Of a stretch of DNA of 64,000 nucleotides, positions 1 to 64,000 are shown piece by piece. This stretch comes from Clostridia bacterium (GTDB taxonomy: Bacteria; Bacillota; Clostridia; Christensenellales; UBA1242), in contig JBAYMN010000001.1 of NCBI GenBank assembly GCA_041663585.1, forward strand, positions 475 to 64,474, written 5' to 3'. The notes below the pieces were generated by a model. It saw only the letters and a program-made list of their open reading frames with translations, had not been told where the DNA came from and searched no databases. Made by a program: the position numbers and the translations under genes. Positions within the stretch are counted from its first letter, which is position 1. The number at the start of each line of letters is the position of its first letter.

Positions 1-112
1 AAGTTTTATTTTGAATAGTTTTAAATTTGGTATATACTAATGTATACACATTATTTAAATATAAAAATACAATAGCATAATGTTATTTTTTTAAAAGTAA
101 AGGAGCAAACAA

Positions 113-2701
113 ATGCCTGAACAAACTTTATTACTAATAGATGGGAACAGCCTTATGTTTAGGGCGTTTTACGCACTACCGCCACTTTCAAATTCTAGGG
201 GCGAGTATGTAAACGCCATTTACGGGTTTACAAATATGCTTGTTAAAATGATCACAGAGCATAAGCCCACACATATAATAGTGGCATTTGATACCGCAAA
301 AAAGACATTTAGAAACGCATTATACCCTGAGTACAAAGCAACAAGAGGTCCAACGCCCACCGAATTAATTACGCAAATACAGCCATTAAAAAACCTATTA
401 AAAACAATGAAAATTGAAATTGAGCAACGTGAAGGTTTTGAGGGCGATGATATTATTGGCACTTTTTCTAAAAAGTTTAAACAAAAAACTATAATTTTAA
501 CCGCAGACCGTGACACTTTACAACTCATTGACGACAGTACAGAAGTTTGGCTTACAAAAAAGGGAATATCGGAACTAGAAAGGATTAATGAGGCAACACT
601 TAAAGAAAAATACTTTATGTTGCCCGCACAAGTTGTTGATTACAAAGCGTTACTGGGTGATGCTTCCGATAATATTCCGGGAGTTAAGGGAGTTGGCGAA
701 AAAACTGCATTATCATTAATTAGTGAATACGGCAGTTTAGACAACATATATAAAAATATAGAAAATATTAAGGGCGCTTTAAAGCAAAAATTAATAGAGC
801 AAAAAGATTCCGCTTATTTATCGCAAAACCTTGCTACAATTCGTACAGATTTAAATTTTGATTGTAATTTTGCAGATGCTGTGTTTGATTTTCCATTTTC
901 GGAAAGTGTAAAGGTGGCGTTTGAAAAATTAGAATTTAAAAACTTTTTAAAACGCGATGAATTATTTAAAGAGGGTGGCGAAAGTGCAACCATATTAAAA
1001 TCAAATACCGAAATTGTAGATTTAAAAAAAGCCACGCAAATAGAAAATTTAATTAGAGATATAAAATTACAAAAATTTTGTGCAATATATATTGATGACA
1101 GCGGATTTAATTTTGCATTAAATAAAGCCAAAAATTATGTGCTTTCTATAAAACAGGATTTACTTGCCGAAAGTGTAAGTTATCCCGAAACTATTGCACA
1201 GTTTAAAGATATTTTAGGGGATAGTAATGTTAAAAAAGTGGTTTTTGATAGCAAGGCTTTAAAACACAGATTAATTAAAGAAAATGTAGAATTGAACGGT
1301 GTGGTTTTTGATGTATCTATTGCATTATATTTAATTGATACAAAAATTAAAGCATGGTCAATTGATAATGTATGCAGTTACTACAATTTGCCTGTGCAAA
1401 ATCTTGCTGCCGAACTTTTGATTATTAGGGAAAACGCTGAGATTGAACTTAAAAAATATAATTTAAAAAAACTGTATTATGAAATTGAACTTCCGCTTGT
1501 AAATGTGTTATTTGATATGGAGCAAAGCGGTTTTAAAATTGATGTTAACAGACTAGATGAACTTTCCGCAAAATACAAAAGCGAGTTAGATGATTTAACT
1601 CAAATGATATACCATCAGGCTGGACTAGAATTTAATATAAATTCGCCTAAACAACTTGGAGAAGTTTTATTTGATAGGCTAAAACTTAATGCTTCACAAA
1701 AAGACCGTTCTACCGGGGTTGATGTGCTTGATAAACTATACGATAAACACCCAGTTATTCCGCTAATATTGCGTTATCGCAAAATTGCAAAACTTTTAAG
1801 CACATACATTGATGGTTTTAAAACTCTTATTGATCCAAAAACTAATATAATTCACACTATATTTAACCAAACGCTTACCACAACAGGCAGGCTTTCTAGT
1901 AGCGAACCAAATTTGCAAAATATTCCAGTACGCGATGATGAGGGAAGAATATTACGCGAAATGTTTATTCCGCGTGAAAAAAACAATTTATTAATTTGTG
2001 CTGACTATTCGCAAATAGAACTTAGGTTGCTGGCACACTACTCTGGTGATGAAGCGCTTATTCACGCATTTAAAACCGAACAAGATATTCATAGCATAAC
2101 CGCAGCAAAGGTTTTTAATGTTGATTTAAAAGATGTAACAAAAGAAATGCGAAGAGCCGCTAAAGCAGTAAACTTTGGCATAATTTACGGTATAAGCGAT
2201 TACGGACTTTCACAAAACATAGGAACATCTCGTAAATTTGCAAGTGAATACATTAAAAGATATTTTGAAACATATCCAAAAGTTAAAACCTTTATGGATT
2301 CTAGCGTAAATTCGGCAAAACAAAATGGCTACGTTACAACACTTATGGGCAGAATGCGTAAAATACCGGAAATAAATTCTTCAAATTTTAATATGCGACA
2401 ATTTGGTGAGCGTGCTGCTATGAATATGCCACTTCAAGGTACAGCATCAGACATAATAAAACTAGCAATGCTAAAAGTTTTTAAAGCAATACAATCTGAA
2501 AAATTAAAATCAAAATTAATACTACAAATCCACGATGAGTTAATTGTAGATGCACCAAAAGAGGAAGCACGCCGAATAATTGCACTATTAAAAGAAAATA
2601 TGGAAAATGTTTTAACGCTTAATGTTCCGCTAATTGTTGATGTGGACTGGGGTAAAAATTGGTGTGATACTGCCGATGCTGAATTATTAGATGATTTATA
2701 A
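113..2701 (+). CDS. polA: DNA polymerase I
   Basis: 862-aa ORF with AGGAG RBS. N-terminal 5'-3' exonuclease region (LLIDGNSLMFRAFYA). Family-A polymerase motifs ADYSQIELRLLAH, KAVNFGIIYG, QIHDELIVD. Confidence 0.95.
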   Translation: MPEQTLLLIDGNSLMFRAFYALPPLSNSRGEYVNAIYGFTNMLVKMITEHKPTHIIVAFDTAKKTFRNALYPEYKATRGPTPTELITQIQPLKNLLKTMKIEIEQREGFEGDDIIGTFSKKFKQKTIILTADRDTLQLIDDSTEVWLTKKGISELERINEATLKEKYFMLPAQVVDYKALLGDASDNIPGVKGVGEKTALSLISEYGSLDNIYKNIENIKGALKQKLIEQKDSAYLSQNLATIRTDLNFDCNFADAVFDFPFSESVKVAFEKLEFKNFLKRDELFKEGGESATILKSNTEIVDLKKATQIENLIRDIKLQKFCAIYIDDSGFNFALNKAKNYVLSIKQDLLAESVSYPETIAQFKDILGDSNVKKVVFDSKALKHRLIKENVELNGVVFDVSIALYLIDTKIKAWSIDNVCSYYNLPVQNLAAELLIIRENAEIELKKYNLKKLYYEIELPLVNVLFDMEQSGFKIDVNRLDELSAKYKSELDDLTQMIYHQAGLEFNINSPKQLGEVLFDRLKLNASQKDRSTGVDVLDKLYDKHPVIPLILRYRKIAKLLSTYIDGFKTLIDPKTNIIHTIFNQTLTTTGRLSSSEPNLQNIPVRDDEGRILREMFIPREKNNLLICADYSQIELRLLAHYSGDEALIHAFKTEQDIHSITAAKVFNVDLKDVTKEMRRAAKAVNFGIIYGISDYGLSQNIGTSRKFASEYIKRYFETYPKVKTFMDSSVNSAKQNGYVTTLMGRMRKIPEINSSNFNMRQFGERAAMNMPLQGTASDIIKLAMLKVFKAIQSEKLKSKLILQIHDELIVDAPKEEARRIIALLKENMENVLTLNVPLIVDVDWGKNWCDTADAELLDDL

Positions 2702-2755
2702 AATTTAAATTTTAATTTATAGTTTAAAAACTTGTTAAATTTCATAAAATATAGT

Positions 2756-3334
2756 ATGAAAAATACGAAATTTAGCAGGTTTTTATTTTATTTATTTTCT
2801 GCTTTGATGGCGTTTTCAATTTGTGCCATTTATATTTATGATGCCAAGTTTTATCCTATTGCTTATATAAAACAAATAGAAAAATACTCTACTGAATATG
2901 GTGCAGATGGTGCACTAATAACAAGTATTATAAATGCCGAAAGCGGATTTAACAGGTATTGTGTTTCATCTTCGGGGGCGCTTGGACTTATGCAAATGCT
3001 ACCTCGTACTGCCGAATGGGTGGCAAATCAGTTAAATGTGATAACTTTTAATACCGAAATGCTTTATAATGCCGATACAAATATTAAATTTGGGACTTTT
3101 TACTTTATGTATTTATATAATAAATTTAATTCTGTTAGCACTGCACTTGCTTGTTATAATGCGGGCGAGGGGCTTGTTGCAAATTGGCTTGATAGCGATT
3201 TATATTCTAGCGATGGAGTTAATATTAAAACCACGCCATATCCCGCCACTAATGCTTATTTAGAAAAAATAGAAAAAAATTTTAATGTTTATAAAACTAA
3301 ATATTACAGAATCTTAACAAGAATAATGAATTGA
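2756..3334 (+). CDS. membrane-anchored lytic transglycosylase (SLT domain)
   Basis: ORF 2732-3334; ATG at 2756 preferred over the TTG at 2732. N-terminal hydrophobic helix. SLT motifs AESGFN and GLMQM. Confidence 0.8.
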   Translation: MKNTKFSRFLFYLFSALMAFSICAIYIYDAKFYPIAYIKQIEKYSTEYGADGALITSIINAESGFNRYCVSSSGALGLMQMLPRTAEWVANQLNVITFNTEMLYNADTNIKFGTFYFMYLYNKFNSVSTALACYNAGEGLVANWLDSDLYSSDGVNIKTTPYPATNAYLEKIEKNFNVYKTKYYRILTRIMN

Positions 3335-3451
3335 ACTGTATAAGAAATTTTGTTACAAGTTAAATTTAAAATAAAGTTTTTGATTAATATATAAGACTTT
3401 CTAGTTTTGAACTTTTTATATTGTTTTAACTTTATAAGTAAAATAATTTAA

Positions 3452-3480
3452 TTGACAAACACTCTGTTTAATGGTAATCT
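3452..3480 (+). promoter_or_regulatory. putative sigma-A promoter of lysS
   Basis: TTGACA (3452-3457), 17-nt spacer, TAATCT (3475-3480), 28 nt upstream of the lysS start. Confidence 0.35.
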
Positions 3481-3507
3481 TATAAAAAACATAGAGGTAG
3501 GTTACTT

Positions 3508-4992
3508 ATGCGATACAGCGATAGTACTGAACAAGATATTTATAAAGAAACAGATATTCGCAAACAAAAAATAGAAACTTTAAAAAAACAAAACATAGTA
3601 GTATATGCCGAAAAATTTGAGCGTACACATAAACTTTGTGAAGCACAAAACTTAAATGAGGGCGATGTAACTGCTATTGCTGGCAGGGTAGTGTCCAAAC
3701 GCGTATTTGGCAAGTTTATGTTTATTATATTACAAGATATAGAAGGCAAAATGCAAGTTAGCCTTTCGGTAAACGAAATTGAATTAGAAAAATATGAATC
3801 CTTTAAAAATAATGTTGATATTGGCGACTTTGTTGGTGTTAATGGTGAAATTTATCGCACAAAAACCGGTGAGTTAACAGTACGAACAAACTCTTATGAA
3901 CTACTTAGCAAGGCCTTAAAACCAATGCCTGAAAAATTCCACGGATTAACGGATATGGAAGCGCGTTATAGACAGCGTTATTTAGATTTAATTTCTAACG
4001 ATACTGCACGCAAAGTGTTGTATGGCAGATTAAAGTTTATTTCATTAATTAGAAAATTTTTAAGTGAACATGGATTTTTGGAAGTTGAAACTCCAATTCT
4101 TCAAAGTGCGGTTTGTGGTGCAAGTGCAAAACCATTTATTACAAAGCACAATGCACTTAATATGGAAATGAATTTAAGAATTGCACCTGAAACATATTTA
4201 AAGCAGTTAATTGCAGGCGGATTTGACCGCGTATTTGAAGTTGCAAAGTGTTTTAGAAATGAGGGTATGGACCAAGCACATTTACAAGAATTTACACAAG
4301 TAGAATGGTATGCTAGTTACTGGAATTTTGAAGACAATATCAAATTCTTTACTGAGTTTTTAAGATATCTTGTAAAAGAAATGACTGGCAAACTAGAAAT
4401 AGAAAAAGAAGGCAAAGTATTTAGTCTTGTTAATGATTTTCCACGAATTAATTATACCGAAACTTTAAGTAAAATTTTAGGATTTAATGTAGTTGAACCT
4501 AATACAGTTGAAGAATTAAAAGCCCAAGTTTTAAAAACCGGTTTATTTAGTGAATACGATTTAAAAGGGCTTGTAACTATTGGGGCGGTTATAGACTTTA
4601 TGTATAAACGCAAGATTAGGCCAAATATTATTGAGCCAACAATTCTATTTAATTACCCTGCTTCACTTGTGCCACTAGCGCGTAGAAGTGATAGAAATCC
4701 AAAATTAATTGAAATGTTTCAGCTCTTAATTAATGGCGAAGAAATTTGTAAAGCGTATTCAGAATTAGTTGACCCGATTACTCAAAGGGAAACCTTAGAA
4801 GAACAAGCAAACGCAAAACTTGCCGGCGATGATGAGGCTATGGATCTTGATGAGGGGTTTTTGCAGGCTATGGAACACGGTATGCCACCAATTTCTGGAT
4901 TAGGATTTGGAATAGATCGCTTTATGTTAATGCTATTTGATCAGCCTTCTATTAGAGATGTTATATTCTTTCCGATTATGAAGGCGGAATAA
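3508..4992 (+). CDS. lysS: lysine--tRNA ligase (class II)
   Basis: 494 aa. OB-fold N-terminal domain and class II core (FRNEGMD, ELVDP, GLGFGIDR). GAGG RBS. Confidence 0.95.
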   Translation: MRYSDSTEQDIYKETDIRKQKIETLKKQNIVVYAEKFERTHKLCEAQNLNEGDVTAIAGRVVSKRVFGKFMFIILQDIEGKMQVSLSVNEIELEKYESFKNNVDIGDFVGVNGEIYRTKTGELTVRTNSYELLSKALKPMPEKFHGLTDMEARYRQRYLDLISNDTARKVLYGRLKFISLIRKFLSEHGFLEVETPILQSAVCGASAKPFITKHNALNMEMNLRIAPETYLKQLIAGGFDRVFEVAKCFRNEGMDQAHLQEFTQVEWYASYWNFEDNIKFFTEFLRYLVKEMTGKLEIEKEGKVFSLVNDFPRINYTETLSKILGFNVVEPNTVEELKAQVLKTGLFSEYDLKGLVTIGAVIDFMYKRKIRPNIIEPTILFNYPASLVPLARRSDRNPKLIEMFQLLINGEEICKAYSELVDPITQRETLEEQANAKLAGDDEAMDLDEGFLQAMEHGMPPISGLGFGIDRFMLMLFDQPSIRDVIFFPIMKAE

Positions 4993-5041
4993 GCACAGTT
5001 AAATTTAGCAGTAGTTTGCTGACGAATATTTTATTTTTTCT

Positions 5042-5068
5042 GTGCACATAAAATTTGTTTATGTGCAC
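5042..5068 (+). terminator. hairpin downstream of lysS (possible terminator)
   Basis: Perfect 11-bp stem GTGCACATAAA/TTTATGTGCAC with a 5-nt loop. Only a weak, interrupted T tract follows. Confidence 0.35.
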
Positions 5069-5103
5069 TTAATGTTTTTAGTTTATTACTTTAAGGAGTT
5101 TTA

Positions 5104-6255
5104 ATGACAGTAAGTAAAAGAATTGTATCATGGATTTTAGTAATAACATTAGGGGTTACAAGTATTGTGGGTGCAATCTTTTTATTTAATGGTGAAGGCT
5201 TTTTTAAAACCACCGTTGGTATTTTTTTTGGCGTTATACCTTATGAACTAAGAGTTTGGGCTAATGATGAACCAGAAGTAACTACTGAGGTTGTAGACAC
5301 TATAAACGCGCTTAATAATGAAATAAATGTAACAACAGAAACTAGTAAATTATATTATCTTAATAATTTAGCCGAACCGTTAGAAAATGTTTATATTAGT
5401 TTAGATACTTACAATTTAATTAGTATCGCAAAAAGCATATTTTTGAGTACGGAAGGCATTTTTAATCCAGCGATATATCCAGTAGCCGAACTTTGGAATT
5501 TATCGGCTGACAGGCTAAGTTTAATATTGGGACAAGAAGTAATTAGTATTCCTACTAATGAACAAATAGAAATTGTAATGCAATATTGCGATTTTAACGA
5601 CTTTACATTAGGACAAGATGAAACTGGCTATTTTATAAACAAGAACCTTGCCGAAAACAAAATTGAATTAGGTGCCATTGCAAAAGGATATGCGTGCGAT
5701 TTGGCATATCAAATTTTTTCCGCACACAATGTAAAAGGTGCATATTTAGAAATTGGTGGAAATCTTATAACATATGGCGATAAAACCGATGGTTCAAAAT
5801 ATAATATTGCTATACAAAATCCGCGAACTAGCGAAGATTATTCCGCTTTTGGGGTAGCCCGCATAGATGAACAAACAATTTCTGTAAGTGGTGATTACAA
5901 CAGATATTACTATTATCTAGGCGATAGAGTAAATCATATTATAAATGGGCAGACAGGCTATCCCGTTAATAACAGTGTTATTATGTGCGCGGTACAAAAT
6001 GTATCTAGTTCAGTTCCTAATTTGTTTGCTACTGAAAATCTAATGGTTACGCCATACAATTATAGTTCTACTTATGCCGATGCTTTCTCTACTGTACTAT
6101 TTATTTTAGGCGATCAAGCAAGAACTTTTGCCATAAATAACGGTTTAAGTGTAATACTTGCTTTTGAAACGGAACTATATACTTACGAATACTTTGCTTC
6201 AAGTGGTTTAGATTTCACATTAATTAATCAAAATTATGTACAAGTTTTTGAATAG
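5104..6255 (+). CDS. apbE: FAD:protein FMN transferase (ApbE family), membrane anchored
   Basis: 383 aa with an N-terminal TM helix. ApbE signature AIAKGYACD and C-terminal conserved block. AGGAG RBS. Confidence 0.8.
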   Translation: MTVSKRIVSWILVITLGVTSIVGAIFLFNGEGFFKTTVGIFFGVIPYELRVWANDEPEVTTEVVDTINALNNEINVTTETSKLYYLNNLAEPLENVYISLDTYNLISIAKSIFLSTEGIFNPAIYPVAELWNLSADRLSLILGQEVISIPTNEQIEIVMQYCDFNDFTLGQDETGYFINKNLAENKIELGAIAKGYACDLAYQIFSAHNVKGAYLEIGGNLITYGDKTDGSKYNIAIQNPRTSEDYSAFGVARIDEQTISVSGDYNRYYYYLGDRVNHIINGQTGYPVNNSVIMCAVQNVSSSVPNLFATENLMVTPYNYSSTYADAFSTVLFILGDQARTFAINNGLSVILAFETELYTYEYFASSGLDFTLINQNYVQVFE

Positions 6256-6270
6256 TCAAATAGGGGCAAA

Positions 6271-6669
6271 ATGGAAAATTTAGAAAAAATTAAATTTTTT
6301 AAAACCAGCAAACCTTGTAAATTATTGGATATTTTTATTGTGGTTGTTTTGCTTATTTCCGCTATATTTTTATTTATAATTTTCAAACCCGAAAAAGGCA
6401 CATACATAGAAATTTATGTTGATAACGAACTTTATGCTATGTACAATTTAGATACTGATCGCGAAATTGTTATTAATAATAATGGAAACTACAATGTTGT
6501 GGAAATTATTGGCGGAAAGGTTCATATGAAAGAGTCAAACTGTCAAAACCAAACGTGCGTAGAAATGGGGTACATTGATAGCACAAATTATAAAATTGTA
6601 TGTGCACCAAATAATGTAATTGTAATTGTTATAAATCCTAATGCCGATTATGATGGAATAGCGGGGTAG
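6271..6669 (+). CDS. NusG domain II-containing membrane protein
   Basis: 132 aa, one TM helix, CQNQTC motif. Has the typical position between ApbE and the Gx transporter. Confidence 0.6.
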   Translation: MENLEKIKFFKTSKPCKLLDIFIVVVLLISAIFLFIIFKPEKGTYIEIYVDNELYAMYNLDTDREIVINNNGNYNVVEIIGGKVHMKESNCQNQTCVEMGYIDSTNYKIVCAPNNVIVIVINPNADYDGIAG

Positions 6670-6671
6670 AT

Positions 6672-7202
6672 ATGAATAATAGAATTAACTATATTGCCAG
6701 AATTGGAATATTTACCGCACTTGCACTAATTATGTATTTTGTGGAAAGTATGTTTCCGCCCGTTATACCATTAATACCGTATGCTAAAATTGGGCTTTCA
6801 AATGTAGTGTCATTTTTGGCGTTAATAATGCTAGGATTTAACAGCGGACTTATAATTGTTGTTTTAAAATGTTTTCTAGGAAGTTTGTTTACAGGCAATA
6901 TTTTTGCGCTTGCCTTTTCGCTTTCTGGCGGAATAATGAGTTATTTTGCTATGTTTTTATTGTATAAGTACGCATATAAGCATATGAGTTTGACTGGAAT
7001 TAGTATTGTAGGCGCATTAGTACACAACATAACGCAAGTCATAGTTGCTTGTCTTATGATAAAAAATGTATTCACAGTGATTATTTTACCGTATATGTTA
7101 GCATTCTCATTAGTTGCCGGAGTAATTACGGGATTAACAGTTTATTATGTAGTGAAAAATTTACCCATAGAAAAATTTGAAAATTCTTTATATGCAAAGT
7201 GA
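6672..7202 (+). CDS. Gx transporter family protein (heptaprenyl-diphosphate-synthase component I-like)
   Basis: 176 aa polytopic membrane protein, start coupled to the upstream stop. Conserved three-gene context with ApbE and NusG_II. Confidence 0.6.
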   Translation: MNNRINYIARIGIFTALALIMYFVESMFPPVIPLIPYAKIGLSNVVSFLALIMLGFNSGLIIVVLKCFLGSLFTGNIFALAFSLSGGIMSYFAMFLLYKYAYKHMSLTGISIVGALVHNITQVIVACLMIKNVFTVIILPYMLAFSLVAGVITGLTVYYVVKNLPIEKFENSLYAK

Positions 7203-7255
7203 TTTATATAATACTTTCTAAAAGTTGCAAGTTAAATAATAATTTGGTTTAGATA

Positions 7256-7316
7256 GGATACGCTAAGTAGTTTAAACGGTGCCACTTTCCGCCTATCCAT
7301 CAGGTAGGCGGAACAA
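7256..7316 (+). repeat. structured intergenic repeat: ACGCTAAGTAGTTTAAAC arm + GGTGCC + bulged hairpin TTCCGCCTA-T-CC-ATCA-GG-TAGGCGGAA
   Basis: Matches copies at 18940-19016 (reverse strand) and 44209-44373. The hairpin also recurs at 30928-30954 and 59030-59056. Confidence 0.75.
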
Positions 7317-8540
7317 TCACTCTTTTAGCGGAACAATATCAATCATCTCATCATCGATAAAATCGCCATCTAAAAGTATGGCGCGTTTTAATGTATCTTT
7401 GCCGTATTTATCTTGTAAAATATCTATACAACGATTTAAGTCATCTTTTTTTGTAGGTTTTTCTAATTCAAACATACTTATTTGTTCGCTGGAATCATCA
7501 GCAATTAAATTGATTGCTGTAATTGTAAGCGAGCGTATTGATTTATTAAAATTCCAACTTTTTTTTAATAAATCTAATGCGGTTTTTGCAATATCTAAAT
7601 CGGTATAAGTAGGAGATTTTAGTACAGTTTGGCGACTAAAACTGTCCATTTCTACATTTTTTATGGCTATTGCTACTCCTGTGCATTTTGTACTATTTAT
7701 TCTTAATCTTTCAGCAATTTGCTTACATAATCTATATACAACTGGTTTAGCATCAGAAAAATTTTGTATATCTTTTGGTGTGGTTGTTCCGTTACCCACA
7801 CTTTTAAATTTTGTTTCGGTGGCAAAACTTTGCACATTAAAATCATCTTCGCCACGTACCATATTAATCAAATCTTTTCCGTGCTTGCCTAAATAATAGG
7901 TAAGTAGTTTTTGATCGGCGTAATATAAATCTTTAATAGTGTTAATATTTAATTTTTTTAGTGTTTCGTTCGTATGTCTTCCTACCATAATAAGTGCTTG
8001 GGCCGGTAGTGGAAACATAATTTCACTAAAATTTTCTTTTGTAACGCAAGTTGTTGCATCGGGCTTTTTATAATCGCTACCGAGTTTTGCGTAAACCTTG
8101 GTAAACGACACGCCCACTGATACGGTAAGTTTTAATTCCCGTTTAATATCTTCTCGTATTTTATCGGCGATTTCTTTACCGCTACCAAATAGTTTTGTGC
8201 TTTGGGTAACATCAAGCCAGCATTCATCAGGTCCAAAACCTTCTACAAAATTGGTATAGCGGGAATAAATTTCCTTTGCTTTTTTTGAATATTGTTCATA
8301 AACTTCGTGATGAGGGGCTACACATATTAAATTTGGACATTTTTGTTTTGCTTGCCAAATTACTTCACCAGTCTGAATTCCTAGTTTTTTTGCCGTCATA
8401 TTTTTTGCAAGTACAATGCCGTGCCTATGCCTTGGGTTACCGCATACCGCCAGCGGATAATTTTTGATAGAAGGATTTAAAATACATTCTACCGAAGCGT
8501 AAAAGTTGTTCATATCGCAGTGCAAAATTACTTTTTCCAC
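7317..8540 (-). CDS. dinB: DNA polymerase IV (Y-family translesion polymerase)
   Basis: 407 aa. N-terminus ILHCDMNNFYASVE and other Y-family motifs. Confidence 0.9.
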   Translation of the reverse strand: MEKVILHCDMNNFYASVECILNPSIKNYPLAVCGNPRHRHGIVLAKNMTAKKLGIQTGEVIWQAKQKCPNLICVAPHHEVYEQYSKKAKEIYSRYTNFVEGFGPDECWLDVTQSTKLFGSGKEIADKIREDIKRELKLTVSVGVSFTKVYAKLGSDYKKPDATTCVTKENFSEIMFPLPAQALIMVGRHTNETLKKLNINTIKDLYYADQKLLTYYLGKHGKDLINMVRGEDDFNVQSFATETKFKSVGNGTTTPKDIQNFSDAKPVVYRLCKQIAERLRINSTKCTGVAIAIKNVEMDSFSRQTVLKSPTYTDLDIAKTALDLLKKSWNFNKSIRSLTITAINLIADDSSEQISMFELEKPTKKDDLNRCIDILQDKYGKDTLKRAILLDGDFIDDEMIDIVPLKE

Positions 8541-8637
8541 TTTTTTAAATCCTCCTTTATTAATTTATTATACCACAAAATTGCAACTCAAAAAATTATT
8601 TTTTATGTAATAATGTTTAAAAATATGTCATAAATAG

Positions 8638-8666
8638 TTGACACAAAAAAAGTGTGGTTGTATAAT
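8638..8666 (+). promoter_or_regulatory. consensus sigma-A promoter of the ctsR operon
   Basis: TTGACA (8638-8643), 17-nt spacer, TATAAT (8661-8666). Confidence 0.6.
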
Positions 8667-8677
8667 TTGCTTGTAAA

Positions 8678-8694
8678 GGTCAAAGAAAGTCAAA
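8678..8694 (+). promoter_or_regulatory. CtsR operator (direct heptad repeat)
   Basis: GGTCAAAGAAAGTCAAA matches the CtsR box (A/G)GTCAAA-NAN-(A/G)GTCAAA. It lies immediately downstream of the -10 element and upstream of ctsR. Confidence 0.75.
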
Positions 8695-8766
8695 CTTTTA
8701 CAGGTTAAATTTAATTTAACAGAACATAATATTATTACACTAATTTAATTGTAAAAAGGCGTAAAA

Positions 8767-9213
8767 ATGGATAGCATAAGTAATTTAATAGAAAACTTTA
8801 TAATATCCACGATAGGCGAAGAAAAATCGCTAGATTTATCACGCAATGAATTAGGCAAATATTTTGGTTGTGCTCCAAGTCAAATAAATTATGTAATTAG
8901 CACACGCTTTACCGTAGAACGCGGGTTTATAACCGAAAGTAAACGCGGTGGTGGGGGATTTATTAAAATTACAAAATTGTCTGATAGAAAAGACAGTTTT
9001 ATATCATCTCTTATTAATAATGTTATAGGAGAACAAATAGATTATAACAGGGCAGTACAAATATTAATTGGGCTTAAAGAACGACAATATGTTACGGAGC
9101 GAGAATTAGAAATTATAAAAATTGCAATTCACCCTAAATCGCTTCAATCGCCATTAGATATAGCCGAACGACAGCGTGCGGTAATATTAAAAAATTTACT
9201 CATATATTTTTAA
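8767..9213 (+). CDS. ctsR: transcriptional repressor CtsR
   Basis: 148 aa. Conserved SKRGGGGFIKI glycine-rich loop. First gene of the ctsR-mcsA-mcsB-clpC operon. Confidence 0.9.
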   Translation: MDSISNLIENFIISTIGEEKSLDLSRNELGKYFGCAPSQINYVISTRFTVERGFITESKRGGGGFIKITKLSDRKDSFISSLINNVIGEQIDYNRAVQILIGLKERQYVTERELEIIKIAIHPKSLQSPLDIAERQRAVILKNLLIYF

Positions 9214-9231
9214 AAGGAGTTTTTTAGAATT

Positions 9232-9732
9232 ATGAAATGTCAAAAATGCAAAACAAATGAAGCAACATATCATACTTCGATAACTATAAACGGTCAAACT
9301 ACCGAAGAGCATCTGTGTGCGGAATGTGCGATTGCAACTGGTAAAATGCCTCATTTTAAAACTATTGATGTAGGCGAATTTTTTGATAGTTATGTAGATA
9401 ATTATAAAAAAGCAAAAAGTATTCCTAAGGCGATTATTTGTCCGGGGTGCGGAATGTTAAGTACAGATTTTTTATCCACTGGCTTTGTCGGTTGTTCTAT
9501 GTGCTATAAGGCATTTGAAAATCTGTTACAACCTATAATTAAAAATGTACAGGGGCGAACAAAGCACATAGGTAAACTTGCAGATAAACAATTTAATTTA
9601 AACAGTTCAAATTCTAAGCAAGAAGAAATTGATCGCTTAAACAGTTTACTAAAACGGGCGGTGGCAGAAGAACGTTATGAAGATGCCGCTGAATATAAAC
9701 GTAAAATTAAAGAAATTAATGACAAAAATTAA
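9232..9732 (+). CDS. mcsA: McsA (UvrB/UvrC-motif protein, activator of McsB)
   Basis: 166 aa. CxxC zinc-finger pairs and a C-terminal UVR motif (EERYEDAAEYKRKI). Operon position. Confidence 0.85.
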   Translation: MKCQKCKTNEATYHTSITINGQTTEEHLCAECAIATGKMPHFKTIDVGEFFDSYVDNYKKAKSIPKAIICPGCGMLSTDFLSTGFVGCSMCYKAFENLLQPIIKNVQGRTKHIGKLADKQFNLNSSNSKQEEIDRLNSLLKRAVAEERYEDAAEYKRKIKEINDKN

Positions 9733-9760
9733 TTTAAATTAATACAGTTTGGAGTAAAAT

Positions 9761-10753
9761 ATGGATAATATTGTAGTATCTTCTAGAATACGATTAGCGC
9801 GAAATTTGCACGGCATACCATATCCGCACAAGTTAAAAGATGAACGAGCGTATGCGGTAGTTATGAAAAGTGTGGCTGATGTTTTGTCACCATTTAATTA
9901 CAAAGTTTATGCAACAAACACATTATCTGATATTGATTGTGATGTACTTCTAGAAAAACATTTAATTAGCAAAGACCTAATTTTAAATAAAGAATATGGC
10001 GGAGTAATTATTAGCGAAGATGAAACCGTATCAATTATGATTAACGAAGAAGACCATATAAGGGCGCAATGTTTGTTTAGTGGATTTAACTTACAAAAAG
10101 CATACGAAATTGTAAATAAAATAGATGATATTTTGCTTTCTAAATTAAGTATTTCATATGATTCGGAGTTAGGGTTTTTAACTGCTTGTCCAACTAACAT
10201 AGGCACTGGAATGCGCGCCTCAGTTATGATGTTTTTGCCCGCTATTACAATGAATGGTACAGTTAACAATGTTATTAATGCATTATCCAAACTGGGTATT
10301 ACTATTAGAGGGGTATATGGTGAGGGCAGTTCGGCCGATGGATACATGTATCAAGTATCAAATCAAATATCGCTAGGACTTACTGAACAAGAAATTATAA
10401 AAAACGTATCAAACGCTGTGCTAAAAATTTGTGAAATTGAAGAAAATGCAAGGCGAGAATTATTAAAACACCAAACAGATGATATAATAGATTCTGCTTG
10501 CCGTGCTTATGGAATTTTAACTAATGCATATAAGCTAGACAGCAACGAATTTATGAAACTTATGGCGAAATTGAAATTTGGGGTATGTTTGGGCTTTATA
10601 AAATTAAGTAATGTAGATATTTTAGATAAATTAATAATATCGGCACAGCCCGCACATTTAATGCAATTAAAAGGTGAATTAATACAGCCAAATGAACGCG
10701 ATATATTTAGGGCGGAATATGTTGCCGGCATGCTAAAAAATGCAAAAATATAA
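9761..10753 (+). CDS. mcsB: protein arginine kinase McsB
   Basis: 330 aa. ATP:guanido phosphotransferase motif CPTNIGTGMRAS. Operon position. Confidence 0.9.
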   Translation: MDNIVVSSRIRLARNLHGIPYPHKLKDERAYAVVMKSVADVLSPFNYKVYATNTLSDIDCDVLLEKHLISKDLILNKEYGGVIISEDETVSIMINEEDHIRAQCLFSGFNLQKAYEIVNKIDDILLSKLSISYDSELGFLTACPTNIGTGMRASVMMFLPAITMNGTVNNVINALSKLGITIRGVYGEGSSADGYMYQVSNQISLGLTEQEIIKNVSNAVLKICEIEENARRELLKHQTDDIIDSACRAYGILTNAYKLDSNEFMKLMAKLKFGVCLGFIKLSNVDILDKLIISAQPAHLMQLKGELIQPNERDIFRAEYVAGMLKNAKI

Positions 10754-10780
10754 TGACTAAATTATTCAAGGAGAAATATT

Positions 10781-13285
10781 ATGCAATTTAATTTTGAAAG
10801 TTCTATGAACTTAACAGAAAATGTAAAAAATACTGTAAAAAATGCAGCGACATTAGTACTTAATTTAAGGTATGAGCAAATAGGTTCCGAACATTTATTG
10901 TATGGATTAAGCAAAACTGATTGCGTGGCTTCAAAAATGCTTTCTGAATATGGAGTAACAAGTGAGGCTATGAAATCTGTATTTGAAAAAAATGATAGAA
11001 CTCCTGATTTTGATGCAGTTATTCAAGTTGCATTTACACCGCGTGCAAAAGAAATTTTTTTACGAGCACAACAACTTGCAATGCAGTTTAACCATAATTT
11101 TATTGGCACTGAGCATTTATTGCTTAGTATATTGCTTGATCCCGATGCATTAGCCGATACAATACTTGTTCGTGCATTTAAAGTAAATATTGCGGAATTA
11201 AAACAAAGACTTTTAGGAGTACTGCGTTCTCAACAGGGCGAATCACAAATGTTTAGTAGAGAAAATATAATGTCTAATGGTATGGGCGACACTACAAATT
11301 ATAACGGAAATACACAGGCAAATGGCTCTTCACTTCCCGAAAGTTTACTCGCTATGGGCTCGGACCTTACTCTTAAAGCAAAACAGCATAAAATTGACCC
11401 TATAATTGGTAGACAAAAAGAAATTGAAAGAATTATTGAAATTCTTTGCAGAAAAACTAAAAATAATCCTGTTCTTATTGGTGAGGCGGGTGTTGGTAAG
11501 TCGGCAATTATAGAAGGGTTAGCACGTGAAATTGTAGCGGGTAATGTTCCAGATTTATTGAAAAACAAAATCATATATTCGTTAGATATTGGTAGTTTGG
11601 TTGCTGGAACAAAATACCGCGGTTCATTAGAAGAACGCTTAAAAAATGCTATTGAAACCATAATAGGGCAAAAAAATATAATTGTATTTATTGATGAAAT
11701 ACACACTTTGGCTTCTTCTGGCGCTAAGGAGGGAGAAGTAAATCCTTCCGATATGTTAAAACCTTATTTAGCAAGAGGTGAATTACAAACCGTTGGAGCA
11801 ACAACTACCGATGAATATCGTAAATTTATTGAGAAAGATAAAGCACTAGAACGTAGATTTCAACCCATTATGGTTAATCCGCCAAGCGTTGAAGAAACAA
11901 TCTTAATACTAAAAGGATTGCGTGATAGTTATGAGGCGTTCCATAAAGTTAAAATAACCGATGAGGCAATAGAAACTGCGGCTACACTATCTGACCGCTA
12001 TATTATGGATCGTAGCCTACCTGATAAGGCGATTGATTTAATTGATGAGGCAAGTAGTAGGGCGAAAGTAAACAATAATTTTACGCCTCCTGAATTAAAA
12101 ACAAAAGAAGAAGAAATTAAACAATTAGAAATTAACAAAAAAGAAGCATTAATGCAAGAAAACTTTGAAAAGGCGGCCGCTATCCGCGACCAAATTAAAA
12201 AAGCAGAAGAGCAAGCAGATAAAATTAAAAATGATTACAAAACCGATAAACAAAAAATACAAGTGCAAATTGGTGCCGAAGAAGTTGCAAGAGTAGTTTC
12301 TAACTGGACTAAAATACCAGTTACCAAAATAACTGAAAGCGAAAAACAAAGATTGGTGCATTTAGAAGATGATTTGCATAAGCGCGTAATTGGGCAAGAT
12401 GAAGCAGTAGAAGCAGTTGCAAAAGCAATTAGGCGAGCAAGGGCGGGGTTAAAAGACCCATCTCGTCCCATTGGTTCATTTCTATTTTTAGGACAAACCG
12501 GCGTAGGTAAAACGGAATTGTCTAAGACACTTGCTGAATCATTATTTGATGATGAAAATTCTATAATACGAATTGATATGTCCGAATATATGGAAAGTCA
12601 TTCTGTATCAAAACTTATTGGTTCGCCTCCGGGTTACATTGGCTATGATGAGGGCGGACAACTTACTGAACAAGTTCGCAGAAAGCCGTATTCAGTAGTT
12701 CTTTTTGATGAAATTGAAAAAGCGCACGCTGATGTTTATAATGCATTATTGCAAATACTTGATGATGGTAGACTTACGGATTCACAAGGAAGAATTGTAA
12801 ATTTTAAAAATACCGTTATTATTATGACATCTAATATTGGAGTAAATGAAATTCCAAAAAATAAAGCGGGCTTAGGTTTTAAAGATAGTGCTACTTTAAA
12901 AGAACAAACTTTTGAAGATATTAAACGAATACTCACCGATGCTGTAAAAAAACATTTTAAACCCGAATTTATAAACCGAATAGATGTTATTACAGTATTT
13001 AAGCCACTCACCGAAGATAACTTAGCCAGAATTGCCGGTCTTATGATTAAAAAAGTTGAAAGCAGGTTAAAAGCACAAAAAGTTGAATTAAAATTAACCG
13101 AAAAAGCACTAAAATATTTAGTTGCAAAAGGTTATGATGCAGATTATGGCGCAAGACCATTAAGGCGTGTTATAGAACGTGAAATTGAAGACACACTTGC
13201 AGAATATTTATTAGGTGGAAAAATTGCAGAAGGCTCATCTGTACTTATTGATGCTGATGACAAAAATATTATAATTAATATCTAA
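10781..13285 (+). CDS. clpC: ATP-dependent Clp protease ATP-binding subunit ClpC
   Basis: 834 aa. Clp_N repeats, two AAA+ modules (GEAGVGKS, GQTGVGKT) and a UVR linker. Confidence 0.93.
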   Translation: MQFNFESSMNLTENVKNTVKNAATLVLNLRYEQIGSEHLLYGLSKTDCVASKMLSEYGVTSEAMKSVFEKNDRTPDFDAVIQVAFTPRAKEIFLRAQQLAMQFNHNFIGTEHLLLSILLDPDALADTILVRAFKVNIAELKQRLLGVLRSQQGESQMFSRENIMSNGMGDTTNYNGNTQANGSSLPESLLAMGSDLTLKAKQHKIDPIIGRQKEIERIIEILCRKTKNNPVLIGEAGVGKSAIIEGLAREIVAGNVPDLLKNKIIYSLDIGSLVAGTKYRGSLEERLKNAIETIIGQKNIIVFIDEIHTLASSGAKEGEVNPSDMLKPYLARGELQTVGATTTDEYRKFIEKDKALERRFQPIMVNPPSVEETILILKGLRDSYEAFHKVKITDEAIETAATLSDRYIMDRSLPDKAIDLIDEASSRAKVNNNFTPPELKTKEEEIKQLEINKKEALMQENFEKAAAIRDQIKKAEEQADKIKNDYKTDKQKIQVQIGAEEVARVVSNWTKIPVTKITESEKQRLVHLEDDLHKRVIGQDEAVEAVAKAIRRARAGLKDPSRPIGSFLFLGQTGVGKTELSKTLAESLFDDENSIIRIDMSEYMESHSVSKLIGSPPGYIGYDEGGQLTEQVRRKPYSVVLFDEIEKAHADVYNALLQILDDGRLTDSQGRIVNFKNTVIIMTSNIGVNEIPKNKAGLGFKDSATLKEQTFEDIKRILTDAVKKHFKPEFINRIDVITVFKPLTEDNLARIAGLMIKKVESRLKAQKVELKLTEKALKYLVAKGYDADYGARPLRRVIEREIEDTLAEYLLGGKIAEGSSVLIDADDKNIIINI

Positions 13286-13357
13286 TCCGTATTATTCATT
13301 TGCCAAATTTAAAATGTTTTGTTAACATAAAATATTAGAATATGTTGGAGGTACAAT

Positions 13358-13897
13358 ATGAAAATTGAATTAAGTTCAAAAAATTACGATATTGGAAAAA
13401 GATTAAAAGATATTATTGAAACAAAAGTACAAAAATTGGATAGATATTTTGATTCAGATGCAGTTGCAAAGGTAATTTGTAAATTAGAGAACAACATATA
13501 CAAACTTGAAGTTACAATTTTAAGTAAAGGCTTATTTTATAGAGCAGAAGCAACAAGCAATGAAAATATGTACGAAAATATAGATATGGCTCTTCCAAAA
13601 GTTGAAAGACAAATTGTGCGAAATGCCGATAAACTAAAAACAAAATTGCGTGCGGGTGCATTTAAGGATAAGGAACTTGTTTATAATACCGAAATGCCAG
13701 TTCGTAAGGAAGTAAAAGTTGTTAAAACCAAGAGTTTTGAACTTATTCCGCTTACGGTTGATGATGCGATTTTAAATATGGAAGAATTAGGTCATGACTT
13801 TTATATTTTTCTCAGTAAAGAAACTGGAAAAATTAATGTTATGTACAAAAGAAAAGATGGCAATTTAGGTCTTATAGAAGTAATAAATTCAAAATAA
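13358..13897 (+). CDS. hpf: ribosome hibernation promoting factor (long form)
   Basis: 179 aa. N-terminal S30AE/YfiA fold plus the C-terminal dimerisation domain (DFYIFLSKETGKINVMYKRKDGNLGLIE). Confidence 0.9.
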   Translation: MKIELSSKNYDIGKRLKDIIETKVQKLDRYFDSDAVAKVICKLENNIYKLEVTILSKGLFYRAEATSNENMYENIDMALPKVERQIVRNADKLKTKLRAGAFKDKELVYNTEMPVRKEVKVVKTKSFELIPLTVDDAILNMEELGHDFYIFLSKETGKINVMYKRKDGNLGLIEVINSK

Positions 13898-13903
13898 TTA
13901 AAT

Positions 13904-13943
13904 ATTACCGCAAGTCCTTAATAAATTGCTTGCGGTAATTTTA
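13904..13943 (+). terminator. intrinsic terminator after hpf
   Basis: 11-bp stem ATTACCGCAAG/CTTGCGGTAAT followed by TTTT. Confidence 0.7.
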
Positions 13944-13977
13944 TAAACTTTTGTATATAAAATTATTTTAATAAGTA

Positions 13978-14006
13978 TTGAAATGTCCTTAAAATAGTGT
14001 TATAAT
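13978..14006 (+). promoter_or_regulatory. putative sigma-A promoter
   Basis: TTGAAA, 17-nt spacer, TATAAT, 36 nt upstream of the 14043 start. Confidence 0.4.
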
Positions 14007-14042
14007 AAGTAACTTACATTCAAACACTAATAAAGGAACGCC

Positions 14043-14672
14043 ATGATTACGACTGACAAAGTATTTTTAAAATTTAATTCAAATTTCTACACGCTTTACG
14101 ATATTAATTTAGAAATTTTAACAGGCGAGAAAGTAGTTATTTTAGGTGAATCAGAAAGTGGAAAATCAACACTTTTAAAAGTTTTAGTTGGTCTTATTAA
14201 ACCTACTTCGGGTAACGTTTGCGTAAATGGCACTGTTCTAAACGGTGTAATTAAAAATACGCCAACGCTGTTTATTCCCGAAAGTAGTGTTTTTTTTAAT
14301 AATGCAACTGCTTTTAAAAATTTAAAGTGGGCAATTAAACAACTATCAAGTACTAAACAATTTGATATTATACAAATTTTACAAGAGTACGGAATTTTAG
14401 AATTAAAAGACATTAAAGTAAAATTGTTAAGTGAGTATCAAAAGTTTTTACTATCTGTCGCGCGTGGCATGCTAAAAAGCCCCGAAATAGTTGTTATTGA
14501 TGACACCATTAAAAAATTTAATGAGAAAGAAATAAATGAGGTAGTAGAATTATTGCAAAAAATTGCAAAAAATAAGGACATAACAATGATTATAGCAACT
14601 TCAAATTTAGAGTTTGCAAAAAAATTAGGTTACAAAACTATTAAAATAAATTTAGGAAGCATTCAAAATTAA
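14043..14672 (+). CDS. stand-alone ABC-type ATPase-like protein with degenerate motifs
   Basis: 209 aa. Walker A GESESGKST is present. The signature is LSEYQ instead of LSGGQ. Walker B is VVIDDT, with Asp where the catalytic Glu normally sits. No adjacent permease. Confidence 0.6.
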   Translation: MITTDKVFLKFNSNFYTLYDINLEILTGEKVVILGESESGKSTLLKVLVGLIKPTSGNVCVNGTVLNGVIKNTPTLFIPESSVFFNNATAFKNLKWAIKQLSSTKQFDIIQILQEYGILELKDIKVKLLSEYQKFLLSVARGMLKSPEIVVIDDTIKKFNEKEINEVVELLQKIAKNKDITMIIATSNLEFAKKLGYKTIKINLGSIQN

Positions 14673-14693
14673 ATACAAGAGAGGATTTTTACC

Positions 14694-15020
14694 ATGAAAG
14701 ACACCAATAGTTCGCATCAGTTGATTACAAAATCTGAAAAAATTTTAACTCAAACCCCCGTTAAACTAATTAAGCAATACAAATCGTTAATAAGCGAATC
14801 GGCGTTAAGTACTTTGTTTAAAAACCAAGATATGGTTGATACAATTAATTCATTTTATGAAAATGACTTGAATATAAGCCAAACTTCAAAAAAATGCTTT
14901 ATGCATAGAAATACTCTTATTTATAGGTTAAATAAGATAGAAAATATTACTGGTTTAAATATTAAAAAATTTGAACAAGCATTAATTTTAAAATTGATTA
15001 TTCTATATTCAAATAAGTAA
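14694..15020 (+). CDS. small PucR C-terminal-type helix-turn-helix protein
   Basis: 108 aa. HTH segment ISQTSKKCFMHRNTLIYRLNKIENITGLN. GAGAGG RBS. Confidence 0.6.
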   Translation: MKDTNSSHQLITKSEKILTQTPVKLIKQYKSLISESALSTLFKNQDMVDTINSFYENDLNISQTSKKCFMHRNTLIYRLNKIENITGLNIKKFEQALILKLIILYSNK

Positions 15021-15046
15021 TTGTAAGTTAATTGATTATTTGTTTA

Positions 15047-15682
15047 CTAAATTCTTTTTAGTTTATCTATTTCAGAATTATCGTTTGGTTTAATATCAGA
15101 CTTGTTTACCGTATTTTTGGGTGGAAATGGCCCTTTTTTATTCCCGCCTAGCATTTTTAGTAAATCGCCATAACCACTTGATGAGCCTTTAAATTGATTA
15201 AGTAGTAATTCAAGCATGCTATTGCCACTGTTGCCACTATTTTTAAAGGCACCCATTAAACTATTCATTAGATTATTTGATGGATTATCACCGGTATTTT
15301 GAGAATTAAAGTTTTGGTTGTTGTTTGCTTGTGTTTCTACATTATTATAGTTTTGATTTTCAGTATTTGATTGCTCTGTTACATTATTTGTACTTTGATT
15401 TTTTGTATTGTAATATTGGTCTACTATGCCAAGTCCATTTTCTATGCTAAATTGTGACATATTATGGGCACTTTTTTTTGTGTTGCGAGCATCACTTGTG
15501 TTATTTTGACTATTATAACTGTTGTTTACATATGTATTATTATTTTGTTGTGCCGGCGGAGAATTTTGTGAGAAAGGGAAATTGCGGGAACTATTTAAAC
15601 CCGAAAATAAATTGGCAAGCGGTATATTATTTGTACCGCCTCCAAGCATATTCATTATAGGTGATAAATTTTTAAAGTCCAT
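15047..15682 (-). CDS. Asn/Gln/Ser-rich low-complexity protein, unknown function
   Basis: 211-aa ORF, not nested in another gene. The sense frame is much longer than the antisense fragments. No recognisable domain. Confidence 0.5.
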   Translation of the reverse strand: MDFKNLSPIMNMLGGGTNNIPLANLFSGLNSSRNFPFSQNSPPAQQNNNTYVNNSYNSQNNTSDARNTKKSAHNMSQFSIENGLGIVDQYYNTKNQSTNNVTEQSNTENQNYNNVETQANNNQNFNSQNTGDNPSNNLMNSLMGAFKNSGNSGNSMLELLLNQFKGSSSGYGDLLKMLGGNKKGPFPPKNTVNKSDIKPNDNSEIDKLKRI

Positions 15683-15752
15683 AACACTCCTAGATAATCA
15701 ATATATTATATGAAAGCATATAATTAAATAGTTAAACAAAAAGGGGGATTAT

Positions 15753-16067
15753 ATGGCAAAAGACCTCAAAAGTTTTGCACGCGAAAAACTTTCACAAATA
15801 AGCGAAAAGTTAAAAGTATCGGAAAAGGAAGCGGAAAAAGTACTTGATGGACACAAAACAGAAGAGGAAAACATAAAATCTGCGTATGAAAAATATAAAA
15901 AACTTTCTAAAAACGACTTGTTAAAAGAATTTTTAACGCAGATTGAAAATAAGAAAAAGGCAGGCAAATTTAATCGTTCCGAAGTAGAAAATATTGCAAA
16001 GCGAATAACTCCAATGCTAAATAACGAGCAAAAACAAATGTTAAAATCAATTTTGGATTCTATATGA
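15753..16067 (+). CDS. hypothetical Lys/Glu-rich protein
   Basis: 104 aa. GGGGGA RBS. Its stop abuts the start of the S8 peptidase gene (16069). Confidence 0.5.
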   Translation: MAKDLKSFAREKLSQISEKLKVSEKEAEKVLDGHKTEEENIKSAYEKYKKLSKNDLLKEFLTQIENKKKAGKFNRSEVENIAKRITPMLNNEQKQMLKSILDSI

Positions 16068-16068
16068 T

Positions 16069-17250
16069 ATGTTAGATTTTAATCACAAAATTGACCCGCA
16101 TTTAAAAAATATTGTAAGCACTCAATCTAATGTTTGTGTGCCTTGTGTTGTTTATATTAATAATGCTATTCAATATAGGCAGTTTTTTAGTTTGATTAAA
16201 TTTTATAATATTGATGTGTTACATAAATATCCTTTTATTAATGCTTTTGGAGTAAATTTAAATAATACTCAGTTAAACTTTCTTGCCGAAAAAAAAGAAA
16301 TTAAATATATAACAAGGCAAACTAGTGTTACCGCTCAAATGGATATCGCTAGAAATATTATAAATGCTGAAACATTTTACAACAGCGGATTTACTGGCAG
16401 TAATATGAATGTTGCTATTATAGATACGGGAATTCAGCCCCATCTTGATTTTTTAATACCTAAACATAGAATTAAATTCTTTAAGGACTTTGTCAACGAC
16501 AAAAGTAATATTTACGATGATAATGGACACGGAACGGCAGTCGCCGGAATTTTAGCGGGAAATGGATTATTATCAAAAGGCAAATATAAAGGGGTTGCGC
16601 CCGATTGTAATTTAATAATATTAAAGGCGCTTGATAATAACGGTGAAACTGGTGCGTTTACAATTTTAGAAGCAATGCAATGGCTTTATGAAAATGCAAA
16701 ATCTTATAATATTAAAGTTGTTTGTATGTCTTTTGGGAGTGTGCCACTTGGGATAAGGGATCCTCTTGCCGTAGGCGCGGAGGCACTTTGGCGTGAAGGT
16801 TTAACTGTAATTGCGGCGGCGGGTAATAGTGGACCTATTCACGAAAGCATTAAATCACCCGGAACAAACCCACGTATAATTACGGTAGGAGCATTAGATG
16901 ACATGCGTGATGATGACAGAAAAATTGATAAAAATAAATTTAAAGTTGCTGAATTTTCTTCACGCGGACCAGCATTTATGCATTTTAAACCTGACATTAT
17001 TGCACCGGGAGTAAAAATTATGACTGTATCAAATAAAGTAAACGCAGAGCCTTATGCCACTATGAGTGGAACATCTATGGCAACGCCTATTGTTGCGGGA
17101 TTAGCGTGTTTGTTACTTCAAAAACAGCCAGATTTAAAACCCGATGAAATAAAGACATTAATCACGCATACTGCTAATCAAATTGGATTAGATAGAAATA
17201 CCGAAGGATTGGGCATTGTAAATGCATTAAATATTTTAAAGTCTATATAG
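16069..17250 (+). CDS. S8 (subtilisin) family serine peptidase with N-terminal propeptide-like region
   Basis: 393 aa. Catalytic triad motifs VAIIDTGI (Asp), HGTAVAGI (His), GTSMATP (Ser). Confidence 0.85.
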   Translation: MLDFNHKIDPHLKNIVSTQSNVCVPCVVYINNAIQYRQFFSLIKFYNIDVLHKYPFINAFGVNLNNTQLNFLAEKKEIKYITRQTSVTAQMDIARNIINAETFYNSGFTGSNMNVAIIDTGIQPHLDFLIPKHRIKFFKDFVNDKSNIYDDNGHGTAVAGILAGNGLLSKGKYKGVAPDCNLIILKALDNNGETGAFTILEAMQWLYENAKSYNIKVVCMSFGSVPLGIRDPLAVGAEALWREGLTVIAAAGNSGPIHESIKSPGTNPRIITVGALDDMRDDDRKIDKNKFKVAEFSSRGPAFMHFKPDIIAPGVKIMTVSNKVNAEPYATMSGTSMATPIVAGLACLLLQKQPDLKPDEIKTLITHTANQIGLDRNTEGLGIVNALNILKSI

Positions 17251-17307
17251 TATTTTTTAAAATAACAGAGTCAATACTACCCGCTTAGCGTGTAATTTTG
17301 ACTTAAT

Positions 17308-18444
17308 TCAATTTTGACTGCTTATTTCTTTTATTGCGCTAACCAGTTTTTTTGCTTGTCGTAGCGTATTATTAATATCTATGCTAATTCTAACTGTGCC
17401 AGTTTCCAGCGTTTTTAAATGAGTATGAATAAGCGGAGCACAATGAATTCCGGGGCGAGTACATATTTTATATTTATAATTTAAAATATCACTTACATCG
17501 GAAGAATATTTATCTTTTATATTAAATGATATTACGCCTGAGCGACTATTTTTTGGAGTGTACACTGTAACATTTTTAATTAAATATAATTCATTTAAAA
17601 TATAGGCACTTAATTTATGAATTTTATTATTTATTTTATTGAAATGTGATTTTGTCCATTTCAAACCCGCACCGAGTGCCAATATTGCAGGCGTACCGAT
17701 TGTTCCGCTTTCAAATGCTTCGGGGGGCGTTATTGGTTGATAAACGCTTTCACTCATAGTGCCTGTTCCGCCAAATCTTATCGGTTTTAATGCTATGGTT
17801 GGACTTATAACTAATCCACCTATTCCTTGTATACCGTGTAGTCCTTTATGCCCCGCAAATGCAAGCATACTTATATTTTGTTTTTGCATATCTATATTTA
17901 AATGGCCTGCGGATTGTGCGGAATCTACAAGCAACATTATATGCTTTGATTTACACAAATCACTAATTTTTTGAATATCTTGTGTAACACCTGTTACATT
18001 GGAAGTGTGATTTATGCACACTAAATAAGTTTTATCCGTAATATGCTTTGCAATTTCCTCCGGTTCAATTTTTCCTTGTGAATTTGGGTTAATTATTGTT
18101 ATATCAATTTTACCTTGTTTTTGTAAATCATATAGCGGTCTGAGAACGGAATTGTGGTTAGTAGAATCTGCTATTACATTACCGCCAGTTACTGCTGTTC
18201 CTAATATTGCAAGGTTTAATGCATCAGTACAGTTATAACAAAAAATTATATTCTGGTTTGTATCTGCATTAAAATAATCTTTTAAACTTTCCCGAACGCT
18301 TTGCACCTTTAATGCTGTTTTTATACTCGCCGTGTGTCCGCTTCTGCCTGGGTTAGCGTAATATTTAAATGTTGATAATATAAGCGAAAGCATTACGGAG
18401 AGCGGTTTATATTTAGCAGTAGCGGCATTATCAAAATAAATCAT
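17308..18444 (-). CDS. class V aminotransferase / cysteine desulfurase family protein
   Basis: 378 aa. PLP-lysine context FAGHKGLHG and the C-terminal active-site Cys loop RPGIHCAP. Confidence 0.8.
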   Translation of the reverse strand: MIYFDNAATAKYKPLSVMLSLILSTFKYYANPGRSGHTASIKTALKVQSVRESLKDYFNADTNQNIIFCYNCTDALNLAILGTAVTGGNVIADSTNHNSVLRPLYDLQKQGKIDITIINPNSQGKIEPEEIAKHITDKTYLVCINHTSNVTGVTQDIQKISDLCKSKHIMLLVDSAQSAGHLNIDMQKQNISMLAFAGHKGLHGIQGIGGLVISPTIALKPIRFGGTGTMSESVYQPITPPEAFESGTIGTPAILALGAGLKWTKSHFNKINNKIHKLSAYILNELYLIKNVTVYTPKNSRSGVISFNIKDKYSSDVSDILNYKYKICTRPGIHCAPLIHTHLKTLETGTVRISIDINNTLRQAKKLVSAIKEISSQN

Positions 18445-18637
18445 ATTTTTACCTCTGTTAACATTTTATTTTTGCTACTAATATAGTATACTATGGAACA
18501 AAAATATTTGTTTGCAATTTGTTTTGTGCCATTAAAATTAAAAATACGGATTATCCGTAAATAATATTTTTAATTATAAATGAAATTCCATAGTATTATC
18601 ACACTCATATTTAGTTGTGATTTATAAGGAGAGTTTT

Positions 18638-18898
18638 ATGGTATATCTATTAGCGGTTTTTCGTGCCAGAACTGAAACTCTTGCTTATTCACAAATTTTA
18701 AAGTCTTATGGAGTACAATGTAATATTATAAATACGCCAAGACAAGTATCTGTTTCTTGTGGCATTTCAGTAAAAATGCCTTTAAATTATTTTGATATAG
18801 CACTTGCAGTAAGGCAAAGGCGCAGTTTTAGTTCATTTGCAGGTTTTTTTAAAATATCAGAAAACCCAAATAATAATATTACAGTAACGCCACTATAA
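18638..18898 (+). CDS. DUF3343-like small protein (putative S/Se carrier-like)
   Basis: ATG at 18638 after an AAGGAGAG RBS; the ORF-track GTG at 18617 is less likely. Has the TPRQVSVSCGISV pattern. Divergent from the desulfurase gene. Confidence 0.55.
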   Translation: MVYLLAVFRARTETLAYSQILKSYGVQCNIINTPRQVSVSCGISVKMPLNYFDIALAVRQRRSFSSFAGFFKISENPNNNITVTPL

Positions 18899-18939
18899 CT
18901 CAATAGGGGAACAAAACACTTATTCTTGTACGACTGCAT

Positions 18940-19016
18940 ATTTATTCCGCCTACCTAACGGATAGGCGGAACGAGGCACCGTTAAAAAAATTGAGTTTAA
19001 ACTACTGAGCGTGTTC
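18940..19016 (-). repeat. structured intergenic repeat, reverse-orientation copy
   Basis: The reverse complement reads GAACACGCTCAGTAGTTTAAAC-TCAATTTTTTTAAC-GGTGCC-TCG-TTCCGCCTA-T-CC-GTTA-GG-TAGGCGGAA. Collinear with 7256-7316 and 44209-44373. Confidence 0.75.
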
Positions 19017-19065
19017 TATTTGAACAAAGTTTTGATATTATTTTTTGGAAAAGCAGAAAATAAAA

Positions 19066-19833
19066 CTATAATGACAACACAATGTTTTTGCAGATATTTG
19101 TTAATCGTTCTCGGACAGCCGTTTGTTTGTTCCAGTTTCTGCTATCCCATTCATCTTTTGATAAGTCATCACCACTATAAATAATAGCACCGTATTCTAT
19201 ACCACGGAATTTTGCTACCGCTAACATTGAGGCTTGTTCCATTTCTACAATAATACAGCCTTCTTTTTTTCGTAGTTCAATCTTATTTGCGGTTTCGCGG
19301 TATATTGCATCAGTTGTCCATGTTTTACCTATAATATAATCTATTTTTTGTGTTTGTAAATAGTTTGTTATTTTGTTAATCACTGTAATATTTGCTTTTA
19401 CTGTTCGACTGGGTTTTAAATAATGATAACTAAAACCTTCATCGCGTACTGCTTCATTTACAACTATATATTTACCCACAGTAATATCGCTTTTTAGTGA
19501 ACCGGCTCCACCGCATAAAATTACTTTTTTTACACCTAATGATATAAATTCTTCTAGGAATGCACCGCAAGCAGGACCGCCTATTGTACCTTGAACTATT
19601 GCACAATCGCCAGTATTAAATTTATAAATATGCAAATCAAGCATTTCACTAGGAAAATTTGCTAACATTGAAATTTCGCCTTTACTTAATAAATAGGCAA
19701 TCACTTCCTTAAAAAAACATATTACAAGTCTTTCAGGTAACTTTACATTTATTTTAATTGTTTCGGCAGATGGATTAATAAGAGCGTTTGTATCTTTATC
19801 AAATTCTAAGATAGGGTATTTTTTTATAAGCAT
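19066..19833 (-). CDS. nucleoside phosphorylase (PNP_UDP_1 family, uridine phosphorylase-like)
   Basis: 255 aa. Conserved GGAGS and VEMEQASMLAVA blocks. Confidence 0.75.
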   Translation of the reverse strand: MLIKKYPILEFDKDTNALINPSAETIKINVKLPERLVICFFKEVIAYLLSKGEISMLANFPSEMLDLHIYKFNTGDCAIVQGTIGGPACGAFLEEFISLGVKKVILCGGAGSLKSDITVGKYIVVNEAVRDEGFSYHYLKPSRTVKANITVINKITNYLQTQKIDYIIGKTWTTDAIYRETANKIELRKKEGCIIVEMEQASMLAVAKFRGIEYGAIIYSGDDLSKDEWDSRNWNKQTAVRERLTNICKNIVLSL

Positions 19834-20024
19834 TTTTTACTCCTAATGTTTACGGAAAGTTTAGCATATTTTACACACTTTTTCAAATGTTTTTTGTTTC
19901 CAAAATTAAGATAATTATTTATTTACAAATTACGATGACAAAAGTACTGAATTATGATAGAATAACAATTGCGTAAAGATAGAAGATAATATATATTTTT
20001 AAAATATTGCTTTTAAGGTGGGTA

Positions 20025-20675
20025 ATGGATAAGAACAAAATTAAAGAAATTTTTAACTTACTTAAAAGAATGTATCCTAATGCAAAAAGCGAATTAAATT
20101 ATAGTACTAATTTTGAACTTCTAGTTGCTGTGATTTTGTCGGCTCAATGCACAGACAAGCGTGTAAATATTATTACAAGTGAGTTATTTAAAGAATATAA
20201 TACGCCGAAAGCAATTGGCACTTTACCACCCGAAAAATTAGAAAATCTAATTAAATCTTGCGGACTTTATAAGAGTAAAACAGTACATTTAATTAAGTGT
20301 AGTAAACAAATTTTAGAAAAATTTAATGGAGAAGTGCCTAATAATCTTAATGATTTAATTTCTCTTAGTGGGGTAGGTAGAAAAACCGCAAATGTAATTT
20401 TGGCAGTTGCATTTAAAAAGCCTGCAATAGCAGTTGATACGCATGTTTTTAGAGTGGCAAATAGAATTGGATTAACTAATTCAAAAAGTGTAGATAAATG
20501 CGAGCAACAATTAAATAAAGTTTTAGACAAACAAGATTGGATTAATGCTCATTTTATACTGGTGCTTTTTGGGCGTTATCACTGCACAGCACGAAATCCA
20601 AATTGTTCAAAGTGTAAAATTAACAAATTTTGTAAATATTATAATAAGGTAGTGAAGAAAGATGTTTGTAGATAA
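20025..20675 (+). CDS. nth: endonuclease III
   Basis: ATG at 20025 after an AAGGTGGG RBS. HhH-GPD motif LSGVGRKTANV and the 4Fe-4S cluster CX6CX2CX5C at the C-terminus. Confidence 0.9.
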   Translation: MDKNKIKEIFNLLKRMYPNAKSELNYSTNFELLVAVILSAQCTDKRVNIITSELFKEYNTPKAIGTLPPEKLENLIKSCGLYKSKTVHLIKCSKQILEKFNGEVPNNLNDLISLSGVGRKTANVILAVAFKKPAIAVDTHVFRVANRIGLTNSKSVDKCEQQLNKVLDKQDWINAHFILVLFGRYHCTARNPNCSKCKINKFCKYYNKVVKKDVCR

Positions 20676-21927
20676 AGTTAAAATTGTTATAAAAGCGGGT
20701 AATGGTGGTAATGGTGTAGTATCGTTTATTCGCTCAAAAGCGACTATGAAAGGCGGTCCGGACGGCGGTAACGGCGGTAAGGGCGGAGATATTGTATTCG
20801 TGGCAAACGAATCTATGAATACACTTGTAGATTTTAATTATAACAAGTCGTTTAAAGCCGAAGATGGCGAAAACGGGTCATCAAATAATCAAATCGGTAA
20901 ATCCGGAAAAGATACAATTATTAATGTACCACGTGGTACAATAATTCGCGACTATAAAACCGAAAAAGTAATTGCCGATATGTATGAAAAAGATCAGCGA
21001 ACCGTTATATTGCATGGTGGTAGCGGTGGCAGAGGAAATAAAACATACGCTACATCAACAAGACAAGCGCCTTTCTTTTCGCAAGGTGGAGCAATAACTA
21101 AACCATTTGAAGTAGTGCTGGAACTTAAAACTATTGCCGATGTCGGTTTAGTAGGTTACCCTAATGTGGGAAAATCTACACTGCTTTCGGTAGTTACCGA
21201 AGCAAAACCTAAAATTGCAAATTATCATTTTACAACGCTTTCACCCAATTTAGGAGTTGTTAAATATTATGAAAATAGTTTTGTTATGGCTGACATACCC
21301 GGACTTATTGATGGTGCTTCCAAAGGTGCTGGGCTAGGACATGATTTTTTAAGACATATTGAAAGGACTAGACTTATTGTGCATATAATAGATATTGCGG
21401 GTAGCGAAGAAAGAGATCCATTTGATGATTATTTGCAAATTAATAAGGAATTGTCAACTTATAGCAGAAAACTTGCCGATTCGCCACAAATTATTGCACT
21501 TAATAAATGTGATTTATTACAAGATGATAAACCAATTAAAGATTTTAAGAAAAAATTAGATAGGGGTATTGAAGCCTATCCTATTTCTGGCGCGACGATG
21601 CAAGGAGTAAAAGAATTACTTGATGCAATTTGGAATAAACTTAAAACTATTCCGGTGTCTGAACCGCTAGCAATAGAAAAAGAAAATATTGATGAACGCG
21701 ATTTATTAAATTTTATTATTACAAAAAACGGACAAGGAGCATATGTTGTTTCTGGTGGTAAAATTGATGAAATGGCAAGAGGTATTGTGCTTTCGGATAC
21801 ACAATCTTTTGCCTACTTACAAAATCGTTTACGCCGTGAAGGAATAACACAAATGCTTTATGATATGGGTGCAAAAAACGGAGATACAATTATAGTCGCA
21901 GGTGTTGAGTTTGAATTAGTTAAGTAG
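20662..21927 (+). CDS. obg: GTPase Obg
   Basis: 421 aa. Gly-rich Obg fold (GGNGGKGGD), G domain (GYPNVGKST, DIPGLI, NKCD) and C-terminal OCT domain. Overlaps nth by 14 nt. Confidence 0.95.
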   Translation: MFVDKVKIVIKAGNGGNGVVSFIRSKATMKGGPDGGNGGKGGDIVFVANESMNTLVDFNYNKSFKAEDGENGSSNNQIGKSGKDTIINVPRGTIIRDYKTEKVIADMYEKDQRTVILHGGSGGRGNKTYATSTRQAPFFSQGGAITKPFEVVLELKTIADVGLVGYPNVGKSTLLSVVTEAKPKIANYHFTTLSPNLGVVKYYENSFVMADIPGLIDGASKGAGLGHDFLRHIERTRLIVHIIDIAGSEERDPFDDYLQINKELSTYSRKLADSPQIIALNKCDLLQDDKPIKDFKKKLDRGIEAYPISGATMQGVKELLDAIWNKLKTIPVSEPLAIEKENIDERDLLNFIITKNGQGAYVVSGGKIDEMARGIVLSDTQSFAYLQNRLRREGITQMLYDMGAKNGDTIIVAGVEFELVK

Positions 21928-21977
21928 TGTTTGTTATTAAGTTTTAATCAGTAAAAAATATTAAGGAGTAATAAATA

Positions 21978-22265
21978 ATGTTAATAAGTAAAGAAAGAGC
22001 AAAATATGCAGGTCTTGCAAATAAAATTGATGTAGATATTTTAATAGGTAAAGAAGGCTTAAATGACAATGTGCTTAAACAAATTAGTCAGTATTTAGAA
22101 GCACACGAATTAGCTAAAATTAAAATGCAAAAAAGCGTAGATTATACTAATCGCCAGCTTTGCGATTTGTTAGTAGAAAAATTACAAGCCGAACCAGTGC
22201 TACTTGTTGGTAATAAAGTTATTTTATATAAAAAATCTAGTAGAACAGACATAATTCATATATAA
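21978..22265 (+). CDS. yhbY: YhbY-like CRM-domain RNA-binding protein
   Basis: 95 aa with the IGKEGLNDNVLKQI...ELAKIK pattern. Conserved position after obg. Confidence 0.8.
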   Translation: MLISKERAKYAGLANKIDVDILIGKEGLNDNVLKQISQYLEAHELAKIKMQKSVDYTNRQLCDLLVEKLQAEPVLLVGNKVILYKKSSRTDIIHI

Positions 22266-22269
22266 ATTA

Positions 22270-22335
22270 TTCCGCCTAGCGAAAGCATTGGCGGGGTAAA
22301 ACAATTTTACATTGTACATTTTACATTCTACATTT
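22270..22335 (+). repeat. degenerate TTCCGCC...GGCGG hairpin followed by a 4 x NTACATT heptad array
   Basis: 22297-22335 reads AAAACAATT-TTACATT-GTACATT-TTACATT-CTACATT-T. A near-identical array lies at 29098-29132. Confidence 0.7.
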
Positions 22336-22371
22336 AAAAAACAGTTCACTTTTTAAGTGAACTGTTTTTTA
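22336..22371. terminator. bidirectional intrinsic terminator (yhbY / 22374-23090 gene)
   Basis: AAAAAACAGTTCAC-TTTTTAA-GTGAACTGTTTTTT, with an A-run and a T-run flanking a 9-bp stem. Confidence 0.75.
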
Positions 22372-22373
22372 TT

Positions 22374-23090
22374 TTATATTTTTCCTAAACGCTTTAAATT
22401 TAATGTTTGAATTGATTCAAATAACTGAGTGCAAACTGCTAAAATGTCATCATAATTATTTGTATTTTCAAATATCGCACACACTGTGCGTGAGTCCTTC
22501 ATATTAAGAGGCTCAAAATTGTACATTACAAATCTAATCATATTGCGTGTTTTAATCCAAATTTCCTCTATTTTAAAAGCGTAATCGGTATATTCTAGGC
22601 TTGCATAATCTGTTTTGCTACGCTTTGCACTATCGTTTAATTTGCGACTTTCATCAATTTCTGCTTTTTTGATTGCAAATATGTTCTTGCAATATTTTAT
22701 TGCTTTTTCAAATACGCTGTAAATTACCGCTTCATCTTTAATACATTTAAGTATTTTATACTCAGGTATTTCAGTAAAACGACCGCGAGAGTTTATTATT
22801 GCGTTTTCAATATCCTGATATGGATACCAAAAGCCTTCTTCGGTAGCCGAAAGCACATCTTCGTGACAAGCAATATTTAAAAATTCACTTAACTGATATT
22901 TGTAGTACTCAACATTTTTTGGTGATGCGGTATTAATATGATTTAAAAAATAATCTTTAATCCTAAGCCAAAAGCCCTTCATATTTTCGTACGTAGTGCG
23001 TTCATCTTCATTATTATCAATGTTTACGTTTTTTAAAAACTTGATGGGAGAGCCGGCATTATTTTCAGTTAAAAAAACATAATAGTTCAT
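22374..23090 (-). CDS. hypothetical protein
   Basis: 238-aa ORF with a complex, non-repetitive composition. Terminator downstream. No recognisable motif. Confidence 0.5.
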   Translation of the reverse strand: MNYYVFLTENNAGSPIKFLKNVNIDNNEDERTTYENMKGFWLRIKDYFLNHINTASPKNVEYYKYQLSEFLNIACHEDVLSATEEGFWYPYQDIENAIINSRGRFTEIPEYKILKCIKDEAVIYSVFEKAIKYCKNIFAIKKAEIDESRKLNDSAKRSKTDYASLEYTDYAFKIEEIWIKTRNMIRFVMYNFEPLNMKDSRTVCAIFENTNNYDDILAVCTQLFESIQTLNLKRLGKI

Positions 23091-23200
23091 ATGTACCGCC
23101 TTTTCTGATGTATCTTTGCTTATTTTTTAAGATTTATATAAACATTATAACTAATAAACACAATATTGTAAATATAATTTTGTAAAAATTGACAAATAAA

Positions 23201-24259
23201 TTAAGTTGCCAATTTGGAATATTTTAAAATTTGTTCATATATTTTTTTAGTTCCATCGGTATTTGGTTCTTTGCTCATATTTTTAATTAATTCAATGCGT
23301 GATGAAAATAATTTTAATATTGCTACTTTTAAATTTTGTGGTGACATATTTTCCTCAAATAAAATGTTTGCAATTCTCCTTTCATTAAAATTTTTTGCGT
23401 TTAAAATTTGGTCACCACGAGACGCCATTTTTGAAAGCGGAATAAGTAACATGGGCTTTCGAAGTGCTAAAAATTCGTGTATTGCGGTCGCACCAGCACG
23501 ACTTACAATAACATCTGCGGTGGCAAAATAATCGCTAATTTTATCAGTAAATTCAATTTGGATATAATAGTTTTGTTTGAGCGTTTCATCAATATTGCCT
23601 TTGCCAACAATATGAATAACATTATATTTTTTTAATAAATCGGGAAGTATTGCGCGCACATTTTTATTTATATTTACCGAACCCAAACTTCCGCCCATAA
23701 CTAAAATTGTAGATTTTTCTGGTGATAGTTTATACTCATTAATTATGTTGTGTTTATTACCGTTGTATAATTCGTGGCGTATGGGAGCACCTGTAAATAC
23801 ACCATTATTAAGTGTATGTGCTGTGCTTTCAAAATTTGTACACATTACTTTACACTTATGTGCCATAAGTTTGTTGGCTAGCCCCATAGTTATATCAGAC
23901 TCATGGCTGACTACTGGGATTTTTTTTGATGCAAGTACAACAGGAAGCGCAACATATCCGCCTTTACTGAATATAACATCAGGCTTTATTTTTTTTAATA
24001 ATTTGTTTGCTTGTAAAATTCCCTTTGCCAATGCAAAAGGTATTTTTAAATTATTAAGCGTAAACTTGCGTTCTAATTTGCATGTTTCAATAGATAAAAA
24101 GGTTATATTTTTATAACTTGATACCATTCGCTCTTCCATGCTATTTGCAGAGCCTATATAATAGATTTTATCAAAATCTTTTTCAATATAATGCAGTAAT
24201 GCTATGTGGGGTATAATATGTCCGGCAGTTCCGCCACCTGTTAATACTATTGTGCTCAT
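23201..24259 (-). CDS. murG: undecaprenyldiphospho-muramoylpentapeptide beta-N-acetylglucosaminyltransferase
   Basis: 352 aa. LTGGGTAGHI N-terminal motif and GT28 C-terminal domain (SRAGATAIHE). Confidence 0.9.
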   Translation of the reverse strand: MSTIVLTGGGTAGHIIPHIALLHYIEKDFDKIYYIGSANSMEERMVSSYKNITFLSIETCKLERKFTLNNLKIPFALAKGILQANKLLKKIKPDVIFSKGGYVALPVVLASKKIPVVSHESDITMGLANKLMAHKCKVMCTNFESTAHTLNNGVFTGAPIRHELYNGNKHNIINEYKLSPEKSTILVMGGSLGSVNINKNVRAILPDLLKKYNVIHIVGKGNIDETLKQNYYIQIEFTDKISDYFATADVIVSRAGATAIHEFLALRKPMLLIPLSKMASRGDQILNAKNFNERRIANILFEENMSPQNLKVAILKLFSSRIELIKNMSKEPNTDGTKKIYEQILKYSKLAT

Positions 24260-24475
24260 AATTTCTCCTTGCTTTCATTTAAATGAATAATTATAATATA
24301 ATATGTATAAATATGCCTGTTTTTTTGCCTAAACTCGTTCAAATGACAAAATCGCTAAAAATTTGAATTTTTATAATATTTAGTTTTCATTTTGTATCTT
24401 TTATGTTATAATTATCCAATAATATTCTATGCAAAGGAATAAAGTTTTATTTGCACGCGCTTAAAGGAGATTAAC

Positions 24476-26419
24476 TTGAATAAAACATATGAATCAAAAG
24501 ATATAATTGTGCTTGAAGGTCTTGATGCTGTTAGGCTAAGACCGGGTATGTACATAGGTACAACGGGCACTAAGGGTATGCACCATATTTTGTGGGAAAT
24601 CGTTGATAATTCTATTGATGAACTTGCAAATGGATTTGGCGATACTATTGATGTAAAGTTATATAAAGACGGCAGTGCTTCGGTAGAAGATAATGGTCGC
24701 GGAATTCCTACTGATATTCACCCACAAATGAAGGTATCTGGTGTACAAGTAGTATTCACTCAACTACACGCTGGTGGTAAATTTAACGCAGATAACTATA
24801 ATTATTCGGGCGGATTACATGGCGTTGGAGCATCTGTTACTAATGCACTTTCGGAATGGCTTAATGTTACAGTGTTCAGAAATAAAAAGAAATATGAAAT
24901 GTCATTTAAAAGTTATGTGGGATTAGATGGAAAAATTAAAAGTGGTATTCCAGTAACTCCGCTTATTGAAACGGGCACTTCTAAAAAGAGCGGAACATTT
25001 ATACATTTTAAACCAGATTTTAAAGTTTTTGGCGAACAAGAATTTTCTAATGAAATTATTGCAAAGCACTTAAAAGAACTTGCATTTTTAAATAAAAAAA
25101 TAAAATTAAGTCTATTTGATGAGCGTACGGGGAATTTAGTTGATTACTATTATGAAGGCGGAGTTGCGGATTTTGTAAAGTATTTAAATGAATCAAAAAA
25201 TGTTATAAACGAAAAACCAGTTTACATTGAAGGCAAAACTGATTTAGTTGAACTTGCTATGGCCTTTCAATATACCGACCAATACACTGAAAGCATTTTT
25301 TCGTATGTAAATAATATTCCAACCACTGAGGGCGGAACGCACGAAACAGGATTAAAATCGGCATTTACACGTGTGTTTAATGATGTGGGGCGTAAATTTG
25401 GATTTTTGAAAGATAAAGATCCTAATTACATGGGTGAAGACTACCGCGAGGGCTTAACTTGTGTTCTTGCAATAAAAATGAAAAATGCACAATTTGAAGG
25501 GCAGACTAAAACCAAACTCGGTAACCCCGAAACTAAAACGGAAGTTGAAAGTGTAGTTGTAACCGAACTGCAAAAATATATGGAAAATACTGCAACGCGT
25601 AAGTTTATTGAAAGCATTATGCAAAAAGCAAAAGTTGCTGCACAAGTGCGTGAACAAGAAAAAAAAGCAAAAGAATTAACACGCCAAAAAAATAGTATTG
25701 ACAGTGCTAATCTTGTTGGTAAATTATCAAGTTGCACGGGCAGAAAACCCGAATTAAACGAATTGTATATTGTTGAAGGTGATAGTGCCGGTGGCAGTGC
25801 TAAGCAAGCAAGAGACCGTTCTTTTCAAGCAATTTTACCACTAAGAGGCAAACCGCTTAATGTAGAAAAAAAACGTCTTCATCAAGTTCTTGCAAATGAA
25901 GAAATACGCAGTATTATTAGTGCGCTAGGCGCTGGAATTATGGACGATTTTGATGTAACAGCATTAAAATATCATAAAGTTGTAATACTTTCTGATGCTG
26001 ACCAAGATGGCGCACATATTAGGGCAATACTCCTCACATTCTTTTTTAGATATATGCGTAACCTTATAAACGAAGGACATGTCTATATTGGTATGCCACC
26101 GCTTTATAAAGTATACAAAAAAGATAAAGTGATTTATGCATATGATGATAATAATTTACAAGAAGCAATTGATGAAGTAGGTAAGGGCTATTCTATTCAA
26201 AGGTATAAAGGGTTAGGCGAAATGAATCCCGAACAACTTTGGGAAACAACAATGAACCCTGAACGTCGAAATTTAATGCAAGTTAGTATGGAAGATGCGG
26301 TTGCGGCAGATAAAATAATTACTGTGCTTATGGGCGATGATATTGAATCCAGAAAAGATTATATTAGCGAACACGCAAATTTTGAGCGCGAAGATAATTT
26401 TGAAAAAATAGGAGTATAA
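24476..26419 (+). CDS. parE: type IIA DNA topoisomerase subunit B (topoisomerase IV ParE-like; GyrB not excluded)
   Basis: 647 aa, TTG start after an AAAGGAG RBS. GHKL ATPase (EIVDNSIDE, DNGRGIP), Toprim (EGDSAGG, DADQDGAHI). The symbol is inferred from the partner subunit lacking a GyrA box and from the absence of dnaA/dnaN/recF context. Confidence 0.8.
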   Translation: MNKTYESKDIIVLEGLDAVRLRPGMYIGTTGTKGMHHILWEIVDNSIDELANGFGDTIDVKLYKDGSASVEDNGRGIPTDIHPQMKVSGVQVVFTQLHAGGKFNADNYNYSGGLHGVGASVTNALSEWLNVTVFRNKKKYEMSFKSYVGLDGKIKSGIPVTPLIETGTSKKSGTFIHFKPDFKVFGEQEFSNEIIAKHLKELAFLNKKIKLSLFDERTGNLVDYYYEGGVADFVKYLNESKNVINEKPVYIEGKTDLVELAMAFQYTDQYTESIFSYVNNIPTTEGGTHETGLKSAFTRVFNDVGRKFGFLKDKDPNYMGEDYREGLTCVLAIKMKNAQFEGQTKTKLGNPETKTEVESVVVTELQKYMENTATRKFIESIMQKAKVAAQVREQEKKAKELTRQKNSIDSANLVGKLSSCTGRKPELNELYIVEGDSAGGSAKQARDRSFQAILPLRGKPLNVEKKRLHQVLANEEIRSIISALGAGIMDDFDVTALKYHKVVILSDADQDGAHIRAILLTFFFRYMRNLINEGHVYIGMPPLYKVYKKDKVIYAYDDNNLQEAIDEVGKGYSIQRYKGLGEMNPEQLWETTMNPERRNLMQVSMEDAVAADKIITVLMGDDIESRKDYISEHANFEREDNFEKIGV

Positions 26420-26422
26420 ACT

Positions 26423-29077
26423 ATGGTAATAGATGATGATTTTTACGATGATACTCTATCCGGACAATTAATGTTTGATGGCTTAGATGAAACAAGCGAA
26501 AATAATGACGCAAACTTTCAAAATGAGAGTAATTTGTCTAAAAATAATGTAGATGATGCTCAAAATTCAGCAGAAGAAGATAGTCCACAAATACAACAGG
26601 ACAATCTATCGGAAAACGCAGTTGCAAGTCCTAAAAAAACAAAAAAATCGGGAGCCAATTCATATAGTGAAGGCGGAAACCGTGTGTTTAGTAAGGCGCT
26701 TGATGAAGTAATGCGTGATTCTATGATGCCATACACAGAATACGTTGTGTTAGACCGTGCTATTCCTCGTGTAGAAGATGGCTTAAAACCCGTGCAACGA
26801 CGGGTACTTTTTTCAATGCTTGAACTTGGACTTATGCCTGATAAAGTTTATAGAAAATCGGCTCGTGTTGTTGGCGACTGCATTGGTAAATATCACCCGC
26901 ATGGCGATACATCTGTATATCAAGCAATGGTTCGTATGGCACAAGATTTTAATATGCGTGCTCCGCTTGTAGATGGACACGGAAATTTTGGTTCGGTCGA
27001 TGGCGATTCGGCAGCCGCAATGCGTTATACAGAAGTAAAAATGACACCTATTGCAATGGAACTGCTCCGTGATTTAGATAAAAACACTGTCAAATGGAGT
27101 TTGAATTTTGATGACACATTAAAAGAGCCTGACACATTACCCGGAAGAGTGCCAAACTTACTTATTAATGGTGCTTCGGGTATTGCAGTAGGGCTTGCTA
27201 CAAATATACCGCCACATAATATTACGGAAGTAATTAGCGGGGTTATTGCTTTCATTGATAATAAAGAAATTACTCTTTCAGAAATGATGAATATAATTCA
27301 AGGTCCAGATTTTCCGACAGGTGCCTATGCTATTGTAAGTGATGAACTTGTGAGAGCATATGAAACTGGACGCGGGAAAATCACTTTGCGTGCTAAAATA
27401 AATGTTGAAAGTGAGGGCGATAAGCGTAATATTGTTATAACCGAAATGCCGTATCAATCTAACAAAGCGACGATATTACAAACAATAGCCGAACTTCGTA
27501 ATGAGGGCAAAAGTGCACTTGCCGGTATAAGCGAAATCCGCGATGAATCTGACCGAAACGGTATGCGAGCGGTAATTAAACTAAAAAAAGATATTGATCC
27601 GCAAGAAGTTATTAAATATTTGTTAAAAACTACTGCTCTTTCTATTACTTTTGGTATTAACATTGTTGCAATAGCGGGCGGAAAGCCCAGACAAATGGGT
27701 TTGCTTGAAATTTTAGATTTTTATGTGAATTATCAACGTGATATTATTTTAAGGCGCTCGAAATATGAAATTGAACAGGCCCGTGAGCATGCGCATATTT
27801 TGGAAGGACTTATTATTGCAATACAAAATATTGATGAAGTAATACGAATTATAAAAAAATCGGAATCTGTTTCAGAAGCAAAAATAAAATTGCGCTCCAC
27901 ATTTACTTTAAGTGAAAAACAAGCACAAGCAATTTTAGATATGAGGCTTGCAAGATTAACGAATTTAGAAGTTGGCAAAATCGAAATTGAACTTGCCGAA
28001 CTTAAAAAAATTATTGAAAAATTATCCACTATTATTGCTTCCAAAAAAGCGCAACTTGAAGTTGTAAAAGGCGAATTACTTGAATGTAAACGAAAATATA
28101 GGCAAGACCGCCGTACTATTATTGTATCAAATGAATCCGAAATTGAAGTTACTTCCGAAGAAAATAATATTGAGGTACACTCTGTTGCTATTGCTTTTAC
28201 AGCGGGTGGAACAATTAAAAAAACTACCCAAAAAAATACTATTCGTGCGTTTTCTGATACCTCTTCTCTTTGTGAAGCACATAATATTATTGTAAATGCA
28301 GATACCGATAAAATGATTTATTTATTTACAAATTTGGGCAACTGTTATAAAGTTAGGGCAGGGGCTGTGCCTGATGCCCGCTGGCGCGATAAAGGTACTT
28401 TGCTTAGAATATTGATTAAAGAAAGTTTACCGGAAGAAAAAATTGTTGCAATATTTAGCGATTTAGAAAATATACCTAATGCTGATAGCACAAATTTACT
28501 ATTTTTCACAAAATATGGAATGGTAAAAAGTACTGTTGTGTCAGAATATAATGTAAACAAGGCTATGTTTGCCACAACTAAACTTAAAGATGGTGATGAA
28601 CTGCTAAATGTAGAAATTGAACAAAAATATTCTACTTTAATATTCATTACAAAAAATGGAATGATACTAAACGCTGATAAATCCGATGTGCCAGTGCAAG
28701 GTAGAATGTCAGGTGGAGTCAGGGGCATTAATCTTGATGATGATGACATCACAATATTTGCGGGGCAAGTAACTGTTGAAGGAGATGTTATTATTGTTAG
28801 TAAAAAGGGAAACGCCAAAAAGGTAAAAATGGCCGATATTGATGTTCTTAACAGATATCGTAAAGGAGTTAAAATTATGCCATTGGCAGTAGATGATAAT
28901 ATAGCATTTGCCGGATACCAATCTATTCCATACACTCTTGTTGTTAAGTACAGCGATGATTCAATTGTTGCTTATGATACCGAAATAATTGCAGAAGATA
29001 ATAGAGCAAGTAAAGGGAAAATATTAGATATTACAAAACGAAATTATTTAATTAACGGAGCGTATATTAATCTATAA
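26423..29077 (+). CDS. parC: type IIA DNA topoisomerase subunit A (ParC-like) with ~85-aa acidic N-terminal extension
   Basis: 884 aa. DGLKPVQRR and the active-site AAMRYTE. No QRRGGKG-type GyrA box at the start of the C-terminal domain. Start coupled to the parE stop, with an AGGAG RBS. Confidence 0.8.
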
Positions 29078-29097
29078 TTTATTAGAGCGATAGCGAC

Positions 29098-29132
29098 TAA
29101 CAATTATACATTATACATCTACATTTTACATT
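29098..29132 (+). repeat. 4 x NTACATT heptad array (second copy)
   Basis: AACAATT-ATACATT-ATACAT-CTACATT-TTACATT-T, located between the parC-like stop and its terminator. About 30 of 35 positions match 22299-22335. Confidence 0.7.
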
Positions 29133-29133
29133 T

Positions 29134-29156
29134 ACCAGTGCCTCGGCACTGGTTTT
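29134..29156 (+). terminator. intrinsic terminator after the topoisomerase operon
   Basis: CCAGTGC-CTCG-GCACTGG followed by TTTTT. Confidence 0.7.
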
Positions 29157-29297
29157 TGTCATAAATCAATCAATTATTCAGTATATTATTATAGTAGGAA
29201 ATTGTTACAGACACAATATTACAATTTTCCGCAAAATTCTACACATTAAAATATTTTTTTTAACTATAAATTATTTAATATTAAAAGCGAGGAGAAA

Positions 29298-30065
29298 ATG
29301 CCATTTGTAGTAGTAAAATCTAGATTATTAAAATTTGCCTTTATAGTTTTAATTACCGCTGTTATGCTTTGTGTAAGTATTAATGGCACGCGTGCGGCTT
29401 CTGTGTTTTTTGGATACGCACCAAAAAATCACGCAATTTATGCTGTGGACCGAAGCAATAACGAAATTTCACTTACATTTGATGCGGCTTGGGGTGCGGA
29501 TAAAACTATTGCAATTGTTGATTTATTAAAAAAATACAATATTAAAGCAACATTCTTTTTAGTGGGATTTTGGGTGGAAAAATATCCCGAAGAAACCAAA
29601 TATATTGTTGATAGTGGAATGGAAATAGCCTCGCATTCTAATAGCCACCCAGATATGACAAAATTAAGTGTAGACGATATTAAACTTGAACTTAACACTG
29701 CTAAAAAAACAATAAAAGATACCGCTAATGTAGATGTAAGTTTATTTAGACCACCTTTTGGGTATTATAATGATAAACTTCTGTCTATTGCTACTGACTT
29801 AGGATACAAAACAATTAAATGGAGCGTGGATACTCACGATTGGATGGGAAAAAGCGTTGAATATATTGCAAATAGAGTTACAAGCAAAATTAGCAGTGGA
29901 GGTATAATTCTATTTCATAACAATTCCAAAAATGTTATAGAGGCCACTACTGTGGTAATTGAAAGTTTGCTTGTAAAAGGATATAAATTTGTAACGATAG
30001 GCGAACTAGTCTATGCCGACAATTATTATATAGACCGTACAGGTCTGCAAAGAAAAAATGTATAG
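29298..30065 (+). CDS. polysaccharide deacetylase (NodB homology domain), membrane anchored
   Basis: 255 aa. TM anchor. NodB motifs LTFDAAWG and HSNSHPDM, plus LFRPPFG. Confidence 0.85.
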   Translation: MPFVVVKSRLLKFAFIVLITAVMLCVSINGTRAASVFFGYAPKNHAIYAVDRSNNEISLTFDAAWGADKTIAIVDLLKKYNIKATFFLVGFWVEKYPEETKYIVDSGMEIASHSNSHPDMTKLSVDDIKLELNTAKKTIKDTANVDVSLFRPPFGYYNDKLLSIATDLGYKTIKWSVDTHDWMGKSVEYIANRVTSKISSGGIILFHNNSKNVIEATTVVIESLLVKGYKFVTIGELVYADNYYIDRTGLQRKNV

Positions 30066-30088
30066 AATAACGAATGGAGGAAGATTGT

Positions 30089-30811
30089 ATGGATTATAAT
30101 CAATTAAATAATAATAAGGTTTTTATTACAGGAAAAGTTATTAGCGAACCCGTTTACAGCCACGAAATTTACGGAGAAGGATTTTATGAAATAAATTTAA
30201 GTGTGCCAAGACTTTCATCTCAACACGATATAATTCCTGTAACAATATCTGAAAGGCTTATATATTCAGGTAAAATTGAAAAAGAAATGGAAATTTCTAT
30301 TAAGGGGCAGTTTAGAAGTTATAATAAAATTATAGATGGCAAAAGTCGACTTATGCTTACGGTATTTGCCCGTGAACTTGTAGAAGTGGATTCTTCACAA
30401 AATCCAAATATAATAGAATTAAGTGGTTATATTTGCAAACCACCTATTTATAGAACTACACCGTTTAACCGTGAAATTTGCGATATTTTGCTCGCTGTTA
30501 ATCGTGCCTATAATAAGTCGGATTATATTCCTTGTATAGCGTGGGGTAGAAATGCGCGCTTTGTAAAGGGAATTGAAGTTGGCGGACGCGTTTTCGTAGT
30601 CGGTAGAATTCAAAGTCGTGAGTATCAGAAAAAAGTTAACGAAACAGAATTTGAAACAAAAACTGCGTATGAAATATCAATCACCAAAATTTCTATTGAA
30701 AATAATGTCAACATTATCAATGTAAATAAAAATGAAACCGAAGAAAATACTGTATCAGAAGAACCAGAACTTTTATTTGACCAAGTAAAATTTGAGAACT
30801 ACTACAATTAA
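30089..30811 (+). CDS. OB-fold, SSB-like protein
   Basis: ATG at 30089 after a GGAGGA RBS. The N-terminal pattern KVFITGKVISEPVYSHE...YEINLSV and the later VVGRIQSREY resemble tandem SSB-type OB folds. Acidic C-terminal tail. Assignment is tentative. Confidence 0.45.
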   Translation: MDYNQLNNNKVFITGKVISEPVYSHEIYGEGFYEINLSVPRLSSQHDIIPVTISERLIYSGKIEKEMEISIKGQFRSYNKIIDGKSRLMLTVFARELVEVDSSQNPNIIELSGYICKPPIYRTTPFNREICDILLAVNRAYNKSDYIPCIAWGRNARFVKGIEVGGRVFVVGRIQSREYQKKVNETEFETKTAYEISITKISIENNVNIINVNKNETEENTVSEEPELLFDQVKFENYYN

Positions 30812-30815
30812 TTCA

Positions 30816-30957
30816 AAAGGGAAACCACTTTAAAAGGGAAACCACGAGCCGATAAGTAGCGGACACGCAAATTTAAAATTTGCTAACCGCTGGACTCGTG
30901 GCTTCCCTCTTTAACCGCGGAATTATATTCCGCTTGTCCGTTAGGCAAGCGGAACAA
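30816..30957 (+). repeat. composite repeat: rod-hairpin module X (core 30842-30901) + GCGGAAT-TAT-ATTCCGC palindrome + bulged hairpin (30928-30954)
   Basis: The X core matches 58647-58706 with 2 substitutions and 1 indel. The hairpin matches the TTCCGC...GCGGAA family. AAAAGGGAAACCAC occurs twice in tandem (30816-30829, 30832-30845). Confidence 0.8.
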
Positions 30958-31029
30958 AATATAACATATATATTTTAATATTTGCAAATAAATATTATAA
31001 ATTTAAGTTGGATATAATATATTTCAGTA

Positions 31030-31058
31030 TTGACAAATTTATATTTAAAGGCTAAAAT
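31030..31058 (+). promoter_or_regulatory. putative sigma-A promoter
   Basis: TTGACA, 17-nt spacer, TAAAAT, 20 nt upstream of the 31079 start. Confidence 0.4.
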
Positions 31059-31078
31059 GTATCTACATTGAGGTGCGC

Positions 31079-32503
31079 ATGACAAATGATGAATTAAAAC
31101 AAAAATTTACTGAATTTTGTAATATTAAAGACATTGAAAGAAGAGATACTTTTATTGAAAACGCAGTAGCATACCTAGAACTTTTAAAACAATACTACGG
31201 TAATATAAATATTGGCGAAAATTATTTTGAAAAAGATGATACAATTTATATTCCAAATAAAATTGATGTACAAAATTCACCTAGCACATATAGTTTAGAT
31301 GAATATGTATTTAACAGATTAGTTAGAAATGTTAATGGTTTTTATCATTCAACTAGCAACAAAGGTAAAGAATTATTAAAAATATATAAAAATGCGCATG
31401 TTGATGATGCGTTGGGAGTTTATGACCCCAATTTTAATATTCAAACTAAAAAACCCAATCCTTTTATATTTATAAATGATAGTATTATTCTACAACACAT
31501 AGTAGAATTTACACAGCAACATAATAAATTATTTGAAAATGGTAGTATTAAATTTGAGTACGAATTAATGCCAGAATATATGGCATTATCGGATAATCAC
31601 TTAACAGAAGTACAAAAAGAAGATTTAATCGCAGAAGCATTTAATAAAGAATATTTTAGGACCTTGGCCCACGAATTATGGCACGCTTCAAAGGCAGCCT
31701 ATTATAATAGCAATATAGTCGAAATGGAAACTGGCGAACTTAGACCTGATAGTGCTAGTAGATATAATATAGATACACTTGAAACGTTATATGACTGTCT
31801 AGATGAAATTATTCACGAATATCAAATCAGCGTTGCTTTAAATTTAAGAAGAGAAATTACAATAACAATACCGAATCATAGAACATTTATAATAAAAGGG
31901 GTGGCATTTGGTACTGAAAATTGTCAATATTCTGACCACGCTGATACAGCAGAATTAATTGAATTAATCTCGGGAAAGGATAAATTGTTTTTCGGGAGTT
32001 TTATAAATAGAAATGATTTTGTAACTGAATTTAATAATAATTATTATGATATATTTTCACAAAACAATTTACTTACTAATTTTTACAAAGATTATCTTAG
32101 TAAAATATACGACATTCGCTCTAATAAACCTTGGGACATTATAAGTGCAGTGAATTACTTTTTGTGTGAATCAGATGAAGATACTTATATAATTATTGAA
32201 ATTAAATTAACATTACAAGAAGCACTTATTAATTGCATTATTAAAAATATACAAGCAATTAATCCGAAAACTAAAAATATTAGCGTGTTAAAATCACAGT
32301 TAGAATATGTTAAAAATTTACCAGCAAAAGTGCAAAATGTGCTTATGGTTGACCAAAATGAAAGCAATTACAAAACTACAAATGTGCTTACTTATTTAAA
32401 ATTAGAAGATATATGCTTAAAAAAGCAGAAACAAATTGAAGCCATAATAAATTATAGAAATATAGAAAATGACAAACTAAAAGAAAGTGTTATTGACAGA
32501 TAA
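31079..32503 (+). CDS. hypothetical protein with a single HExxH motif (possible metallopeptidase)
   Basis: ATG at 31079 after a GAGGTG RBS (the ORF track uses GTG at 31073). HELWH is encoded at 31670-31684. No other recognisable domain. Confidence 0.5.
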   Translation: MTNDELKQKFTEFCNIKDIERRDTFIENAVAYLELLKQYYGNINIGENYFEKDDTIYIPNKIDVQNSPSTYSLDEYVFNRLVRNVNGFYHSTSNKGKELLKIYKNAHVDDALGVYDPNFNIQTKKPNPFIFINDSIILQHIVEFTQQHNKLFENGSIKFEYELMPEYMALSDNHLTEVQKEDLIAEAFNKEYFRTLAHELWHASKAAYYNSNIVEMETGELRPDSASRYNIDTLETLYDCLDEIIHEYQISVALNLRREITITIPNHRTFIIKGVAFGTENCQYSDHADTAELIELISGKDKLFFGSFINRNDFVTEFNNNYYDIFSQNNLLTNFYKDYLSKIYDIRSNKPWDIISAVNYFLCESDEDTYIIIEIKLTLQEALINCIIKNIQAINPKTKNISVLKSQLEYVKNLPAKVQNVLMVDQNESNYKTTNVLTYLKLEDICLKKQKQIEAIINYRNIENDKLKESVIDR

Positions 32504-32627
32504 AATTGCATCAAATTAAATAGATGCTGTTTTAAAGCAAATCAAATACCTTGACAAAGTTTAATGTTTATAATAATATATAGGAGCAATTTTAATGTAA
32601 ATTGTTTAATAGTTATGTCTTTAAAAT

Positions 32628-32702
32628 CGGGGTGTAGCGCAGTGGTAGCGCGCATGGTTCGGGACCATGAGGTCGCAAGTTCAAATCTTGTCATCCCGAC
32701 CA
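32628..32702 (+). tRNA. tRNA-Pro (anticodon CGG)
   Basis: Cloverleaf by hand: acceptor CGGGGTG/CATCCCG, anticodon loop TTCGGGA, T-arm GCAAG-TTCAAAT-CTTGT, encoded CCA. Confidence 0.9.
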
Positions 32703-32894
32703 GTAAGCAAAAAAGTTAATTAAGATTTTTTTACTCTTGTTTATCCTATATAAAAAATAATTAAATAATATATATTTTTATTTAAAATAAATTTTATTTC
32801 GTAATGATATACATTTATTATTCAAAGATTTTGCATAGATATTCAAAATTCGTGCAATTTCGCGGTATGTTTTGTATTATTATTCTTAAAAGTA

Positions 32895-32923
32895 TTGACA
32901 TTTTATAATACATATCATATAAT
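32895..32923 (+). promoter_or_regulatory. consensus sigma-A promoter placed for a leaderless transcript
   Basis: TTGACA, 17-nt spacer, TATAAT (32918-32923). The ATG of the next ORF is at 32930, 6 nt after the -10 element, and there is no SD sequence. Confidence 0.4.
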
Positions 32924-32929
32924 AAAAAT

Positions 32930-33454
32930 ATGAAAAATGATTTTTATATTTTTATTGCATTCAACGGAGTATTAAATAGTAAAGTTTGGTTTAAAAAATT
33001 CAAAGAATTTAAATTAGCCGAAAAAGGATATTCTTGTGCTATTTGTCCGGATAATATAATTGCTTTAAATAGTTTAGTTAATAAAATAAGTAAACGTTAT
33101 AATGTAAAATTTGTATTTACATCACTATGGCGTATGAACATAGCACATACAAAAAAATTAATTGTAACAAATGGATTAAATGCAAGTGATGCAGAGTTTA
33201 TTATTATAGGTAGAGATGATATACGCGGATTATCTATTAAAAAATTTATTGATGATAAAAAACTAATAAAAAATTATTTGGTCATTGAGCCAACTGTTGA
33301 AGGTGAATTAAGCGATATTAGACCTTATATACCTAGTAATAAAATAATTCAAACTGATACAAATGATTTTGGGCTTACAGAAAAAATTCTTGCCGAGTAT
33401 TTTAATAAATTAAAAAATGAAAAAGTTAGAAAAGAAGAAGAAAAACAAATGTAA
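32930..33454 (+). CDS. hypothetical protein
   Basis: 174 aa. N-terminal FIAFNGVLN weakly recalls the HAD motif I hhhDxDGVL but lacks both Asp residues. Lys/Glu-rich tail. Confidence 0.45.
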   Translation: MKNDFYIFIAFNGVLNSKVWFKKFKEFKLAEKGYSCAICPDNIIALNSLVNKISKRYNVKFVFTSLWRMNIAHTKKLIVTNGLNASDAEFIIIGRDDIRGLSIKKFIDDKKLIKNYLVIEPTVEGELSDIRPYIPSNKIIQTDTNDFGLTEKILAEYFNKLKNEKVRKEEEKQM

Positions 33455-33456
33455 TC

Positions 33457-33490
33457 AAAACCGTACGAATTAGTGCGGTTTTATTTTTTT
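33457..33490 (+). terminator. intrinsic terminator
   Basis: AAAACCGTAC...GTGCGGTTTT followed by a T-run. Confidence 0.6.
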
Positions 33491-33606
33491 ATTTTTAATA
33501 TTATAATAATCTATAATTCAGCACAAAAACTGTTGACAATTTTGGGACTTTTCGTATATTATAATAAAAGAGAATAATAAATCGCTTTTAAATTTTTGGA
33601 GTACAA

Positions 33607-34182
33607 ATGCAGTATCAAAAAGAAGAAATAAGAGCAAAAATCGTTGCTTCCGCAATAAGTGAATTTGAAACCGCAGGTTATAACAAGGCAAACATTATAA
33701 GAATTGCCAAAAATGCCAAAGTACCAGTGGGTAACCTTTACAGATATTTTAAAAGCAAAGATAATCTTTTTGAGGCGGTCGTTATAAATGCTTGCAAAGA
33801 ATTGCCTATTTTAATTAAAAATATTTATGAAAAAGATGTTCTTTTAGATCGCAATGAAAAAGAGATGGCCGATATTATTGCTTACAATATAGTAGAAGTT
33901 TATAAAAAATACGGAAGGCAAATTATAATCTTAGCCGACAAAAGTACAGGTTCAAAATTTGAATATTATTTTAAAAATTTAATTGATGATATTATTAAAT
34001 TATTTGAAAAAGGGCTATATGGTGACATAAATTCTGAACATAATATCATGGCGAAAGTTATTGGATACGGCTTTATGAATGGGCTTTTTACTATTATTAA
34101 AGATGTGCCAGCAAACAATATTGAAGTTTACGCTAAAAAATTAATTACATATTATTTCTATCAATCAGAAAACAGAATTTAA
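33607..34182 (+). CDS. TetR/AcrR family transcriptional regulator
   Basis: 191 aa. N-terminal HTH IIRIAKNAKVPVGNLYRYFKSKDNLF. Lies upstream of the MMPL transporter gene. Confidence 0.85.
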   Translation: MQYQKEEIRAKIVASAISEFETAGYNKANIIRIAKNAKVPVGNLYRYFKSKDNLFEAVVINACKELPILIKNIYEKDVLLDRNEKEMADIIAYNIVEVYKKYGRQIIILADKSTGSKFEYYFKNLIDDIIKLFEKGLYGDINSEHNIMAKVIGYGFMNGLFTIIKDVPANNIEVYAKKLITYYFYQSENRI

Positions 34183-34240
34183 TGCTTTTAACTGACAACA
34201 AATAATTTATAGATAAGTTATTTTTAATGGGGGAATATTT

Positions 34241-36538
34241 ATGAAAAAAATCGCACATTTTATAGTTAAATTCAGGCTTATTTTTTTAGTATTTTTTTTG
34301 TTGGCAACAATAACGTGTGGTATATTAATGCAATATGTTAACGTTAATTACAACTCAGTTTCCTATTTGCCTAATGATTCCGATACAAAATCCGGAATTA
34401 CTGTATTATATGATGAATTTGGTGGCAACGGGATTGCACAAGTTATGATAAAAGATTTAAATGTTCCTGATACGCTTTTGGTTAAATCTGTTATATCAGA
34501 TGTATCGGGCGTTGCACAAGTATTGTGGTTAGATGATGTACTTTCGGTTTTTAATGCAGGATTAATAACGGGATATGATACTTTTTACTCTGGGCTTTCT
34601 TTTACACTCACACAAAGTGATTGTTTAGATTATTTATTGTATTTAATAAATTCGTTGCCAGATGATTTAAGTGTATTTAACCCCGCCGATTTAGTAAATG
34701 ACCCTAGACTTGCTACTGATGCTGGCTATGGTTATTTTTTAAACTTTTTGTCAAATAGCGGATATTTTACAGAAGATAATTTAAATTTATTGGTGCAGTT
34801 TAAATCGCAAATAGAAAGTTTTTATAATCAAGGCAATGTGCTTTTTACAGTTACCTTTTCTGGAACTGATTATGATGAAAGCACAATGCAAGCCATTGAA
34901 GATATTAACGATTTAGATTTTGATACATATTTAGCAGGCAATGCCTCGCTAACTAATAGTAGTATTAAAGTTATAAACAGCGAAACCACTCAGGCATTAA
35001 TAATTGCATTAATAATTGTAATTATTATTTTATTCATAATGTCATCTTCCTATCTTGAACCAATTTTGTTTGGAATTGTTATTGCTGTTGCTGTGTTTAT
35101 AAATATGGGTACTAATGTTTTTATGGACTCAATATCTTATTTAACACAAGGCGTTGCAAGCGTTTTATTACTTGCGTTAACTATGGATTATTCTATATTT
35201 TTACTGAATAGGTTTAAACAAGAAAAAAAACTTGGATTAAGTTCTTGCGATGCAATGGAAAAAGCGCTTATTGCTTCATTTTCGCCTATATCGGCTAGTT
35301 CGTTAACCACGATAGCAAGTTTTGTTGCACTTATGTTTATGAGTTACAAGGTAGGCTTTGACATTGGACTTGTGCTTGGAAAAGGCGTTCTTATAAGTTT
35401 GCTTTCGGTATTTTTGTTTATGCCTGCTTTAATTTTGTACTCGCAAAAGATTATAGAAAAAACTGAGCATAAAACTTTTAATTTGAATTTTAACAAGTTT
35501 AGTGAGGGGCTTAAAAAAACCAGATTCGTTTTACCCTTTATTTTAATAGCACTGATTATTCCTTGTATAATTTTCTCATACCAAAATTCATTTGTTTACG
35601 GAAACGAAGCAAGTGTTGGTAGCGAAAATAGTGTTTATTCTGATGACAAAATCGAAATAGAAAATATATTTGGTAAATTTAATCAATTAATTTTACTACT
35701 ACCTAATGATTATGAGGCAAATGAACTTGGTATAAGTGGGCAAATTGCATTAATTAATGGCGTAAATAGCGTGCAATCTAAATCGCTGATTGATTATTCC
35801 GGAATGTCGGTATATTTACCTGCAAGTTTTATTTCACAGTTTGAAAGCGAAAATTACACACGAATAATTATTAATTTAAGTTTACCAGAAGAAAGTGAAG
35901 CGACAACTACCGCAATTGACGAAATTAAATTAGTTGTACAAAATGTAATTGGCGAAAATAGTGGTTATTATCTTTTAGGTAACTCGGTGAGCGCGCTAGA
36001 AATTAAAGAATATGTTGAATATGATTATTTAGTTGTAACAATAATATCACTTGTACTTGTTGCAATAATTTTGTTAATTACATTCCGTTCTATAATTTTA
36101 CCCGTATTATTGGTGGTTGTAATTCAAAGTTCAGTTTGGATTAGCATGGCAATTCCGTATATAACAAATACTCCACTAGTGTTTGTTGGCTATATGATTA
36201 TTAGTGCAATTATGCTTGGTGCAACCATAGACTATGCAATACTTATGACTAGTAATTACTTGGAAAATCGTAAAACTATGGGAAAATTTGAAGCCGCTGA
36301 ACATGCGTTAAATCAATCTGCAAAAGCAATTATAACCTCGGCAAGCATACTTTGCTTTGCGGGATTTGCTATGAGTATTGTATCTACTATGCCTGCTATA
36401 TCAGTATTCGGCAGTTCAATAGGTAGAGGGGCTGTATGTGCATTTGTGCTTGTAATGATACTTTTGCCACAGGCATTAATGTTGTTTGATGATATTATAA
36501 GAAAAACCACACTGCACGGTAAGAAAAATATGATATAA
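34241..36538 (+). CDS. MMPL/RND-superfamily efflux transporter
   Basis: 765 aa. Two blocks of about 6 TM helices separated by extracytoplasmic domains. Paired with the TetR regulator. Confidence 0.8.
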   Translation: MKKIAHFIVKFRLIFLVFFLLATITCGILMQYVNVNYNSVSYLPNDSDTKSGITVLYDEFGGNGIAQVMIKDLNVPDTLLVKSVISDVSGVAQVLWLDDVLSVFNAGLITGYDTFYSGLSFTLTQSDCLDYLLYLINSLPDDLSVFNPADLVNDPRLATDAGYGYFLNFLSNSGYFTEDNLNLLVQFKSQIESFYNQGNVLFTVTFSGTDYDESTMQAIEDINDLDFDTYLAGNASLTNSSIKVINSETTQALIIALIIVIIILFIMSSSYLEPILFGIVIAVAVFINMGTNVFMDSISYLTQGVASVLLLALTMDYSIFLLNRFKQEKKLGLSSCDAMEKALIASFSPISASSLTTIASFVALMFMSYKVGFDIGLVLGKGVLISLLSVFLFMPALILYSQKIIEKTEHKTFNLNFNKFSEGLKKTRFVLPFILIALIIPCIIFSYQNSFVYGNEASVGSENSVYSDDKIEIENIFGKFNQLILLLPNDYEANELGISGQIALINGVNSVQSKSLIDYSGMSVYLPASFISQFESENYTRIIINLSLPEESEATTTAIDEIKLVVQNVIGENSGYYLLGNSVSALEIKEYVEYDYLVVTIISLVLVAIILLITFRSIILPVLLVVVIQSSVWISMAIPYITNTPLVFVGYMIISAIMLGATIDYAILMTSNYLENRKTMGKFEAAEHALNQSAKAIITSASILCFAGFAMSIVSTMPAISVFGSSIGRGAVCAFVLVMILLPQALMLFDDIIRKTTLHGKKNMI

Positions 36539-36543
36539 AAAAT

Positions 36544-36565
36544 AAAAACCGAATTTTCGGTTTTT
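36544..36565. terminator. bidirectional terminator hairpin between the MMPL gene and glyA
   Basis: AAAACCGAA-TT-TTCGGTTTT flanked by A-runs and T-runs. Confidence 0.55.
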
Positions 36566-37760
36566 ATTTTTTTATTTTATTTTGTGTTTTGCGTAATGAA
36601 TCTAAATCACTTTTTTTGATTTGTTCTTTTTTAATTACTTTTATAATAAAATCTGATAATTTTTCTATATCTTGTTCGTTAATTTTATAATTACTTAATG
36701 TAGCAAGTCCAATCCTTACTCCACTTGTTTCAATTGCACTGCGTTTATCAAACGGGACTTTATTTTTGTTAACAATGATGTTAAAACCTTGCAAAGTTTT
36801 TTCAAGTTGATTGCCAGTTATTTTTTCGCTACTTAAATCTATTAAAAATAAATGTGAATCTGTTCCGTCACTTACTATTTTTATGCCTTTGTATTGTAAA
36901 TAGTCTGCCATGTAAGATGTTAAATGTTTAATTTTTAATTGGTACTTTTTAAATTCAGGAGTCATTGCTTCTTCAAAACAAATGCCTTTTGCGGCAATAA
37001 TGTTTTGTAGCGGTCCGCCTTGAATACCAGGAAATACCGCCTTATCTATTTGCTTACCAAATTTTTCTTTGCAAAGTATTAATCCACCGCGTGGTCCTCT
37101 TAATGTTTTGTGGGTTGTAGAAGTTACAATGTCGGCGTATACGCAAGGATTAGGATAAATTCCGGCTGCTACTAAGCCGGCAAAATGTGCCATATCTACC
37201 ATTAGATATGCACCTACACTATCCGCAATTTCTCGGAATTTTTTAAAATCTATTATTCTTGAATATGCCGAACCGCCTGCTATAATAAGTTTTGGTTTAT
37301 TTTCGGTTGCAAGTTTTTGTACTTCATCATAATCAATTAAACCATTTTTATTTACGCCATAATTAATTATATTATAATCTTTACCCGAAAAACTTACTTT
37401 TGCGCCATGGGTTAAATGCCCACCACAATCCAAACTCATAGACAGTATTGTATCGCCTTTTTGTATAAGCGCAAAGTAGACAGCCATATTTGCCGAAGAA
37501 CCGCAGTGTGGTTGAACATTAGCGTATTCGGCATCAAAAAGTTTTTTAGCAAGGTCAATAGTATAACTTTCTATTTTATCTATATATTGACAGCCACCAT
37601 AATAGCGAGCATTAGGATACCCCTCGGAATACTTATTTGTTAAGCAACTCCCGAGTGCTTTTAATATATTTTTTGAGGCAATATTCTCTGACGCAATTAA
37701 ATTGATTTGCGTATGTTGCCTCTCATATTCTTTTTTTATTAGTTCTAATATTTTGTCCAT
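36564..37760 (-). CDS. glyA: serine hydroxymethyltransferase
   Basis: 398 aa. GGHLTHG and TSTTHKTLRGPRGG (PLP lysine). Confidence 0.95.
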   Translation of the reverse strand: MDKILELIKKEYERQHTQINLIASENIASKNILKALGSCLTNKYSEGYPNARYYGGCQYIDKIESYTIDLAKKLFDAEYANVQPHCGSSANMAVYFALIQKGDTILSMSLDCGGHLTHGAKVSFSGKDYNIINYGVNKNGLIDYDEVQKLATENKPKLIIAGGSAYSRIIDFKKFREIADSVGAYLMVDMAHFAGLVAAGIYPNPCVYADIVTSTTHKTLRGPRGGLILCKEKFGKQIDKAVFPGIQGGPLQNIIAAKGICFEEAMTPEFKKYQLKIKHLTSYMADYLQYKGIKIVSDGTDSHLFLIDLSSEKITGNQLEKTLQGFNIIVNKNKVPFDKRSAIETSGVRIGLATLSNYKINEQDIEKLSDFIIKVIKKEQIKKSDLDSLRKTQNKIKK

Positions 37761-37869
37761 TTTAATACCTCAAAACATATTTAAATATTAATTTTTAGCC
37801 AAAATATAATACTACTTAATACATTTATTGTCAAGTATTTGCTTTATAATAAGCATTTTTGCATTAGTG

Positions 37870-37898
37870 TTGACATTTTTAATAATTTGTATTATTAT
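37870..37898 (+). promoter_or_regulatory. sigma-A promoter of the metK leader
   Basis: TTGACA, 17-nt spacer, TATTAT. Confidence 0.5.
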
Positions 37899-37904
37899 AT
37901 TTTA

Positions 37905-38035
37905 TAACCTATAAAGAGTGCGTGAGGGACAGCCCCATTGAACGCACAGCAACCTGTTAAAAGGCAAGGTGCTAATGGCTGAACGATGGGTATTTGTACA
38001 AATAATTTGTCCTACCTATTAAGGCGGGCTTTTTT
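37905..38035 (+). promoter_or_regulatory. SAM-I (S-box) riboswitch with terminator
   Basis: Hallmarks are GAGGGA inside the P2 pairing GTGCGT/ACGCAC, then AGCAACC and AAGGTGCTAA. It ends with CCTACC-TATTAA-GGCGGG followed by CTTTTTT. Located upstream of metK. Confidence 0.8.
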
Positions 38036-38074
38036 ATGAATATTAGGTTAAATTTACTAAGGAAGGCAGAAAAA

Positions 38075-39163
38075 ATGAAACAAATTATTTCTAGCGAAAG
38101 TGTAAATTGTGGGCATCCTGATAAAACTTGCGATATTATTGCAGATAGTTTTTTAGATATGGCTCTTAATGAAGATCCAAATTCGCAAATGGCAGTTGAG
38201 TGTGCTATTAAAGATGATTTACTGATGATTTATGGCGAAGCAACTACAAATGCAAAAATTGATTATGAAAGTATTGCAAGACAAACATTAAAAGAAATTG
38301 GCTACAAAAATAGATTTAGAATTATTAAACAAATATCTGAGCAATCACCTGATATTAATAATGCAGTTGTAAAGTCAGAATTAATGGCAAACGACCAAGG
38401 TATTGTTTATGGCTATGCTACAAATGAAACCCCAGAATATATGCCTATGCCTATAATAATTGCACACAAATTAATGCGTATTTATGATGAGTTTAGGCGT
38501 ACAACGGATACATATTTTAGTGATGCAAAAAGTCAGGTAAGTATTGAGTACGAAGATGATAAACCAATATTAATACACACTGTACTTTTATCGGTATCAC
38601 ATAGTGCAAGAATTTCGCACGAACAAATTTATAAAGATATTAGAACAAATGTTATTGATAAAGTGCTAGATGAGTATAAAAATCTTGTAAAACAAAGCAT
38701 AAAATATATAGTTAATCCAAGTGGCAGATTTACTATTTGGGGTAGTTTTGGTGACAGCGGTTGTGTAGGCCGAAAAATTGTTGTTGATACTTATGGTGGT
38801 GTTGGCAGAGTTGGTGGAGGCTGTTTTAGTAGTAAAAACGCTACAAAAGTTGACCGTAGCGGTGCGTACTATGCTAGATTTGTTGCAAAAAATGTAGTAG
38901 CACATAATTTAGCGGATAAATGCGAAATCCAAGTTGGTTATGGTATCGGTATGGCAGAACCAATTAATCTATATATCGATTGCTTTGGAACACAAAAAGT
39001 ATCAATTGAAAAGATATACGAAATTGTAAATGCAAATTTTAGTTTTCGCCCATCAAATATTATTAGAGAACTTGATTTATTAAAGCCACAATATAAAAAG
39101 ACCGCTTGTTATGGACATTTTGGAAGACCAGAATTTAGCTGGGAAAAAATTAAAAATTTTTAA
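38075..39163 (+). CDS. metK: S-adenosylmethionine synthase
   Basis: ATG at 38075 after an AGGAAGG RBS. The ORF-track ATG at 38036 directly abuts the riboswitch terminator. Motifs SESVNCGHPDK and GGGCFSSKNATKVDRS. Confidence 0.93.
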   Translation: MKQIISSESVNCGHPDKTCDIIADSFLDMALNEDPNSQMAVECAIKDDLLMIYGEATTNAKIDYESIARQTLKEIGYKNRFRIIKQISEQSPDINNAVVKSELMANDQGIVYGYATNETPEYMPMPIIIAHKLMRIYDEFRRTTDTYFSDAKSQVSIEYEDDKPILIHTVLLSVSHSARISHEQIYKDIRTNVIDKVLDEYKNLVKQSIKYIVNPSGRFTIWGSFGDSGCVGRKIVVDTYGGVGRVGGGCFSSKNATKVDRSGAYYARFVAKNVVAHNLADKCEIQVGYGIGMAEPINLYIDCFGTQKVSIEKIYEIVNANFSFRPSNIIRELDLLKPQYKKTACYGHFGRPEFSWEKIKNF

Positions 39164-39243
39164 TTTTTTTAAGCAAATTCAATTCAAGCAAATTTTATAA
39201 CAATTTCACACAATATTTATCAGCAAAAAGCCCTTAAATATAA

Positions 39244-39272
39244 TTGCATATTGCCTTTGTCCGTGTTATACT
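39244..39272 (+). promoter_or_regulatory. putative sigma-A promoter of proS
   Basis: TTGCAT, 17-nt spacer, TATACT. Confidence 0.4.
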
Positions 39273-39309
39273 TTAAAATATCAATTTATTGGCATATTAA
39301 GAGGAAATT

Positions 39310-41022
39310 ATGAAAGTTAAAAATAGTTTTTTTAGTACAATGAAGGAAGATTCTTCCAGTGAAGAATCAATCAGTGGTAATTTATTAACCCGAAGTGGTA
39401 TGATTAAAAAAAGTTCTGCCGGAGTATATATTTTACTTCCGCTAGGATTTAAAATTTCACAAAAAGTAGAAAAGATTATAAGGGAAGAAATGGAAGCAAT
39501 CGGCTGTCAAGAAGTGCTTATGCCAGCACTAATTCCCGAAGAAGTTTTTATTAAATCCGGTAGGCGCGATAATTTTGGAAGCGATATGTTTTCACTTAAA
39601 GACCGCAACGATAAACCTATGGTGTTAGGTCCTAGCCATGAAGAAATGTTTATTATGGTAGCTGCAATGGGAATAAAATCTTATAAAGATTTTCCTCTTA
39701 ACCTTTTTCAAATGCAGACTAAATTTAGAGATGAAACAAGACCTCGTTATGGACTAGTTAGACTAAAAGAATTTATTATGAAAGATGCATATTCATTTGA
39801 CCGTGATTTAGATGGGCTTTCTGTTTCTTATGACAATATGTACAAAGCATACACTAATATTTTTAACAGAATAGGACTGGATTTTACAGTTGTTAAGGCT
39901 GATACCGGAGTTATGGGTGGTTTTTTATCTGAGGAATTCCACGCTGTAACCGATATTGGTGAGGATACACTTGTTATTTGTGATGATTGTCATTATTCAA
40001 CAAATTTAGATGTTGCAGAATGCGCCTGCAAACTTAATCTATCTACCGAAATACATAAAGCCAAAAAACTAGAATTTACACCTAATTCTAAAACTATTGA
40101 AGAAGTTGCAACATTCTTTAATAGAAAGCCAGAAAATTTTGTAAAAACTCTTATTTATAAATGTGATGGTAATTTTTATGCGTTTTTAGTGCGTGGCGAC
40201 AAAGAACTTAACGAAATCAAAGTTAAACATTTATTAGATGTTAAGATTTGCGAACTTGCCTCTATAACTGATGTAGAAAAAATTACAAATGCTTCTGTCG
40301 GATTTGCCGGTCCTATCGGACTTAAAATTCCTATAATTGCTGATTTAGAAATTCAAAATATGGCTAACTTTATTGTCGGTGCTAATAAAACTGATTATCA
40401 TTTTGTAAATGTTAATTTAAGTGACTTTAAAGTACAACAATTTGCCGACATTCGTACGGTAGTTTCTACCGATGTTTGTCCAAAATGTGGATATAAATTT
40501 ACATTTAAAAAAGGCATTGAAGTAGGCAATATTTTTAAGTATGGTTCTAAATATTCCGATAGTATGGGATTATATTTTGTAGATGAAGATGGCAAACAAA
40601 AACCTTTTTCTATGGGTGCATATGGCATTGGTATAGAAAGGTGCATCGCCTCGTTTATTGAACAGCACCACGATGACAAGGGTATTATTTGGAAGCGTAG
40701 TTTGGCTCCTTATGAAGTGTGTATTGTTACCGCAAATGAAGCAAACGAAACACAATCCACACTTGGCGAAAACCTTTATAACTCGCTTATGTCCAAGGGG
40801 GTTGATGTGCTTTACGATAACCGCAACGAACGCATTGGTGTTAAACTTAACGATATGGATTTAATAGGTATACCAGTAAGAATTCTTGTAGGCAAAAGAG
40901 CGGGTGAAAACATTGTAGAAGTTAAATACCGAAAATCCCCAACAGTTATTGAATACAATTTAAATAATGGATTGGAAGAATTAATTAAAATAATTTTTAG
41001 TTCTGATGTGGCAATGTTATAA
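39310..41022 (+). CDS. proS: proline--tRNA ligase (bacterial type with INS editing domain)
   Basis: 570 aa. Class II motifs (FRDETRPRYGLVRLKEF, GAYGIGIERC), an inserted editing domain and a C-terminal anticodon-binding domain. Confidence 0.95.
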   Translation: MKVKNSFFSTMKEDSSSEESISGNLLTRSGMIKKSSAGVYILLPLGFKISQKVEKIIREEMEAIGCQEVLMPALIPEEVFIKSGRRDNFGSDMFSLKDRNDKPMVLGPSHEEMFIMVAAMGIKSYKDFPLNLFQMQTKFRDETRPRYGLVRLKEFIMKDAYSFDRDLDGLSVSYDNMYKAYTNIFNRIGLDFTVVKADTGVMGGFLSEEFHAVTDIGEDTLVICDDCHYSTNLDVAECACKLNLSTEIHKAKKLEFTPNSKTIEEVATFFNRKPENFVKTLIYKCDGNFYAFLVRGDKELNEIKVKHLLDVKICELASITDVEKITNASVGFAGPIGLKIPIIADLEIQNMANFIVGANKTDYHFVNVNLSDFKVQQFADIRTVVSTDVCPKCGYKFTFKKGIEVGNIFKYGSKYSDSMGLYFVDEDGKQKPFSMGAYGIGIERCIASFIEQHHDDKGIIWKRSLAPYEVCIVTANEANETQSTLGENLYNSLMSKGVDVLYDNRNERIGVKLNDMDLIGIPVRILVGKRAGENIVEVKYRKSPTVIEYNLNNGLEELIKIIFSSDVAML

Positions 41023-41237
41023 TAAATAATATAGTCTACTTATTATCATTATTAATTACAATGTTTGTATTCTTATCAAAATTTAAAAGGAAAATATATT
41101 TTTAATTGTGATTTAGTATTGACTTTACGATTTATTAATGCTAGTATTGCAATTGTGTATTTACCGTTTTAATTAATAGTGATGAGAATTACATAGTTCT
41201 CATCATTTTGTTTGATAATATATACGAGGGAGTTTTT

Positions 41238-43040
41238 ATGCTATTTAATAATTTAAATCTAACTGAAAATATTTTGGCTGTGCTTGCTGAAATGGGCTTT
41301 ATTGAGCCCACTGAAATTCAGGAAAAGTGCATTCCGTTAATATTAACCAAAAAAGATGTTGTTGGACTTTCTCAAACTGGCTCAGGAAAGACCTTTGCTT
41401 TTGGTTTGCCAATTATACAAAACATTGACAAAGAACTGGGCGGAGTTCAAGCACTTATTGTTAGCCCAACAAGGGAACTTGCACTTCAAACTACAAATGA
41501 ATTAAAAAAGTTTTCTTCTATTACAGGAGTTAAAGTTGTTGCTGTATATGGCGGTGCCGATATTAATAGACAAATTACTTCACTTAAAAAGGCAAATATT
41601 GTTGTTGGCACACCGGGCAGAATTATGGACCATCTTGATAGGCGAACGCTTAAACTGGGACTTATTAAAACTGTTGTCCTTGATGAAGCCGATGAAATGC
41701 TAAATATGGGATTTAGAGATGATATTGAAAAAATTTTAAAATCCGCTCCATCAATTAGACAAACTTTAATGTTTTCGGCTACTATGCCGCCAGAAATTAT
41801 GACAATAACTAAAAACTATATGATTGAGCCAGCAATTATCAGGTTGGCACAACGAGATGAACAAGGCAAAACCAATCAATATTATTTAAATGTTAAACGT
41901 GGCAAAAAAATGGAAGTTCTTGTTGATTTGTTGCACGAATTAAGGCCAAGATTATCATTAGTTTTTTGCAATACCAAAAGAATGGTTGATGATTTACAAG
42001 AAAGACTTGACCAAGAAAATTTTTTAGTTGCCGGATTACATGGAGATAAACGCCAATCAGAACGCAAACGTGTTATGGATGCATTTAAAAGTGGAGAGAA
42101 AAATGTGTTAATTGCAACTGATGTTGCAGCAAGGGGAATTGATGTTAAAGGTATTGAATGTGTGTTTAATTACGATTTACCATATGACATAGAGTACTAT
42201 ACTCATAGAATAGGCAGAACAGGTAGGGCTGGTGGCGAAGGCGACGCATATTCACTTGTAAGCGGAAGTGCGCAATATGAAAATTTAATGGATTTCGTTA
42301 AAAAACTCAATGCACCATTAAAAGAATATTCACCGAAGAATTTGGAAAATATTAGTAAAAAAGAGGGAAAAGAAATGGATTCATTTAAAGAAAAAAGAGA
42401 AGCACCAAAACCAGTAGATTTTGTGGGTAATTTTGTTTCTGCAACTAAAAAAACGGTAAGTGAAAAAGCAAAATCTACTCATTTAGAACTTACCACATTA
42501 GGTTATGATGATAAGCAAATTGCAGACATATTAATTGATATGTTGGCATCACAAAAAGCACCCATTGAAAGAACCGAGAGAAGTAGTTATCCTAGAAGAG
42601 AAAGTCACTTTGGCGACAGAAAGCCAAGCTTTAAAAGAGATGAAAGAAGAGATAGTAATTTTAGTGATGCCCGCAGACCTAGCTTTCAAAGAGATGAAAA
42701 AAGTAGCAGTTATTTAGGTAGAAAGCCAAGTTTTAACAGAGATGAAAAAAGTGGTGGGTACGCAGACAGAAAGCCGAGTTTTAACAGAGAAAGAAATGAA
42801 AACACTTTTGATAAAAGGGATCGTGAAGAAATAATTCATACAAGTGGAAGAAAACCTTTTTCAGATAGGTCTTATGAAAAAAAAGCACCAAGAAGTTTTG
42901 AGCATAATTCAGTAGATGGTGGCGAAAGAAAAACCGAATATAGAGGTCGTTCTAATTTTGGAAGTAAACCTTTTTCAGATAGAAACCGCACATCACACAC
43001 TTACAGTGATAGAAAACCAAGACCAACTACCGGAGAATAG
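41238..43040 (+). CDS. DEAD-box ATP-dependent RNA helicase with repetitive basic C-terminal tail
   Basis: ATG at 41238 after a GAGGGA RBS. Motifs PTEIQ, SQTGSGKT, DEAD, SAT, HRIGRTGRAG. The tail has 4 x RKPSF(K/N)R(D/E) repeats. Confidence 0.9.
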   Translation: MLFNNLNLTENILAVLAEMGFIEPTEIQEKCIPLILTKKDVVGLSQTGSGKTFAFGLPIIQNIDKELGGVQALIVSPTRELALQTTNELKKFSSITGVKVVAVYGGADINRQITSLKKANIVVGTPGRIMDHLDRRTLKLGLIKTVVLDEADEMLNMGFRDDIEKILKSAPSIRQTLMFSATMPPEIMTITKNYMIEPAIIRLAQRDEQGKTNQYYLNVKRGKKMEVLVDLLHELRPRLSLVFCNTKRMVDDLQERLDQENFLVAGLHGDKRQSERKRVMDAFKSGEKNVLIATDVAARGIDVKGIECVFNYDLPYDIEYYTHRIGRTGRAGGEGDAYSLVSGSAQYENLMDFVKKLNAPLKEYSPKNLENISKKEGKEMDSFKEKREAPKPVDFVGNFVSATKKTVSEKAKSTHLELTTLGYDDKQIADILIDMLASQKAPIERTERSSYPRRESHFGDRKPSFKRDERRDSNFSDARRPSFQRDEKSSSYLGRKPSFNRDEKSGGYADRKPSFNRERNENTFDKRDREEIIHTSGRKPFSDRSYEKKAPRSFEHNSVDGGERKTEYRGRSNFGSKPFSDRNRTSHTYSDRKPRPTTGE

Positions 43041-43145
43041 TATGTTATACTTTGTTTAATATACAAGCGTAACTTATAATCGCTATTTTTCTTTAAAACT
43101 AATATGGTAAATGACTATAAATTTAAATACAAATATCTAATATTG

Positions 43146-43177
43146 GAAAAAACTTATCAAATCTGATAAGTCTTTTT
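43146..43177 (+). terminator. intrinsic terminator after the helicase gene
   Basis: AAAAAACTTATCA-AATC-TGATAAGT followed by CTTTTT. Confidence 0.65.
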
Positions 43178-43238
43178 GTAAGCAAAACGATGCCCTTTTC
43201 ATATATATTATTAAATTTATATTAAAAGAGAGCATTTA

Positions 43239-44177
43239 ATGGCAAAAATTTATTCTAGTTTAACAGAATTAATAGGAAACACACCACTATTAGAAATTAA
43301 AAATTATAACAAAAAGAACAATTTAAAAGCAAAAATTATTTGTAAGATTGAGTACTTTAACCCAACAGGTAGTATTAAAGATAGGATAGCAAAATCAATG
43401 ATTTTAGATGCTGAAAAAAGTGGACTGCTAGACAAAAATTCTATTATCGTAGAGCCGACAAGCGGAAATACTGGAATTGGACTTGTGGCAGTTGCTGCCA
43501 CAAAAAACTATAAAGTAATACTTACAATGCCTGATACTATGAGTATTGAAAGACAAAAACTTTTAAAAGCCTATGGCGCCGAAATTGTACTTACCGAAGG
43601 TCATAAAGGTATTAAAGGTGCAATCGAAAAAGCAAAAGAAATAGTCAGTTTAACATCAAATGCAATTATGCTTAATCAATTTGCTAATCTTTCAAATCCT
43701 AAGATTCATAGACTTACCACAGGACCTGAAATTTGGAGTGATACAAAAGGGAAATTAGATTTTTTTATTTCGGGTGTTGGAACTGGTGGCACAATAACCG
43801 GTTCGGGCGAATTTTTAAAAAGTAAAAGTGAAAATATTAAAGTAATAGCAGTAGAGCCTTACGACTCGCCAGTACTTTCGGAAAACAGAGCGGGGGCACA
43901 TAAATTACAGGGTATTGGAGCAGGCTTTGTTCCCGAAATTTTAAATACAAAAATATATGATGATATTGTAAAAGTACAAACCGAAGATGCTTATAGCGCT
44001 AGTAGACAATTAGCAAAAACAGAAGGCATTTTAGCAGGTATATCTTCTGGTGCAGCACTTTATGCGGCAACCATTATTGCAAAAAGAGATGAAAATAAAG
44101 GCAAAATTATTGTAGTAATTTTGCCCGATAGTGGCGATAGATATTTATCTACTGAATTATTTAGTACTATCAAATAA
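43239..44177 (+). CDS. cysK: cysteine synthase A (O-acetylserine sulfhydrylase)
   Basis: 312 aa. PLP-lysine NPTGSIKDR, PTSGNTGIGLA, GVGTGGTITG. Confidence 0.9.
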   Translation: MAKIYSSLTELIGNTPLLEIKNYNKKNNLKAKIICKIEYFNPTGSIKDRIAKSMILDAEKSGLLDKNSIIVEPTSGNTGIGLVAVAATKNYKVILTMPDTMSIERQKLLKAYGAEIVLTEGHKGIKGAIEKAKEIVSLTSNAIMLNQFANLSNPKIHRLTTGPEIWSDTKGKLDFFISGVGTGGTITGSGEFLKSKSENIKVIAVEPYDSPVLSENRAGAHKLQGIGAGFVPEILNTKIYDDIVKVQTEDAYSASRQLAKTEGILAGISSGAALYAATIIAKRDENKGKIIVVILPDSGDRYLSTELFSTIK

Positions 44178-44208
44178 AGTGTACTATGTTGCTCACTTTT
44201 ATAATTTA

Positions 44209-44373
44209 GAACACGCAAAGTAGTTTAAATATAAAGATTTTTAAATGATTTAGCCCTAAACAGGTTCCGACGCGTATCAATACGCTAGGTGGTTCTGCTT
44301 GGGGCTAAGGCGTTAAAAAGATTATATTTAAACGGCGCCTAGTTCCGCTTTTCCGGTAGGAAAGCGGAATAAA
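44209..44373 (+). repeat. structured intergenic repeat carrying a ~97-nt nested insert
   Basis: GAACACGCAAAGTAGTTTAAA-[44230-44326 insert]-TTTAAACGGCGCC-TAG-TTCCGCTTT-T-CC-GGTA-GG-AAAGCGGAA. TTTAAA is present on both sides of the insert. The hairpin overlaps the folD 3' end. Confidence 0.75.
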
Positions 44374-45205
44374 TTTCTGCCGCTTCTACGGCTTGCGAAA
44401 TTAGCGATGAAATAGTCATAGGTCCTACACCACCAGGAACGGGAGTATAAGCTGAGCAAATGCTAAGAGCGTGATTATCAAGTTCTATATCACCAACATT
44501 ATTTTGGTTATAACCGCAGTCTATCAAAATCACATTAGGTTTTAACCATGCTGACTTAATTAAATTTGCTTTTCCGACTGCCGCAACTAATATATCTGCT
44601 TGTCTTACATATTGCTCTAAATTAATTGTTTTACGATGGCAAATTGTTACAGTTGCATTCTCTTGTAATAAAAGCATTGCAGTGGGTTTGCCTAATATTG
44701 CACTTCTGCCTACAATTACAGCGTGCTTGCCTTCAATTATAATATTATAGTGTTTCAAAAGTGTTATAATTCCTAACGGGGTGGCACATTTAAATGCAGG
44801 GTAACCGTTTGTCATATTTCCAAAAGAAGTTGCACTTACGCCATCAACATCTTTATTAAGTGCAATCTCGTTAAAACAGAGTTGCTCATCTATATGAAGT
44901 GGCGTTGGGTGTTGTAATAGTATGCCACATATTTTTGAATCTGCATTCAATTCGCGTATTTTATTAACCAATTTTTCGGTTGTAGTGTTTTTTGATAAAT
45001 TTACTGTTACAGAATTTAAACCCACCCTTGCACACGCCTTTGATTTCATTTTTACATAAGTTTTAGAAGCAGGGTCTTCGCCTACTATAATTGCCGCAAG
45101 GACGGGAGTATAGTTATATTTTTGTTTTAAAACATTAACCCGTTTTAAAAGTTGTAATTCAATTTCTGATGCTAGTTTTTTTCCATCTAATCTTATTGCT
45201 TCCAT
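44339..45205 (-). CDS. folD: bifunctional methylenetetrahydrofolate dehydrogenase / methenyltetrahydrofolate cyclohydrolase
   Basis: 288 aa. Typical FolD blocks (YVKMKSKAC, VVGRSAILGKP, TPVPGGVGPMT). The last 12 codons and the stop lie within the repeat hairpin. Confidence 0.93.
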   Translation of the reverse strand: MEAIRLDGKKLASEIELQLLKRVNVLKQKYNYTPVLAAIIVGEDPASKTYVKMKSKACARVGLNSVTVNLSKNTTTEKLVNKIRELNADSKICGILLQHPTPLHIDEQLCFNEIALNKDVDGVSATSFGNMTNGYPAFKCATPLGIITLLKHYNIIIEGKHAVIVGRSAILGKPTAMLLLQENATVTICHRKTINLEQYVRQADILVAAVGKANLIKSAWLKPNVILIDCGYNQNNVGDIELDNHALSICSAYTPVPGGVGPMTISSLISQAVEAAEIYSAFLPEKRN

Positions 45206-45295
45206 TCTTACTCCATAAAATATTCATTATGTTATTATAACACAATCACATATGCATTTGACAAGGATTTTTGATACTTTACTTTAAAAGATAAT

Positions 45296-45326
45296 AAAAA
45301 AACTTACCATTACAGTAAGTTTTTTT
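45296..45326. terminator. bidirectional terminator hairpin 3' of tRNA-Pro(AGG)
   Basis: AAAAAAACTTAC-CATTACA-GTAAGTTTTTTT. Confidence 0.65.
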
Positions 45327-45328
45327 AT

Positions 45329-45403
45329 TGGTCGGGATGACAAGGTTTGAACTTGCGACCTCACAGTCCCTAACCGTGCGCGCTACCACTGCGCTACACC
45401 CCG
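45329..45403 (-). tRNA. tRNA-Pro (anticodon AGG)
   Basis: The reverse complement folds as a cloverleaf nearly identical to the other two tRNA-Pro genes. The anticodon loop is TTAGGGA (A at position 34). CCA is encoded. Confidence 0.85.
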
Positions 45404-45618
45404 ACACTCTGTTTAAAATAATAAACTAATTTTGGTAAATTGTCAACAGTAAATTTGTAATTATCGTTTTATAAAATTCTATTAATTGTATCGTTTTTTA
45501 TAAATTAAATAGTAAAAAATACATTTTTTATTAATTTTTTTGAATTAAATACTATTTTTGTATACAAAAAAAATTTAAAGTGTTATAGTAAGTATATAGT
45601 TATATTTGGAGATATATT

Positions 45619-46476
45619 ATGGAAACTGCATTTAGTGTTATTGATTTGGAATTTACATATCCAAAGGCAAAAAACCAAGTAATAAATGGAATAAGTTTTG
45701 ATGTTTGTGAAGGTGAGATTTTTGGGCTTTTAGGTCCGAGTGGTGCTGGTAAATCAACCGTTCAAAAAATTTTAACAAAACTATTAACTGATTATGATGG
45801 CAGAATATCTTATTTTGGCGAAGATCTTAAATCACTTAGTAAAGAGTTTTATGAATATATTGGCGTTGGTTTTGAATTGCCTGTTTCGTTTGGTAAACTT
45901 ACAGCAATTGAAAATTTAAAATTTTTCTCATCGTTATACAAAAATCAAGTAGATTATAACGAACTGCTTAAACGCGTTGATTTGTATTCTGACCGAAATA
46001 AAAAAGTGTGTGAATTTTCAAAAGGTATGAAAATGCGACTTAATTTTGTTAGGGCACTTCTTAATAACCCTAAAATTTTATTTTTAGATGAAGTTACAAA
46101 TGGGCTTGACCCAAAAAATTCTAAAATTATTAAGGATATGATTTTAGAATTTAAAGAAAATGGTGGTACGGTATTTTTAACTACACATTTGATGGGCGAT
46201 GTGGAACAACTATGCGATAGAGTTGCATTTTTAGTTGATGGAAGGATTGCCGAAATTTCTACTCCAAGAGAACTTAAACAAAAATATGGAAGGCGCGAAT
46301 TGATTGTAGAATATAAAGAGGATAAAAATATTAAATCACAAACTTTTGATATGAATAAGTTGGGCGACAATCAGTCATTTTTAACACTTTTAAAAGAAAA
46401 ACATATAGAAACTTTACATAGTGGCGAAACTTCTCTTGAAGATATATTTATTATTGTAGCAGGTATGGGACTATGA
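45619..46476 (+). CDS. ABC transporter ATP-binding protein (ABC-2 exporter type)
   Basis: 285 aa. Walker A GPSGAGKST, signature-like FSKGMKMR, Walker B LFLDEVTNGLD. Confidence 0.9.
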   Translation: METAFSVIDLEFTYPKAKNQVINGISFDVCEGEIFGLLGPSGAGKSTVQKILTKLLTDYDGRISYFGEDLKSLSKEFYEYIGVGFELPVSFGKLTAIENLKFFSSLYKNQVDYNELLKRVDLYSDRNKKVCEFSKGMKMRLNFVRALLNNPKILFLDEVTNGLDPKNSKIIKDMILEFKENGGTVFLTTHLMGDVEQLCDRVAFLVDGRIAEISTPRELKQKYGRRELIVEYKEDKNIKSQTFDMNKLGDNQSFLTLLKEKHIETLHSGETSLEDIFIIVAGMGL

Positions 46477-47186
46477 GAAATTTAGGAAAACTTATTAGTG
46501 GCGAAATTGAACGCGCTACAAAATATAAAATTCTTACGGTTGGTGTCGGCGTGTCTTTGCTTTGGTGCATTATAATTGCCGCTATTCCGCTTAACGATGT
46601 AAAACAAATTGTACCGTTAATTGTTTTTACTGACAGTGCAATAATGTCTGCAATTTTAATTTCGGCCTCATTGTTTTTTGAACGAAATGAAGGCACTTTA
46701 AGCACATTAGCCATTGCACCGTGTTCGGTGCTGGAAATATTATTATCTAAAATTATAATGTCTGTTGTTGTTGCTCTTTTATCAACCGCAATAATATTTG
46801 TCAGCGTTGCTATTTTTCACGGGACACTAATTAATTTTATGCTAGTTCCTTATGTAATTTTAGTCGCAACACTTAACAGTATTATTGGGGTTTTAATTTC
46901 GTTACATAGCCGAGATTTTAACAGTATGCTTGTTAATTTTTCAATTTTTGTTATTTTACTAGACTTACCAGCAGTGCTTGCAAGTGTTGGATTACTTCCA
47001 AATTGGATTGAATTAATTACAATTATTCTTCCATCACAAGCCTCACAGATACTTATTACAAGCACACTTGTCAGTACCGAACTTTATCAGGTCTTAATAT
47101 CACTTGGAGTAGTTGTATTATGGTCTGTATTACTACTAATATTAGCGGTGTACCCAAAATTTAAAGAATATATGGTTAAAGGTTAA
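46473..47186 (+). CDS. ABC-2 type transporter permease
   Basis: 237 aa, about 6 TM helices. Its start overlaps the ATPase stop (ATGA). Confidence 0.7.
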   Translation: MRNLGKLISGEIERATKYKILTVGVGVSLLWCIIIAAIPLNDVKQIVPLIVFTDSAIMSAILISASLFFERNEGTLSTLAIAPCSVLEILLSKIIMSVVVALLSTAIIFVSVAIFHGTLINFMLVPYVILVATLNSIIGVLISLHSRDFNSMLVNFSIFVILLDLPAVLASVGLLPNWIELITIILPSQASQILITSTLVSTELYQVLISLGVVVLWSVLLLILAVYPKFKEYMVKG

Positions 47187-47188
47187 TT

Positions 47189-47980
47189 ATGCGTATCTAT
47201 TTATCACTTTTAAAATTTGAAATTAAAAATATATTAAGGGATAAAATGACCTTCATTATGCTTATCTATCCCATAATTATGCTACTTGCAACTACAATTT
47301 TATTGCCAGCACTTTTAGAAGATATTGAAAGTGCTACATCATTAAAAAGTACTATTGTAGTAATAATAATTGTTTTTGCAGGATTAGGTGCTTTTATTGG
47401 CGGGGCATTGCTTGCCTTTTTGCTATTAGATCATAAAGATGAACATATTTTTGATTCTATTAGCGTTACAAGCGTTTCGGTTTCTGGTTATATTAAATTT
47501 AAAATGGTATATGTTTATATACTGTCTGTAATATCTACACTTGTTTTAATTTGGGGTACCCAAATTTTTGCGGGTGAACAGTATATAGTTAATGTTGGCG
47601 GAGTTATATTTAATCCGTTTAGCGGACTAACAGCATTGAAAACGATTATGTACGCAATAGTTATGAATTTGTATATGCCTGTTTTAGGATTATTTATTGC
47701 GACCAAAGCAAAGAATAAAATAGAGGGTTTTGCATACTTAAAAGCGAGTGCATTGTTAGTGGCTGTACCTGTTCTTTTACTTGTCGCTCCATTTAGATTA
47801 GGTTGGCAATATTTTTTGGGTGTATTACCAAATTTTTGGGCATCAAAAGCATTATTAACAGCAGTTTATCCTTCACTTTCCGATGGTTTTCCTTTTATTG
47901 TTGCAATTCTTATTGGGGCTATTTATAATATCGTTCTTATAAGATTATTGTATAAAAATTTTTTAAAATCTATTCAGTAA
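47189..47980 (+). CDS. ABC-2 type transporter permease (second subunit)
   Basis: 263 aa polytopic membrane protein, tightly coupled to the previous gene. Confidence 0.65.
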   Translation: MRIYLSLLKFEIKNILRDKMTFIMLIYPIIMLLATTILLPALLEDIESATSLKSTIVVIIIVFAGLGAFIGGALLAFLLLDHKDEHIFDSISVTSVSVSGYIKFKMVYVYILSVISTLVLIWGTQIFAGEQYIVNVGGVIFNPFSGLTALKTIMYAIVMNLYMPVLGLFIATKAKNKIEGFAYLKASALLVAVPVLLLVAPFRLGWQYFLGVLPNFWASKALLTAVYPSLSDGFPFIVAILIGAIYNIVLIRLLYKNFLKSIQ

Positions 47981-48077
47981 ATTTTTACAGGTATATAAAA
48001 TATAAAAGTTAGAAATAATTTTAGTATACAGTAATGTATATTTTTTATTACTGTAAATTTTATTTAAGGAAATTTAT

Positions 48078-48986
48078 ATGAAAAGATTTTTGTTATTAAC
48101 TTTGGTTTTATTATTAGTTGTTGCCATAGGCTATTTTGCAATTCCAATGATTGTAAATGCAGAAAGTTATGTTGTTATAGATATAAACCCTAGCATAGAA
48201 TTTGTAATTAATCGTAATGGTATAGTAACTAATGTTAATTCATTAAATGAGGAAGGAGAAATTATAATTCAAGGCGAAACATTTGTTGATATGACCATTG
48301 AAGATGCAACTGAAAAAGTTATAGAACTAGCACTTGCTTTGGGATATTTAGACCCAAATGCTACCGAAACCGATCCAAACGCATTAATGGTAACCGCTTA
48401 TAATGGAAGTATAATTACTAAAAATAGAATAAGGAGTCGTGTAGAAAATAGACTGAACAACTATTTTTCCGAAAATGGTATTTGGGGCGTGGTATTAAGT
48501 GCAGAAGATATTGAAGACATTATGGTAGAAGCCGAATCATATAATTTAAGCGTCGGTAAGTATAGACTGATTAAGTCAATACAAAATGCCACTAGTGAAT
48601 ACACATTTACAGTTCTTGCATCTATGACAGTTGAAGAACTTATGAATCTTGTACAGTCTAAGGTGTCGCTTGCTGATGAACGAACAGCAATTATTGACCG
48701 CATTACTATACTTGAAGCAATTGAAACGCCAACTGAGGCTGAATCAACCGAATTATTGATAATTACCGCTAGACTTTCTGAAATAGATGCACTTATTGCT
48801 CAGGCAGAAGTCGATAAAGCGACTTTACAAGAAGATATTGTCGCTTTTAAAGAAGCAAGAAAACAATTTAAAAATGCGGTTAAAGCGTCATTTAAAAATC
48901 TATTTAATGGATTATCTGATGCCGAACAAGAGCAAATTAAACAAGTGTTATACAACAGATTTAACAATATTGATGCAGTTGCATAA
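48078..48986 (+). CDS. signal-anchored hypothetical protein with C-terminal coiled coil
   Basis: 302 aa. N-terminal hydrophobic anchor. The VVIDINPSIEFVIN pattern recalls extracytoplasmic domains of clostridial anti-sigma-type proteins (recollection only, low confidence). Helical Ala/Glu-rich C-terminus. Confidence 0.5.
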   Translation: MKRFLLLTLVLLLVVAIGYFAIPMIVNAESYVVIDINPSIEFVINRNGIVTNVNSLNEEGEIIIQGETFVDMTIEDATEKVIELALALGYLDPNATETDPNALMVTAYNGSIITKNRIRSRVENRLNNYFSENGIWGVVLSAEDIEDIMVEAESYNLSVGKYRLIKSIQNATSEYTFTVLASMTVEELMNLVQSKVSLADERTAIIDRITILEAIETPTEAESTELLIITARLSEIDALIAQAEVDKATLQEDIVAFKEARKQFKNAVKASFKNLFNGLSDAEQEQIKQVLYNRFNNIDAVA

Positions 48987-49017
48987 AATTTAAGCATAAT
49001 TAATGCGCAAAAATTAT

Positions 49018-49046
49018 AAAAAGCAAGGATTTAATCTTTGCTTTTT
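49018..49046 (+). terminator. intrinsic terminator
   Basis: AAAAAGCAAGGAT-TTA-ATCTTTGCTTTTT. Confidence 0.7.
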
Positions 49047-49104
49047 AATTATAAAATTTTAACAATTAAATATTTAAAAACATACATATTTTAGAGGTGT
49101 TTTT

Positions 49105-49971
49105 ATGAAATTCTTTAAAATGCATGGAATTGGCAACGATTACATTTTTGTAAACTGTTTAAATAGAGAACCTGAAAATCCTAATGAACTTGCAAAATTT
49201 TTGTGCAACAGGCATTTTAGTATAGGTGGCGATGGGCTTATATTAATACTTCCATCGTATTCCGCAAATGTTCAAATGCGTATTTTTAATTCTGATGGTA
49301 GCGAAGCGGAACTTTGCGGTAATGCCATAAGGTGTTTAGGAAAATATATATACGATGAAGGGCTTATTAAAAATCCGACAGTTACAGTGGAAACATTAGC
49401 GGGAATTAAAACTTTACAAATTAATTTGAGTGAAAGTATTGTTAAAAGCGTTAGCGTAAATATGGGAGTACCTATTTTAATACCCGATTTAATACCGGTA
49501 ATAAGTAATGACCATATGCCAGTCATTGACAGAGAAATTAAAGTTGACGAAAATACTATATTGTATTCCGCTGTATCAATGGGAAATCCACATGCGGTTG
49601 TTTTTGTGTACGAACTTGATACTTTACCTATTGAAAAAATTGGCAGTTTGATTGAAGTACATAGCGATTTTCCGGAACGAACAAATGTAGAATTTGTACA
49701 GGTATTAGATTCTGGTACACTAAAAGTACGAGTTTGGGAAAGAGGCGTGGGCGAAACATTGGGTTGTGGTACAGGTGCGTGTGCCGTTGCGGTCATTAGT
49801 GATATAAAAGGTTTAATAAAAAACGAATGTATTATAAATATGCGTGGCGGGATATTAAAAGTTCAAGTTGGTTCAACTGTATATTTAACGGGTAATGCAG
49901 TATATACATTTAGCGGGAATATTAATTTACCAAAAGAATTTAAATTTATAAAAACAAAAAAAGAGATGTAA
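49105..49971 (+). CDS. dapF: diaminopimelate epimerase
   Basis: 288 aa. FFKMHGIGNDYIF, NSDGSEAELCGN and GCGTGACA (both catalytic Cys residues). Confidence 0.93.
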   Translation: MKFFKMHGIGNDYIFVNCLNREPENPNELAKFLCNRHFSIGGDGLILILPSYSANVQMRIFNSDGSEAELCGNAIRCLGKYIYDEGLIKNPTVTVETLAGIKTLQINLSESIVKSVSVNMGVPILIPDLIPVISNDHMPVIDREIKVDENTILYSAVSMGNPHAVVFVYELDTLPIEKIGSLIEVHSDFPERTNVEFVQVLDSGTLKVRVWERGVGETLGCGTGACAVAVISDIKGLIKNECIINMRGGILKVQVGSTVYLTGNAVYTFSGNINLPKEFKFIKTKKEM

Positions 49972-49977
49972 GTAAAA

Positions 49978-51192
49978 GTGAAGATCAATAAAAATTTTTT
50001 AGCACTTAAAAATAATTATCTTTTTAGTGAAATAAACAGGCGGGCAAGTGCTTATAAGTTAGAACACCCAAACGTAGATGTTATTAGTTTAGGAATAGGA
50101 GATGTCACTCAGCCACTTGCCCCCGTAGTTATATCTGCTATGCAAAAAGCAGTGCAGGATTTATCTAATGTGCAAACATTTAAAGGGTATAGTCCGAATC
50201 AAGGTTATATGTTTTTGCGAGAAAATATATCAAAGTATGACTATGTTTTAAAAGGTATAGACATTTCGCCAAATGAAATATGCGTAGGAGATGGCATTAA
50301 AAGCGATATTTCAAATATGCTTGAACTATTCGCCGATAAATCGGTTATTGCGCTTATGAACCCCGTATATCCTGCTTATTTAGATAGTGTAATAATGTCT
50401 GGCAAAGCCGGTAAGAATTGTAGCGGGAAATGGTCTAAAATAATTAATTTATATTGTACTGCTGAAAACAATTTTCTACCAGAAATACCTATAAAAAAAC
50501 CTGATATAATTTATTTGTGTTTTCCGAATAATCCCACAGGTGCGGTATGCGATGTTAAAAAACTAAAAGAGTGGATTGATTATGCCAACAAAGTTGGTGC
50601 TATAATATTTTTTGATAGTGCCTATGAAGCCTATATTACAGAAGATTATCCACATAGCATATACGAAATTTCGGGGGCAAAACAGTGCGCGATTGAATTT
50701 AAAAGTTATTCAAAAACAGCGGGCTTTACGGGCGTAAGATGCAGTTATACAGTCATACCAAATGATATTATAGTAGGCAATAAATTAGTACTTGATTTGT
50801 GGACTAGAAGGCAAAGTTCTAAGTTTAACGGAGCAAGTTACATTTCTCAGTGTGGCGCAAATGCAATATATAGTGAAGAAAATCGCTCGCAAATTAAAGA
50901 AAATATAGATTACTATATGAAAAATGCACACTATATTTTTACAAATCTAGTTAATTCCGGAATAAAAGCATATGGTGGGGTAAACGCACCTTATATTTGG
51001 GTAAAAACGCCAGAAAACATATCATCGTGGGATATATTTGACATTATGTTAAAACGGGCGGGAGTTATTTGCACCCCGGGTGCAGGATTTGGATCATTCG
51101 GACAAAATTACATACGGTTAACAGCATTTAATACCTACGAAAATACAGTAAAGGCTATGCAAAACATTATTATATCTAAAATATTTGTATAG
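49978..51192 (+). CDS. dapL: LL-diaminopimelate aminotransferase
   Basis: 404 aa, GTG start. N-terminal NYLFSEI...LGIGDVTQPL signature of DapL. PLP-lysine context SYSKTAGFTG. Confidence 0.88.
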   Translation: MKINKNFLALKNNYLFSEINRRASAYKLEHPNVDVISLGIGDVTQPLAPVVISAMQKAVQDLSNVQTFKGYSPNQGYMFLRENISKYDYVLKGIDISPNEICVGDGIKSDISNMLELFADKSVIALMNPVYPAYLDSVIMSGKAGKNCSGKWSKIINLYCTAENNFLPEIPIKKPDIIYLCFPNNPTGAVCDVKKLKEWIDYANKVGAIIFFDSAYEAYITEDYPHSIYEISGAKQCAIEFKSYSKTAGFTGVRCSYTVIPNDIIVGNKLVLDLWTRRQSSKFNGASYISQCGANAIYSEENRSQIKENIDYYMKNAHYIFTNLVNSGIKAYGGVNAPYIWVKTPENISSWDIFDIMLKRAGVICTPGAGFGSFGQNYIRLTAFNTYENTVKAMQNIIISKIFV

Positions 51193-51207
51193 TAACAGGA
51201 GGCAAAA

Positions 51208-51912
51208 ATGGCTAATGTAGTTGTTGTAGGTTCGTACGGAAAAATGGGTAGTCTTATGTGCAATGCAATAAAAGAAAGTAAAAATTATAATTTGCTTTAT
51301 GGGGTGGATATTTTAGCAGACGGAGAAGAAAAAAATATTTATAATAATTTGGATATAAAATACGGACTACCTGATGTTATTATTGATTTTTCTAATGCAG
51401 ATGCACTAGTGGATATAATTGATTTTGCAGTTTTCCACAATACTAAACTTATTATTGCTACTACCGGACATAGCGAGTGTGGTAATAAATTAGTAACACA
51501 AGCATCTGAAAAAATTGCTATATTTAAATCCGAAAATTTTAGTTTTGGTATGAATGTGTTGGTAGAAGAATTGAAAACATTTTCTAAAAAACTTATTGGT
51601 TATGACACTGAAATTCTTGAATGTCATAAAAAATATAAAAAAGATTATCCGAGCGGGACAGCAATTATGTTAAAAAATATTATTAAACAACATTCAATTA
51701 ATAGCCCCGCCATTATTCCTATTCATTCGATAAGAATAGGAGATGTTGCTGGAATGCACACTATTATTTTTGGTGGAACAGGAGAATTGATAGAACTAAA
51801 ACATACAGTGCTTGACCGTTCGGTTTTTGTAAATGGCGTAATAAAAGCCTTATATTTCATACAAAATAAATCAAAAGGTTTATACAATATGAATGATTTA
51901 ATAAAAATGTAG
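51208..51912 (+). CDS. dapB: 4-hydroxy-tetrahydrodipicolinate reductase
   Basis: 234 aa. GSYGKMG nucleotide-binding start and the ECHKKYKKDYPSGTA motif. Confidence 0.85.
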   Translation: MANVVVVGSYGKMGSLMCNAIKESKNYNLLYGVDILADGEEKNIYNNLDIKYGLPDVIIDFSNADALVDIIDFAVFHNTKLIIATTGHSECGNKLVTQASEKIAIFKSENFSFGMNVLVEELKTFSKKLIGYDTEILECHKKYKKDYPSGTAIMLKNIIKQHSINSPAIIPIHSIRIGDVAGMHTIIFGGTGELIELKHTVLDRSVFVNGVIKALYFIQNKSKGLYNMNDLIKM

Positions 51913-52031
51913 CAAATCTTTATACGGATTATAAAATTTGTTGTATGTTGTTATTTTTTGTCATAATTAATTGACAATATATTTTAGAAATATATACTAA
52001 GTTAAGATATTACCGAATAACGAGGTGAAAA

Positions 52032-52775
52032 TTGTTTAACTGGACTGATACACAAGAATTTTGTTTTCCAATTACCATAATTGTTATAGTTGTATTAACT
52101 ATTATTTTAACATTTTTATTAAAAAATAAAAGCGAAAGAATTAAATTAATTCCGCTTAAATTCATCTCATTATTATTAATAATTGCCGAAATAGTAAAAC
52201 TTGTAAGAATATATAATTCTGTTGGTTTAATTCCTAGTCAATATTGGCCATTTCAGTTTTGCAGTATGTTTTTGGTCTGGTTTTTTATCGCTTCCTTTTT
52301 TAAAGGCAAAATTGGTAAAGCCGGTTTGGCTACAAGTTTTGTTTGTGGAGTAATGGCATTTATTTGCTTTATGATTTCACCTGTTTCGGTAATTGGCAAT
52401 GCTACCGATAATTTATCATTGGTTTGGAGCAATTTTGACAATTTACATACATTTTTTTACCACTGGCTGATAGTGTTATTTCCTATATTAATTGTGGCCT
52501 TAAAATTGTATAATCCTAAATTTTCGGATAGAAAATTTGTGTTAATTCCATTTTATATTTATGCAACCGTTTCTGTAATAATGGCTAATAAATATGAGCA
52601 AAATTATATTATGATTTTACGCAATACTGTTATTGATTGGCCTAACCATATTATTATTGATGCGGGTTATTGGGCTTATTTACTATTTATGTACGCATTT
52701 GCATTATTGTCCATTTTACTTGTTTTAGCGTTTTTTGATTTTATTTTAAAAGATTCATCTACCGAAAAATCTTAA
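52032..52775 (+). CDS. polytopic integral membrane protein (YwaF/TIGR02206-like, tentative)
   Basis: 247 aa, TTG start, about 7 predicted hydrophobic helices. Confidence 0.45.
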   Translation: MFNWTDTQEFCFPITIIVIVVLTIILTFLLKNKSERIKLIPLKFISLLLIIAEIVKLVRIYNSVGLIPSQYWPFQFCSMFLVWFFIASFFKGKIGKAGLATSFVCGVMAFICFMISPVSVIGNATDNLSLVWSNFDNLHTFFYHWLIVLFPILIVALKLYNPKFSDRKFVLIPFYIYATVSVIMANKYEQNYIMILRNTVIDWPNHIIIDAGYWAYLLFMYAFALLSILLVLAFFDFILKDSSTEKS

Positions 52776-52896
52776 AATGCTACATAATAACGGTTAATTT
52801 AACATAAATTAAATATTGGATTAATGTTTGTATTAACATTAATTTTTTTTGTTTGAATATTATAAAGTGTACATAATTTTTTGAGGGGGATTATTA

Positions 52897-53832
52897 ATGG
52901 GTAAAAAAATAGCCGAACATATTACATACTTAAAAGAATTAATTAATTTTTTATCAGAACCTGTCTGTATTTATAAAAAAAAAGGAAAAGAATATATCGT
53001 TGAGTTTTATAATCAAAGTTTTAAAAAATTTGAACAAGTAAATAAATTTTTTCCGCCAGCAATCGATAATGAAGTGCCAAATTATTTATATAAAATTTGT
53101 GAAAGCGTTATAAAAGATAAAGCGACTTATGATTTTAATAATATATACTATCAAAAAGGAGTTTGTCCTAATTATAGGGGCAAATGTTCTTACATTAGTG
53201 CAACCGAAGGAGATTATATTATATTAAATATTAAAAGCACTGAGTATCGCAGAGAACTAGAAAATATCACTTTTAGAGATAGTTTGACAGCGATTTACAA
53301 TAGAAGATTTTTAGATAATTATTTGTTAGAGTTTAAAAATCCATATCCTATTACGATAGCAATGTTAGATGTAAATGGATTAAAAGTTGTTAACGATATA
53401 CTGGGACATAGTTTTGGAGATGAACTTTTAGTAAGAGCCAGTAAATTAATAGAGCAGACATTTGATAATTGTATTGTTGGAAGATATGGTGGTGATGAAT
53501 TTTTAGTCATAAGTGGCTACGATGATATTGATTTATTTAAAACAAAAGCGGAAAAATTTAAAAAAATAATAATGCCTCAAAATAAAAATGATTTACCAGT
53601 GAGTATTGCCATTGGTGTTTTTAGGCAGGCAAATTCTAAGCAAAGTATAAAAAATGTTATTGAACTTGCTGAAAAAGATATGTACGAAAATAAATATTCT
53701 AGTAGTTTTGAGTTAAACAAAGAGTATATCAGTACATTACTAAACTTAAATATTATAACCAAAGAACAACTATCCAAATTTTTAGAAAAAATAAACGAAA
53801 AAGTATCTATATACTCCGACTTAATTAAATAA
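52897..53832 (+). CDS. diguanylate cyclase (GGDEF domain) with N-terminal sensor-like region
   Basis: 311 aa. RDSLTAIYNRRF, intact GGDEF (GRYGGDEF). No RxxD I-site 5 residues upstream. Confidence 0.85.
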   Translation: MGKKIAEHITYLKELINFLSEPVCIYKKKGKEYIVEFYNQSFKKFEQVNKFFPPAIDNEVPNYLYKICESVIKDKATYDFNNIYYQKGVCPNYRGKCSYISATEGDYIILNIKSTEYRRELENITFRDSLTAIYNRRFLDNYLLEFKNPYPITIAMLDVNGLKVVNDILGHSFGDELLVRASKLIEQTFDNCIVGRYGGDEFLVISGYDDIDLFKTKAEKFKKIIMPQNKNDLPVSIAIGVFRQANSKQSIKNVIELAEKDMYENKYSSSFELNKEYISTLLNLNIITKEQLSKFLEKINEKVSIYSDLIK

Positions 53833-53888
53833 AAATTAATGCCTTATCAGAGTAAGCACACAAATTATTATTTAATTAAATATTTTAT

Positions 53889-54896
53889 TTAAAATACAAT
53901 TTCTTGCTCGTCTTCGTGTGATATGTTTTTGACCACTTCTTTACATTCTGTTACCAAATTAAATATTGTTGTTCTCAAACAATTTTTACTTAAACACTGG
54001 AATGCAGCGGCAGTTTTGTGTCCGCCACCATCAAATTTTTTTGCAATTTCCGATACATCTACATTTTCATCTTTGCTTCTTAGTGAAATATAATAATTTT
54101 CGGGTTCTTTTTCTATTACGACGATGCTAATATCAATACCGGATATTGTAATGCCTTGGTCTGCAATACCTAGTGTATCTTCCCAAGTTCCTTGTGCGTT
54201 TATAATATCGATGTACATAATTTTCATATAAGAAATATGGTCGCTAGCAAAAAATTTTAATGAGTGTAACGCTTTTTCTAATATAATTGATTTAGACTTT
54301 GAATTATTTTTAAAAAAATATTCTCTAATTGCTAAATAATCAAAATTAAATTTTAATATTTCAGATATTACATAATGAGTACGACCTTGCATAGCAGTAC
54401 TGGTAAAACAATTTGTATCTGTTATAATACCTATATAAATATATTTAGCGGTTTCAGTTGTAATTGTTAAGTTAAATTTTTTGAACATTAAGTATAATAA
54501 TTCGCCTGTACTTGCCGTGCTATGCAAAACGATATTAATATTACCAAATCGTTCGTTAGATGCGTGATGGTCAATATTAATTTTATCTTTTATTGATTGA
54601 TAAAAGTCTTTAAATTTTCCTAATCTACTAGCAGAATTGCAATCTAATGAGATGGCTAAGTCATAATCCTTGTCGTTAAATTCGCTTAAAATATTTTTTT
54701 CTTTAAAAGCAGAATAAAAATTTGCTGGTTCAGCATCAATAAAAATGTCTATTTCTTTTTTGGGATAATTATCTATTAACATTTGTTTAAAAGCCAGACA
54801 CGATGATATTGCATCAGCATCGGGGCTTGTGTGTGAAAACAATGCAATTTTACTTTTTTCTTTCAGTAAGTTTTTTAGGTCGCTAATATTTGACAT
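53889..54896 (-). CDS. DHH/DHHA1 family phosphoesterase (NrnA-like oligoribonuclease / pAp phosphatase)
   Basis: 335 aa. HTSPDADAISS, NIDHHASN (DHH motif), DGGGHKTAAAF (DHHA1 GGGH motif). Confidence 0.85.
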   Translation of the reverse strand: MSNISDLKNLLKEKSKIALFSHTSPDADAISSCLAFKQMLIDNYPKKEIDIFIDAEPANFYSAFKEKNILSEFNDKDYDLAISLDCNSASRLGKFKDFYQSIKDKINIDHHASNERFGNINIVLHSTASTGELLYLMFKKFNLTITTETAKYIYIGIITDTNCFTSTAMQGRTHYVISEILKFNFDYLAIREYFFKNNSKSKSIILEKALHSLKFFASDHISYMKIMYIDIINAQGTWEDTLGIADQGITISGIDISIVVIEKEPENYYISLRSKDENVDVSEIAKKFDGGGHKTAAAFQCLSKNCLRTTIFNLVTECKEVVKNISHEDEQEIVF

Positions 54897-55081
54897 AAAT
54901 CCTCCGTTCCATATTATATCATATTAAATATAAAAGTGCAAGAGCGCATATTTTATGCATTAATTAATATTCACAATTATTAATTTTTGCTCATAAAATT
55001 TATTGATAAATTGTTGTATTTTTTATTTGTTTGTTATATAATATCAAACATTAATATGCTAAACTAAAATTCAAGGAAAAA

Positions 55082-55588
55082 ATGGTTATTATGATTAATT
55101 TATTACAAAATTTTTATAAGATTGCAAACACGGGGAATTTTATTATTACTTATAATCCGATAAAACAAGTATACGAGATGATGCTAAATTATTTAAATAA
55201 AAATGGCGAAATAAAAAAACAGTATTTTTTTGATAACAGTTTAGAAGCAATTTTTCTTTCCATTAACGAATTCTGTTATAAAAATTTGTTCGGTGTTTTA
55301 GGTTTTAGACATGAAGTAAGAAATGCATTTAAATTTTTAACTTGTAAATTAAAAGAATTAAATAAAAAAGAATATTCAGTTTATAATAAAGATTGCGTTT
55401 ATATAATTTGTGTTCCAGCGCAAAAAATTGCAAAATTGATTTCGCCATTTGGTGATTTGTCGTATTCTACATCTGATGATATGGAACAAGTATTTATTGA
55501 CTTTGAGAATAACTTTAACAATGATTTAGAAAATATAATCAAAAAATATATTAAAAATAAGCGTGAAATAGAAGAAGAAAAAGTTTAA
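55082..55588 (+). CDS. hypothetical protein
   Basis: 168-aa ORF in its own intergenic space. No recognisable motif. Confidence 0.45.
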   Translation: MVIMINLLQNFYKIANTGNFIITYNPIKQVYEMMLNYLNKNGEIKKQYFFDNSLEAIFLSINEFCYKNLFGVLGFRHEVRNAFKFLTCKLKELNKKEYSVYNKDCVYIICVPAQKIAKLISPFGDLSYSTSDDMEQVFIDFENNFNNDLENIIKKYIKNKREIEEEKV

Positions 55589-55623
55589 TTAGCAATTTGT
55601 TTACATTTAGCACCATTAAAGAA

Positions 55624-56757
55624 TTATCTGCTTCTTCGTTTTTGTACAATCATTAATAATGAGATTATTCCAACTAAAAATAAGACAGAAACCAGTATTT
55701 TTATATTATCCTTTAAATGATTACTATTTGTCGCATCTAAATCGGTGTCAATAGTCAAATCGGTATCGGTATTTGTAATACCAGTATCAGTTGCAGGTTG
55801 TATATCTGCATTATCAGTTATATCATCAGAAATTATTATATCGCCAGAACCGGAAACATTAAATAATGTTTCATTTATTACATTTGCAAGCAGTGGCATA
55901 CTGGCTATTACCGCTTCTTTTTCTATAAGATATGTACCGCATTCAAATATTAATGCTTGATTGGTTAAGTCTTGGTTATATGAATTTTTTCCTATGTATA
56001 TATCTTTTATTAAACCGCTATATAAATTGTCCGATGTTGCTTTAATTTTTAGCGCAAATTCTAAATTGTATGAATAACTTTGATTAGATTTTCCCACAAC
56101 AATTCTAATTTTACTTAAAGATTGATCGTTTAGTACTACTTCATATGATGACTTTGGCAAAGCATCACGATGTATATCAAAAATTGCGACTGGAACAGGT
56201 GAAGTGTTTAGTAAACTTTGCGCTGTAAGTCTACTACGCGTATACGCTGAACTGTTATGAGGTAGATGCAATGTTTCGTTATGATACACAATAGTATTCT
56301 GTTGTAATAAAGCAAGTGTTAAAGCATTGCCGACATCATGTATACCGCCTATTCCGTAAATACTGTCTGTGCCATCGGTTGGAACATAAGATTCGGCATT
56401 ATGTGTATGATATAATCCCACCACTTGTTGTGTGCTTGTGTGTTCTGGGGTTTCGCTAGTAATAGTTGGTAAATAAAATTGTGCTTTAAATTCGGCATAC
56501 GCTAAATAATTATCATAATCTACACTTATTACTTCATACCATGCATTATTTTTTGATACATACTGATCGCCAACTTCTACATATTCCGATTCAAACAATG
56601 CTTCATTTGTATGTATACTATAAATGGTATAAAGTTCTTCAACTGGCGGAACTGTACCGAATTCATCAGCAGATACTGTATGTTGAACTGTTATACTTAA
56701 TGTAAAAATGCAAAATAACAAAACAAATATTATGTAAGGATTTTTACGTTTTTTCAT
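55624..56757 (-). CDS. spoIIP: stage II sporulation protein P
   Basis: 377 aa. N-terminal anchor. SpoIIP blocks VGLYHTHNAESY and IFDIHRDA. Thr/Asp-rich spacer and C-terminal TM helix. Confidence 0.85.
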   Translation of the reverse strand: MKKRKNPYIIFVLLFCIFTLSITVQHTVSADEFGTVPPVEELYTIYSIHTNEALFESEYVEVGDQYVSKNNAWYEVISVDYDNYLAYAEFKAQFYLPTITSETPEHTSTQQVVGLYHTHNAESYVPTDGTDSIYGIGGIHDVGNALTLALLQQNTIVYHNETLHLPHNSSAYTRSRLTAQSLLNTSPVPVAIFDIHRDALPKSSYEVVLNDQSLSKIRIVVGKSNQSYSYNLEFALKIKATSDNLYSGLIKDIYIGKNSYNQDLTNQALIFECGTYLIEKEAVIASMPLLANVINETLFNVSGSGDIIISDDITDNADIQPATDTGITNTDTDLTIDTDLDATNSNHLKDNIKILVSVLFLVGIISLLMIVQKRRSR

Positions 56758-56862
56758 AAAGATAATTTGTGTAATGCTATTTAATTTATGTAGTTATAAA
56801 AATAATAAATAATTTAAGAATGCGCATATTAATATTATAAATCTTAATTAGGAGATAATTGT

Positions 56863-57057
56863 ATGAATAGAATTGTTCTTGCGGTAGTTTGCTTTTTTTT
56901 GGGAGTACTTGGTGTACACAGATTTGCTGTTGGTAAAATAGGTACCGGCTTATTATATTTATTTACTGCTGGATTATTTGGTATTGGTTGGATTGTAGAT
57001 TTTGTTATGATAATTATGGGGAAATTTACAGATGCAAGCGGTAATTTTATAAAATAA
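56863..57057 (+). CDS. TM2 domain-containing small membrane protein
   Basis: 64 aa. GVLGVHRFAVGKIGTGLLYL...GIGWIVD pattern. AGGAG RBS. Confidence 0.75.
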   Translation: MNRIVLAVVCFFLGVLGVHRFAVGKIGTGLLYLFTAGLFGIGWIVDFVMIIMGKFTDASGNFIK

Positions 57058-57297
57058 AGTTGCATATTTATTCATTGTATTTATAAATATGCAAATTTTA
57101 TGTATAATTCTTATGAGAAAAAATATTTAAACTTTCATTTTTATATTTAAATAACAAAACATCGCGCAAAAAATTAAATATTTAGTATTATTTAAATATT
57201 TTTTGGAATTATATATTGTTAAATTTGACAATATATTTTTCTTGTGTTAATTTTATAATATATAAAATACTTGTATATTTTAGTAAAGGATAATATT

Positions 57298-58638
57298 TTG
57301 AAAAAAGAACAATTTATCGAATTTTTGGAAGAACATATTTTGCCTATATTTACTGGCTCCGAAATAAGCGGAGAGGAGCAGTCAAGCCCGCGTGATGCAC
57401 AAGTTGCGCAGGGAGTGGGGGGTAGCATACTTGCAAAATTTAACAAACAAGATGAATATCGAATTATAATAAAACGAATACAGCCATTTAAAACAATAGA
57501 AGTTTCACTCGTTAAATCCATTATAGAAGAACTTAAAGAGTTATCGCAGTACACTATTAAAAATGAATACATTAAAAAGTTTCAATCTTACGCCATTGAA
57601 AAAGCTATTTGTAAAGCAGTATCTCAAAAATCAAGTGTTACACTGTTAGAATTGATAAGTGAAATTTCAATTTGGTCGCAACGCACTTACGAAGGACATT
57701 ATTCTTCGTTTGGCTTTGTTATGTCGCCTAAAAAAATGGCAAAAGTGACTAACGAAAATCTGCATTTCTCAAATATGCTTTCTCGTGATTTCTCTGCATT
57801 GCTTTCTGATGGGGTGAACACTTTTTTGGAAATTTCGGCTGATGGTTATCTAATCGGATATATCACAGCCCCGCGTACTAACGATTATAATATTCTTAGT
57901 CCTTACGAATTTAGTAAAATTGCTAATATTTCAGAAGGCAATAAAATTGGTATTTCACTGCTTACAAACGGTGATATTTTGTTGTTTAAAGACCAAATGC
58001 TAGTCTTTGCAAAAAAGAATGGATTTTGGACAAGTTACAGCCACGAAGAAATTATACATAGAATTGCTGACAAAACAAAAGAATCGGCTGAGGATATTAG
58101 AAAGGCAATTTATTTAACTGCATTAGATACTTCTTTTTCTAAATCGGGCGGTTGTATAGTGCATTTAAACAAAGATGACATAAAAGAAGCATTAAAACAT
58201 ATTGATGTTTATGATATTTTAATGTCTGAATATTATCAAATTAAAATTGAAGAAAATCTAAATTATTCCTTCTTAGAAGAAAAAATGCAAGAACAAAAAA
58301 TTGTATCGTTTGAAGATTTTGTTGAAGATGAAAAGTGCATTAAAATTGTTAATTTGTGTAAAGTTATTGACGGTCGCAAATTCAATGAACTTGATAGAAA
58401 TTTGCGTAAAGAATTAGTTGCTATTGATGGTGCGACAGTTATTGATAATGATGGAAATATTGTTGCTATCGGTGCTATTATAAAAATTGAAGCAGGCAGT
58501 ACCGGTGGTGGCAGACTTGCTGCAACAAAAACACTTTCTAAATATGGCGTTGCAATTAAAATTTCGGCTGATGGCTCTATTGAAGGCTACCATTTTGATA
58601 AAAATAGAAATAAAACGAAGCCACTATTCTTCTTGTAA
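57298..58638 (+). CDS. DisA_N (diadenylate cyclase fold)-like protein with large N-terminal region; RHR motif absent
   Basis: ORF 57271-58638; the in-frame TTG at 57298 follows an AAAGGA RBS. The C-terminus IDGATVIDNDGNIVAIGAII...GGGRLAATKTLSKYGVAIKISADGSIEGY aligns by eye to the DAC core HDGAVII..G.I.AA...GTRHRAA...VSEETG.IS. Confidence 0.55.
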   Translation: MKKEQFIEFLEEHILPIFTGSEISGEEQSSPRDAQVAQGVGGSILAKFNKQDEYRIIIKRIQPFKTIEVSLVKSIIEELKELSQYTIKNEYIKKFQSYAIEKAICKAVSQKSSVTLLELISEISIWSQRTYEGHYSSFGFVMSPKKMAKVTNENLHFSNMLSRDFSALLSDGVNTFLEISADGYLIGYITAPRTNDYNILSPYEFSKIANISEGNKIGISLLTNGDILLFKDQMLVFAKKNGFWTSYSHEEIIHRIADKTKESAEDIRKAIYLTALDTSFSKSGGCIVHLNKDDIKEALKHIDVYDILMSEYYQIKIEENLNYSFLEEKMQEQKIVSFEDFVEDEKCIKIVNLCKVIDGRKFNELDRNLRKELVAIDGATVIDNDGNIVAIGAIIKIEAGSTGGGRLAATKTLSKYGVAIKISADGSIEGYHFDKNRNKTKPLFFL

Positions 58639-58718
58639 AAAGGACACCACGAGCCGATAAGTAGCGGGCACGCAAATTTAAAAATTTGCTAACCGCTGGG
58701 CTCGTGTGTTTCCCTTTT
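58639..58718 (+). repeat. rod-hairpin module X, second copy (core 58647-58706)
   Basis: CCACGAGCCGATAAGTAGCGGGCACGCAAATTTAAAAATTTGCTAACCGCTGGGCTCGTG; compare 30842-30901. Confidence 0.8.
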
Positions 58719-58772
58719 AATCGCGTTTTTGCTAAAAACGCTAATCCCTTCCTTCATAGGATATCACTCAAA

Positions 58773-58812
58773 ATAAGCAAGTCAGGCAAAGCCTAAGACT
58801 TGCTTATTTTTT
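58773..58812 (+). terminator. strong terminator-like hairpin downstream of the DAC-like gene
   Basis: ATAAGCAAGTCAGGC-AAA-GCCT(AA)GACTTGCTTAT followed by TTTTT. Confidence 0.6.
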
Positions 58813-58937
58813 CGTGGGGGATTTTTGAGCCATACTGCACATTTTAAGCATACTGATGTAAACATACAGCATATTCTTGCTGTACTTTCGAATTGAAAAG
58901 TAAAGTAGCATAAAATTAAAGATTTTTGGAATATTTG
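58781..58937 (+). repeat. 157-nt direct repeat, copy 1
   Basis: 154 of 157 positions are identical to 59062-59218. Confidence 0.9.
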
Positions 58938-58941
58938 TTTT

Positions 58942-58988
58942 AAAACAGGTTGCCGATTGCACCAGTGGTTGCATCGGCGTTCTGTTTT
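58942..58988 (+). repeat. symmetric hairpin AAAACAG-GTT-GCCGATTGCA-loop-TGCATCGGC-GTT-CTGTTTT
   Basis: Has the same outer frame (AAACAG-GTT ... GTT-CTG(C/T)TT) as 44258-44300, with a different inner stem. Confidence 0.65.
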
Positions 58989-59029
58989 AAGACAAAGAGC
59001 CTAAAAGGTTAATTTTAAGCGGCTCTAAT

Positions 59030-59056
59030 TTCCGCTTGACCGTTAGGCAAGCGGAA
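59030..59056 (+). repeat. bulged hairpin of the TTCCGC...GCGGAA family
   Basis: TTCCGCTTG-A-CC-GTTA-GG-CAAGCGGAA. Confidence 0.8.
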
Positions 59057-59061
59057 CAAAG

Positions 59062-59218
59062 GTCAGGCAAAGCCTAAGACTTACTTATTTTTTCGTGGGG
59101 GATTTTTGAGCCATACTGCACATTTTAAGCATACTGATGTAAACATACAGCATATTCTTGATGTACTTTCGAATTGAAAAGTAAAGTAGCATAAAATTAA
59201 AGATTTTTAGAATATTTG
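59062..59218 (+). repeat. 157-nt direct repeat, copy 2
   Basis: Has 3 substitutions relative to 58781-58937 and is offset by 281 nt. Ends 12 nt before the sigF stop codon. Confidence 0.9.
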
Positions 59219-59230
59219 ATTTAAAAAGAA

Positions 59231-59953
59231 TTAAAATTTTGAAGCAAGTTTTTCTATAACTTTGGCTTCAAGGCGACTGACTTGAACTTGTGATATACCT
59301 AAAAGTTCGGCAACTTCACTTTGAGTTTTATCTCTAAAATAGCGTAGTAGAATTATTTGTTTTTCTCGTGGCAATAGTAGTTTTATACTTTTTTTAAGTA
59401 TAAATTTATCTATAACATCTTCACTATAATCTACTTCTATAATTTTATCAATTAACAGTTGACCTTTTTCTTTGCTTTCTCCGGCACATTTTGCATCTAA
59501 TGATATCGGCATTTTAGAAGAATCCAAAGCAAAAACAATATCCTGGGTATCTAAATTTAATTCTTTTGCTAAATATTCAATAGTGGGGGACTCGCCGGTT
59601 TTTTGGCGATACTCATCGGAAATTTTTTTTATTATCATTGCTTGTTTTTTTACTATGCGTGATACTTTTATATATCCATCATCACGCATAAATCGTTTTA
59701 ATTCACCTGTAATCATAGGCACAGCATAAGTGGAAAAATGCACTCCGTATTTTTCATCAAAATTCTTTATTGCTTTTAAAAAACCTACACAACCTAATTG
59801 ATACAAGTCATCATATTCAATCCCGCTTGTTCGGTATCTTCGTATTATGCTTTTTATTAACGGGGAATTATGCTCTAAAAGAACTGTTTTGGCATTTTCA
59901 TCGCCTGATTGAGCAAGTTTTATATATTTTAGCGTTTCCTCATGTTCAAGCAT
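59231..59953 (-). CDS. sigF: RNA polymerase sporulation sigma factor SigF
   Basis: 240 aa sigma-70 family protein (regions 2-4; YAVPMITGELKRF, SQSEVAELLGISQVQVSRLE). Third gene of the spoIIA operon; overlaps spoIIAB by 8 nt. Confidence 0.9.
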   Translation of the reverse strand: MLEHEETLKYIKLAQSGDENAKTVLLEHNSPLIKSIIRRYRTSGIEYDDLYQLGCVGFLKAIKNFDEKYGVHFSTYAVPMITGELKRFMRDDGYIKVSRIVKKQAMIIKKISDEYRQKTGESPTIEYLAKELNLDTQDIVFALDSSKMPISLDAKCAGESKEKGQLLIDKIIEVDYSEDVIDKFILKKSIKLLLPREKQIILLRYFRDKTQSEVAELLGISQVQVSRLEAKVIEKLASKF

Positions 59954-60425
59954 TTTTATCCTCCGCTTTACTACTGCTTGCTTTGCTTTTAAATGTTTTT
60001 GTCATTTCAACTTTTACTCCATTAGGTTTTTGTGCTGAAACTTCTACAATATCCATAAAACTTTCCATAACCGTAAATCCCATACCGGATCGTTCTTGTT
60101 CGGGCTTAGATGTGTAAAATGGCTCCATTGCTTTTTTAATGTCTTGTATGCCAACGCCCCAGTCGCTTATTGTTACATTTAAAGTATTGCCCTGAATTTC
60201 GGCTTTTATTAAAATATCTCCGACCGAATTAGGGTAGGCATGCACTACACAATTTGTAACGGCTTCGGATACCGCCGTTTTTACATCATTAATTTCTTCT
60301 AATGTTGGATTTGCTTGCACGCAAAAAGCGGCAACTGTGCTACGGGCAAAACTTTCATTTTGTGAATAAGATTTAATGGTTAATGTCATTTCATTTTTTT
60401 CTAAAACTTCTTTTTTTGTGTTCAT
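59946..60425 (-). CDS. spoIIAB: anti-sigma F factor (serine kinase) SpoIIAB
   Basis: 159 aa. KNEMTLTIKSYSQNESFARSTVAAF and the GHKL motifs EAVTNCVVHAY and GMGFTVME. AGGAG RBS. Confidence 0.92.
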   Translation of the reverse strand: MNTKKEVLEKNEMTLTIKSYSQNESFARSTVAAFCVQANPTLEEINDVKTAVSEAVTNCVVHAYPNSVGDILIKAEIQGNTLNVTISDWGVGIQDIKKAMEPFYTSKPEQERSGMGFTVMESFMDIVEVSAQKPNGVKVEMTKTFKSKASSSKAEDKNA

Positions 60426-60435
60426 AGTTTTTCTC

Positions 60436-60744
60436 CTAATTTATTTTTGGCATTATGTCATATAAGCCTGTCATTTTAAAAATTCGTTCTGCTTGTATTG
60501 ATGGATTGCAGATGTATATGGGAACATTTTTGTCTTTCATTTTTTTGTAACGACCAATTAAAACACCTATGCCTGTACTATCCATAAAATTTAATTCCGA
60601 TAAATCGATTATTATTTGCTTTGCAATTGTTTTGCCTAACATTTCATCTAGTGTCATACGCGTGTAAACGGAAGAATGTTCATCAAGTTCTCCGCATAAA
60701 GCGATATATAAAATATTGTTGTAAATCCGACTTTTAACTTGCAT
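60436..60744 (-). CDS. spoIIAA: anti-sigma F factor antagonist SpoIIAA (STAS domain)
   Basis: 102 aa. Phosphorylatable Ser context FMDSTGIGVL. AGGAGG RBS. Confidence 0.9.
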   Translation of the reverse strand: MQVKSRIYNNILYIALCGELDEHSSVYTRMTLDEMLGKTIAKQIIIDLSELNFMDSTGIGVLIGRYKKMKDKNVPIYICNPSIQAERIFKMTGLYDIMPKIN

Positions 60745-60935
60745 ATTTTCCTCCTAATAAAAAAATAAACATTTAAGACTTTATTTTGCTAAAAAAATAA
60801 AGCAACTTTAACTGGTTTTAAGTTGATATAAAATTATAAATTATCGCTAACTGCATATTTTGACTTATAATAAATTGTTTTGATTTTTAATAACGAAATT
60901 TATAAAAAACATATATATTAATTTGTAAAATGTTA

Positions 60936-60964
60936 TTGACAATTTAAAAGAGTTATAGTATTAT
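60936..60964 (+). promoter_or_regulatory. sigma-A promoter of the tRNA cluster
   Basis: TTGACA, 17-nt spacer, TATTAT, 24 nt upstream of the first tRNA. Confidence 0.55.
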
Positions 60965-60987
60965 ATACGAGCAAGCCTAGCGAGTAT

Positions 60988-61062
60988 CGGGGTGTAGCGC
61001 AGTGGTAGCGCACACGGTTTGGGACCGTGGGGTCGCAAGTTCAAACCTTGTCACCCCGACCA
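60988..61062 (+). tRNA. tRNA-Pro (anticodon UGG)
   Basis: Hand-folded cloverleaf. Anticodon loop TTTGGGA. CCA encoded. Confidence 0.9.
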
Positions 61063-61122
61063 AATATTTTCTGCCCATTTGCGTACAATGAAAAATACAT
61101 AATGTTAGTGTTCAAAATATTA

Positions 61123-61199
61123 GGGCCTTTAGCTCAGTTGGTTAGAGCGACCGGCTCATAACCGGTTGGTCCGCGGTTCAAGTCCGTGAAGGCCCACCA
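61123..61199 (+). tRNA. tRNA with CAU anticodon: elongator Met or Ile2 (lysidine)
   Basis: Acceptor GGGCCTT/AAGGCCC with a G1-C72 pair, so not an initiator. Anticodon loop CTCATAA. Overall resembles ileX-type sequences. Confidence 0.85.
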
Positions 61200-61209
61200 C
61201 CTAATTTTT

Positions 61210-61286
61210 GGCCTGGTAGCTCAGTTGGTTAGAGTGCAAGCCTGTCACGCTTGAGGTCGAGGGTTCGAACCCCTTTCAGGTCGCCA
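61210..61286 (+). tRNA. tRNA-Asp (anticodon GUC)
   Basis: Anticodon loop CTGTCAC, discriminator G, CCA encoded. Confidence 0.9.
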
Positions 61287-61314
61287 TTATAAATTGCCCG
61301 TAGGGGCAAAAAAT

Positions 61315-61390
61315 GCCTTGGTAGCTCAGTCGGTAGAGCAGGAGACTGAAAATCTCCGTGTCGGTGGTTCAATTCCGCCCCAAGGCACCA
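61315..61390 (+). tRNA. tRNA-Phe (anticodon GAA)
   Basis: Acceptor GCCTTGG/CCAAGGC, anticodon loop CTGAAAA, CCA encoded. Confidence 0.9.
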
Positions 61391-61424
61391 CAAGTAATAT
61401 TAACTTGTAGGTGGTATATTATTT

Positions 61425-61499
61425 GCTGGTGTGGCTCAATGGCAGAGCAGCTGACTTGTAATCAGCAGGTTGGTGGTTCAACTCCACTCACCAGCTCCA
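61425..61499 (+). tRNA. tRNA-Thr (anticodon UGU)
   Basis: Acceptor GCTGGTG/CACCAGC, anticodon loop CTTGTAA, CCA encoded. Confidence 0.9.
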
Positions 61500-61627
61500 T
61501 TTTAACTTCAAAATTTTATAAATTTAATCGTTTCTGTTTCATGTTTAGACCAGTCATTTATGTTTATATAAACTCCTGTCCTAAACATTTCGCGAGCCTC
61601 TAAATTTATTAAATTTTGAAGTTAAAA
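61500..61627 (+). repeat. 128-nt element with 27-bp terminal inverted repeats between tRNA-Thr and tRNA-Tyr
   Basis: The left arm 61500-61526 (TTTTAACTTCAAAATTTTATAAATTTA) matches the reverse complement of 61601-61627 at 26 of 27 positions. A nested inverted repeat ATGTTTAGAC / GTCCTAAACAT lies inside. Confidence 0.8.
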
Positions 61628-61660
61628 CCATTACTTTGTTTAACTTTATACTTAAAAATA

Positions 61661-61746
61661 TGGGCAGGTTCCAGAGTGGCCAAATGGGGCGGACTGTAAA
61701 TCCGTTGTCTACGACTTCGATGGTCCGAATCCATCCCTGCCCACCA
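61661..61746 (+). tRNA. tRNA-Tyr (anticodon GUA), long variable arm
   Basis: Acceptor GGGCAGG/CCTGCCC, anticodon loop CTGTAAA, class II variable arm, CCA encoded. Confidence 0.9.
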
Positions 61747-61752
61747 AAATTT

Positions 61753-61775
61753 AAAAAGCTGTAAGGCTTTTTTTA
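61753..61775 (+). terminator. terminator after the tRNA cluster
   Basis: AAAAAGC-TGTAAG-GCTTTTTTT. The stem is weak and AT-rich. Confidence 0.45.
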
Positions 61776-61937
61776 TTTACAAAAATCAAATGTTCTTTTG
61801 TTTTTATTAATGTTGACTTTTATAAAACTTGCATGTAATAATATTAACGTTGAGTGAAAAGCAAAGCAATTTGCCAATTCGTAATCCCGTCCAGCACTTG
61901 GTGGTCCGTGGTGGGTCGTTTTTTTGTTTTATATAAA

Positions 61938-61975
61938 TACACAGAGCAGTATAAAACTGCTCTGTGTATATTTTT
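61938..61975. terminator. bidirectional terminator (3' of the Asn/Thr-rich gene)
   Basis: Perfect 12-bp stem TACACAGAGCAG/CTGCTCTGTGTA with loop TATAAAA, followed by ATTTTT. Confidence 0.7.
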
Positions 61976-62035
61976 AAACAAAATTTTATATGACTGTTAC
62001 TAAAAAGCAAAATTTAGTAATAGTATTTAAAATAA

Positions 62036-64000
62036 TTAATTGTGTACTCGTGGGGCTCTTCCGTTTTGTACCGGAGCAAATATTGAACCTATCATAGAAG
62101 TATTTCTATTTACTACTCTGTTTGTAGTTGTATTTTGATTTTGTGTGTTATTAATGCTACTGGTACGAGTGGCAGGATTGTTCGCTGAGGTTGTTGTAGG
62201 AGTTGTGCCATTATTAACTGCTGTATTATTAGTATTTACCGCTGTGTTATTTGCAACTCCACTTGTAACGGAAGTACCATTATAATTATTGTTTTGTGTA
62301 TTATTTAAACCATTTGTGTTTGTATTGGTTGTTCCGCTTGTAGTATTATCATTAGTTACGCTAGTTCCGGTTGTGCCATTAGTTACGCTAGTTCCGGTTG
62401 TGCCATTAGTTACGCTAGTTCCGGTTGTATCAGCAGTTGTTGTATCGGTTGCATCGGTAGTGATTAGATTGTCATTTAAGATTGATTGTATTTGTGTTAA
62501 TGCCAAATATGAAGTGTAGCAATTTGACAATCTATTTTCTAATACATTTAAAACTCTTAAATATTTTGCATTTATTACGTCAACATTGCTATTAAAGTTG
62601 TCCATTAAACCGCTTACACCACTTAAACTGCTTACTAAATTACTATTATCATTTTCAATTGATTTATTAATTGTTGATAGAGTAACAATATATTCTTTAA
62701 TTGTAGCAAGTTCATTTGCTGATAATGTTACATTTGCAGAATTAAGTTGACTTGTTATAGTTTTTAGATTTTGTGCAATCGAAATTATTTCCGATTTTAA
62801 ACTATCAAGTTCTGAATTTGCAGTAAGCACATCATTATTCATTGTTGATAAACTTTCTATTCTTGTTAAATAGTTATCCACTAAACTAGTATAGCCACTT
62901 CTTGAAGTACGCATAGTCGAATTAGTTGTGCCACTGGTATTTGTCGTATTTGTTGTACCAGTTGTATTTGTTGTGGAACTTGTACGAGCATTATTTGTAT
63001 TATTATTGTTACTTATACCTGATACAGCATTTTTTATACGACTAAACGGAGAATAATTTCCGCTTAATCCCGAGCCTCTTATATATCTATAAGTAGGATA
63101 GTAAGTGCTGTTTTGGTCTGAACTTTGATAAACAGAATTGTTAGGATTTAAAACACTATTGTTAGTTGTTGTTCTGTTAAGTATTGCATTATTTGCTGAT
63201 GCAGAATTATTTACACTATTAGAGTTTAAGGCATTACTACTGGTATTATTAATATTTGCATTATTTACAGTTGTTCTAGCGCCACCACTTAATGTATTAG
63301 CGTTTGTATTATTAGTATTTATTGAATTAGTTGTGTCAGTAGTTGTATTGTTATTTATAGAATTCATATTACTTCTGTAATCACGATACATTTGTTGACG
63401 CTGTGTGGCAGTATTAGGGCTTTGAACTGCTGTGTTATTAAAATTGTCATTTGCCGTAATAGTGCTATTAACTGTGTTCACTGTTGGTATATTAGCATTA
63501 TTAACATTTGTTGAAGATGTATTATTAGTATTTGCATTGGTAACTCCCGTTTGATTTGCAACATTTTGTGCAGTTACGCTGTCTGCTAAATAATATAGGG
63601 TTGGGTCATATGCTCTTGGATTTGCTGAATTTGTGTTACTTGTATAATTTGTGCTATCCATAGGTGTGCGAGTGTAAAATCTATTTCGGTATGTGCTTGG
63701 TCCGCCCATTCTATAATCGGTATATGGTGCCGAACTTACTGTATTATTATTTGTTGTATCTGTGTTTGTTGCAGTACTTGTAGCATTTGTATTATTTAAA
63801 GTACTTGTGTAAACTCTATCATTTGTGTTATTTGCTGTGCTAGATGTATTTATTCCGTTAGTGGTGCTTGTGTTTGGATAATCCACCGAGTATGAACCAG
63901 AATACGCTCTTCCACGATATAAATATGGTGTGTTGTAAACATTTCCGCTTGTATTATTGGCGCTAGTGGAATTACCAACTGAACCTTGGTATGCTGTTGA
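62036..64000 (-). CDS. very large Asn/Thr/Ser-rich low-complexity protein with central helical core (5' end outside window)
   Basis: The reading frame is open from 64000 down to the stop at 62036. The ORF-track GTG at 63886 is internal, because the frame stays open upstream of it. Residues about 340-470 (LVDNYLTRIESL...LTQIQSILNDN) are non-repetitive and heptad-like. Confidence 0.6.
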   Translation of the reverse strand, partial: STAYQGSVGNSTSANNTSGNVYNTPYLYRGRAYSGSYSVDYPNTSTTNGINTSSTANNTNDRVYTSTLNNTNATSTATNTDTTNNNTVSSAPYTDYRMGGPSTYRNRFYTRTPMDSTNYTSNTNSANPRAYDPTLYYLADSVTAQNVANQTGVTNANTNNTSSTNVNNANIPTVNTVNSTITANDNFNNTAVQSPNTATQRQQMYRDYRSNMNSINNNTTTDTTNSINTNNTNANTLSGGARTTVNNANINNTSSNALNSNSVNNSASANNAILNRTTTNNSVLNPNNSVYQSSDQNSTYYPTYRYIRGSGLSGNYSPFSRIKNAVSGISNNNNTNNARTSSTTNTTGTTNTTNTSGTTNSTMRTSRSGYTSLVDNYLTRIESLSTMNNDVLTANSELDSLKSEIISIAQNLKTITSQLNSANVTLSANELATIKEYIVTLSTINKSIENDNSNLVSSLSGVSGLMDNFNSNVDVINAKYLRVLNVLENRLSNCYTSYLALTQIQSILNDNLITTDATDTTTADTTGTSVTNGTTGTSVTNGTTGTSVTNDNTTSGTTNTNTNGLNNTQNNNYNGTSVTSGVANNTAVNTNNTAVNNGTTPTTTSANNPATRTSSINNTQNQNTTTNRVVNRNTSMIGSIFAPVQNGRAPRVHN
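62351..62431 (-). repeat. 3 x 27-bp tandem repeat inside the Asn/Thr-rich gene (encodes TGTSVTNGT x3)
   Basis: Units 62351-62377 and 62378-62404 are identical. The third unit, 62405-62431, diverges only at its end. Confidence 0.9.

Follow-up and report, generated by a model that had tools for sequence, protein, structure and literature searches.

A folded, modular repeat of ~170 nt in uncultured Clostridia that probably behaves like REP/BIME, REPIN or BOX elements

Introduction

Most of what is known of REP-type repeats and their domesticated transposases comes from Proteobacteria and a few other phyla. Among the Firmicutes, intergenic repeats of modular, structured build with RNA-like folds include the BOX elements of Streptococcus pneumoniae, which are not known to have a dedicated transposase, and the bcr repeats of the Bacillus cereus group. 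For IS200/IS605 elements a replication-linked orientation bias is expected. The GTAG tag of REP sequences is cleaved by RAYT, and the phyla covered by the REP survey did not include the Firmicutes (PMC3733652). Group 1 RAYTs have been reported from Clostridia (PMC5581495).

Here we describe a repeat family in a 64,000-nt stretch of genomic DNA (the window) from an uncultured Clostridia species. A sequence-only reading of this stretch had pointed out five copies of a bulged stem-loop of 27 nt and had offered several roles for it, among them that of a REP/BIME-like element. We analysed the stem-loop, which we call hp3, its neighbourhood and its relatives in other uncultured Clostridia.

Results

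The pattern CCGC-N4-CC-N4-GG-N3-GCGG matches the window exactly five times (7289+, 18947-, 30930+, 44345+ and 59032+), while 100 dinucleotide shuffles gave no match at all (chance expectation 0). The five copies of TTCCGC-N4-CC-N4-GG-N3-GCGGAA were confirmed at the sites where they had been noted. Each 27-mer carries the TT and AA flanks (coordinates in Table 1) and is followed by CAA or TAA in 5 of 5 cases, and the triplets of the inner stem are CTA:TAG, TTG:CAA and TTT:AAA, just as claimed. The flanks beside hp3 read CTAG, CACT or TAAT. The predicted folds have stabilities of -14.5 to -19 kcal/mol. None of the five copies is directly followed by a U-tract, as had been observed, and their tails read AAYAA. 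A scan of the region of copy 4 (44100-44450) gave no intrinsic terminator; a canonical one (59062-59093) begins 6 nt beyond the copy at 59030.

At the dinB locus the word GCGGAACAA is indeed found twice (7308-7316 and 7328-7336), the second time inside the dinB ORF, which occupies 7317-8540 on the minus strand and ends with the C-terminal tail ...IVPLKE*. The folD gene (44339-45205, minus strand) reads the hp3 of copy 4 antisense as its last 10 residues, YSAFLPEKRN*. The copies had been described as sitting just after a stop codon and pointing the same way as the upstream gene. The direction held for all five, but hp3 lies 85-392 nt past the stop; it is a larger element, not hp3, that starts soon after the upstream stop codon.

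This larger element is a folded modular repeat of ~170 nt, of which hp3 is the 3' module. The 27-nt stem-loop is a genuine repeat, but it is not the whole unit, since the true unit reaches ~140 nt further upstream. From 5' to 3' the element consists of the tag AAGTAG, a rod of ~135 nt and hp3. Three parts make up the rod: the helix P1, a UUUUU/AAAAA helix, and a hairpin in which the motif G.U/U.U/U.G is conserved. Of the five window copies, two are complete, two have lost an internal part and the fifth has a different long hairpin joined to it (Table 1). The 3' boundary is sharp, the homology between paralogues stopping 0-6 nt beyond hp3. At the other end, AAGTAG marks the foot of the rod on its 5' side in the subfamilies A-C and also occurs inside the type-B hairpin, whereas it is missing in RGIG7175 and in L068, which have CAAGCC and CCAG there, respectively.

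The pairing of the element was analysed with 17 seed copies and 42 base pairs. Of these positions 96.6% were paired; shuffles reached 74.7%, and slid partners 38-55%. For covariation the score was 0.58 versus 0.18, and 0.58 was reached by none of 500 shuffles. In a set of 27 copies from three lineages, which includes 10 non-seed copies and a third lineage, 96.2% were paired and 31 of the 42 pairs showed compensatory changes. With the covariance model that was built, the full copies scored 150-154 bits in sense and 23-27 bits in antisense orientation. No shuffle or slid control came near the observed pairing, and double-sided changes at 5 of the 11 hp3 pairs and at 31 of the 42 pairs of the whole element bear out the proposal that selection acts on the pairing of the hairpin. 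The G.U and U.G pairs of the rod were conserved in 26 of the 27 copies. Strand-specific conservation of the G.U/U.U/U.G motif and of the bulge would also suit a functional RNA.

No copy matched Rfam 15 at the gathering threshold, and two full copies gave no match in the permissive mode either. BLAST searches of plasmid and phage collections returned no match to a full copy. The ~170-nt repeat family is apparently new to description.

Table 1. Positions of the repeat copies, their modules and adjoining terminators in the window
Feature	Coordinates	Strand	Remarks
Copy 1, short (internally deleted) form	7247..7316	+	model match 7254-7319, 48.8 bits
Parts of copy 1	7247-7277; 7287-7313	+	5' module GTTTAGATAGGATACGCTAAGTAGTTTAAAC 7247-7277; box GGTGCCACT; hp3 7287-7313; tail CAA
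Solitary hp3 half-site GCGGAACAA	7328..7336	+	within last dinB codons (opposite strand)
Copy 2, short form	18939..19018	-	model match 56.1 bits; hp3 18945-18971
Marginal, possibly degenerate copy (CCCCGCC...TAGGCGGAATAA)	22264..22355	-	17 bits, E=0.07; 3' of canonical terminator; excluded from member count
Type-B long hairpin, contains GATAAGTAG	30830..30914	+	fold -36 kcal/mol; directly 3' of stop of SSB-domain gene
Copy 3, chimera with type-B hairpin in place of rod	30917..30960	+	model match 30843-30960, 43.4 bits
Parts of copy 3	30917-30925; 30928-30954	+	half-site GCGGAATTA 30917-30925; hp3 30928-30954; tail CAA
Copy 4, full length, subfamily A	44207..44375	+	153.9 bits sense vs 23.3 antisense; fold z-score -4.9; hp3 44343-44369
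Second type-B hairpin	58641..58720	+	directly 3' of stop of 455-aa gene
Canonical intrinsic terminator (stem + T-run)	58772..58812	+	upstream of copy 5; 3' half is start of module X
Module X, first copy, 165 nt	58781..58945	+	holds AAGTAG tag and P1 5' strand of copy 5
Copy 5, full length, subfamily B	58892..59062	+	150 bits sense vs 27.2 antisense; z-score -7.0; hp3 59030-59056
Module X, second copy	59062..59226	+	opens with terminator hairpin and T-run 59062-59093

The two type-B hairpins (30830..30914 and about 58641-58720) are 93% identical. The two copies of module X form a direct repeat with 98% identity and a spacing of 281 nt, and the second carries a further 5' module without a rod and gives a weak model match (59173-59292, 20.7 bits).

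In this uncultured species the element has a density of about one copy per 6-13 kb. Five copies were found in the 64 kb of the window and five in 4.7 kb of locus L123 from the same MAG, 4-5 copies were present in 8 kb of L068, and L066 carries at least four in 1.5 kb, in both orientations. More than 40 copies, nearly all of them intergenic, were seen over all loci examined, most of which were chosen for containing hp3 and which make up a small part of any genome; the number per genome is estimated at ~200. The element occurs in at least two other MAG lineages of uncultured Clostridia, and the hosts come from gut and digester. The hairpin pattern also matched viral contigs six times, in each case by chance in GC-rich coding DNA. 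By a context filter, most of the 78 matches in the genome collection and 8 of the 23 metagenome matches were likewise discarded as chance.

Co-orientation with the upstream gene did not hold as a general rule. Among ~37 copies, 16 agreed in orientation with most of the local genes and 20 were opposed to them; with respect to the adjacent upstream gene about 10 pointed with and 7 against it. Orientation relative to the GC skew was 17 versus 20 and thus without bias. Since the orientation is unbiased family-wide, the five out of five in the window are a sampling effect, and the suggestion of a 3'-UTR stabiliser is weakened.

The element is subject to turnover, with whole modules exchanged, between strains that are otherwise 99.8% identical. 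At the dinB site, the sister strain L001 bears a full element with a different hp3 (CCGTTCA/TGAACGG) plus an extra gene, whereas the window has the short form. Measured against the full form of L001 at the same site, the deletion in copy 1 falls between two AGTTTAAAC repeats. The two alleles re-converge at CTTTTAGCGGAACAAT, and the half-site at 7328-7336 coincides with the right edge of the strain-variable segment. A target-site duplication formed by AGTTTAAAC was considered and rejected: the word looks like a direct repeat because it is palindromic, it is part of helix P1 and its neighbours covary. Subfamily B is without a direct repeat of the AGTTTAAAC type, and no target-site duplication was seen in the flanks of the copies.

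At the sigF site, strain L094 does not have the core of copy 5. This 'empty' allele could be an assembly artefact, produced by an assembler skipping the repeat loop. Metagenome contigs break at copies of the element, and synteny with the window was absent for all metagenome loci compared.

Modules were also found in new combinations. Rods that are ~90% identical are paired with different hp3 sequences, one copy has its hp3 flipped, and the chimeric junctions fall at TTCCGC. The composite of X, core and X has a paralogue of 85% at L123:8292 in the same MAG. A local duplication of the 165-nt X was rejected on this ground, and since the composite has this paralogue, X is a module of the family.

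A mobilising enzyme was looked for around the copies. No transposase-like gene family recurs beside them in the element-bearing loci. In tblastn searches with approximate queries, no Y1/HUH signal was obtained in any element-bearing locus among the 945 kb searched. A RAYT or IS200-type gene was not found in the element-bearing DNA examined, TnpB was not present near any copy and no large ORF recurs upstream of the elements. A presumed transposon between two hp3 copies in L074 failed, as the gene there encodes a secreted protease with an HExxH motif. One neighbour does recur, an AAA_14/DUF4143 gene with a possible nuclease domain, which is flanked by inverted elements in L108 and L123 and adjoins hp3 in L074. 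This ATPase was rejected as a mobiliser: its family counts over 8000 close homologues across Clostridia, in other taxa it is not associated with elements, and the two homologue loci that were sampled are devoid of them.

Discussion

Taken together, we consider it probable that the ~170-nt element, a lineage-specific, modular non-coding repeat, resembles REP/BIME, REPIN or pneumococcal BOX elements in its behaviour. Among the roles offered earlier, 'REP/BIME-like' fits best, the family being a repeat selected for its pairing. The modules of the element are the 5' tag, the rod-like long hairpin and hp3, to which the type-B hairpin and module X are often added. On this view they form non-autonomous DNA, which is duplicated, lost and rearranged from one intergenic site to another, up to the very 3' ends of genes. 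What is maintained would be the fold of one strand, presumably since a mobilising enzyme recognises a folded single strand. The selected form would accordingly be single-stranded DNA and not RNA, and we infer that the spread of the element is enzyme-mediated. If mRNA 3' ends are affected at all, this is probably secondary.

We regard it as unlikely that the family is a functional RNA selected at the RNA level, be it as 3'-UTR elements, as structures blocking RNase III or exonucleases or as independent small RNAs. The very strong covariation would agree with such an RNA, and so would the single-stranded boxes and G.U pairs that exist on one strand only and the co-orientation of the five window copies with their upstream genes. 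Copy 5 is flanked by two canonical terminators like an independent small-RNA gene, and several copies stand where a terminator would usually be, after a stop codon and before the next promoter. However, the family-wide orientation is unbiased relative to neighbouring genes, and a consensus scan at two copies showed no promoter nearby. The estimated ~200 copies per genome, the inverted and tandem clusters, the module swaps, the insertion into coding tails and the contig breaks are all repeat-like.

A strict REP/RAYT or IS200/IS605 system also seems doubtful to us. In such a system, a Y1 (HUH) transposase from a single gene at another place in the genome would bind and cut a hairpin, either hp3 or the GTAG-tagged rod; in a variant, the element would be the remnant of a PATE or a TnpB omega-RNA. 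Pointing in this direction are a hairpin that is bulged, strand-specific and located at a sharp end of the element, and AAGTAG at the rod foot of subfamilies A-C and in the type-B hairpin. Complementary stem changes between subfamilies are found as in REPs (PMC3733652), and Group 1 RAYTs have been reported from Clostridia (PMC5581495). Against it stand the searches around the copies, which revealed neither a Y1 transposase nor TnpB near any copy examined, and the tag, as GTAG is missing in RGIG7175 and L068 and hp3 itself contains neither GTAG nor CGTC. Moreover, the replication-linked orientation bias was not observed (17 versus 20), and Rfam gave no omega-RNA-like match.

Rather improbable is a further pair of possibilities. 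The element may be a new kind of structure-defined, strand-specific mobile or recombining DNA of Clostridia that is independent of RAYT and IS200, for example with hp3 as a miniature attC-like ssDNA site that shuffles modules and cassettes such as a 290-aa gene. The other possibility is that the copies, ~200 per genome, are structured RNAs of a new class that share a trans-acting partner.

It is very unlikely that hp3 is just an inverted pair of a genome-favoured word, [AG]GCGGAA, acting as an uptake-like, Chi-like or host-protein site (compare the inverted DUS/USS pairs at gene ends). With the elements masked, the word is in 3-4 fold excess in 4 of 4 element-bearing sequence sets and not in the controls, the full range of its excess outside the elements being 3-6 fold; AAGCGGAA is the top 8-mer of the window (22 observed versus 2.9 expected). 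The word lies within genes on both strands, in frames not favoured by codon usage. But its excess is modest, far weaker than that of true uptake sequences, and the codons of Walker-A S/G-G-K plausibly cause part of it. The 140-nt rod, the bulge and the covarying inner stem would be left unexplained. A polar word of the Chi or KOPS kind was rejected, since [AG]GCGGAA shows no strand skew.

Still smaller is the probability that hp3 is a folded single-strand recombination site, miniature attC-like or Xer/dif-module-like, for a tyrosine recombinase. This would explain the exchange of modules and cassettes and would suit the conserved stem base, the covarying inner stem, the extrahelical base and the half-sites at exchange boundaries. 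In L001 a gene is followed by the element, and in L098 a homologue of this 290-aa gene abuts hp3. However, no copy has an integrase nearby or belongs to a cassette array, the base of the stem does not carry the attC R''/R' consensus and most copies follow housekeeping genes. Ordinary intrinsic terminators, finally, can practically be dismissed: the hairpins are stable and stand at gene ends, but in no copy does a U-tract directly follow hp3, the arm sequence is conserved, separate canonical terminators adjoin copy 5 and about one copy in two runs antisense to the gene beside it.

If the preferred reading as a REP/BIME-, REPIN- or BOX-like repeat is borne out, it would extend REP-type biology to a new lineage, with an abundant, covarying and modular repeat in uncultured Clostridia of gut and digester. 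The family, in which 31 of 42 pairs covary, offers an uncommonly clear opportunity to ask what preserves such folds. On the practical side, metagenome assemblies are broken by the repeats, strains come to differ at gene ends and C-terminal codons are rewritten, as in folD and dinB. The repeats are potential markers for strain typing, and the covariance model can be used directly for annotating family members.

How does the family compare with known systems? Like attC, hp3 preserves fold over sequence; the base of its stem is conserved, the inner stem is variable and covaries, and an extrahelical base lends it polarity. It is smaller (27 nt versus 57-141 nt), is dispersed after housekeeping genes without integrase or cassette array, and has TTCCGC/GCGGAA at its stem base in place of the attC R''/R' sequences (RYYYAAC...GTTRRRY), GTTAGGC being apical only. 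The ends of IS200/IS605 elements, the PATEs and the TnpB omega-RNAs share with our element a strand-specific, bulged subterminal hairpin, a sharp end and structured upstream sequence; unlike these, it shows no TnpA or TnpB near the copies, no left-end hairpin of the same kind, no orientation bias and no Rfam match. It also differs from MITEs mobilised by a DDE transposase, which have terminal inverted repeats at their very ends and a target-site duplication, as its 3' end is hp3, the inverted repeat of P1 is internal and the flanks hold no duplication.

REPINs, REP doublets mobilised by RAYTs, are likewise long, hairpin-forming, non-autonomous units with compensatory pairing that persist as a population within a genome (PMC3116915). 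In our element, however, neither arm of the rod is related to hp3 or an inverted copy of it, hp3 lies 3' of and outside the long hairpin, and the rod carries a conserved asymmetric GUU/GUU motif. With REP/BIME the family shares several features (PMC3733652): short imperfect palindromes in high copy number, mostly downstream of genes or between convergent genes; subfamilies set apart by complementary changes in the stem; G.T pairs; mosaic clusters that contain both orientations; and now and then a copy within a gene or gene tail. In size and location hp3 resembles a REP, with 27 nt, five copies in 64 kb and more than 40 in the loci examined, nearly all of them intergenic, and its double-sided changes at 5 of 11 pairs correspond to those between REP subfamilies. 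Unlike REP/BIME, hp3 is without a GTAG/CGTC tag, is normally fused to the 135-nt rod and is not accompanied by a RAYT in the examined DNA. BOX and bcr are, by description, modular, structured and intergenic in Firmicutes as our family is, which differs from them in its set of modules and in its host lineage.

A conserved hairpin at the 3' end of a larger element

The sequence-only reading had described five copies of a small bulged hairpin, here called hp3. The pattern CCGC-N4-CC-N4-GG-N3-GCGG was found exactly five times in the window (7289+, 18947-, 30930+, 44345+ and 59032+), at the sites claimed, and never in 100 dinucleotide-preserving shuffles of the window; allowing up to three mismatches, no further copy was detected there. 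All five copies carried the described TT/AA flanks and CAA or TAA tail. The second GCGGAACAA (7328-7336) was likewise located within the final codons of dinB on the opposite strand (ORF 7317-8540, tail ...IVPLKE*).

The sequence 5' of every hp3 in the window was also related between copies and folds strongly, with z-scores as low as -7. The repeat unit is much larger than the hairpin alone. The key step in recognising the full element was the comparison with a sister strain (MAG contig JALOBO010000007.1, L001). The full element begins with a 5' module that terminates in AAGTAG, continues through the long-range helix P1, a UUUUU/AAAAA helix that is conserved and a long hairpin carrying the conserved motif G.U/U.U/U.G ('GUU/GUU'), and closes with a short box (GCGGYG...) and hp3. 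The earlier finding is real and richer than first described: this is a modular, structure-conserving repeat family that was previously unannotated.

Coordinates of element copies, modules and neighbouring features
Feature	Sequence	Position	Strand
Full-length copy	window	44207-44375	
Full-length copy	window	58892-59062	
Short form	window	7247-7316	
Short form	window	18939-19018	-
hp3 joined to another long hairpin ('type B')	window	30917-30960	
Type-B hairpin	window	30830-30914	
Type-B hairpin, recurrence	window	58641-58720	
X repeat, first	window	58781-58945	
X repeat, second	window	59062-59226	
Possible degenerate copy	window	22264-22355	-
Copy with inverted hp3	L001	20040-20208	-
Extra 290-aa gene	L001	11404-12276	-
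Gap opposite the extra gene	window	7203-7316	
Homologue of the 290-aa protein	L098	6717-7685	
Copy, promoter and T-box leader	L113	1153-1598	
RNase P RNA region	L068	2154-3661	
RNase P RNA gene	L068	2677-3077	-
Paralogous gene (113 aa)	L066	325-666	
Paralogous gene (112 aa)	L066	639-977	
ATPase gene	L108	5593-6858	
ATPase gene	L123	4595-5854	
ATPase gene	L074	3296-4588	
SAM (S-box) riboswitch	window	37906-37992	
Six-tRNA-gene array	window	60988-61743	
ctsR-mcsA-mcsB-clpC operon	window	8767-13285	
spoIIAA-spoIIAB-sigF	window	59231-60744	
Arm word	window	1755-1763	-
Arm word	window	4984-4992	+
Arm word	window	13743-13751	-
Arm word	window	17700-17708	-
Arm word	window	23437-23445	+
Arm word	window	62329-62337	-

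Evidence for selection on the fold

Seventeen non-redundant full copies from four subfamilies aligned well and served as the seed. RNAalifold predicted 42 pairs, of which 29 showed compensatory changes. Paired cells amounted to 96.6%, compared with 74.7% in shuffled alignments and 38-55% with slid partners, and the covariation score of 0.58 (0.18 in shuffles) was reached by none of 500 shuffles. A covariance model built from this alignment and run on the window returned exactly the five copies, each on the strand previously assigned. Full copies scored 150-154 bits in the sense direction and 23-27 bits in antisense. When the 27 model hits were aligned, including 10 non-seed copies, among them copies from L068 (a Hadza human-gut Clostridia MAG), 96.2% of the cells were paired and 31 of 42 pairs showed compensatory changes. 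For hp3 alone, with 11 distinct versions compared, 5 of 11 pairs had changed on both sides; slid controls gave 0-2 such pairs. The 100% pairing of this hp3 set is partly circular, since fully paired matches had been selected; in the unselected model alignment the hp3 helices were 98.9-100% paired. The proposed selection on the hairpin is therefore well supported and extends to the whole element. The sequence CCCCGCC...TAGGCGGAATAA, 3' of a canonical terminator, may be a degenerate copy and scored 17 bits (E=0.07).

Exchange of modules between copies

The window and L001 are 99.8% identical outside the gap that separates the heptaprenyl-synthase-like gene from dinB, where L001 has an extra 290-aa gene immediately followed by a full-length element and the window has an internally deleted element. 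The 290-aa protein is membrane-anchored and has no Pfam match; a homologue abuts hp3 in L098. At the dinB site the hp3 module was replaced whole rather than mutated, because the hp3 region differs by about 30%, with three compensatory pairs among the differences, whereas the flanks differ by 0.2%. On its right side the replaced segment ends at the solitary hp3 arm (half-site) in dinB.

Four different hp3 sequences were found on rods (the structured part 5' of hp3) that are about 90% identical. In one copy, about 450 nt past the window's left edge in L001, hp3 is inverted with respect to the rod (ACGCCTACCTAACGGGTAGGCGT). Two other assemblies have contigs that stop at this position, and contigs of other assemblies end within or beside element copies. 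The type-B hairpin (about 85 nt, -36 kcal/mol, including GATAAGTAG) recurs with 93% identity and lies directly 3' of a stop codon at both window sites. Type-B hairpins adjoin hp3 in both orientations; in L107, L108 and L112 they lie just 3' of hp3 in the opposite orientation. In L109 the junction at TTCCGC is chimeric.

Copies at different loci cease to be homologous 0-6 nt past hp3, and the 5' boundary is ragged and may include more modules. L103 and L113 share another module directly 3' of hp3, the small hairpin ACTCATTTGCGRCAGCAAATGGCAYTCTAAAAATGAA, their homology continuing for about 190 nt. The copy at 58892-59062 (copy 5) is flanked by X, a direct repeat of 165 nt whose two units are 98% identical at a period of 281 nt; X begins with a terminator hairpin and T-run. 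X is a module of the family, since a paralogue of the X-core-X composite, 85% identical, is present at L123:8292. In L094 the sigF site holds one X only and no element core; recombination between the X modules on either side could explain this, as could an assembler that jumped over the loop.

Distribution of the family

When each species was represented by a single genome and scanned for the hp3 pattern, 78 loci matched, nearly all of them single chance matches in GC-rich genomes. Genuine matches came from the buffalo-cecum MAG 'Clostridia bacterium RGIG7175', with eight identical hp3 copies on seven contigs, several at contig ends, and from L068. A further 15 genuine loci came from a scan of metagenomes, most of them from a single one. 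At least one of these (L108) is from the window's own species, because its ATPase protein is also encoded by a second contig belonging to the same JGI sample and MAG. Nothing similar was found in viral contigs, plasmids or phages. Rfam 15 gave no match at curated thresholds and, for two full copies, none in permissive mode. Judged by pattern scans, the family is confined to a few uncultured Clostridia lineages.

The window holds five copies in 64 kb, L123 (same MAG) five in 4.7 kb, L066 (RGIG7175) at least four in 1.5 kb in both orientations, and L068 four to five in 8 kb. Two of the latter flank the RNase P RNA gene, within a 4-kb stretch without a convincing ORF. The copies in L066 enclose a pair of small paralogous genes without Pfam match that adjoins secA. 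The landmarks of the window (see table) place the organism among the spore-forming Firmicutes.

Position, orientation and arm-word excess

Often hp3 lies 1-7 nt from a stop codon. At 44343 its antisense strand encodes the last 10 codons of folD (YSAFLPEKRN*, 44339-44369); the C-terminus of this housekeeping enzyme has been rewritten by the repeat, and a half-site is likewise present in the dinB tail. In L113 a copy lies just 5' of a near-consensus promoter (TTGACT-17-TAATAT) and a pheS T-box leader, which shows that copies occupy 5' regulatory intergenic space too.

The arm word exceeds expectation outside the hairpins: GCGGAA occurs 60 times (18 expected), GCGGAAYWA 20 times in the window (1.8 expected), and AAGCGGAA is the window's top 8-mer (22 against 2.9). 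Masking all elements left a 3-4 fold enrichment of [AG]GCGGAA in each of the four sequence sets that carry them; control loci showed no such excess. The word is found on both strands, with no strand skew, and also within genes, where it is enriched in rare-codon frames (TT-CCG-C, T-TCC-GC). Walker-A codons may in part account for the sense-frame share.

The co-orientation with the upstream gene noted earlier held for all five window copies but not for the family, where crude ORF calls gave about 10 same and 7 opposite. Orientation was also mixed with respect to the direction of most local genes (16 versus 20) and to local GC skew (17 on the G-rich and 20 on the C-rich strand). This random orientation and the mosaic turnover lead us to favour single-stranded DNA, with RNA as the less likely alternative, as the form in which the maintained fold acts. 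A role bound to the upstream transcript is argued against by the mixed orientation. The same result argues against replication-coupled single-strand transposition of the IS200/IS605 type.

Mobilising enzyme and comparison with known repeats

No recurrent transposase-like family emerged when 191 ORFs of independent element-bearing loci were compared all against all, and IS200 TnpA and E. coli RAYT queries found no tblastn match in element-bearing loci. In the window's own species (L108, L123) an AAA_14/DUF4143 ATPase lies between inverted elements, and in RGIG7175 (L074) it adjoins a solo hp3. It was rejected as the mobiliser: its family has more than 8000 close homologues across Clostridia, two sampled homologue loci had no elements, and the association fails in other taxa.

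GTAG/CGTC REPs have been listed from several phyla, Firmicutes not among them (PMC3733652). Membership of the REP/RAYT system is not claimed here, because hp3 lacks both the GTAG and the CGTC tag, only some of the rods carry GTAG, and the searches detected no RAYT. A RAYT-type mobiliser is possible, since Group 1 RAYTs are reported as 'also found in the Clostridia' (PMC5581495). The element probably works most like REP/BIME, REPIN or BOX elements.

What the first reader, a model, noticed from the sequence alone, without database searches (positions are those of the whole stretch)
58639..59230. 590-nt gene-free composite of structured modules and two 157-nt direct repeats next to the spoIIA (sigF) operon
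No ORF of 60 aa or more lies between the DAC-like gene and the sigF stop. The region is instead densely structured. In order it contains:
- module X (58639-58718)
- the hairpin GCGTTTTT-GCT-AAAAACGC (58724-58742)
- a strong terminator-like hairpin (58773-58812)
- 157-nt repeat R1 (58781-58937)
- the symmetric hairpin at 58942-58988
- the AGAGCC...GGCTCT hairpin (58996-59026)
- a family hairpin (59030-59056)
- repeat R2 (59062-59218)
R1 and R2 are 154/157 identical and offset by 281 nt. R2 lacks the left arm of the terminator stem that precedes R1. Such high identity in a neutral AT-rich spacer suggests a recent duplication or conservation. This is the longest non-coding stretch in the window, and it abuts a key developmental operon.
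Basis: seen in the sequence. Interest (0 to 1): 0.6.

Follow-up and report, generated by a model that had tools for sequence, protein, structure and literature searches.

The report
Mosaic palindromic repeat array beside sigF
The 590-base gene-free gap next to the sporulation sigma-F operon is about one and a half copies of a hairpin-rich repeat element that this uncultured Clostridia lineage carries just after the stop codons of many unrelated genes, so it is very unlikely to be a sigF-specific regulator.

Summary
R1 (58781-58945) and R2 (59062-59226) match at 161 of 165 positions with a 281-nt offset. No ORF of 60 aa or more lies in the spacer, and the spacer folds far better than shuffled sequence.

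R is not a free-standing unit. R1 is the middle of a composite element of about 425 nt (58636-59060): X, a small hairpin, a C/U-rich linker, bidirectional terminator T, an unstructured R body, a GTAG head, and three more hairpins. The same colinear element recurs at 85-90% identity on unrelated metagenome contigs. There it sits behind SSB, HU, DnaJ-domain, TraG and other genes. It is co-oriented with the upstream gene in 11 of 12 copies, and its 5' end lies 0-5 nt after that gene's TAA stop in 10 of 12. R2 is a partial second unit.

Relatives with 85-90% SigF identity have a plain terminator after sigF and no R. One strain contig carries a single hybrid R. No Rfam family matches, and the small ORFs are not conserved.

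Verdict: this is a lineage-specific mosaic extragenic repeat, similar in kind to BIME or BOX elements. It supplies the shared terminator of the two convergent genes. Interest is moderate to low. The stop-codon anchoring, and X evolving more slowly than synonymous sites, are the points worth following up.

The parts
58636..59060 (+). One complete copy of the composite repeat element E. Its order is X, small hairpin, C/U-rich linker, terminator T, R body, GTAG head, symmetric hairpin, AGAGCC hairpin, H hairpin.
   Evidence: It is colinear at 85-90% identity with L101 5122-5487 (contig end), L099 1105-1618 and L092 2519-2207. Partial copies occur in L095, L097, L100 and L096.
58636..58722 (+). 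Module X, an 87-nt imperfect palindrome. Its first three bases are the TAA stop codon of the 455-aa ORF. Its internal loop carries GATAAGTAG.
   Evidence: Folds at -36 kcal/mol, z -6.2. A paralogue lies at window 30831-30916. Ten metagenome contigs carry its 20-nt core. At the orthologous site in L102 it is 92% identical, against 65% at third codon positions of the adjacent gene.
58723..58741 (+). Small hairpin hp2 (GCGTTTTTGCTAAAAACGC), variant a.
   Evidence: Weak fold, -2.7 kcal/mol, z -1.6. The orthologous site in L102, and the copies in L097 and L099, carry the other variant, GCGGAATTATATTCCGC.
58743..58769 (+). C/U-rich linker (AATCCCTTCCTTCATAGGATATCACTC).
   Evidence: Its first 17 nt (AATCCCTTCCTTCATAG) are nearly invariant across family copies; the rest varies more. 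In the full fold it pairs with the G-run that follows T.
58770..58812 (.). Hairpin T, a bidirectional intrinsic terminator. It has a 14-bp stem with an A-run on one side and a T-run on the other. It is shared by the 455-aa gene on the + strand and, in the short form, directly by the sigF operon on the - strand.
   Evidence: Inverted repeat I6 is 100% complementary. Folds at -21.4 and -22.2 kcal/mol, z -7.6 and -5.8. Five of 22 pairs show compensatory changes across copies.
58781..58945 (+). Direct repeat R1. It covers the T loop, the right arm of T, the R body and the GTAG head.
58811..58896 (+). R body, the unstructured and least conserved segment of the element.
   Evidence: z -0.5 on both strands. 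It is 68-86% identical between family copies, against 98.9% between R1 and R2. The small ORFs within it are not conserved.
58897..58941 (+). GTAG head (AAAGTAAAGTAGCATAAAATTAAAGATTTTTGGAATATTTG...), the start of the Y-H block.
   Evidence: It is colinear with 44217-44270 (family D6). The related motif ACGCNNAGTAGTTTAAA occurs three times in the window against 0 expected.
58942..58988 (.). Symmetric hairpin symHP.
   Evidence: Folds at -27.1 and -22.5 kcal/mol, z -6.5 and -6.8. It is 90-97% identical in L101, L099 and L093. The version at 44250-44308 keeps the same shape with different stem bases.
58996..59026 (.). AGAGCC...GGCTCT hairpin (hp3).
   Evidence: Weak fold, -8.5 kcal/mol, z -1.9. 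It is present in L099.
59030..59056 (.). H hairpin (TTCCGCTTG ACCGTTAGG CAAGCGGAA), a member of a dispersed family.
   Evidence: Five exact-pattern copies in the window against 0.07 expected. In the 10-copy alignment 97% of cells are paired, 2 of 11 pairs change on both sides, and 0 of 500 shuffles reach the observed score.
59062..59226 (+). Direct repeat R2, a partial second unit. It covers the T loop, the right arm of T, the R body and the head. It is cut off 4 nt before the sigF stop and lacks the left arm of T.
   Evidence: The same junction, H followed by the right arm of T and an R body, recurs in L096 7213-7370.
30812..30958 (+). A paralogous short form of the element. A 15-nt partial element start sits right after the stop of an SSB-domain gene, followed by a full X, hp2 variant b, and H.
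44208..44370 (+). A paralogous Y-H block (GTAG head, long hairpin, second hairpin, H) that fills the convergent spacer after the ORF 43239-44177.
   Evidence: It is 85-89% identical to L096 5116-5276 and 7530-7695.
7253..7312 (+). A short head-plus-H form of the same family.
18942..19025 (-). A short head-plus-H form on the opposite strand, lying head-first after the stop of the - strand ORF 19066-19833.

Best explanation
The spacer is about 1.6 units of a lineage-specific, modular, palindrome-rich repeat family. In kind it is a mosaic extragenic repeat comparable to E. coli BIMEs or pneumococcal BOX elements.

One complete element E (58636-59060) starts on the TAA stop codon of the 455-aa gene. 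It consists of X, a small hairpin, a C/U-rich linker, the bidirectional intrinsic terminator T, an unstructured R body, a GTAG head, and three further hairpins ending in H. A second, partial unit (R2: T loop, right arm of T, R body, head) follows and runs to within 4 nt of the sigF stop.

So R1 and R2 are the same internal segment of the family, present twice with a 281-nt period. The second copy most likely arose by unequal or ectopic recombination between family modules (inferred). The two copies still exchange sequence by gene conversion. They can also collapse to a single copy by crossover between R1 and R2, which is the state seen in L003.

Functionally (inferred from sequence): T terminates the 455-aa gene. 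T, or the hp3 and symmetric hairpins read on the - strand, end the sigF operon transcript. The strong hairpins would protect mRNA 3' ends. Nothing ties the region specifically to sigF or to sporulation.
For: Shown:
1. The whole stretch 58636-58946, and in L099 and L101 also the Y-H part, recurs colinearly at 85-90% identity on contigs that share no other similarity with the window.
2. The genes upstream of these copies are unrelated: SSB, HU, a DnaJ-domain protein, TraG/VirD4, DUF3792 and several unknowns.
3. Eleven of 12 copies are co-oriented with the upstream ORF. In 10 of 12 a full or partial element 5' end lies 0-5 nt after that ORF's TAA.
4. Modules X, H and Y-H also occur in five other intergenic regions of this window.
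5. The hairpins are kept by compensatory changes in H and T. The R body is unstructured and is the most divergent part.
6. The R bodies of R1 and R2 are 98.9% identical, against 68-86% between any other pair of copies.
7. The polymorphic site p101 shows the combinations C/A, A/C and C/C between R1 and R2 in different strains.
8. L003 has one hybrid R, with an R1-type left end and an R2-type right end, and lacks exactly 281 nt. The short form cannot produce the long form by simple duplication, because the 116-nt Y body is missing from it. The reverse change is a single crossover.
9. SigF relatives at 85-90% identity lack R and have a plain terminator.
10. The junction 'H followed by the right arm of T and an R body' recurs in L096.
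11. There is no Rfam, phage or plasmid match.
Against: - Only 64 kb of this genome is available, and it holds no other T-R copy. The copy number of the full element in this species is therefore unknown. Most full copies come from a related species in one metagenome sample.
- The probe was an exact 20-mer from X, which biases the copies towards conserved X.
- No transposase or recombinase has been linked to the family, and no target-site duplication or empty site was found. The way the family spreads is unknown.
- X and the linker are much more conserved at orthologous sites than synonymous positions (92% against 65%). That fits selection or concerted evolution better than neutral junk, and it leaves room for a specific function.
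- L003's short form could be an assembly collapse and not a real deletion.
- There are no expression data.
Confidence: 0.75

Rival explanations
1. R encodes a small regulatory RNA. One form would be a - strand RNA ending at T, with the C-rich motif UCCCCCAC acting as an anti-Shine-Dalgarno seed. Another would be a + strand transcript from promoter-like hexamers in the head. In R2 that transcript would run antisense into the 3' end of sigF. In either case the two R copies would be two sRNA genes controlling sigF or sporulation.
For: - On the - strand, R ends in a strong terminator preceded by an unpaired C-run.
- The head carries TTGAAT-N17-TAAAAT in several family copies (read from the alignment).
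- GCATA-N17-CATATTC, which has sigma-F/G-like geometry, lies at 58848-58876 and 59129-59157 (read; the consensus is from my own knowledge).
- The R body has some conserved blocks.
Against: - The R body is unstructured (z -0.5) and is the least conserved part of the element.
- R is absent downstream of sigF in relatives with 85-90% SigF identity.
- The same segment lies next to unrelated genes.
- The promoter scan found no site inside R, and the number of sites in the region is below the shuffle expectation (2 found against 4.0 expected).
- R2 lacks a complete terminator.
- No Rfam family matches.
Confidence: 0.08
2. R encodes a small protein, namely the 35-aa - strand ORF MLLYFSIRKYSKNMLYVYISMLKMCSMAQKSPTKK. 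This could be a type I toxin whose mRNA converges on an antisense RNA across the bidirectional terminator T.
For: - An ATG-initiated 35-aa ORF with a basic C-terminal tail lies in both R copies and ends just before T.
- A similar ORF is present in L099.
- Convergent layouts around a shared terminator, and multiple copies per genome, are typical of type I toxin-antitoxin loci (my own knowledge).
Against: - Across family copies the ORF is 35, 28, 25 and 35 aa long, and it is absent in two copies because of indels.
- Its ATG is ATA in the R2 of L002, L004, L005, L086 and L087.
- Amino-acid identity between the window and L099 versions is about 54% (my count on the two sequences printed), at about 71% nucleotide identity of the R body. 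That is close to what neutral change would give.
- There is no Shine-Dalgarno sequence upstream, and the peptide has no clear hydrophobic helix.
Confidence: 0.03
3. R1 and R2 are two independent insertions of an active miniature transposon such as a MITE or REPIN, and not a local duplication or recombination product.
For: - The family is dispersed and strongly site-biased, sitting at stop codons.
- Short partial copies of the element start lie next to full copies, which could be footprints.
- GTAG followed by a hairpin resembles REP sites (REP features from my own knowledge).
Against: - R2 starts inside the loop of T and ends inside the head, so it is not a complete unit.
- No terminal inverted repeats or target-site duplications bound R.
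- The R bodies of R1 and R2 are 98.9% identical, against 68-86% for all other pairs.
- At the orthologous site in L102 the left part of the element is already present, so that part is old and not a recent insertion.
Confidence: 0.07
4. The repeat, or its absence in L003, is an assembly artefact.
For: - L003's single R is exactly the chimera that a collapsed repeat would produce.
- Short-read contigs L004, L005 and L087 break inside R.
Against: - The long form is assembled identically, with the same three fixed R1/R2 differences, in the window, L001 (ENA), L002 (NCBI MAG) and L086 (JGI). These differ from each other by SNPs elsewhere.
- Contig breaks inside R in three more samples are what a true repeat produces.
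- The doubt therefore applies only to the short form.
Confidence: 0.03

Closest known systems
BIMEs (bacterial interspersed mosaic elements, clusters of REP/PU palindromes) of E. coli and other enterobacteria
   Same: - Mosaic chains of several different imperfect palindromes and linker motifs in variable combinations.
- Confined to extragenic space at gene 3' ends and between convergent genes.
- Able to act as terminators, attenuators or mRNA 3' stabilisers.
- Thought to evolve by gene conversion (roles and references as listed in PMC3337134; the rest is my own knowledge).
   Different: - No sequence similarity.
- The host is an uncultured Clostridia lineage and not a proteobacterium.
- The modules are longer (X is 87 nt; the composite is about 425 nt).
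- The composite has a largely fixed order that includes a canonical intrinsic terminator.
- Its 5' end is anchored on the upstream stop codon.
REPIN-RAYT systems
   Same: - Short imperfect palindromes that lie predominantly in extragenic space.
- Hairpin-forming.
- Persistent within a lineage (PMC3337134).
- A GTAG motif lies 5' of a hairpin inside X and in the head (GTAG as a REP feature is my own knowledge).
   Different: - The defining inverted REP doublet was not seen for H.
- No RAYT gene could be looked for, because only fragments of the genome are available.
- The GTAG lies 20-100 nt away from H.
BOX elements of Streptococcus pneumoniae (boxA-boxB(n)-boxC)
   Same: - A Gram-positive, modular, intergenic repeat built from a few module types.
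- Variable module number.
- Predicted stable secondary structure.
- No coding capacity (my own knowledge).
   Different: - No sequence relation was tested or expected.
- The module set is different.
- BOX elements are not reported to start on stop codons or to contain a canonical terminator.
MIRUs (mycobacterial interspersed repetitive units)
   Same: Intergenic repeats that are oriented with the flanking genes and whose ends overlap the stop codon of the upstream gene (my own knowledge).
   Different: - MIRUs are 40-100-bp tandem units inside operons.
- They carry small ORFs that allow translational coupling.
- They are not palindrome chains.
Bidirectional intrinsic (Rho-independent) terminators between convergent genes
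   Same: Module T has a 14-bp G+C-containing stem flanked by an A-run and a T-run. Close SigF relatives have just such a simple hairpin right after the sigF stop.
   Different: Here the terminator is one module of a repeated composite. In the long form it lies about 420 nt (59230 back to 58810) beyond the sigF stop.

Membership tests
Any described RNA family (Rfam 15) | A covariance-model match at or above the family's gathering score | tested here: not met
   No family reaches its threshold in 58400-59500. The best match is mir-5880 at 23 bits against a threshold of 97.
Mosaic extragenic palindromic repeats (BIME-like kind) | Several distinct imperfect palindromes combined in variable order and number at many loci | tested here: met
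   The architectures seen are X-H (30812-30958), head-H (7253-7312), head-symHP-hp-H (44208-44370), the full element (58636-59060, L099, L101), and longer arrays (L096).
Mosaic extragenic palindromic repeats (BIME-like kind) | Confined to extragenic space, typically at gene 3' ends | tested here: met
   All copies in the window lie between ORFs. Eleven of 12 X copies follow a co-oriented ORF.
Mosaic extragenic palindromic repeats (BIME-like kind) | High copy number within one genome | not testable with these tools
   Only 64 kb of this genome is held. Six of its intergenic regions carry family modules.
REPIN-RAYT | Two REPs in inverted orientation separated by a short spacer (a REPIN doublet) | tested here: not met
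   H copies occur singly in every spacer seen. Definition taken from PMC3337134.
REPIN-RAYT | A cognate single-copy RAYT (Y1 transposase) gene flanked by the repeats | not testable with these tools
   The whole genome is not available. No such gene appears in the gene tables of L001 and L086.
MITE | Terminal inverted repeats and target-site duplication bounding the unit, with matching empty sites | tested here: inconclusive
   X is flanked by TTAA-like bases on both sides, but these are part of its own palindrome. R has no inverted ends. The one orthologous site found (L102) is already filled.
Intrinsic terminator (module T) | A G+C-containing stem-loop followed directly by a U-run, on the strand of the gene it ends | tested here: met
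   A 14-bp perfect stem with TTTTTT after it on the + strand and TTTT on the - strand. Folds at -21.4 and -22.2 kcal/mol. The consensus scanner flagged only the inner mini-hairpin. Termination activity itself was not tested.
Type I toxin-antitoxin | A conserved small hydrophobic toxin ORF | tested here: not met
   The ORF's length and frame vary between copies. Its start codon is lost in the R2 of several strains.
Diversity-generating retroelement (TR/VR pair) | A reverse transcriptase gene nearby, VR inside a coding region, and differences only at TR adenines | tested here: not met
   All four R1/R2 differences have A in R2. However, there is no reverse transcriptase within 10 kb on either side, neither copy is coding, and site p101 is reversed in L002.

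The most novel reading that the evidence does not exclude
The element family could be more than selfish or neutral repeat DNA. It may be a previously undescribed, portable 3'-end cassette that is anchored on stop codons, often supplying the TAA itself, and always co-oriented with the gene. In this reading its X hairpin and C/U-rich linker are kept by selection: 92% identity at an orthologous site where synonymous positions are 65% identical. They would be the binding platform for a dedicated RNA- or ssDNA-binding protein. That protein could control mRNA 3'-end formation or stability, or it could mobilise the element to stop codons.
Probability: 0.2. Interest if true: 0.6.

Novelty: new member of a known kind. 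Interest (0 to 1): 0.35.

Why it matters
For the sigF operon it matters little. The spacer should not be annotated as a sporulation regulator or as a small-RNA locus.

Its value lies elsewhere:
- It documents an undescribed modular repeat family in an uncultured Clostridia lineage that has no close genome representative.
- The family breaks short-read contigs, since several contigs end inside it, and it marks a synteny breakpoint.
- It shows ongoing exchange between copies, and probably loss of a copy.
- It has two features that deserve a test on complete genomes: the element's 5' end sits on the stop codon of the upstream gene, and X is conserved well above the level of synonymous sites.

Tried and rejected
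- Rfam at gathering and at permissive thresholds: nothing.
- An exact 22-mer from R in species-representative genomes, JGI metagenome contigs and viral contigs: 0 hits each. The JGI collection evidently lacks the two samples that hold L003 and L086.
- The X core in viral contigs: 0 hits.
- blastn of the spacer against phage and plasmid collections: no match.
- 80 sigF loci from related species (SigF identity 63% or less): none carries the modules or the 455-aa gene.
- Small-protein reading: rejected because the ORFs are not conserved.
- DGR reading (all four R1/R2 differences are A in R2, roughly 2% by chance on my own estimate from base composition): rejected because there is no reverse transcriptase, neither copy is coding, and one site is reversed in L002.
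- Integron attC reading for X (a hairpin right after the stop of a promoterless gene): rejected because the copies follow ordinary housekeeping genes on separate contigs, and not arrays of cassettes.
- Sigma-70 or sigma-F/G promoter readings inside R: not supported beyond chance.
- 'DAC-like' identity of the 455-aa neighbour: no support. It belongs to a widespread but uncharacterised Clostridia family.
- L100's two copies turned out to be one copy seen twice, because the contig ends overlap by 123 nt at 100%.
Full report
**Observation**

The spacer 58639-59230 lies between two convergent genes. One is a 455-aa ORF on the + strand (57271-58638). The other is sigF on the - strand (59231-59953), which is preceded by spoIIAB and spoIIAA. 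The longest ORF lying within the spacer is 56 aa.

The direct repeat is real and slightly longer than reported. R1 is 58781-58945 and R2 is 59062-59226: 165 nt, 161/165 identical, offset 281. The spacer folds far better than shuffled sequence on both strands (z -9.4 and -8.2).

Folded module by module, the signal comes from four hairpins:
- X: -36 kcal/mol, z -6.2
- T: -21.4 and -22.2 kcal/mol, z -7.6 and -5.8
- the symmetric hairpin: z -6.5
- H: z -5.6

The small hairpin and the AGAGCC hairpin are marginal. The 90-nt body of R is not structured at all (z -0.5 on both strands). R2 lacks the left arm of T, and what is left of the hairpin folds at only -5.9 kcal/mol. No Rfam family matches at any useful threshold.

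**The modules are repeats within the window**

- A second X lies at 30831-30916. It is followed directly by an H hairpin at 30928-30958.
- The stretch 58902-59060 is colinear with 44217-44373.
- The H pattern TCCGC-N-GCGGA occurs five times in the window against 0.07 expected.
- A head motif, ACGCNNAGTAGTTTAAA, precedes H-type hairpins at 7260, 19012 (- strand) and 44213. It occurs three times against 0 expected.
- The tail of R is a diverged copy of this head (family D6).

**Strain-level relatives**

SigF's exact sequence is encoded on five contigs, and a 99% variant on two more. All are 99.4-99.9% identical to the window.

L001 (ENA), L002 (an NCBI MAG annotated as a Clostridia bacterium) and L086 (JGI) carry the same 592-nt spacer. 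They also share the same three fixed differences between R1 and R2. The fourth difference, site p101, is C/A in the window and L001, A/C in L002 and C/C in L086. That pattern indicates exchange between the two copies.

L003 (JGI 3300035208) has a 311-nt spacer with a single R. Its left end is R1-type and its right end is R2-type, and exactly 281 nt are missing. The missing 116-nt block between the repeats is absent from the short form, so the long form cannot arise from the short one by simple duplication. The short form follows from the long one by a single crossover, or by an assembler collapsing the repeat. R1 and R2 differ by 2.4%, whereas the strains differ by 0.1-0.6%. The duplication is therefore older than the split between these strains.

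Three short-read contigs end inside R, as expected for a true repeat.

**Beyond the species**

The best SigF in 185,579 species-representative genomes is only 63% identical. None of the 80 loci fetched carries any of the modules or the 455-aa gene. So the organism has no close representative, and the junction between sigF and the 455-aa gene is itself specific to this lineage.

In the large protein collection there are SigF relatives at 90%, 86% and 85% identity. Their contigs show unrelated sequence after the stop codon, beginning with a plain terminator hairpin. R is therefore not conserved downstream of sigF.

**The turning point**

An exact 20-mer from X (CACGAGCCGATAAGTAGCGG) hit ten JGI metagenome contigs. 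Eight came from the sample that also holds the 90% SigF relative. Mapping the spacer onto them gave these results:
- 58636-58946 recurs as one colinear block in L092 (87.6% over 314 nt) and in L099 (85% over 298 nt).
- In L099 the Y-H part follows, at 88% identity.
- In L101 the match covers 58633-59001 (90.5% over 370 nt) and is then cut by the contig end.
- Partial copies occur in L095, L097, L100 and L096.

These contigs share nothing else with the window. R1 is therefore the middle of a composite element of about 425 nt, and R2 is a partial second unit. L096 holds a longer array in which H is again followed by the right arm of T and an R body. That is the same junction as between H and R2 in the window. 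L099 has an extra module flanked by a duplicated head. Partial duplications next to inserted modules are thus a recurring property of the family.

**Conservation pattern**

- Between copies, X is 91-96% identical (biased upwards by the probe), T 82-96%, and the symmetric hairpin 90-97%. The R body is only 68-86% identical for every pair except R1/R2, which is 98.9%.
- H keeps its stem through changes on both sides at 2 of 11 pairs. In that alignment 97% of cells are paired and 0 of 500 shuffles reach the observed score.
- T has 5 of 22 pairs with compensatory changes.
- X is too invariant to test for covariation.
- The 35-aa - strand ORF inside R is 35, 28, 25 and 35 aa in four copies and absent in two. 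Its ATG is ATA in the R2 of several strains.

**Context**

Eleven of 12 X copies are co-oriented with an upstream ORF. In 10 of 12, a full or roughly 15-nt partial element start (AAAAGGGAMACC) lies 0-5 nt after that ORF's TAA. In four of them (58636, L094, L098, L101), and again in L102, the TAA is the first three bases of the element.

The upstream genes are unrelated: an SSB-domain protein, HU, a DnaJ-domain protein, TraG/VirD4, DUF3792 and several unknowns. At the other end, H abuts or overlaps the stop of the convergent gene at 7317, at 44339 and in L099. R2 ends 4 nt from the sigF stop.

The orthologue of the 455-aa gene in an 88% relative (L102, found by protein homology and so not biased by the probe) is also followed, on its TAA, by X, hp2, the linker and T. 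Its hp2 is the other variant. There X is 92% identical, while third codon positions of the gene are 65% identical. For the pair L092/L095 third positions are 57% identical. So X is held either by selection or by concerted evolution.

**Interpretation**

The spacer is one full unit and one partial unit of a lineage-specific mosaic palindromic repeat. In kind it is closest to BIME/REP clusters and to BOX elements. It resembles MIRUs in overlapping stop codons (comparisons partly from PMC3337134, and partly from my own knowledge). Surveys have reported stem-loop repeat families in cultured clostridia (PMC2267715).

Module T is a canonical bidirectional intrinsic terminator and is the likely end of the 455-aa gene's transcript. 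The sigF transcript would end at hp3, at the symmetric hairpin, or at T. These roles are inferred from sequence only.

Membership in REPIN-RAYT is not established. No inverted doublets were seen, and no RAYT gene could be searched for. MITE membership is inconclusive. The sRNA, small-protein, DGR and artefact readings are each weakened by specific results listed under rivals.

**What remains open**

- How the family spreads.
- Why its 5' end sits on stop codons.
- Whether X is selected.
- Whether L003's deletion is real.

These questions need a closed genome, read-level data and transcript-end mapping.

Noticed in passing
window 45329-45403 (- strand): A tRNA-Pro gene whose anticodon loop reads TTAGGGA, that is anticodon AGG, alongside tRNA-Pro(CGG) at 32628 and tRNA-Pro(TGG) at 60988. 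A34 in a proline tRNA is unusual for bacteria (my own knowledge). It would imply inosine wobble or an odd decoding set.
   Followed up: partly
window 62350-62438, inside the - strand ORF 62036-63886: A 27-nt tandem repeat (three copies) in a 616-aa ORF. L001 lacks one unit (27-nt gap at 62350-62376), so this in-frame repeat number varies between strains that are otherwise about 99.8% identical.
   Followed up: partly
window 57271-58638 (+): The 455-aa neighbour has no Pfam, NCBIfam or PDB sequence match, yet it has hundreds of homologues of about 447 aa at 50-57% identity in Clostridia MAGs. It is a widespread, uncharacterised family.
   Followed up: partly
window 30917-30956: GCGGAA-TTATA-TTCCGC-TTGTCCGTTAGGCAAGCGGAA. 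The right arm of hp2 variant b is also the left arm of H, so two mutually exclusive hairpins are possible, shaped like a terminator/antiterminator pair.
   Followed up: no
L100 (whole contig, 1607 nt): The contig ends overlap by 123 nt at 100% identity inside the element. This means either a circular assembly path of about 1.48 kb or a segment bounded by two identical element copies.
   Followed up: partly
L101 3058-5127 and 5122-5487: One element copy follows a TraG/VirD4-type coupling protein, so the family also occurs on a conjugative element in the related organism.
   Followed up: no
window 59231-60744, and L001 3816-5685: The spoVA genes (spoVAC, spoVAD, spoVAEB) are not downstream of sigF, unlike the usual arrangement in Bacillus and many clostridia (my own knowledge). 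They lie about 4 kb upstream on the opposite strand. A cluster of six tRNA genes (60988-61746) lies between them and spoIIAA.
   Followed up: no
window 37906-37992 (+): A SAM riboswitch (60 bits, above the gathering score) upstream of the ORF 38036-39163.
   Followed up: no
window 42624-42773: Three diverged copies of a 48-nt tandem repeat (start-to-start spacing 54 and 48 nt) inside the ORF 41208-43040.
   Followed up: no
L089 1283-1413, downstream of sigF in the 90% relative: After the plain sigF terminator, the sequence TTTAGAATGCAAATG resembles the start of the W module seen in L099 and L096. A second A-run, hairpin and T-run follows. The relative's sigF flank may also hold fragments of the family.
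   Followed up: no
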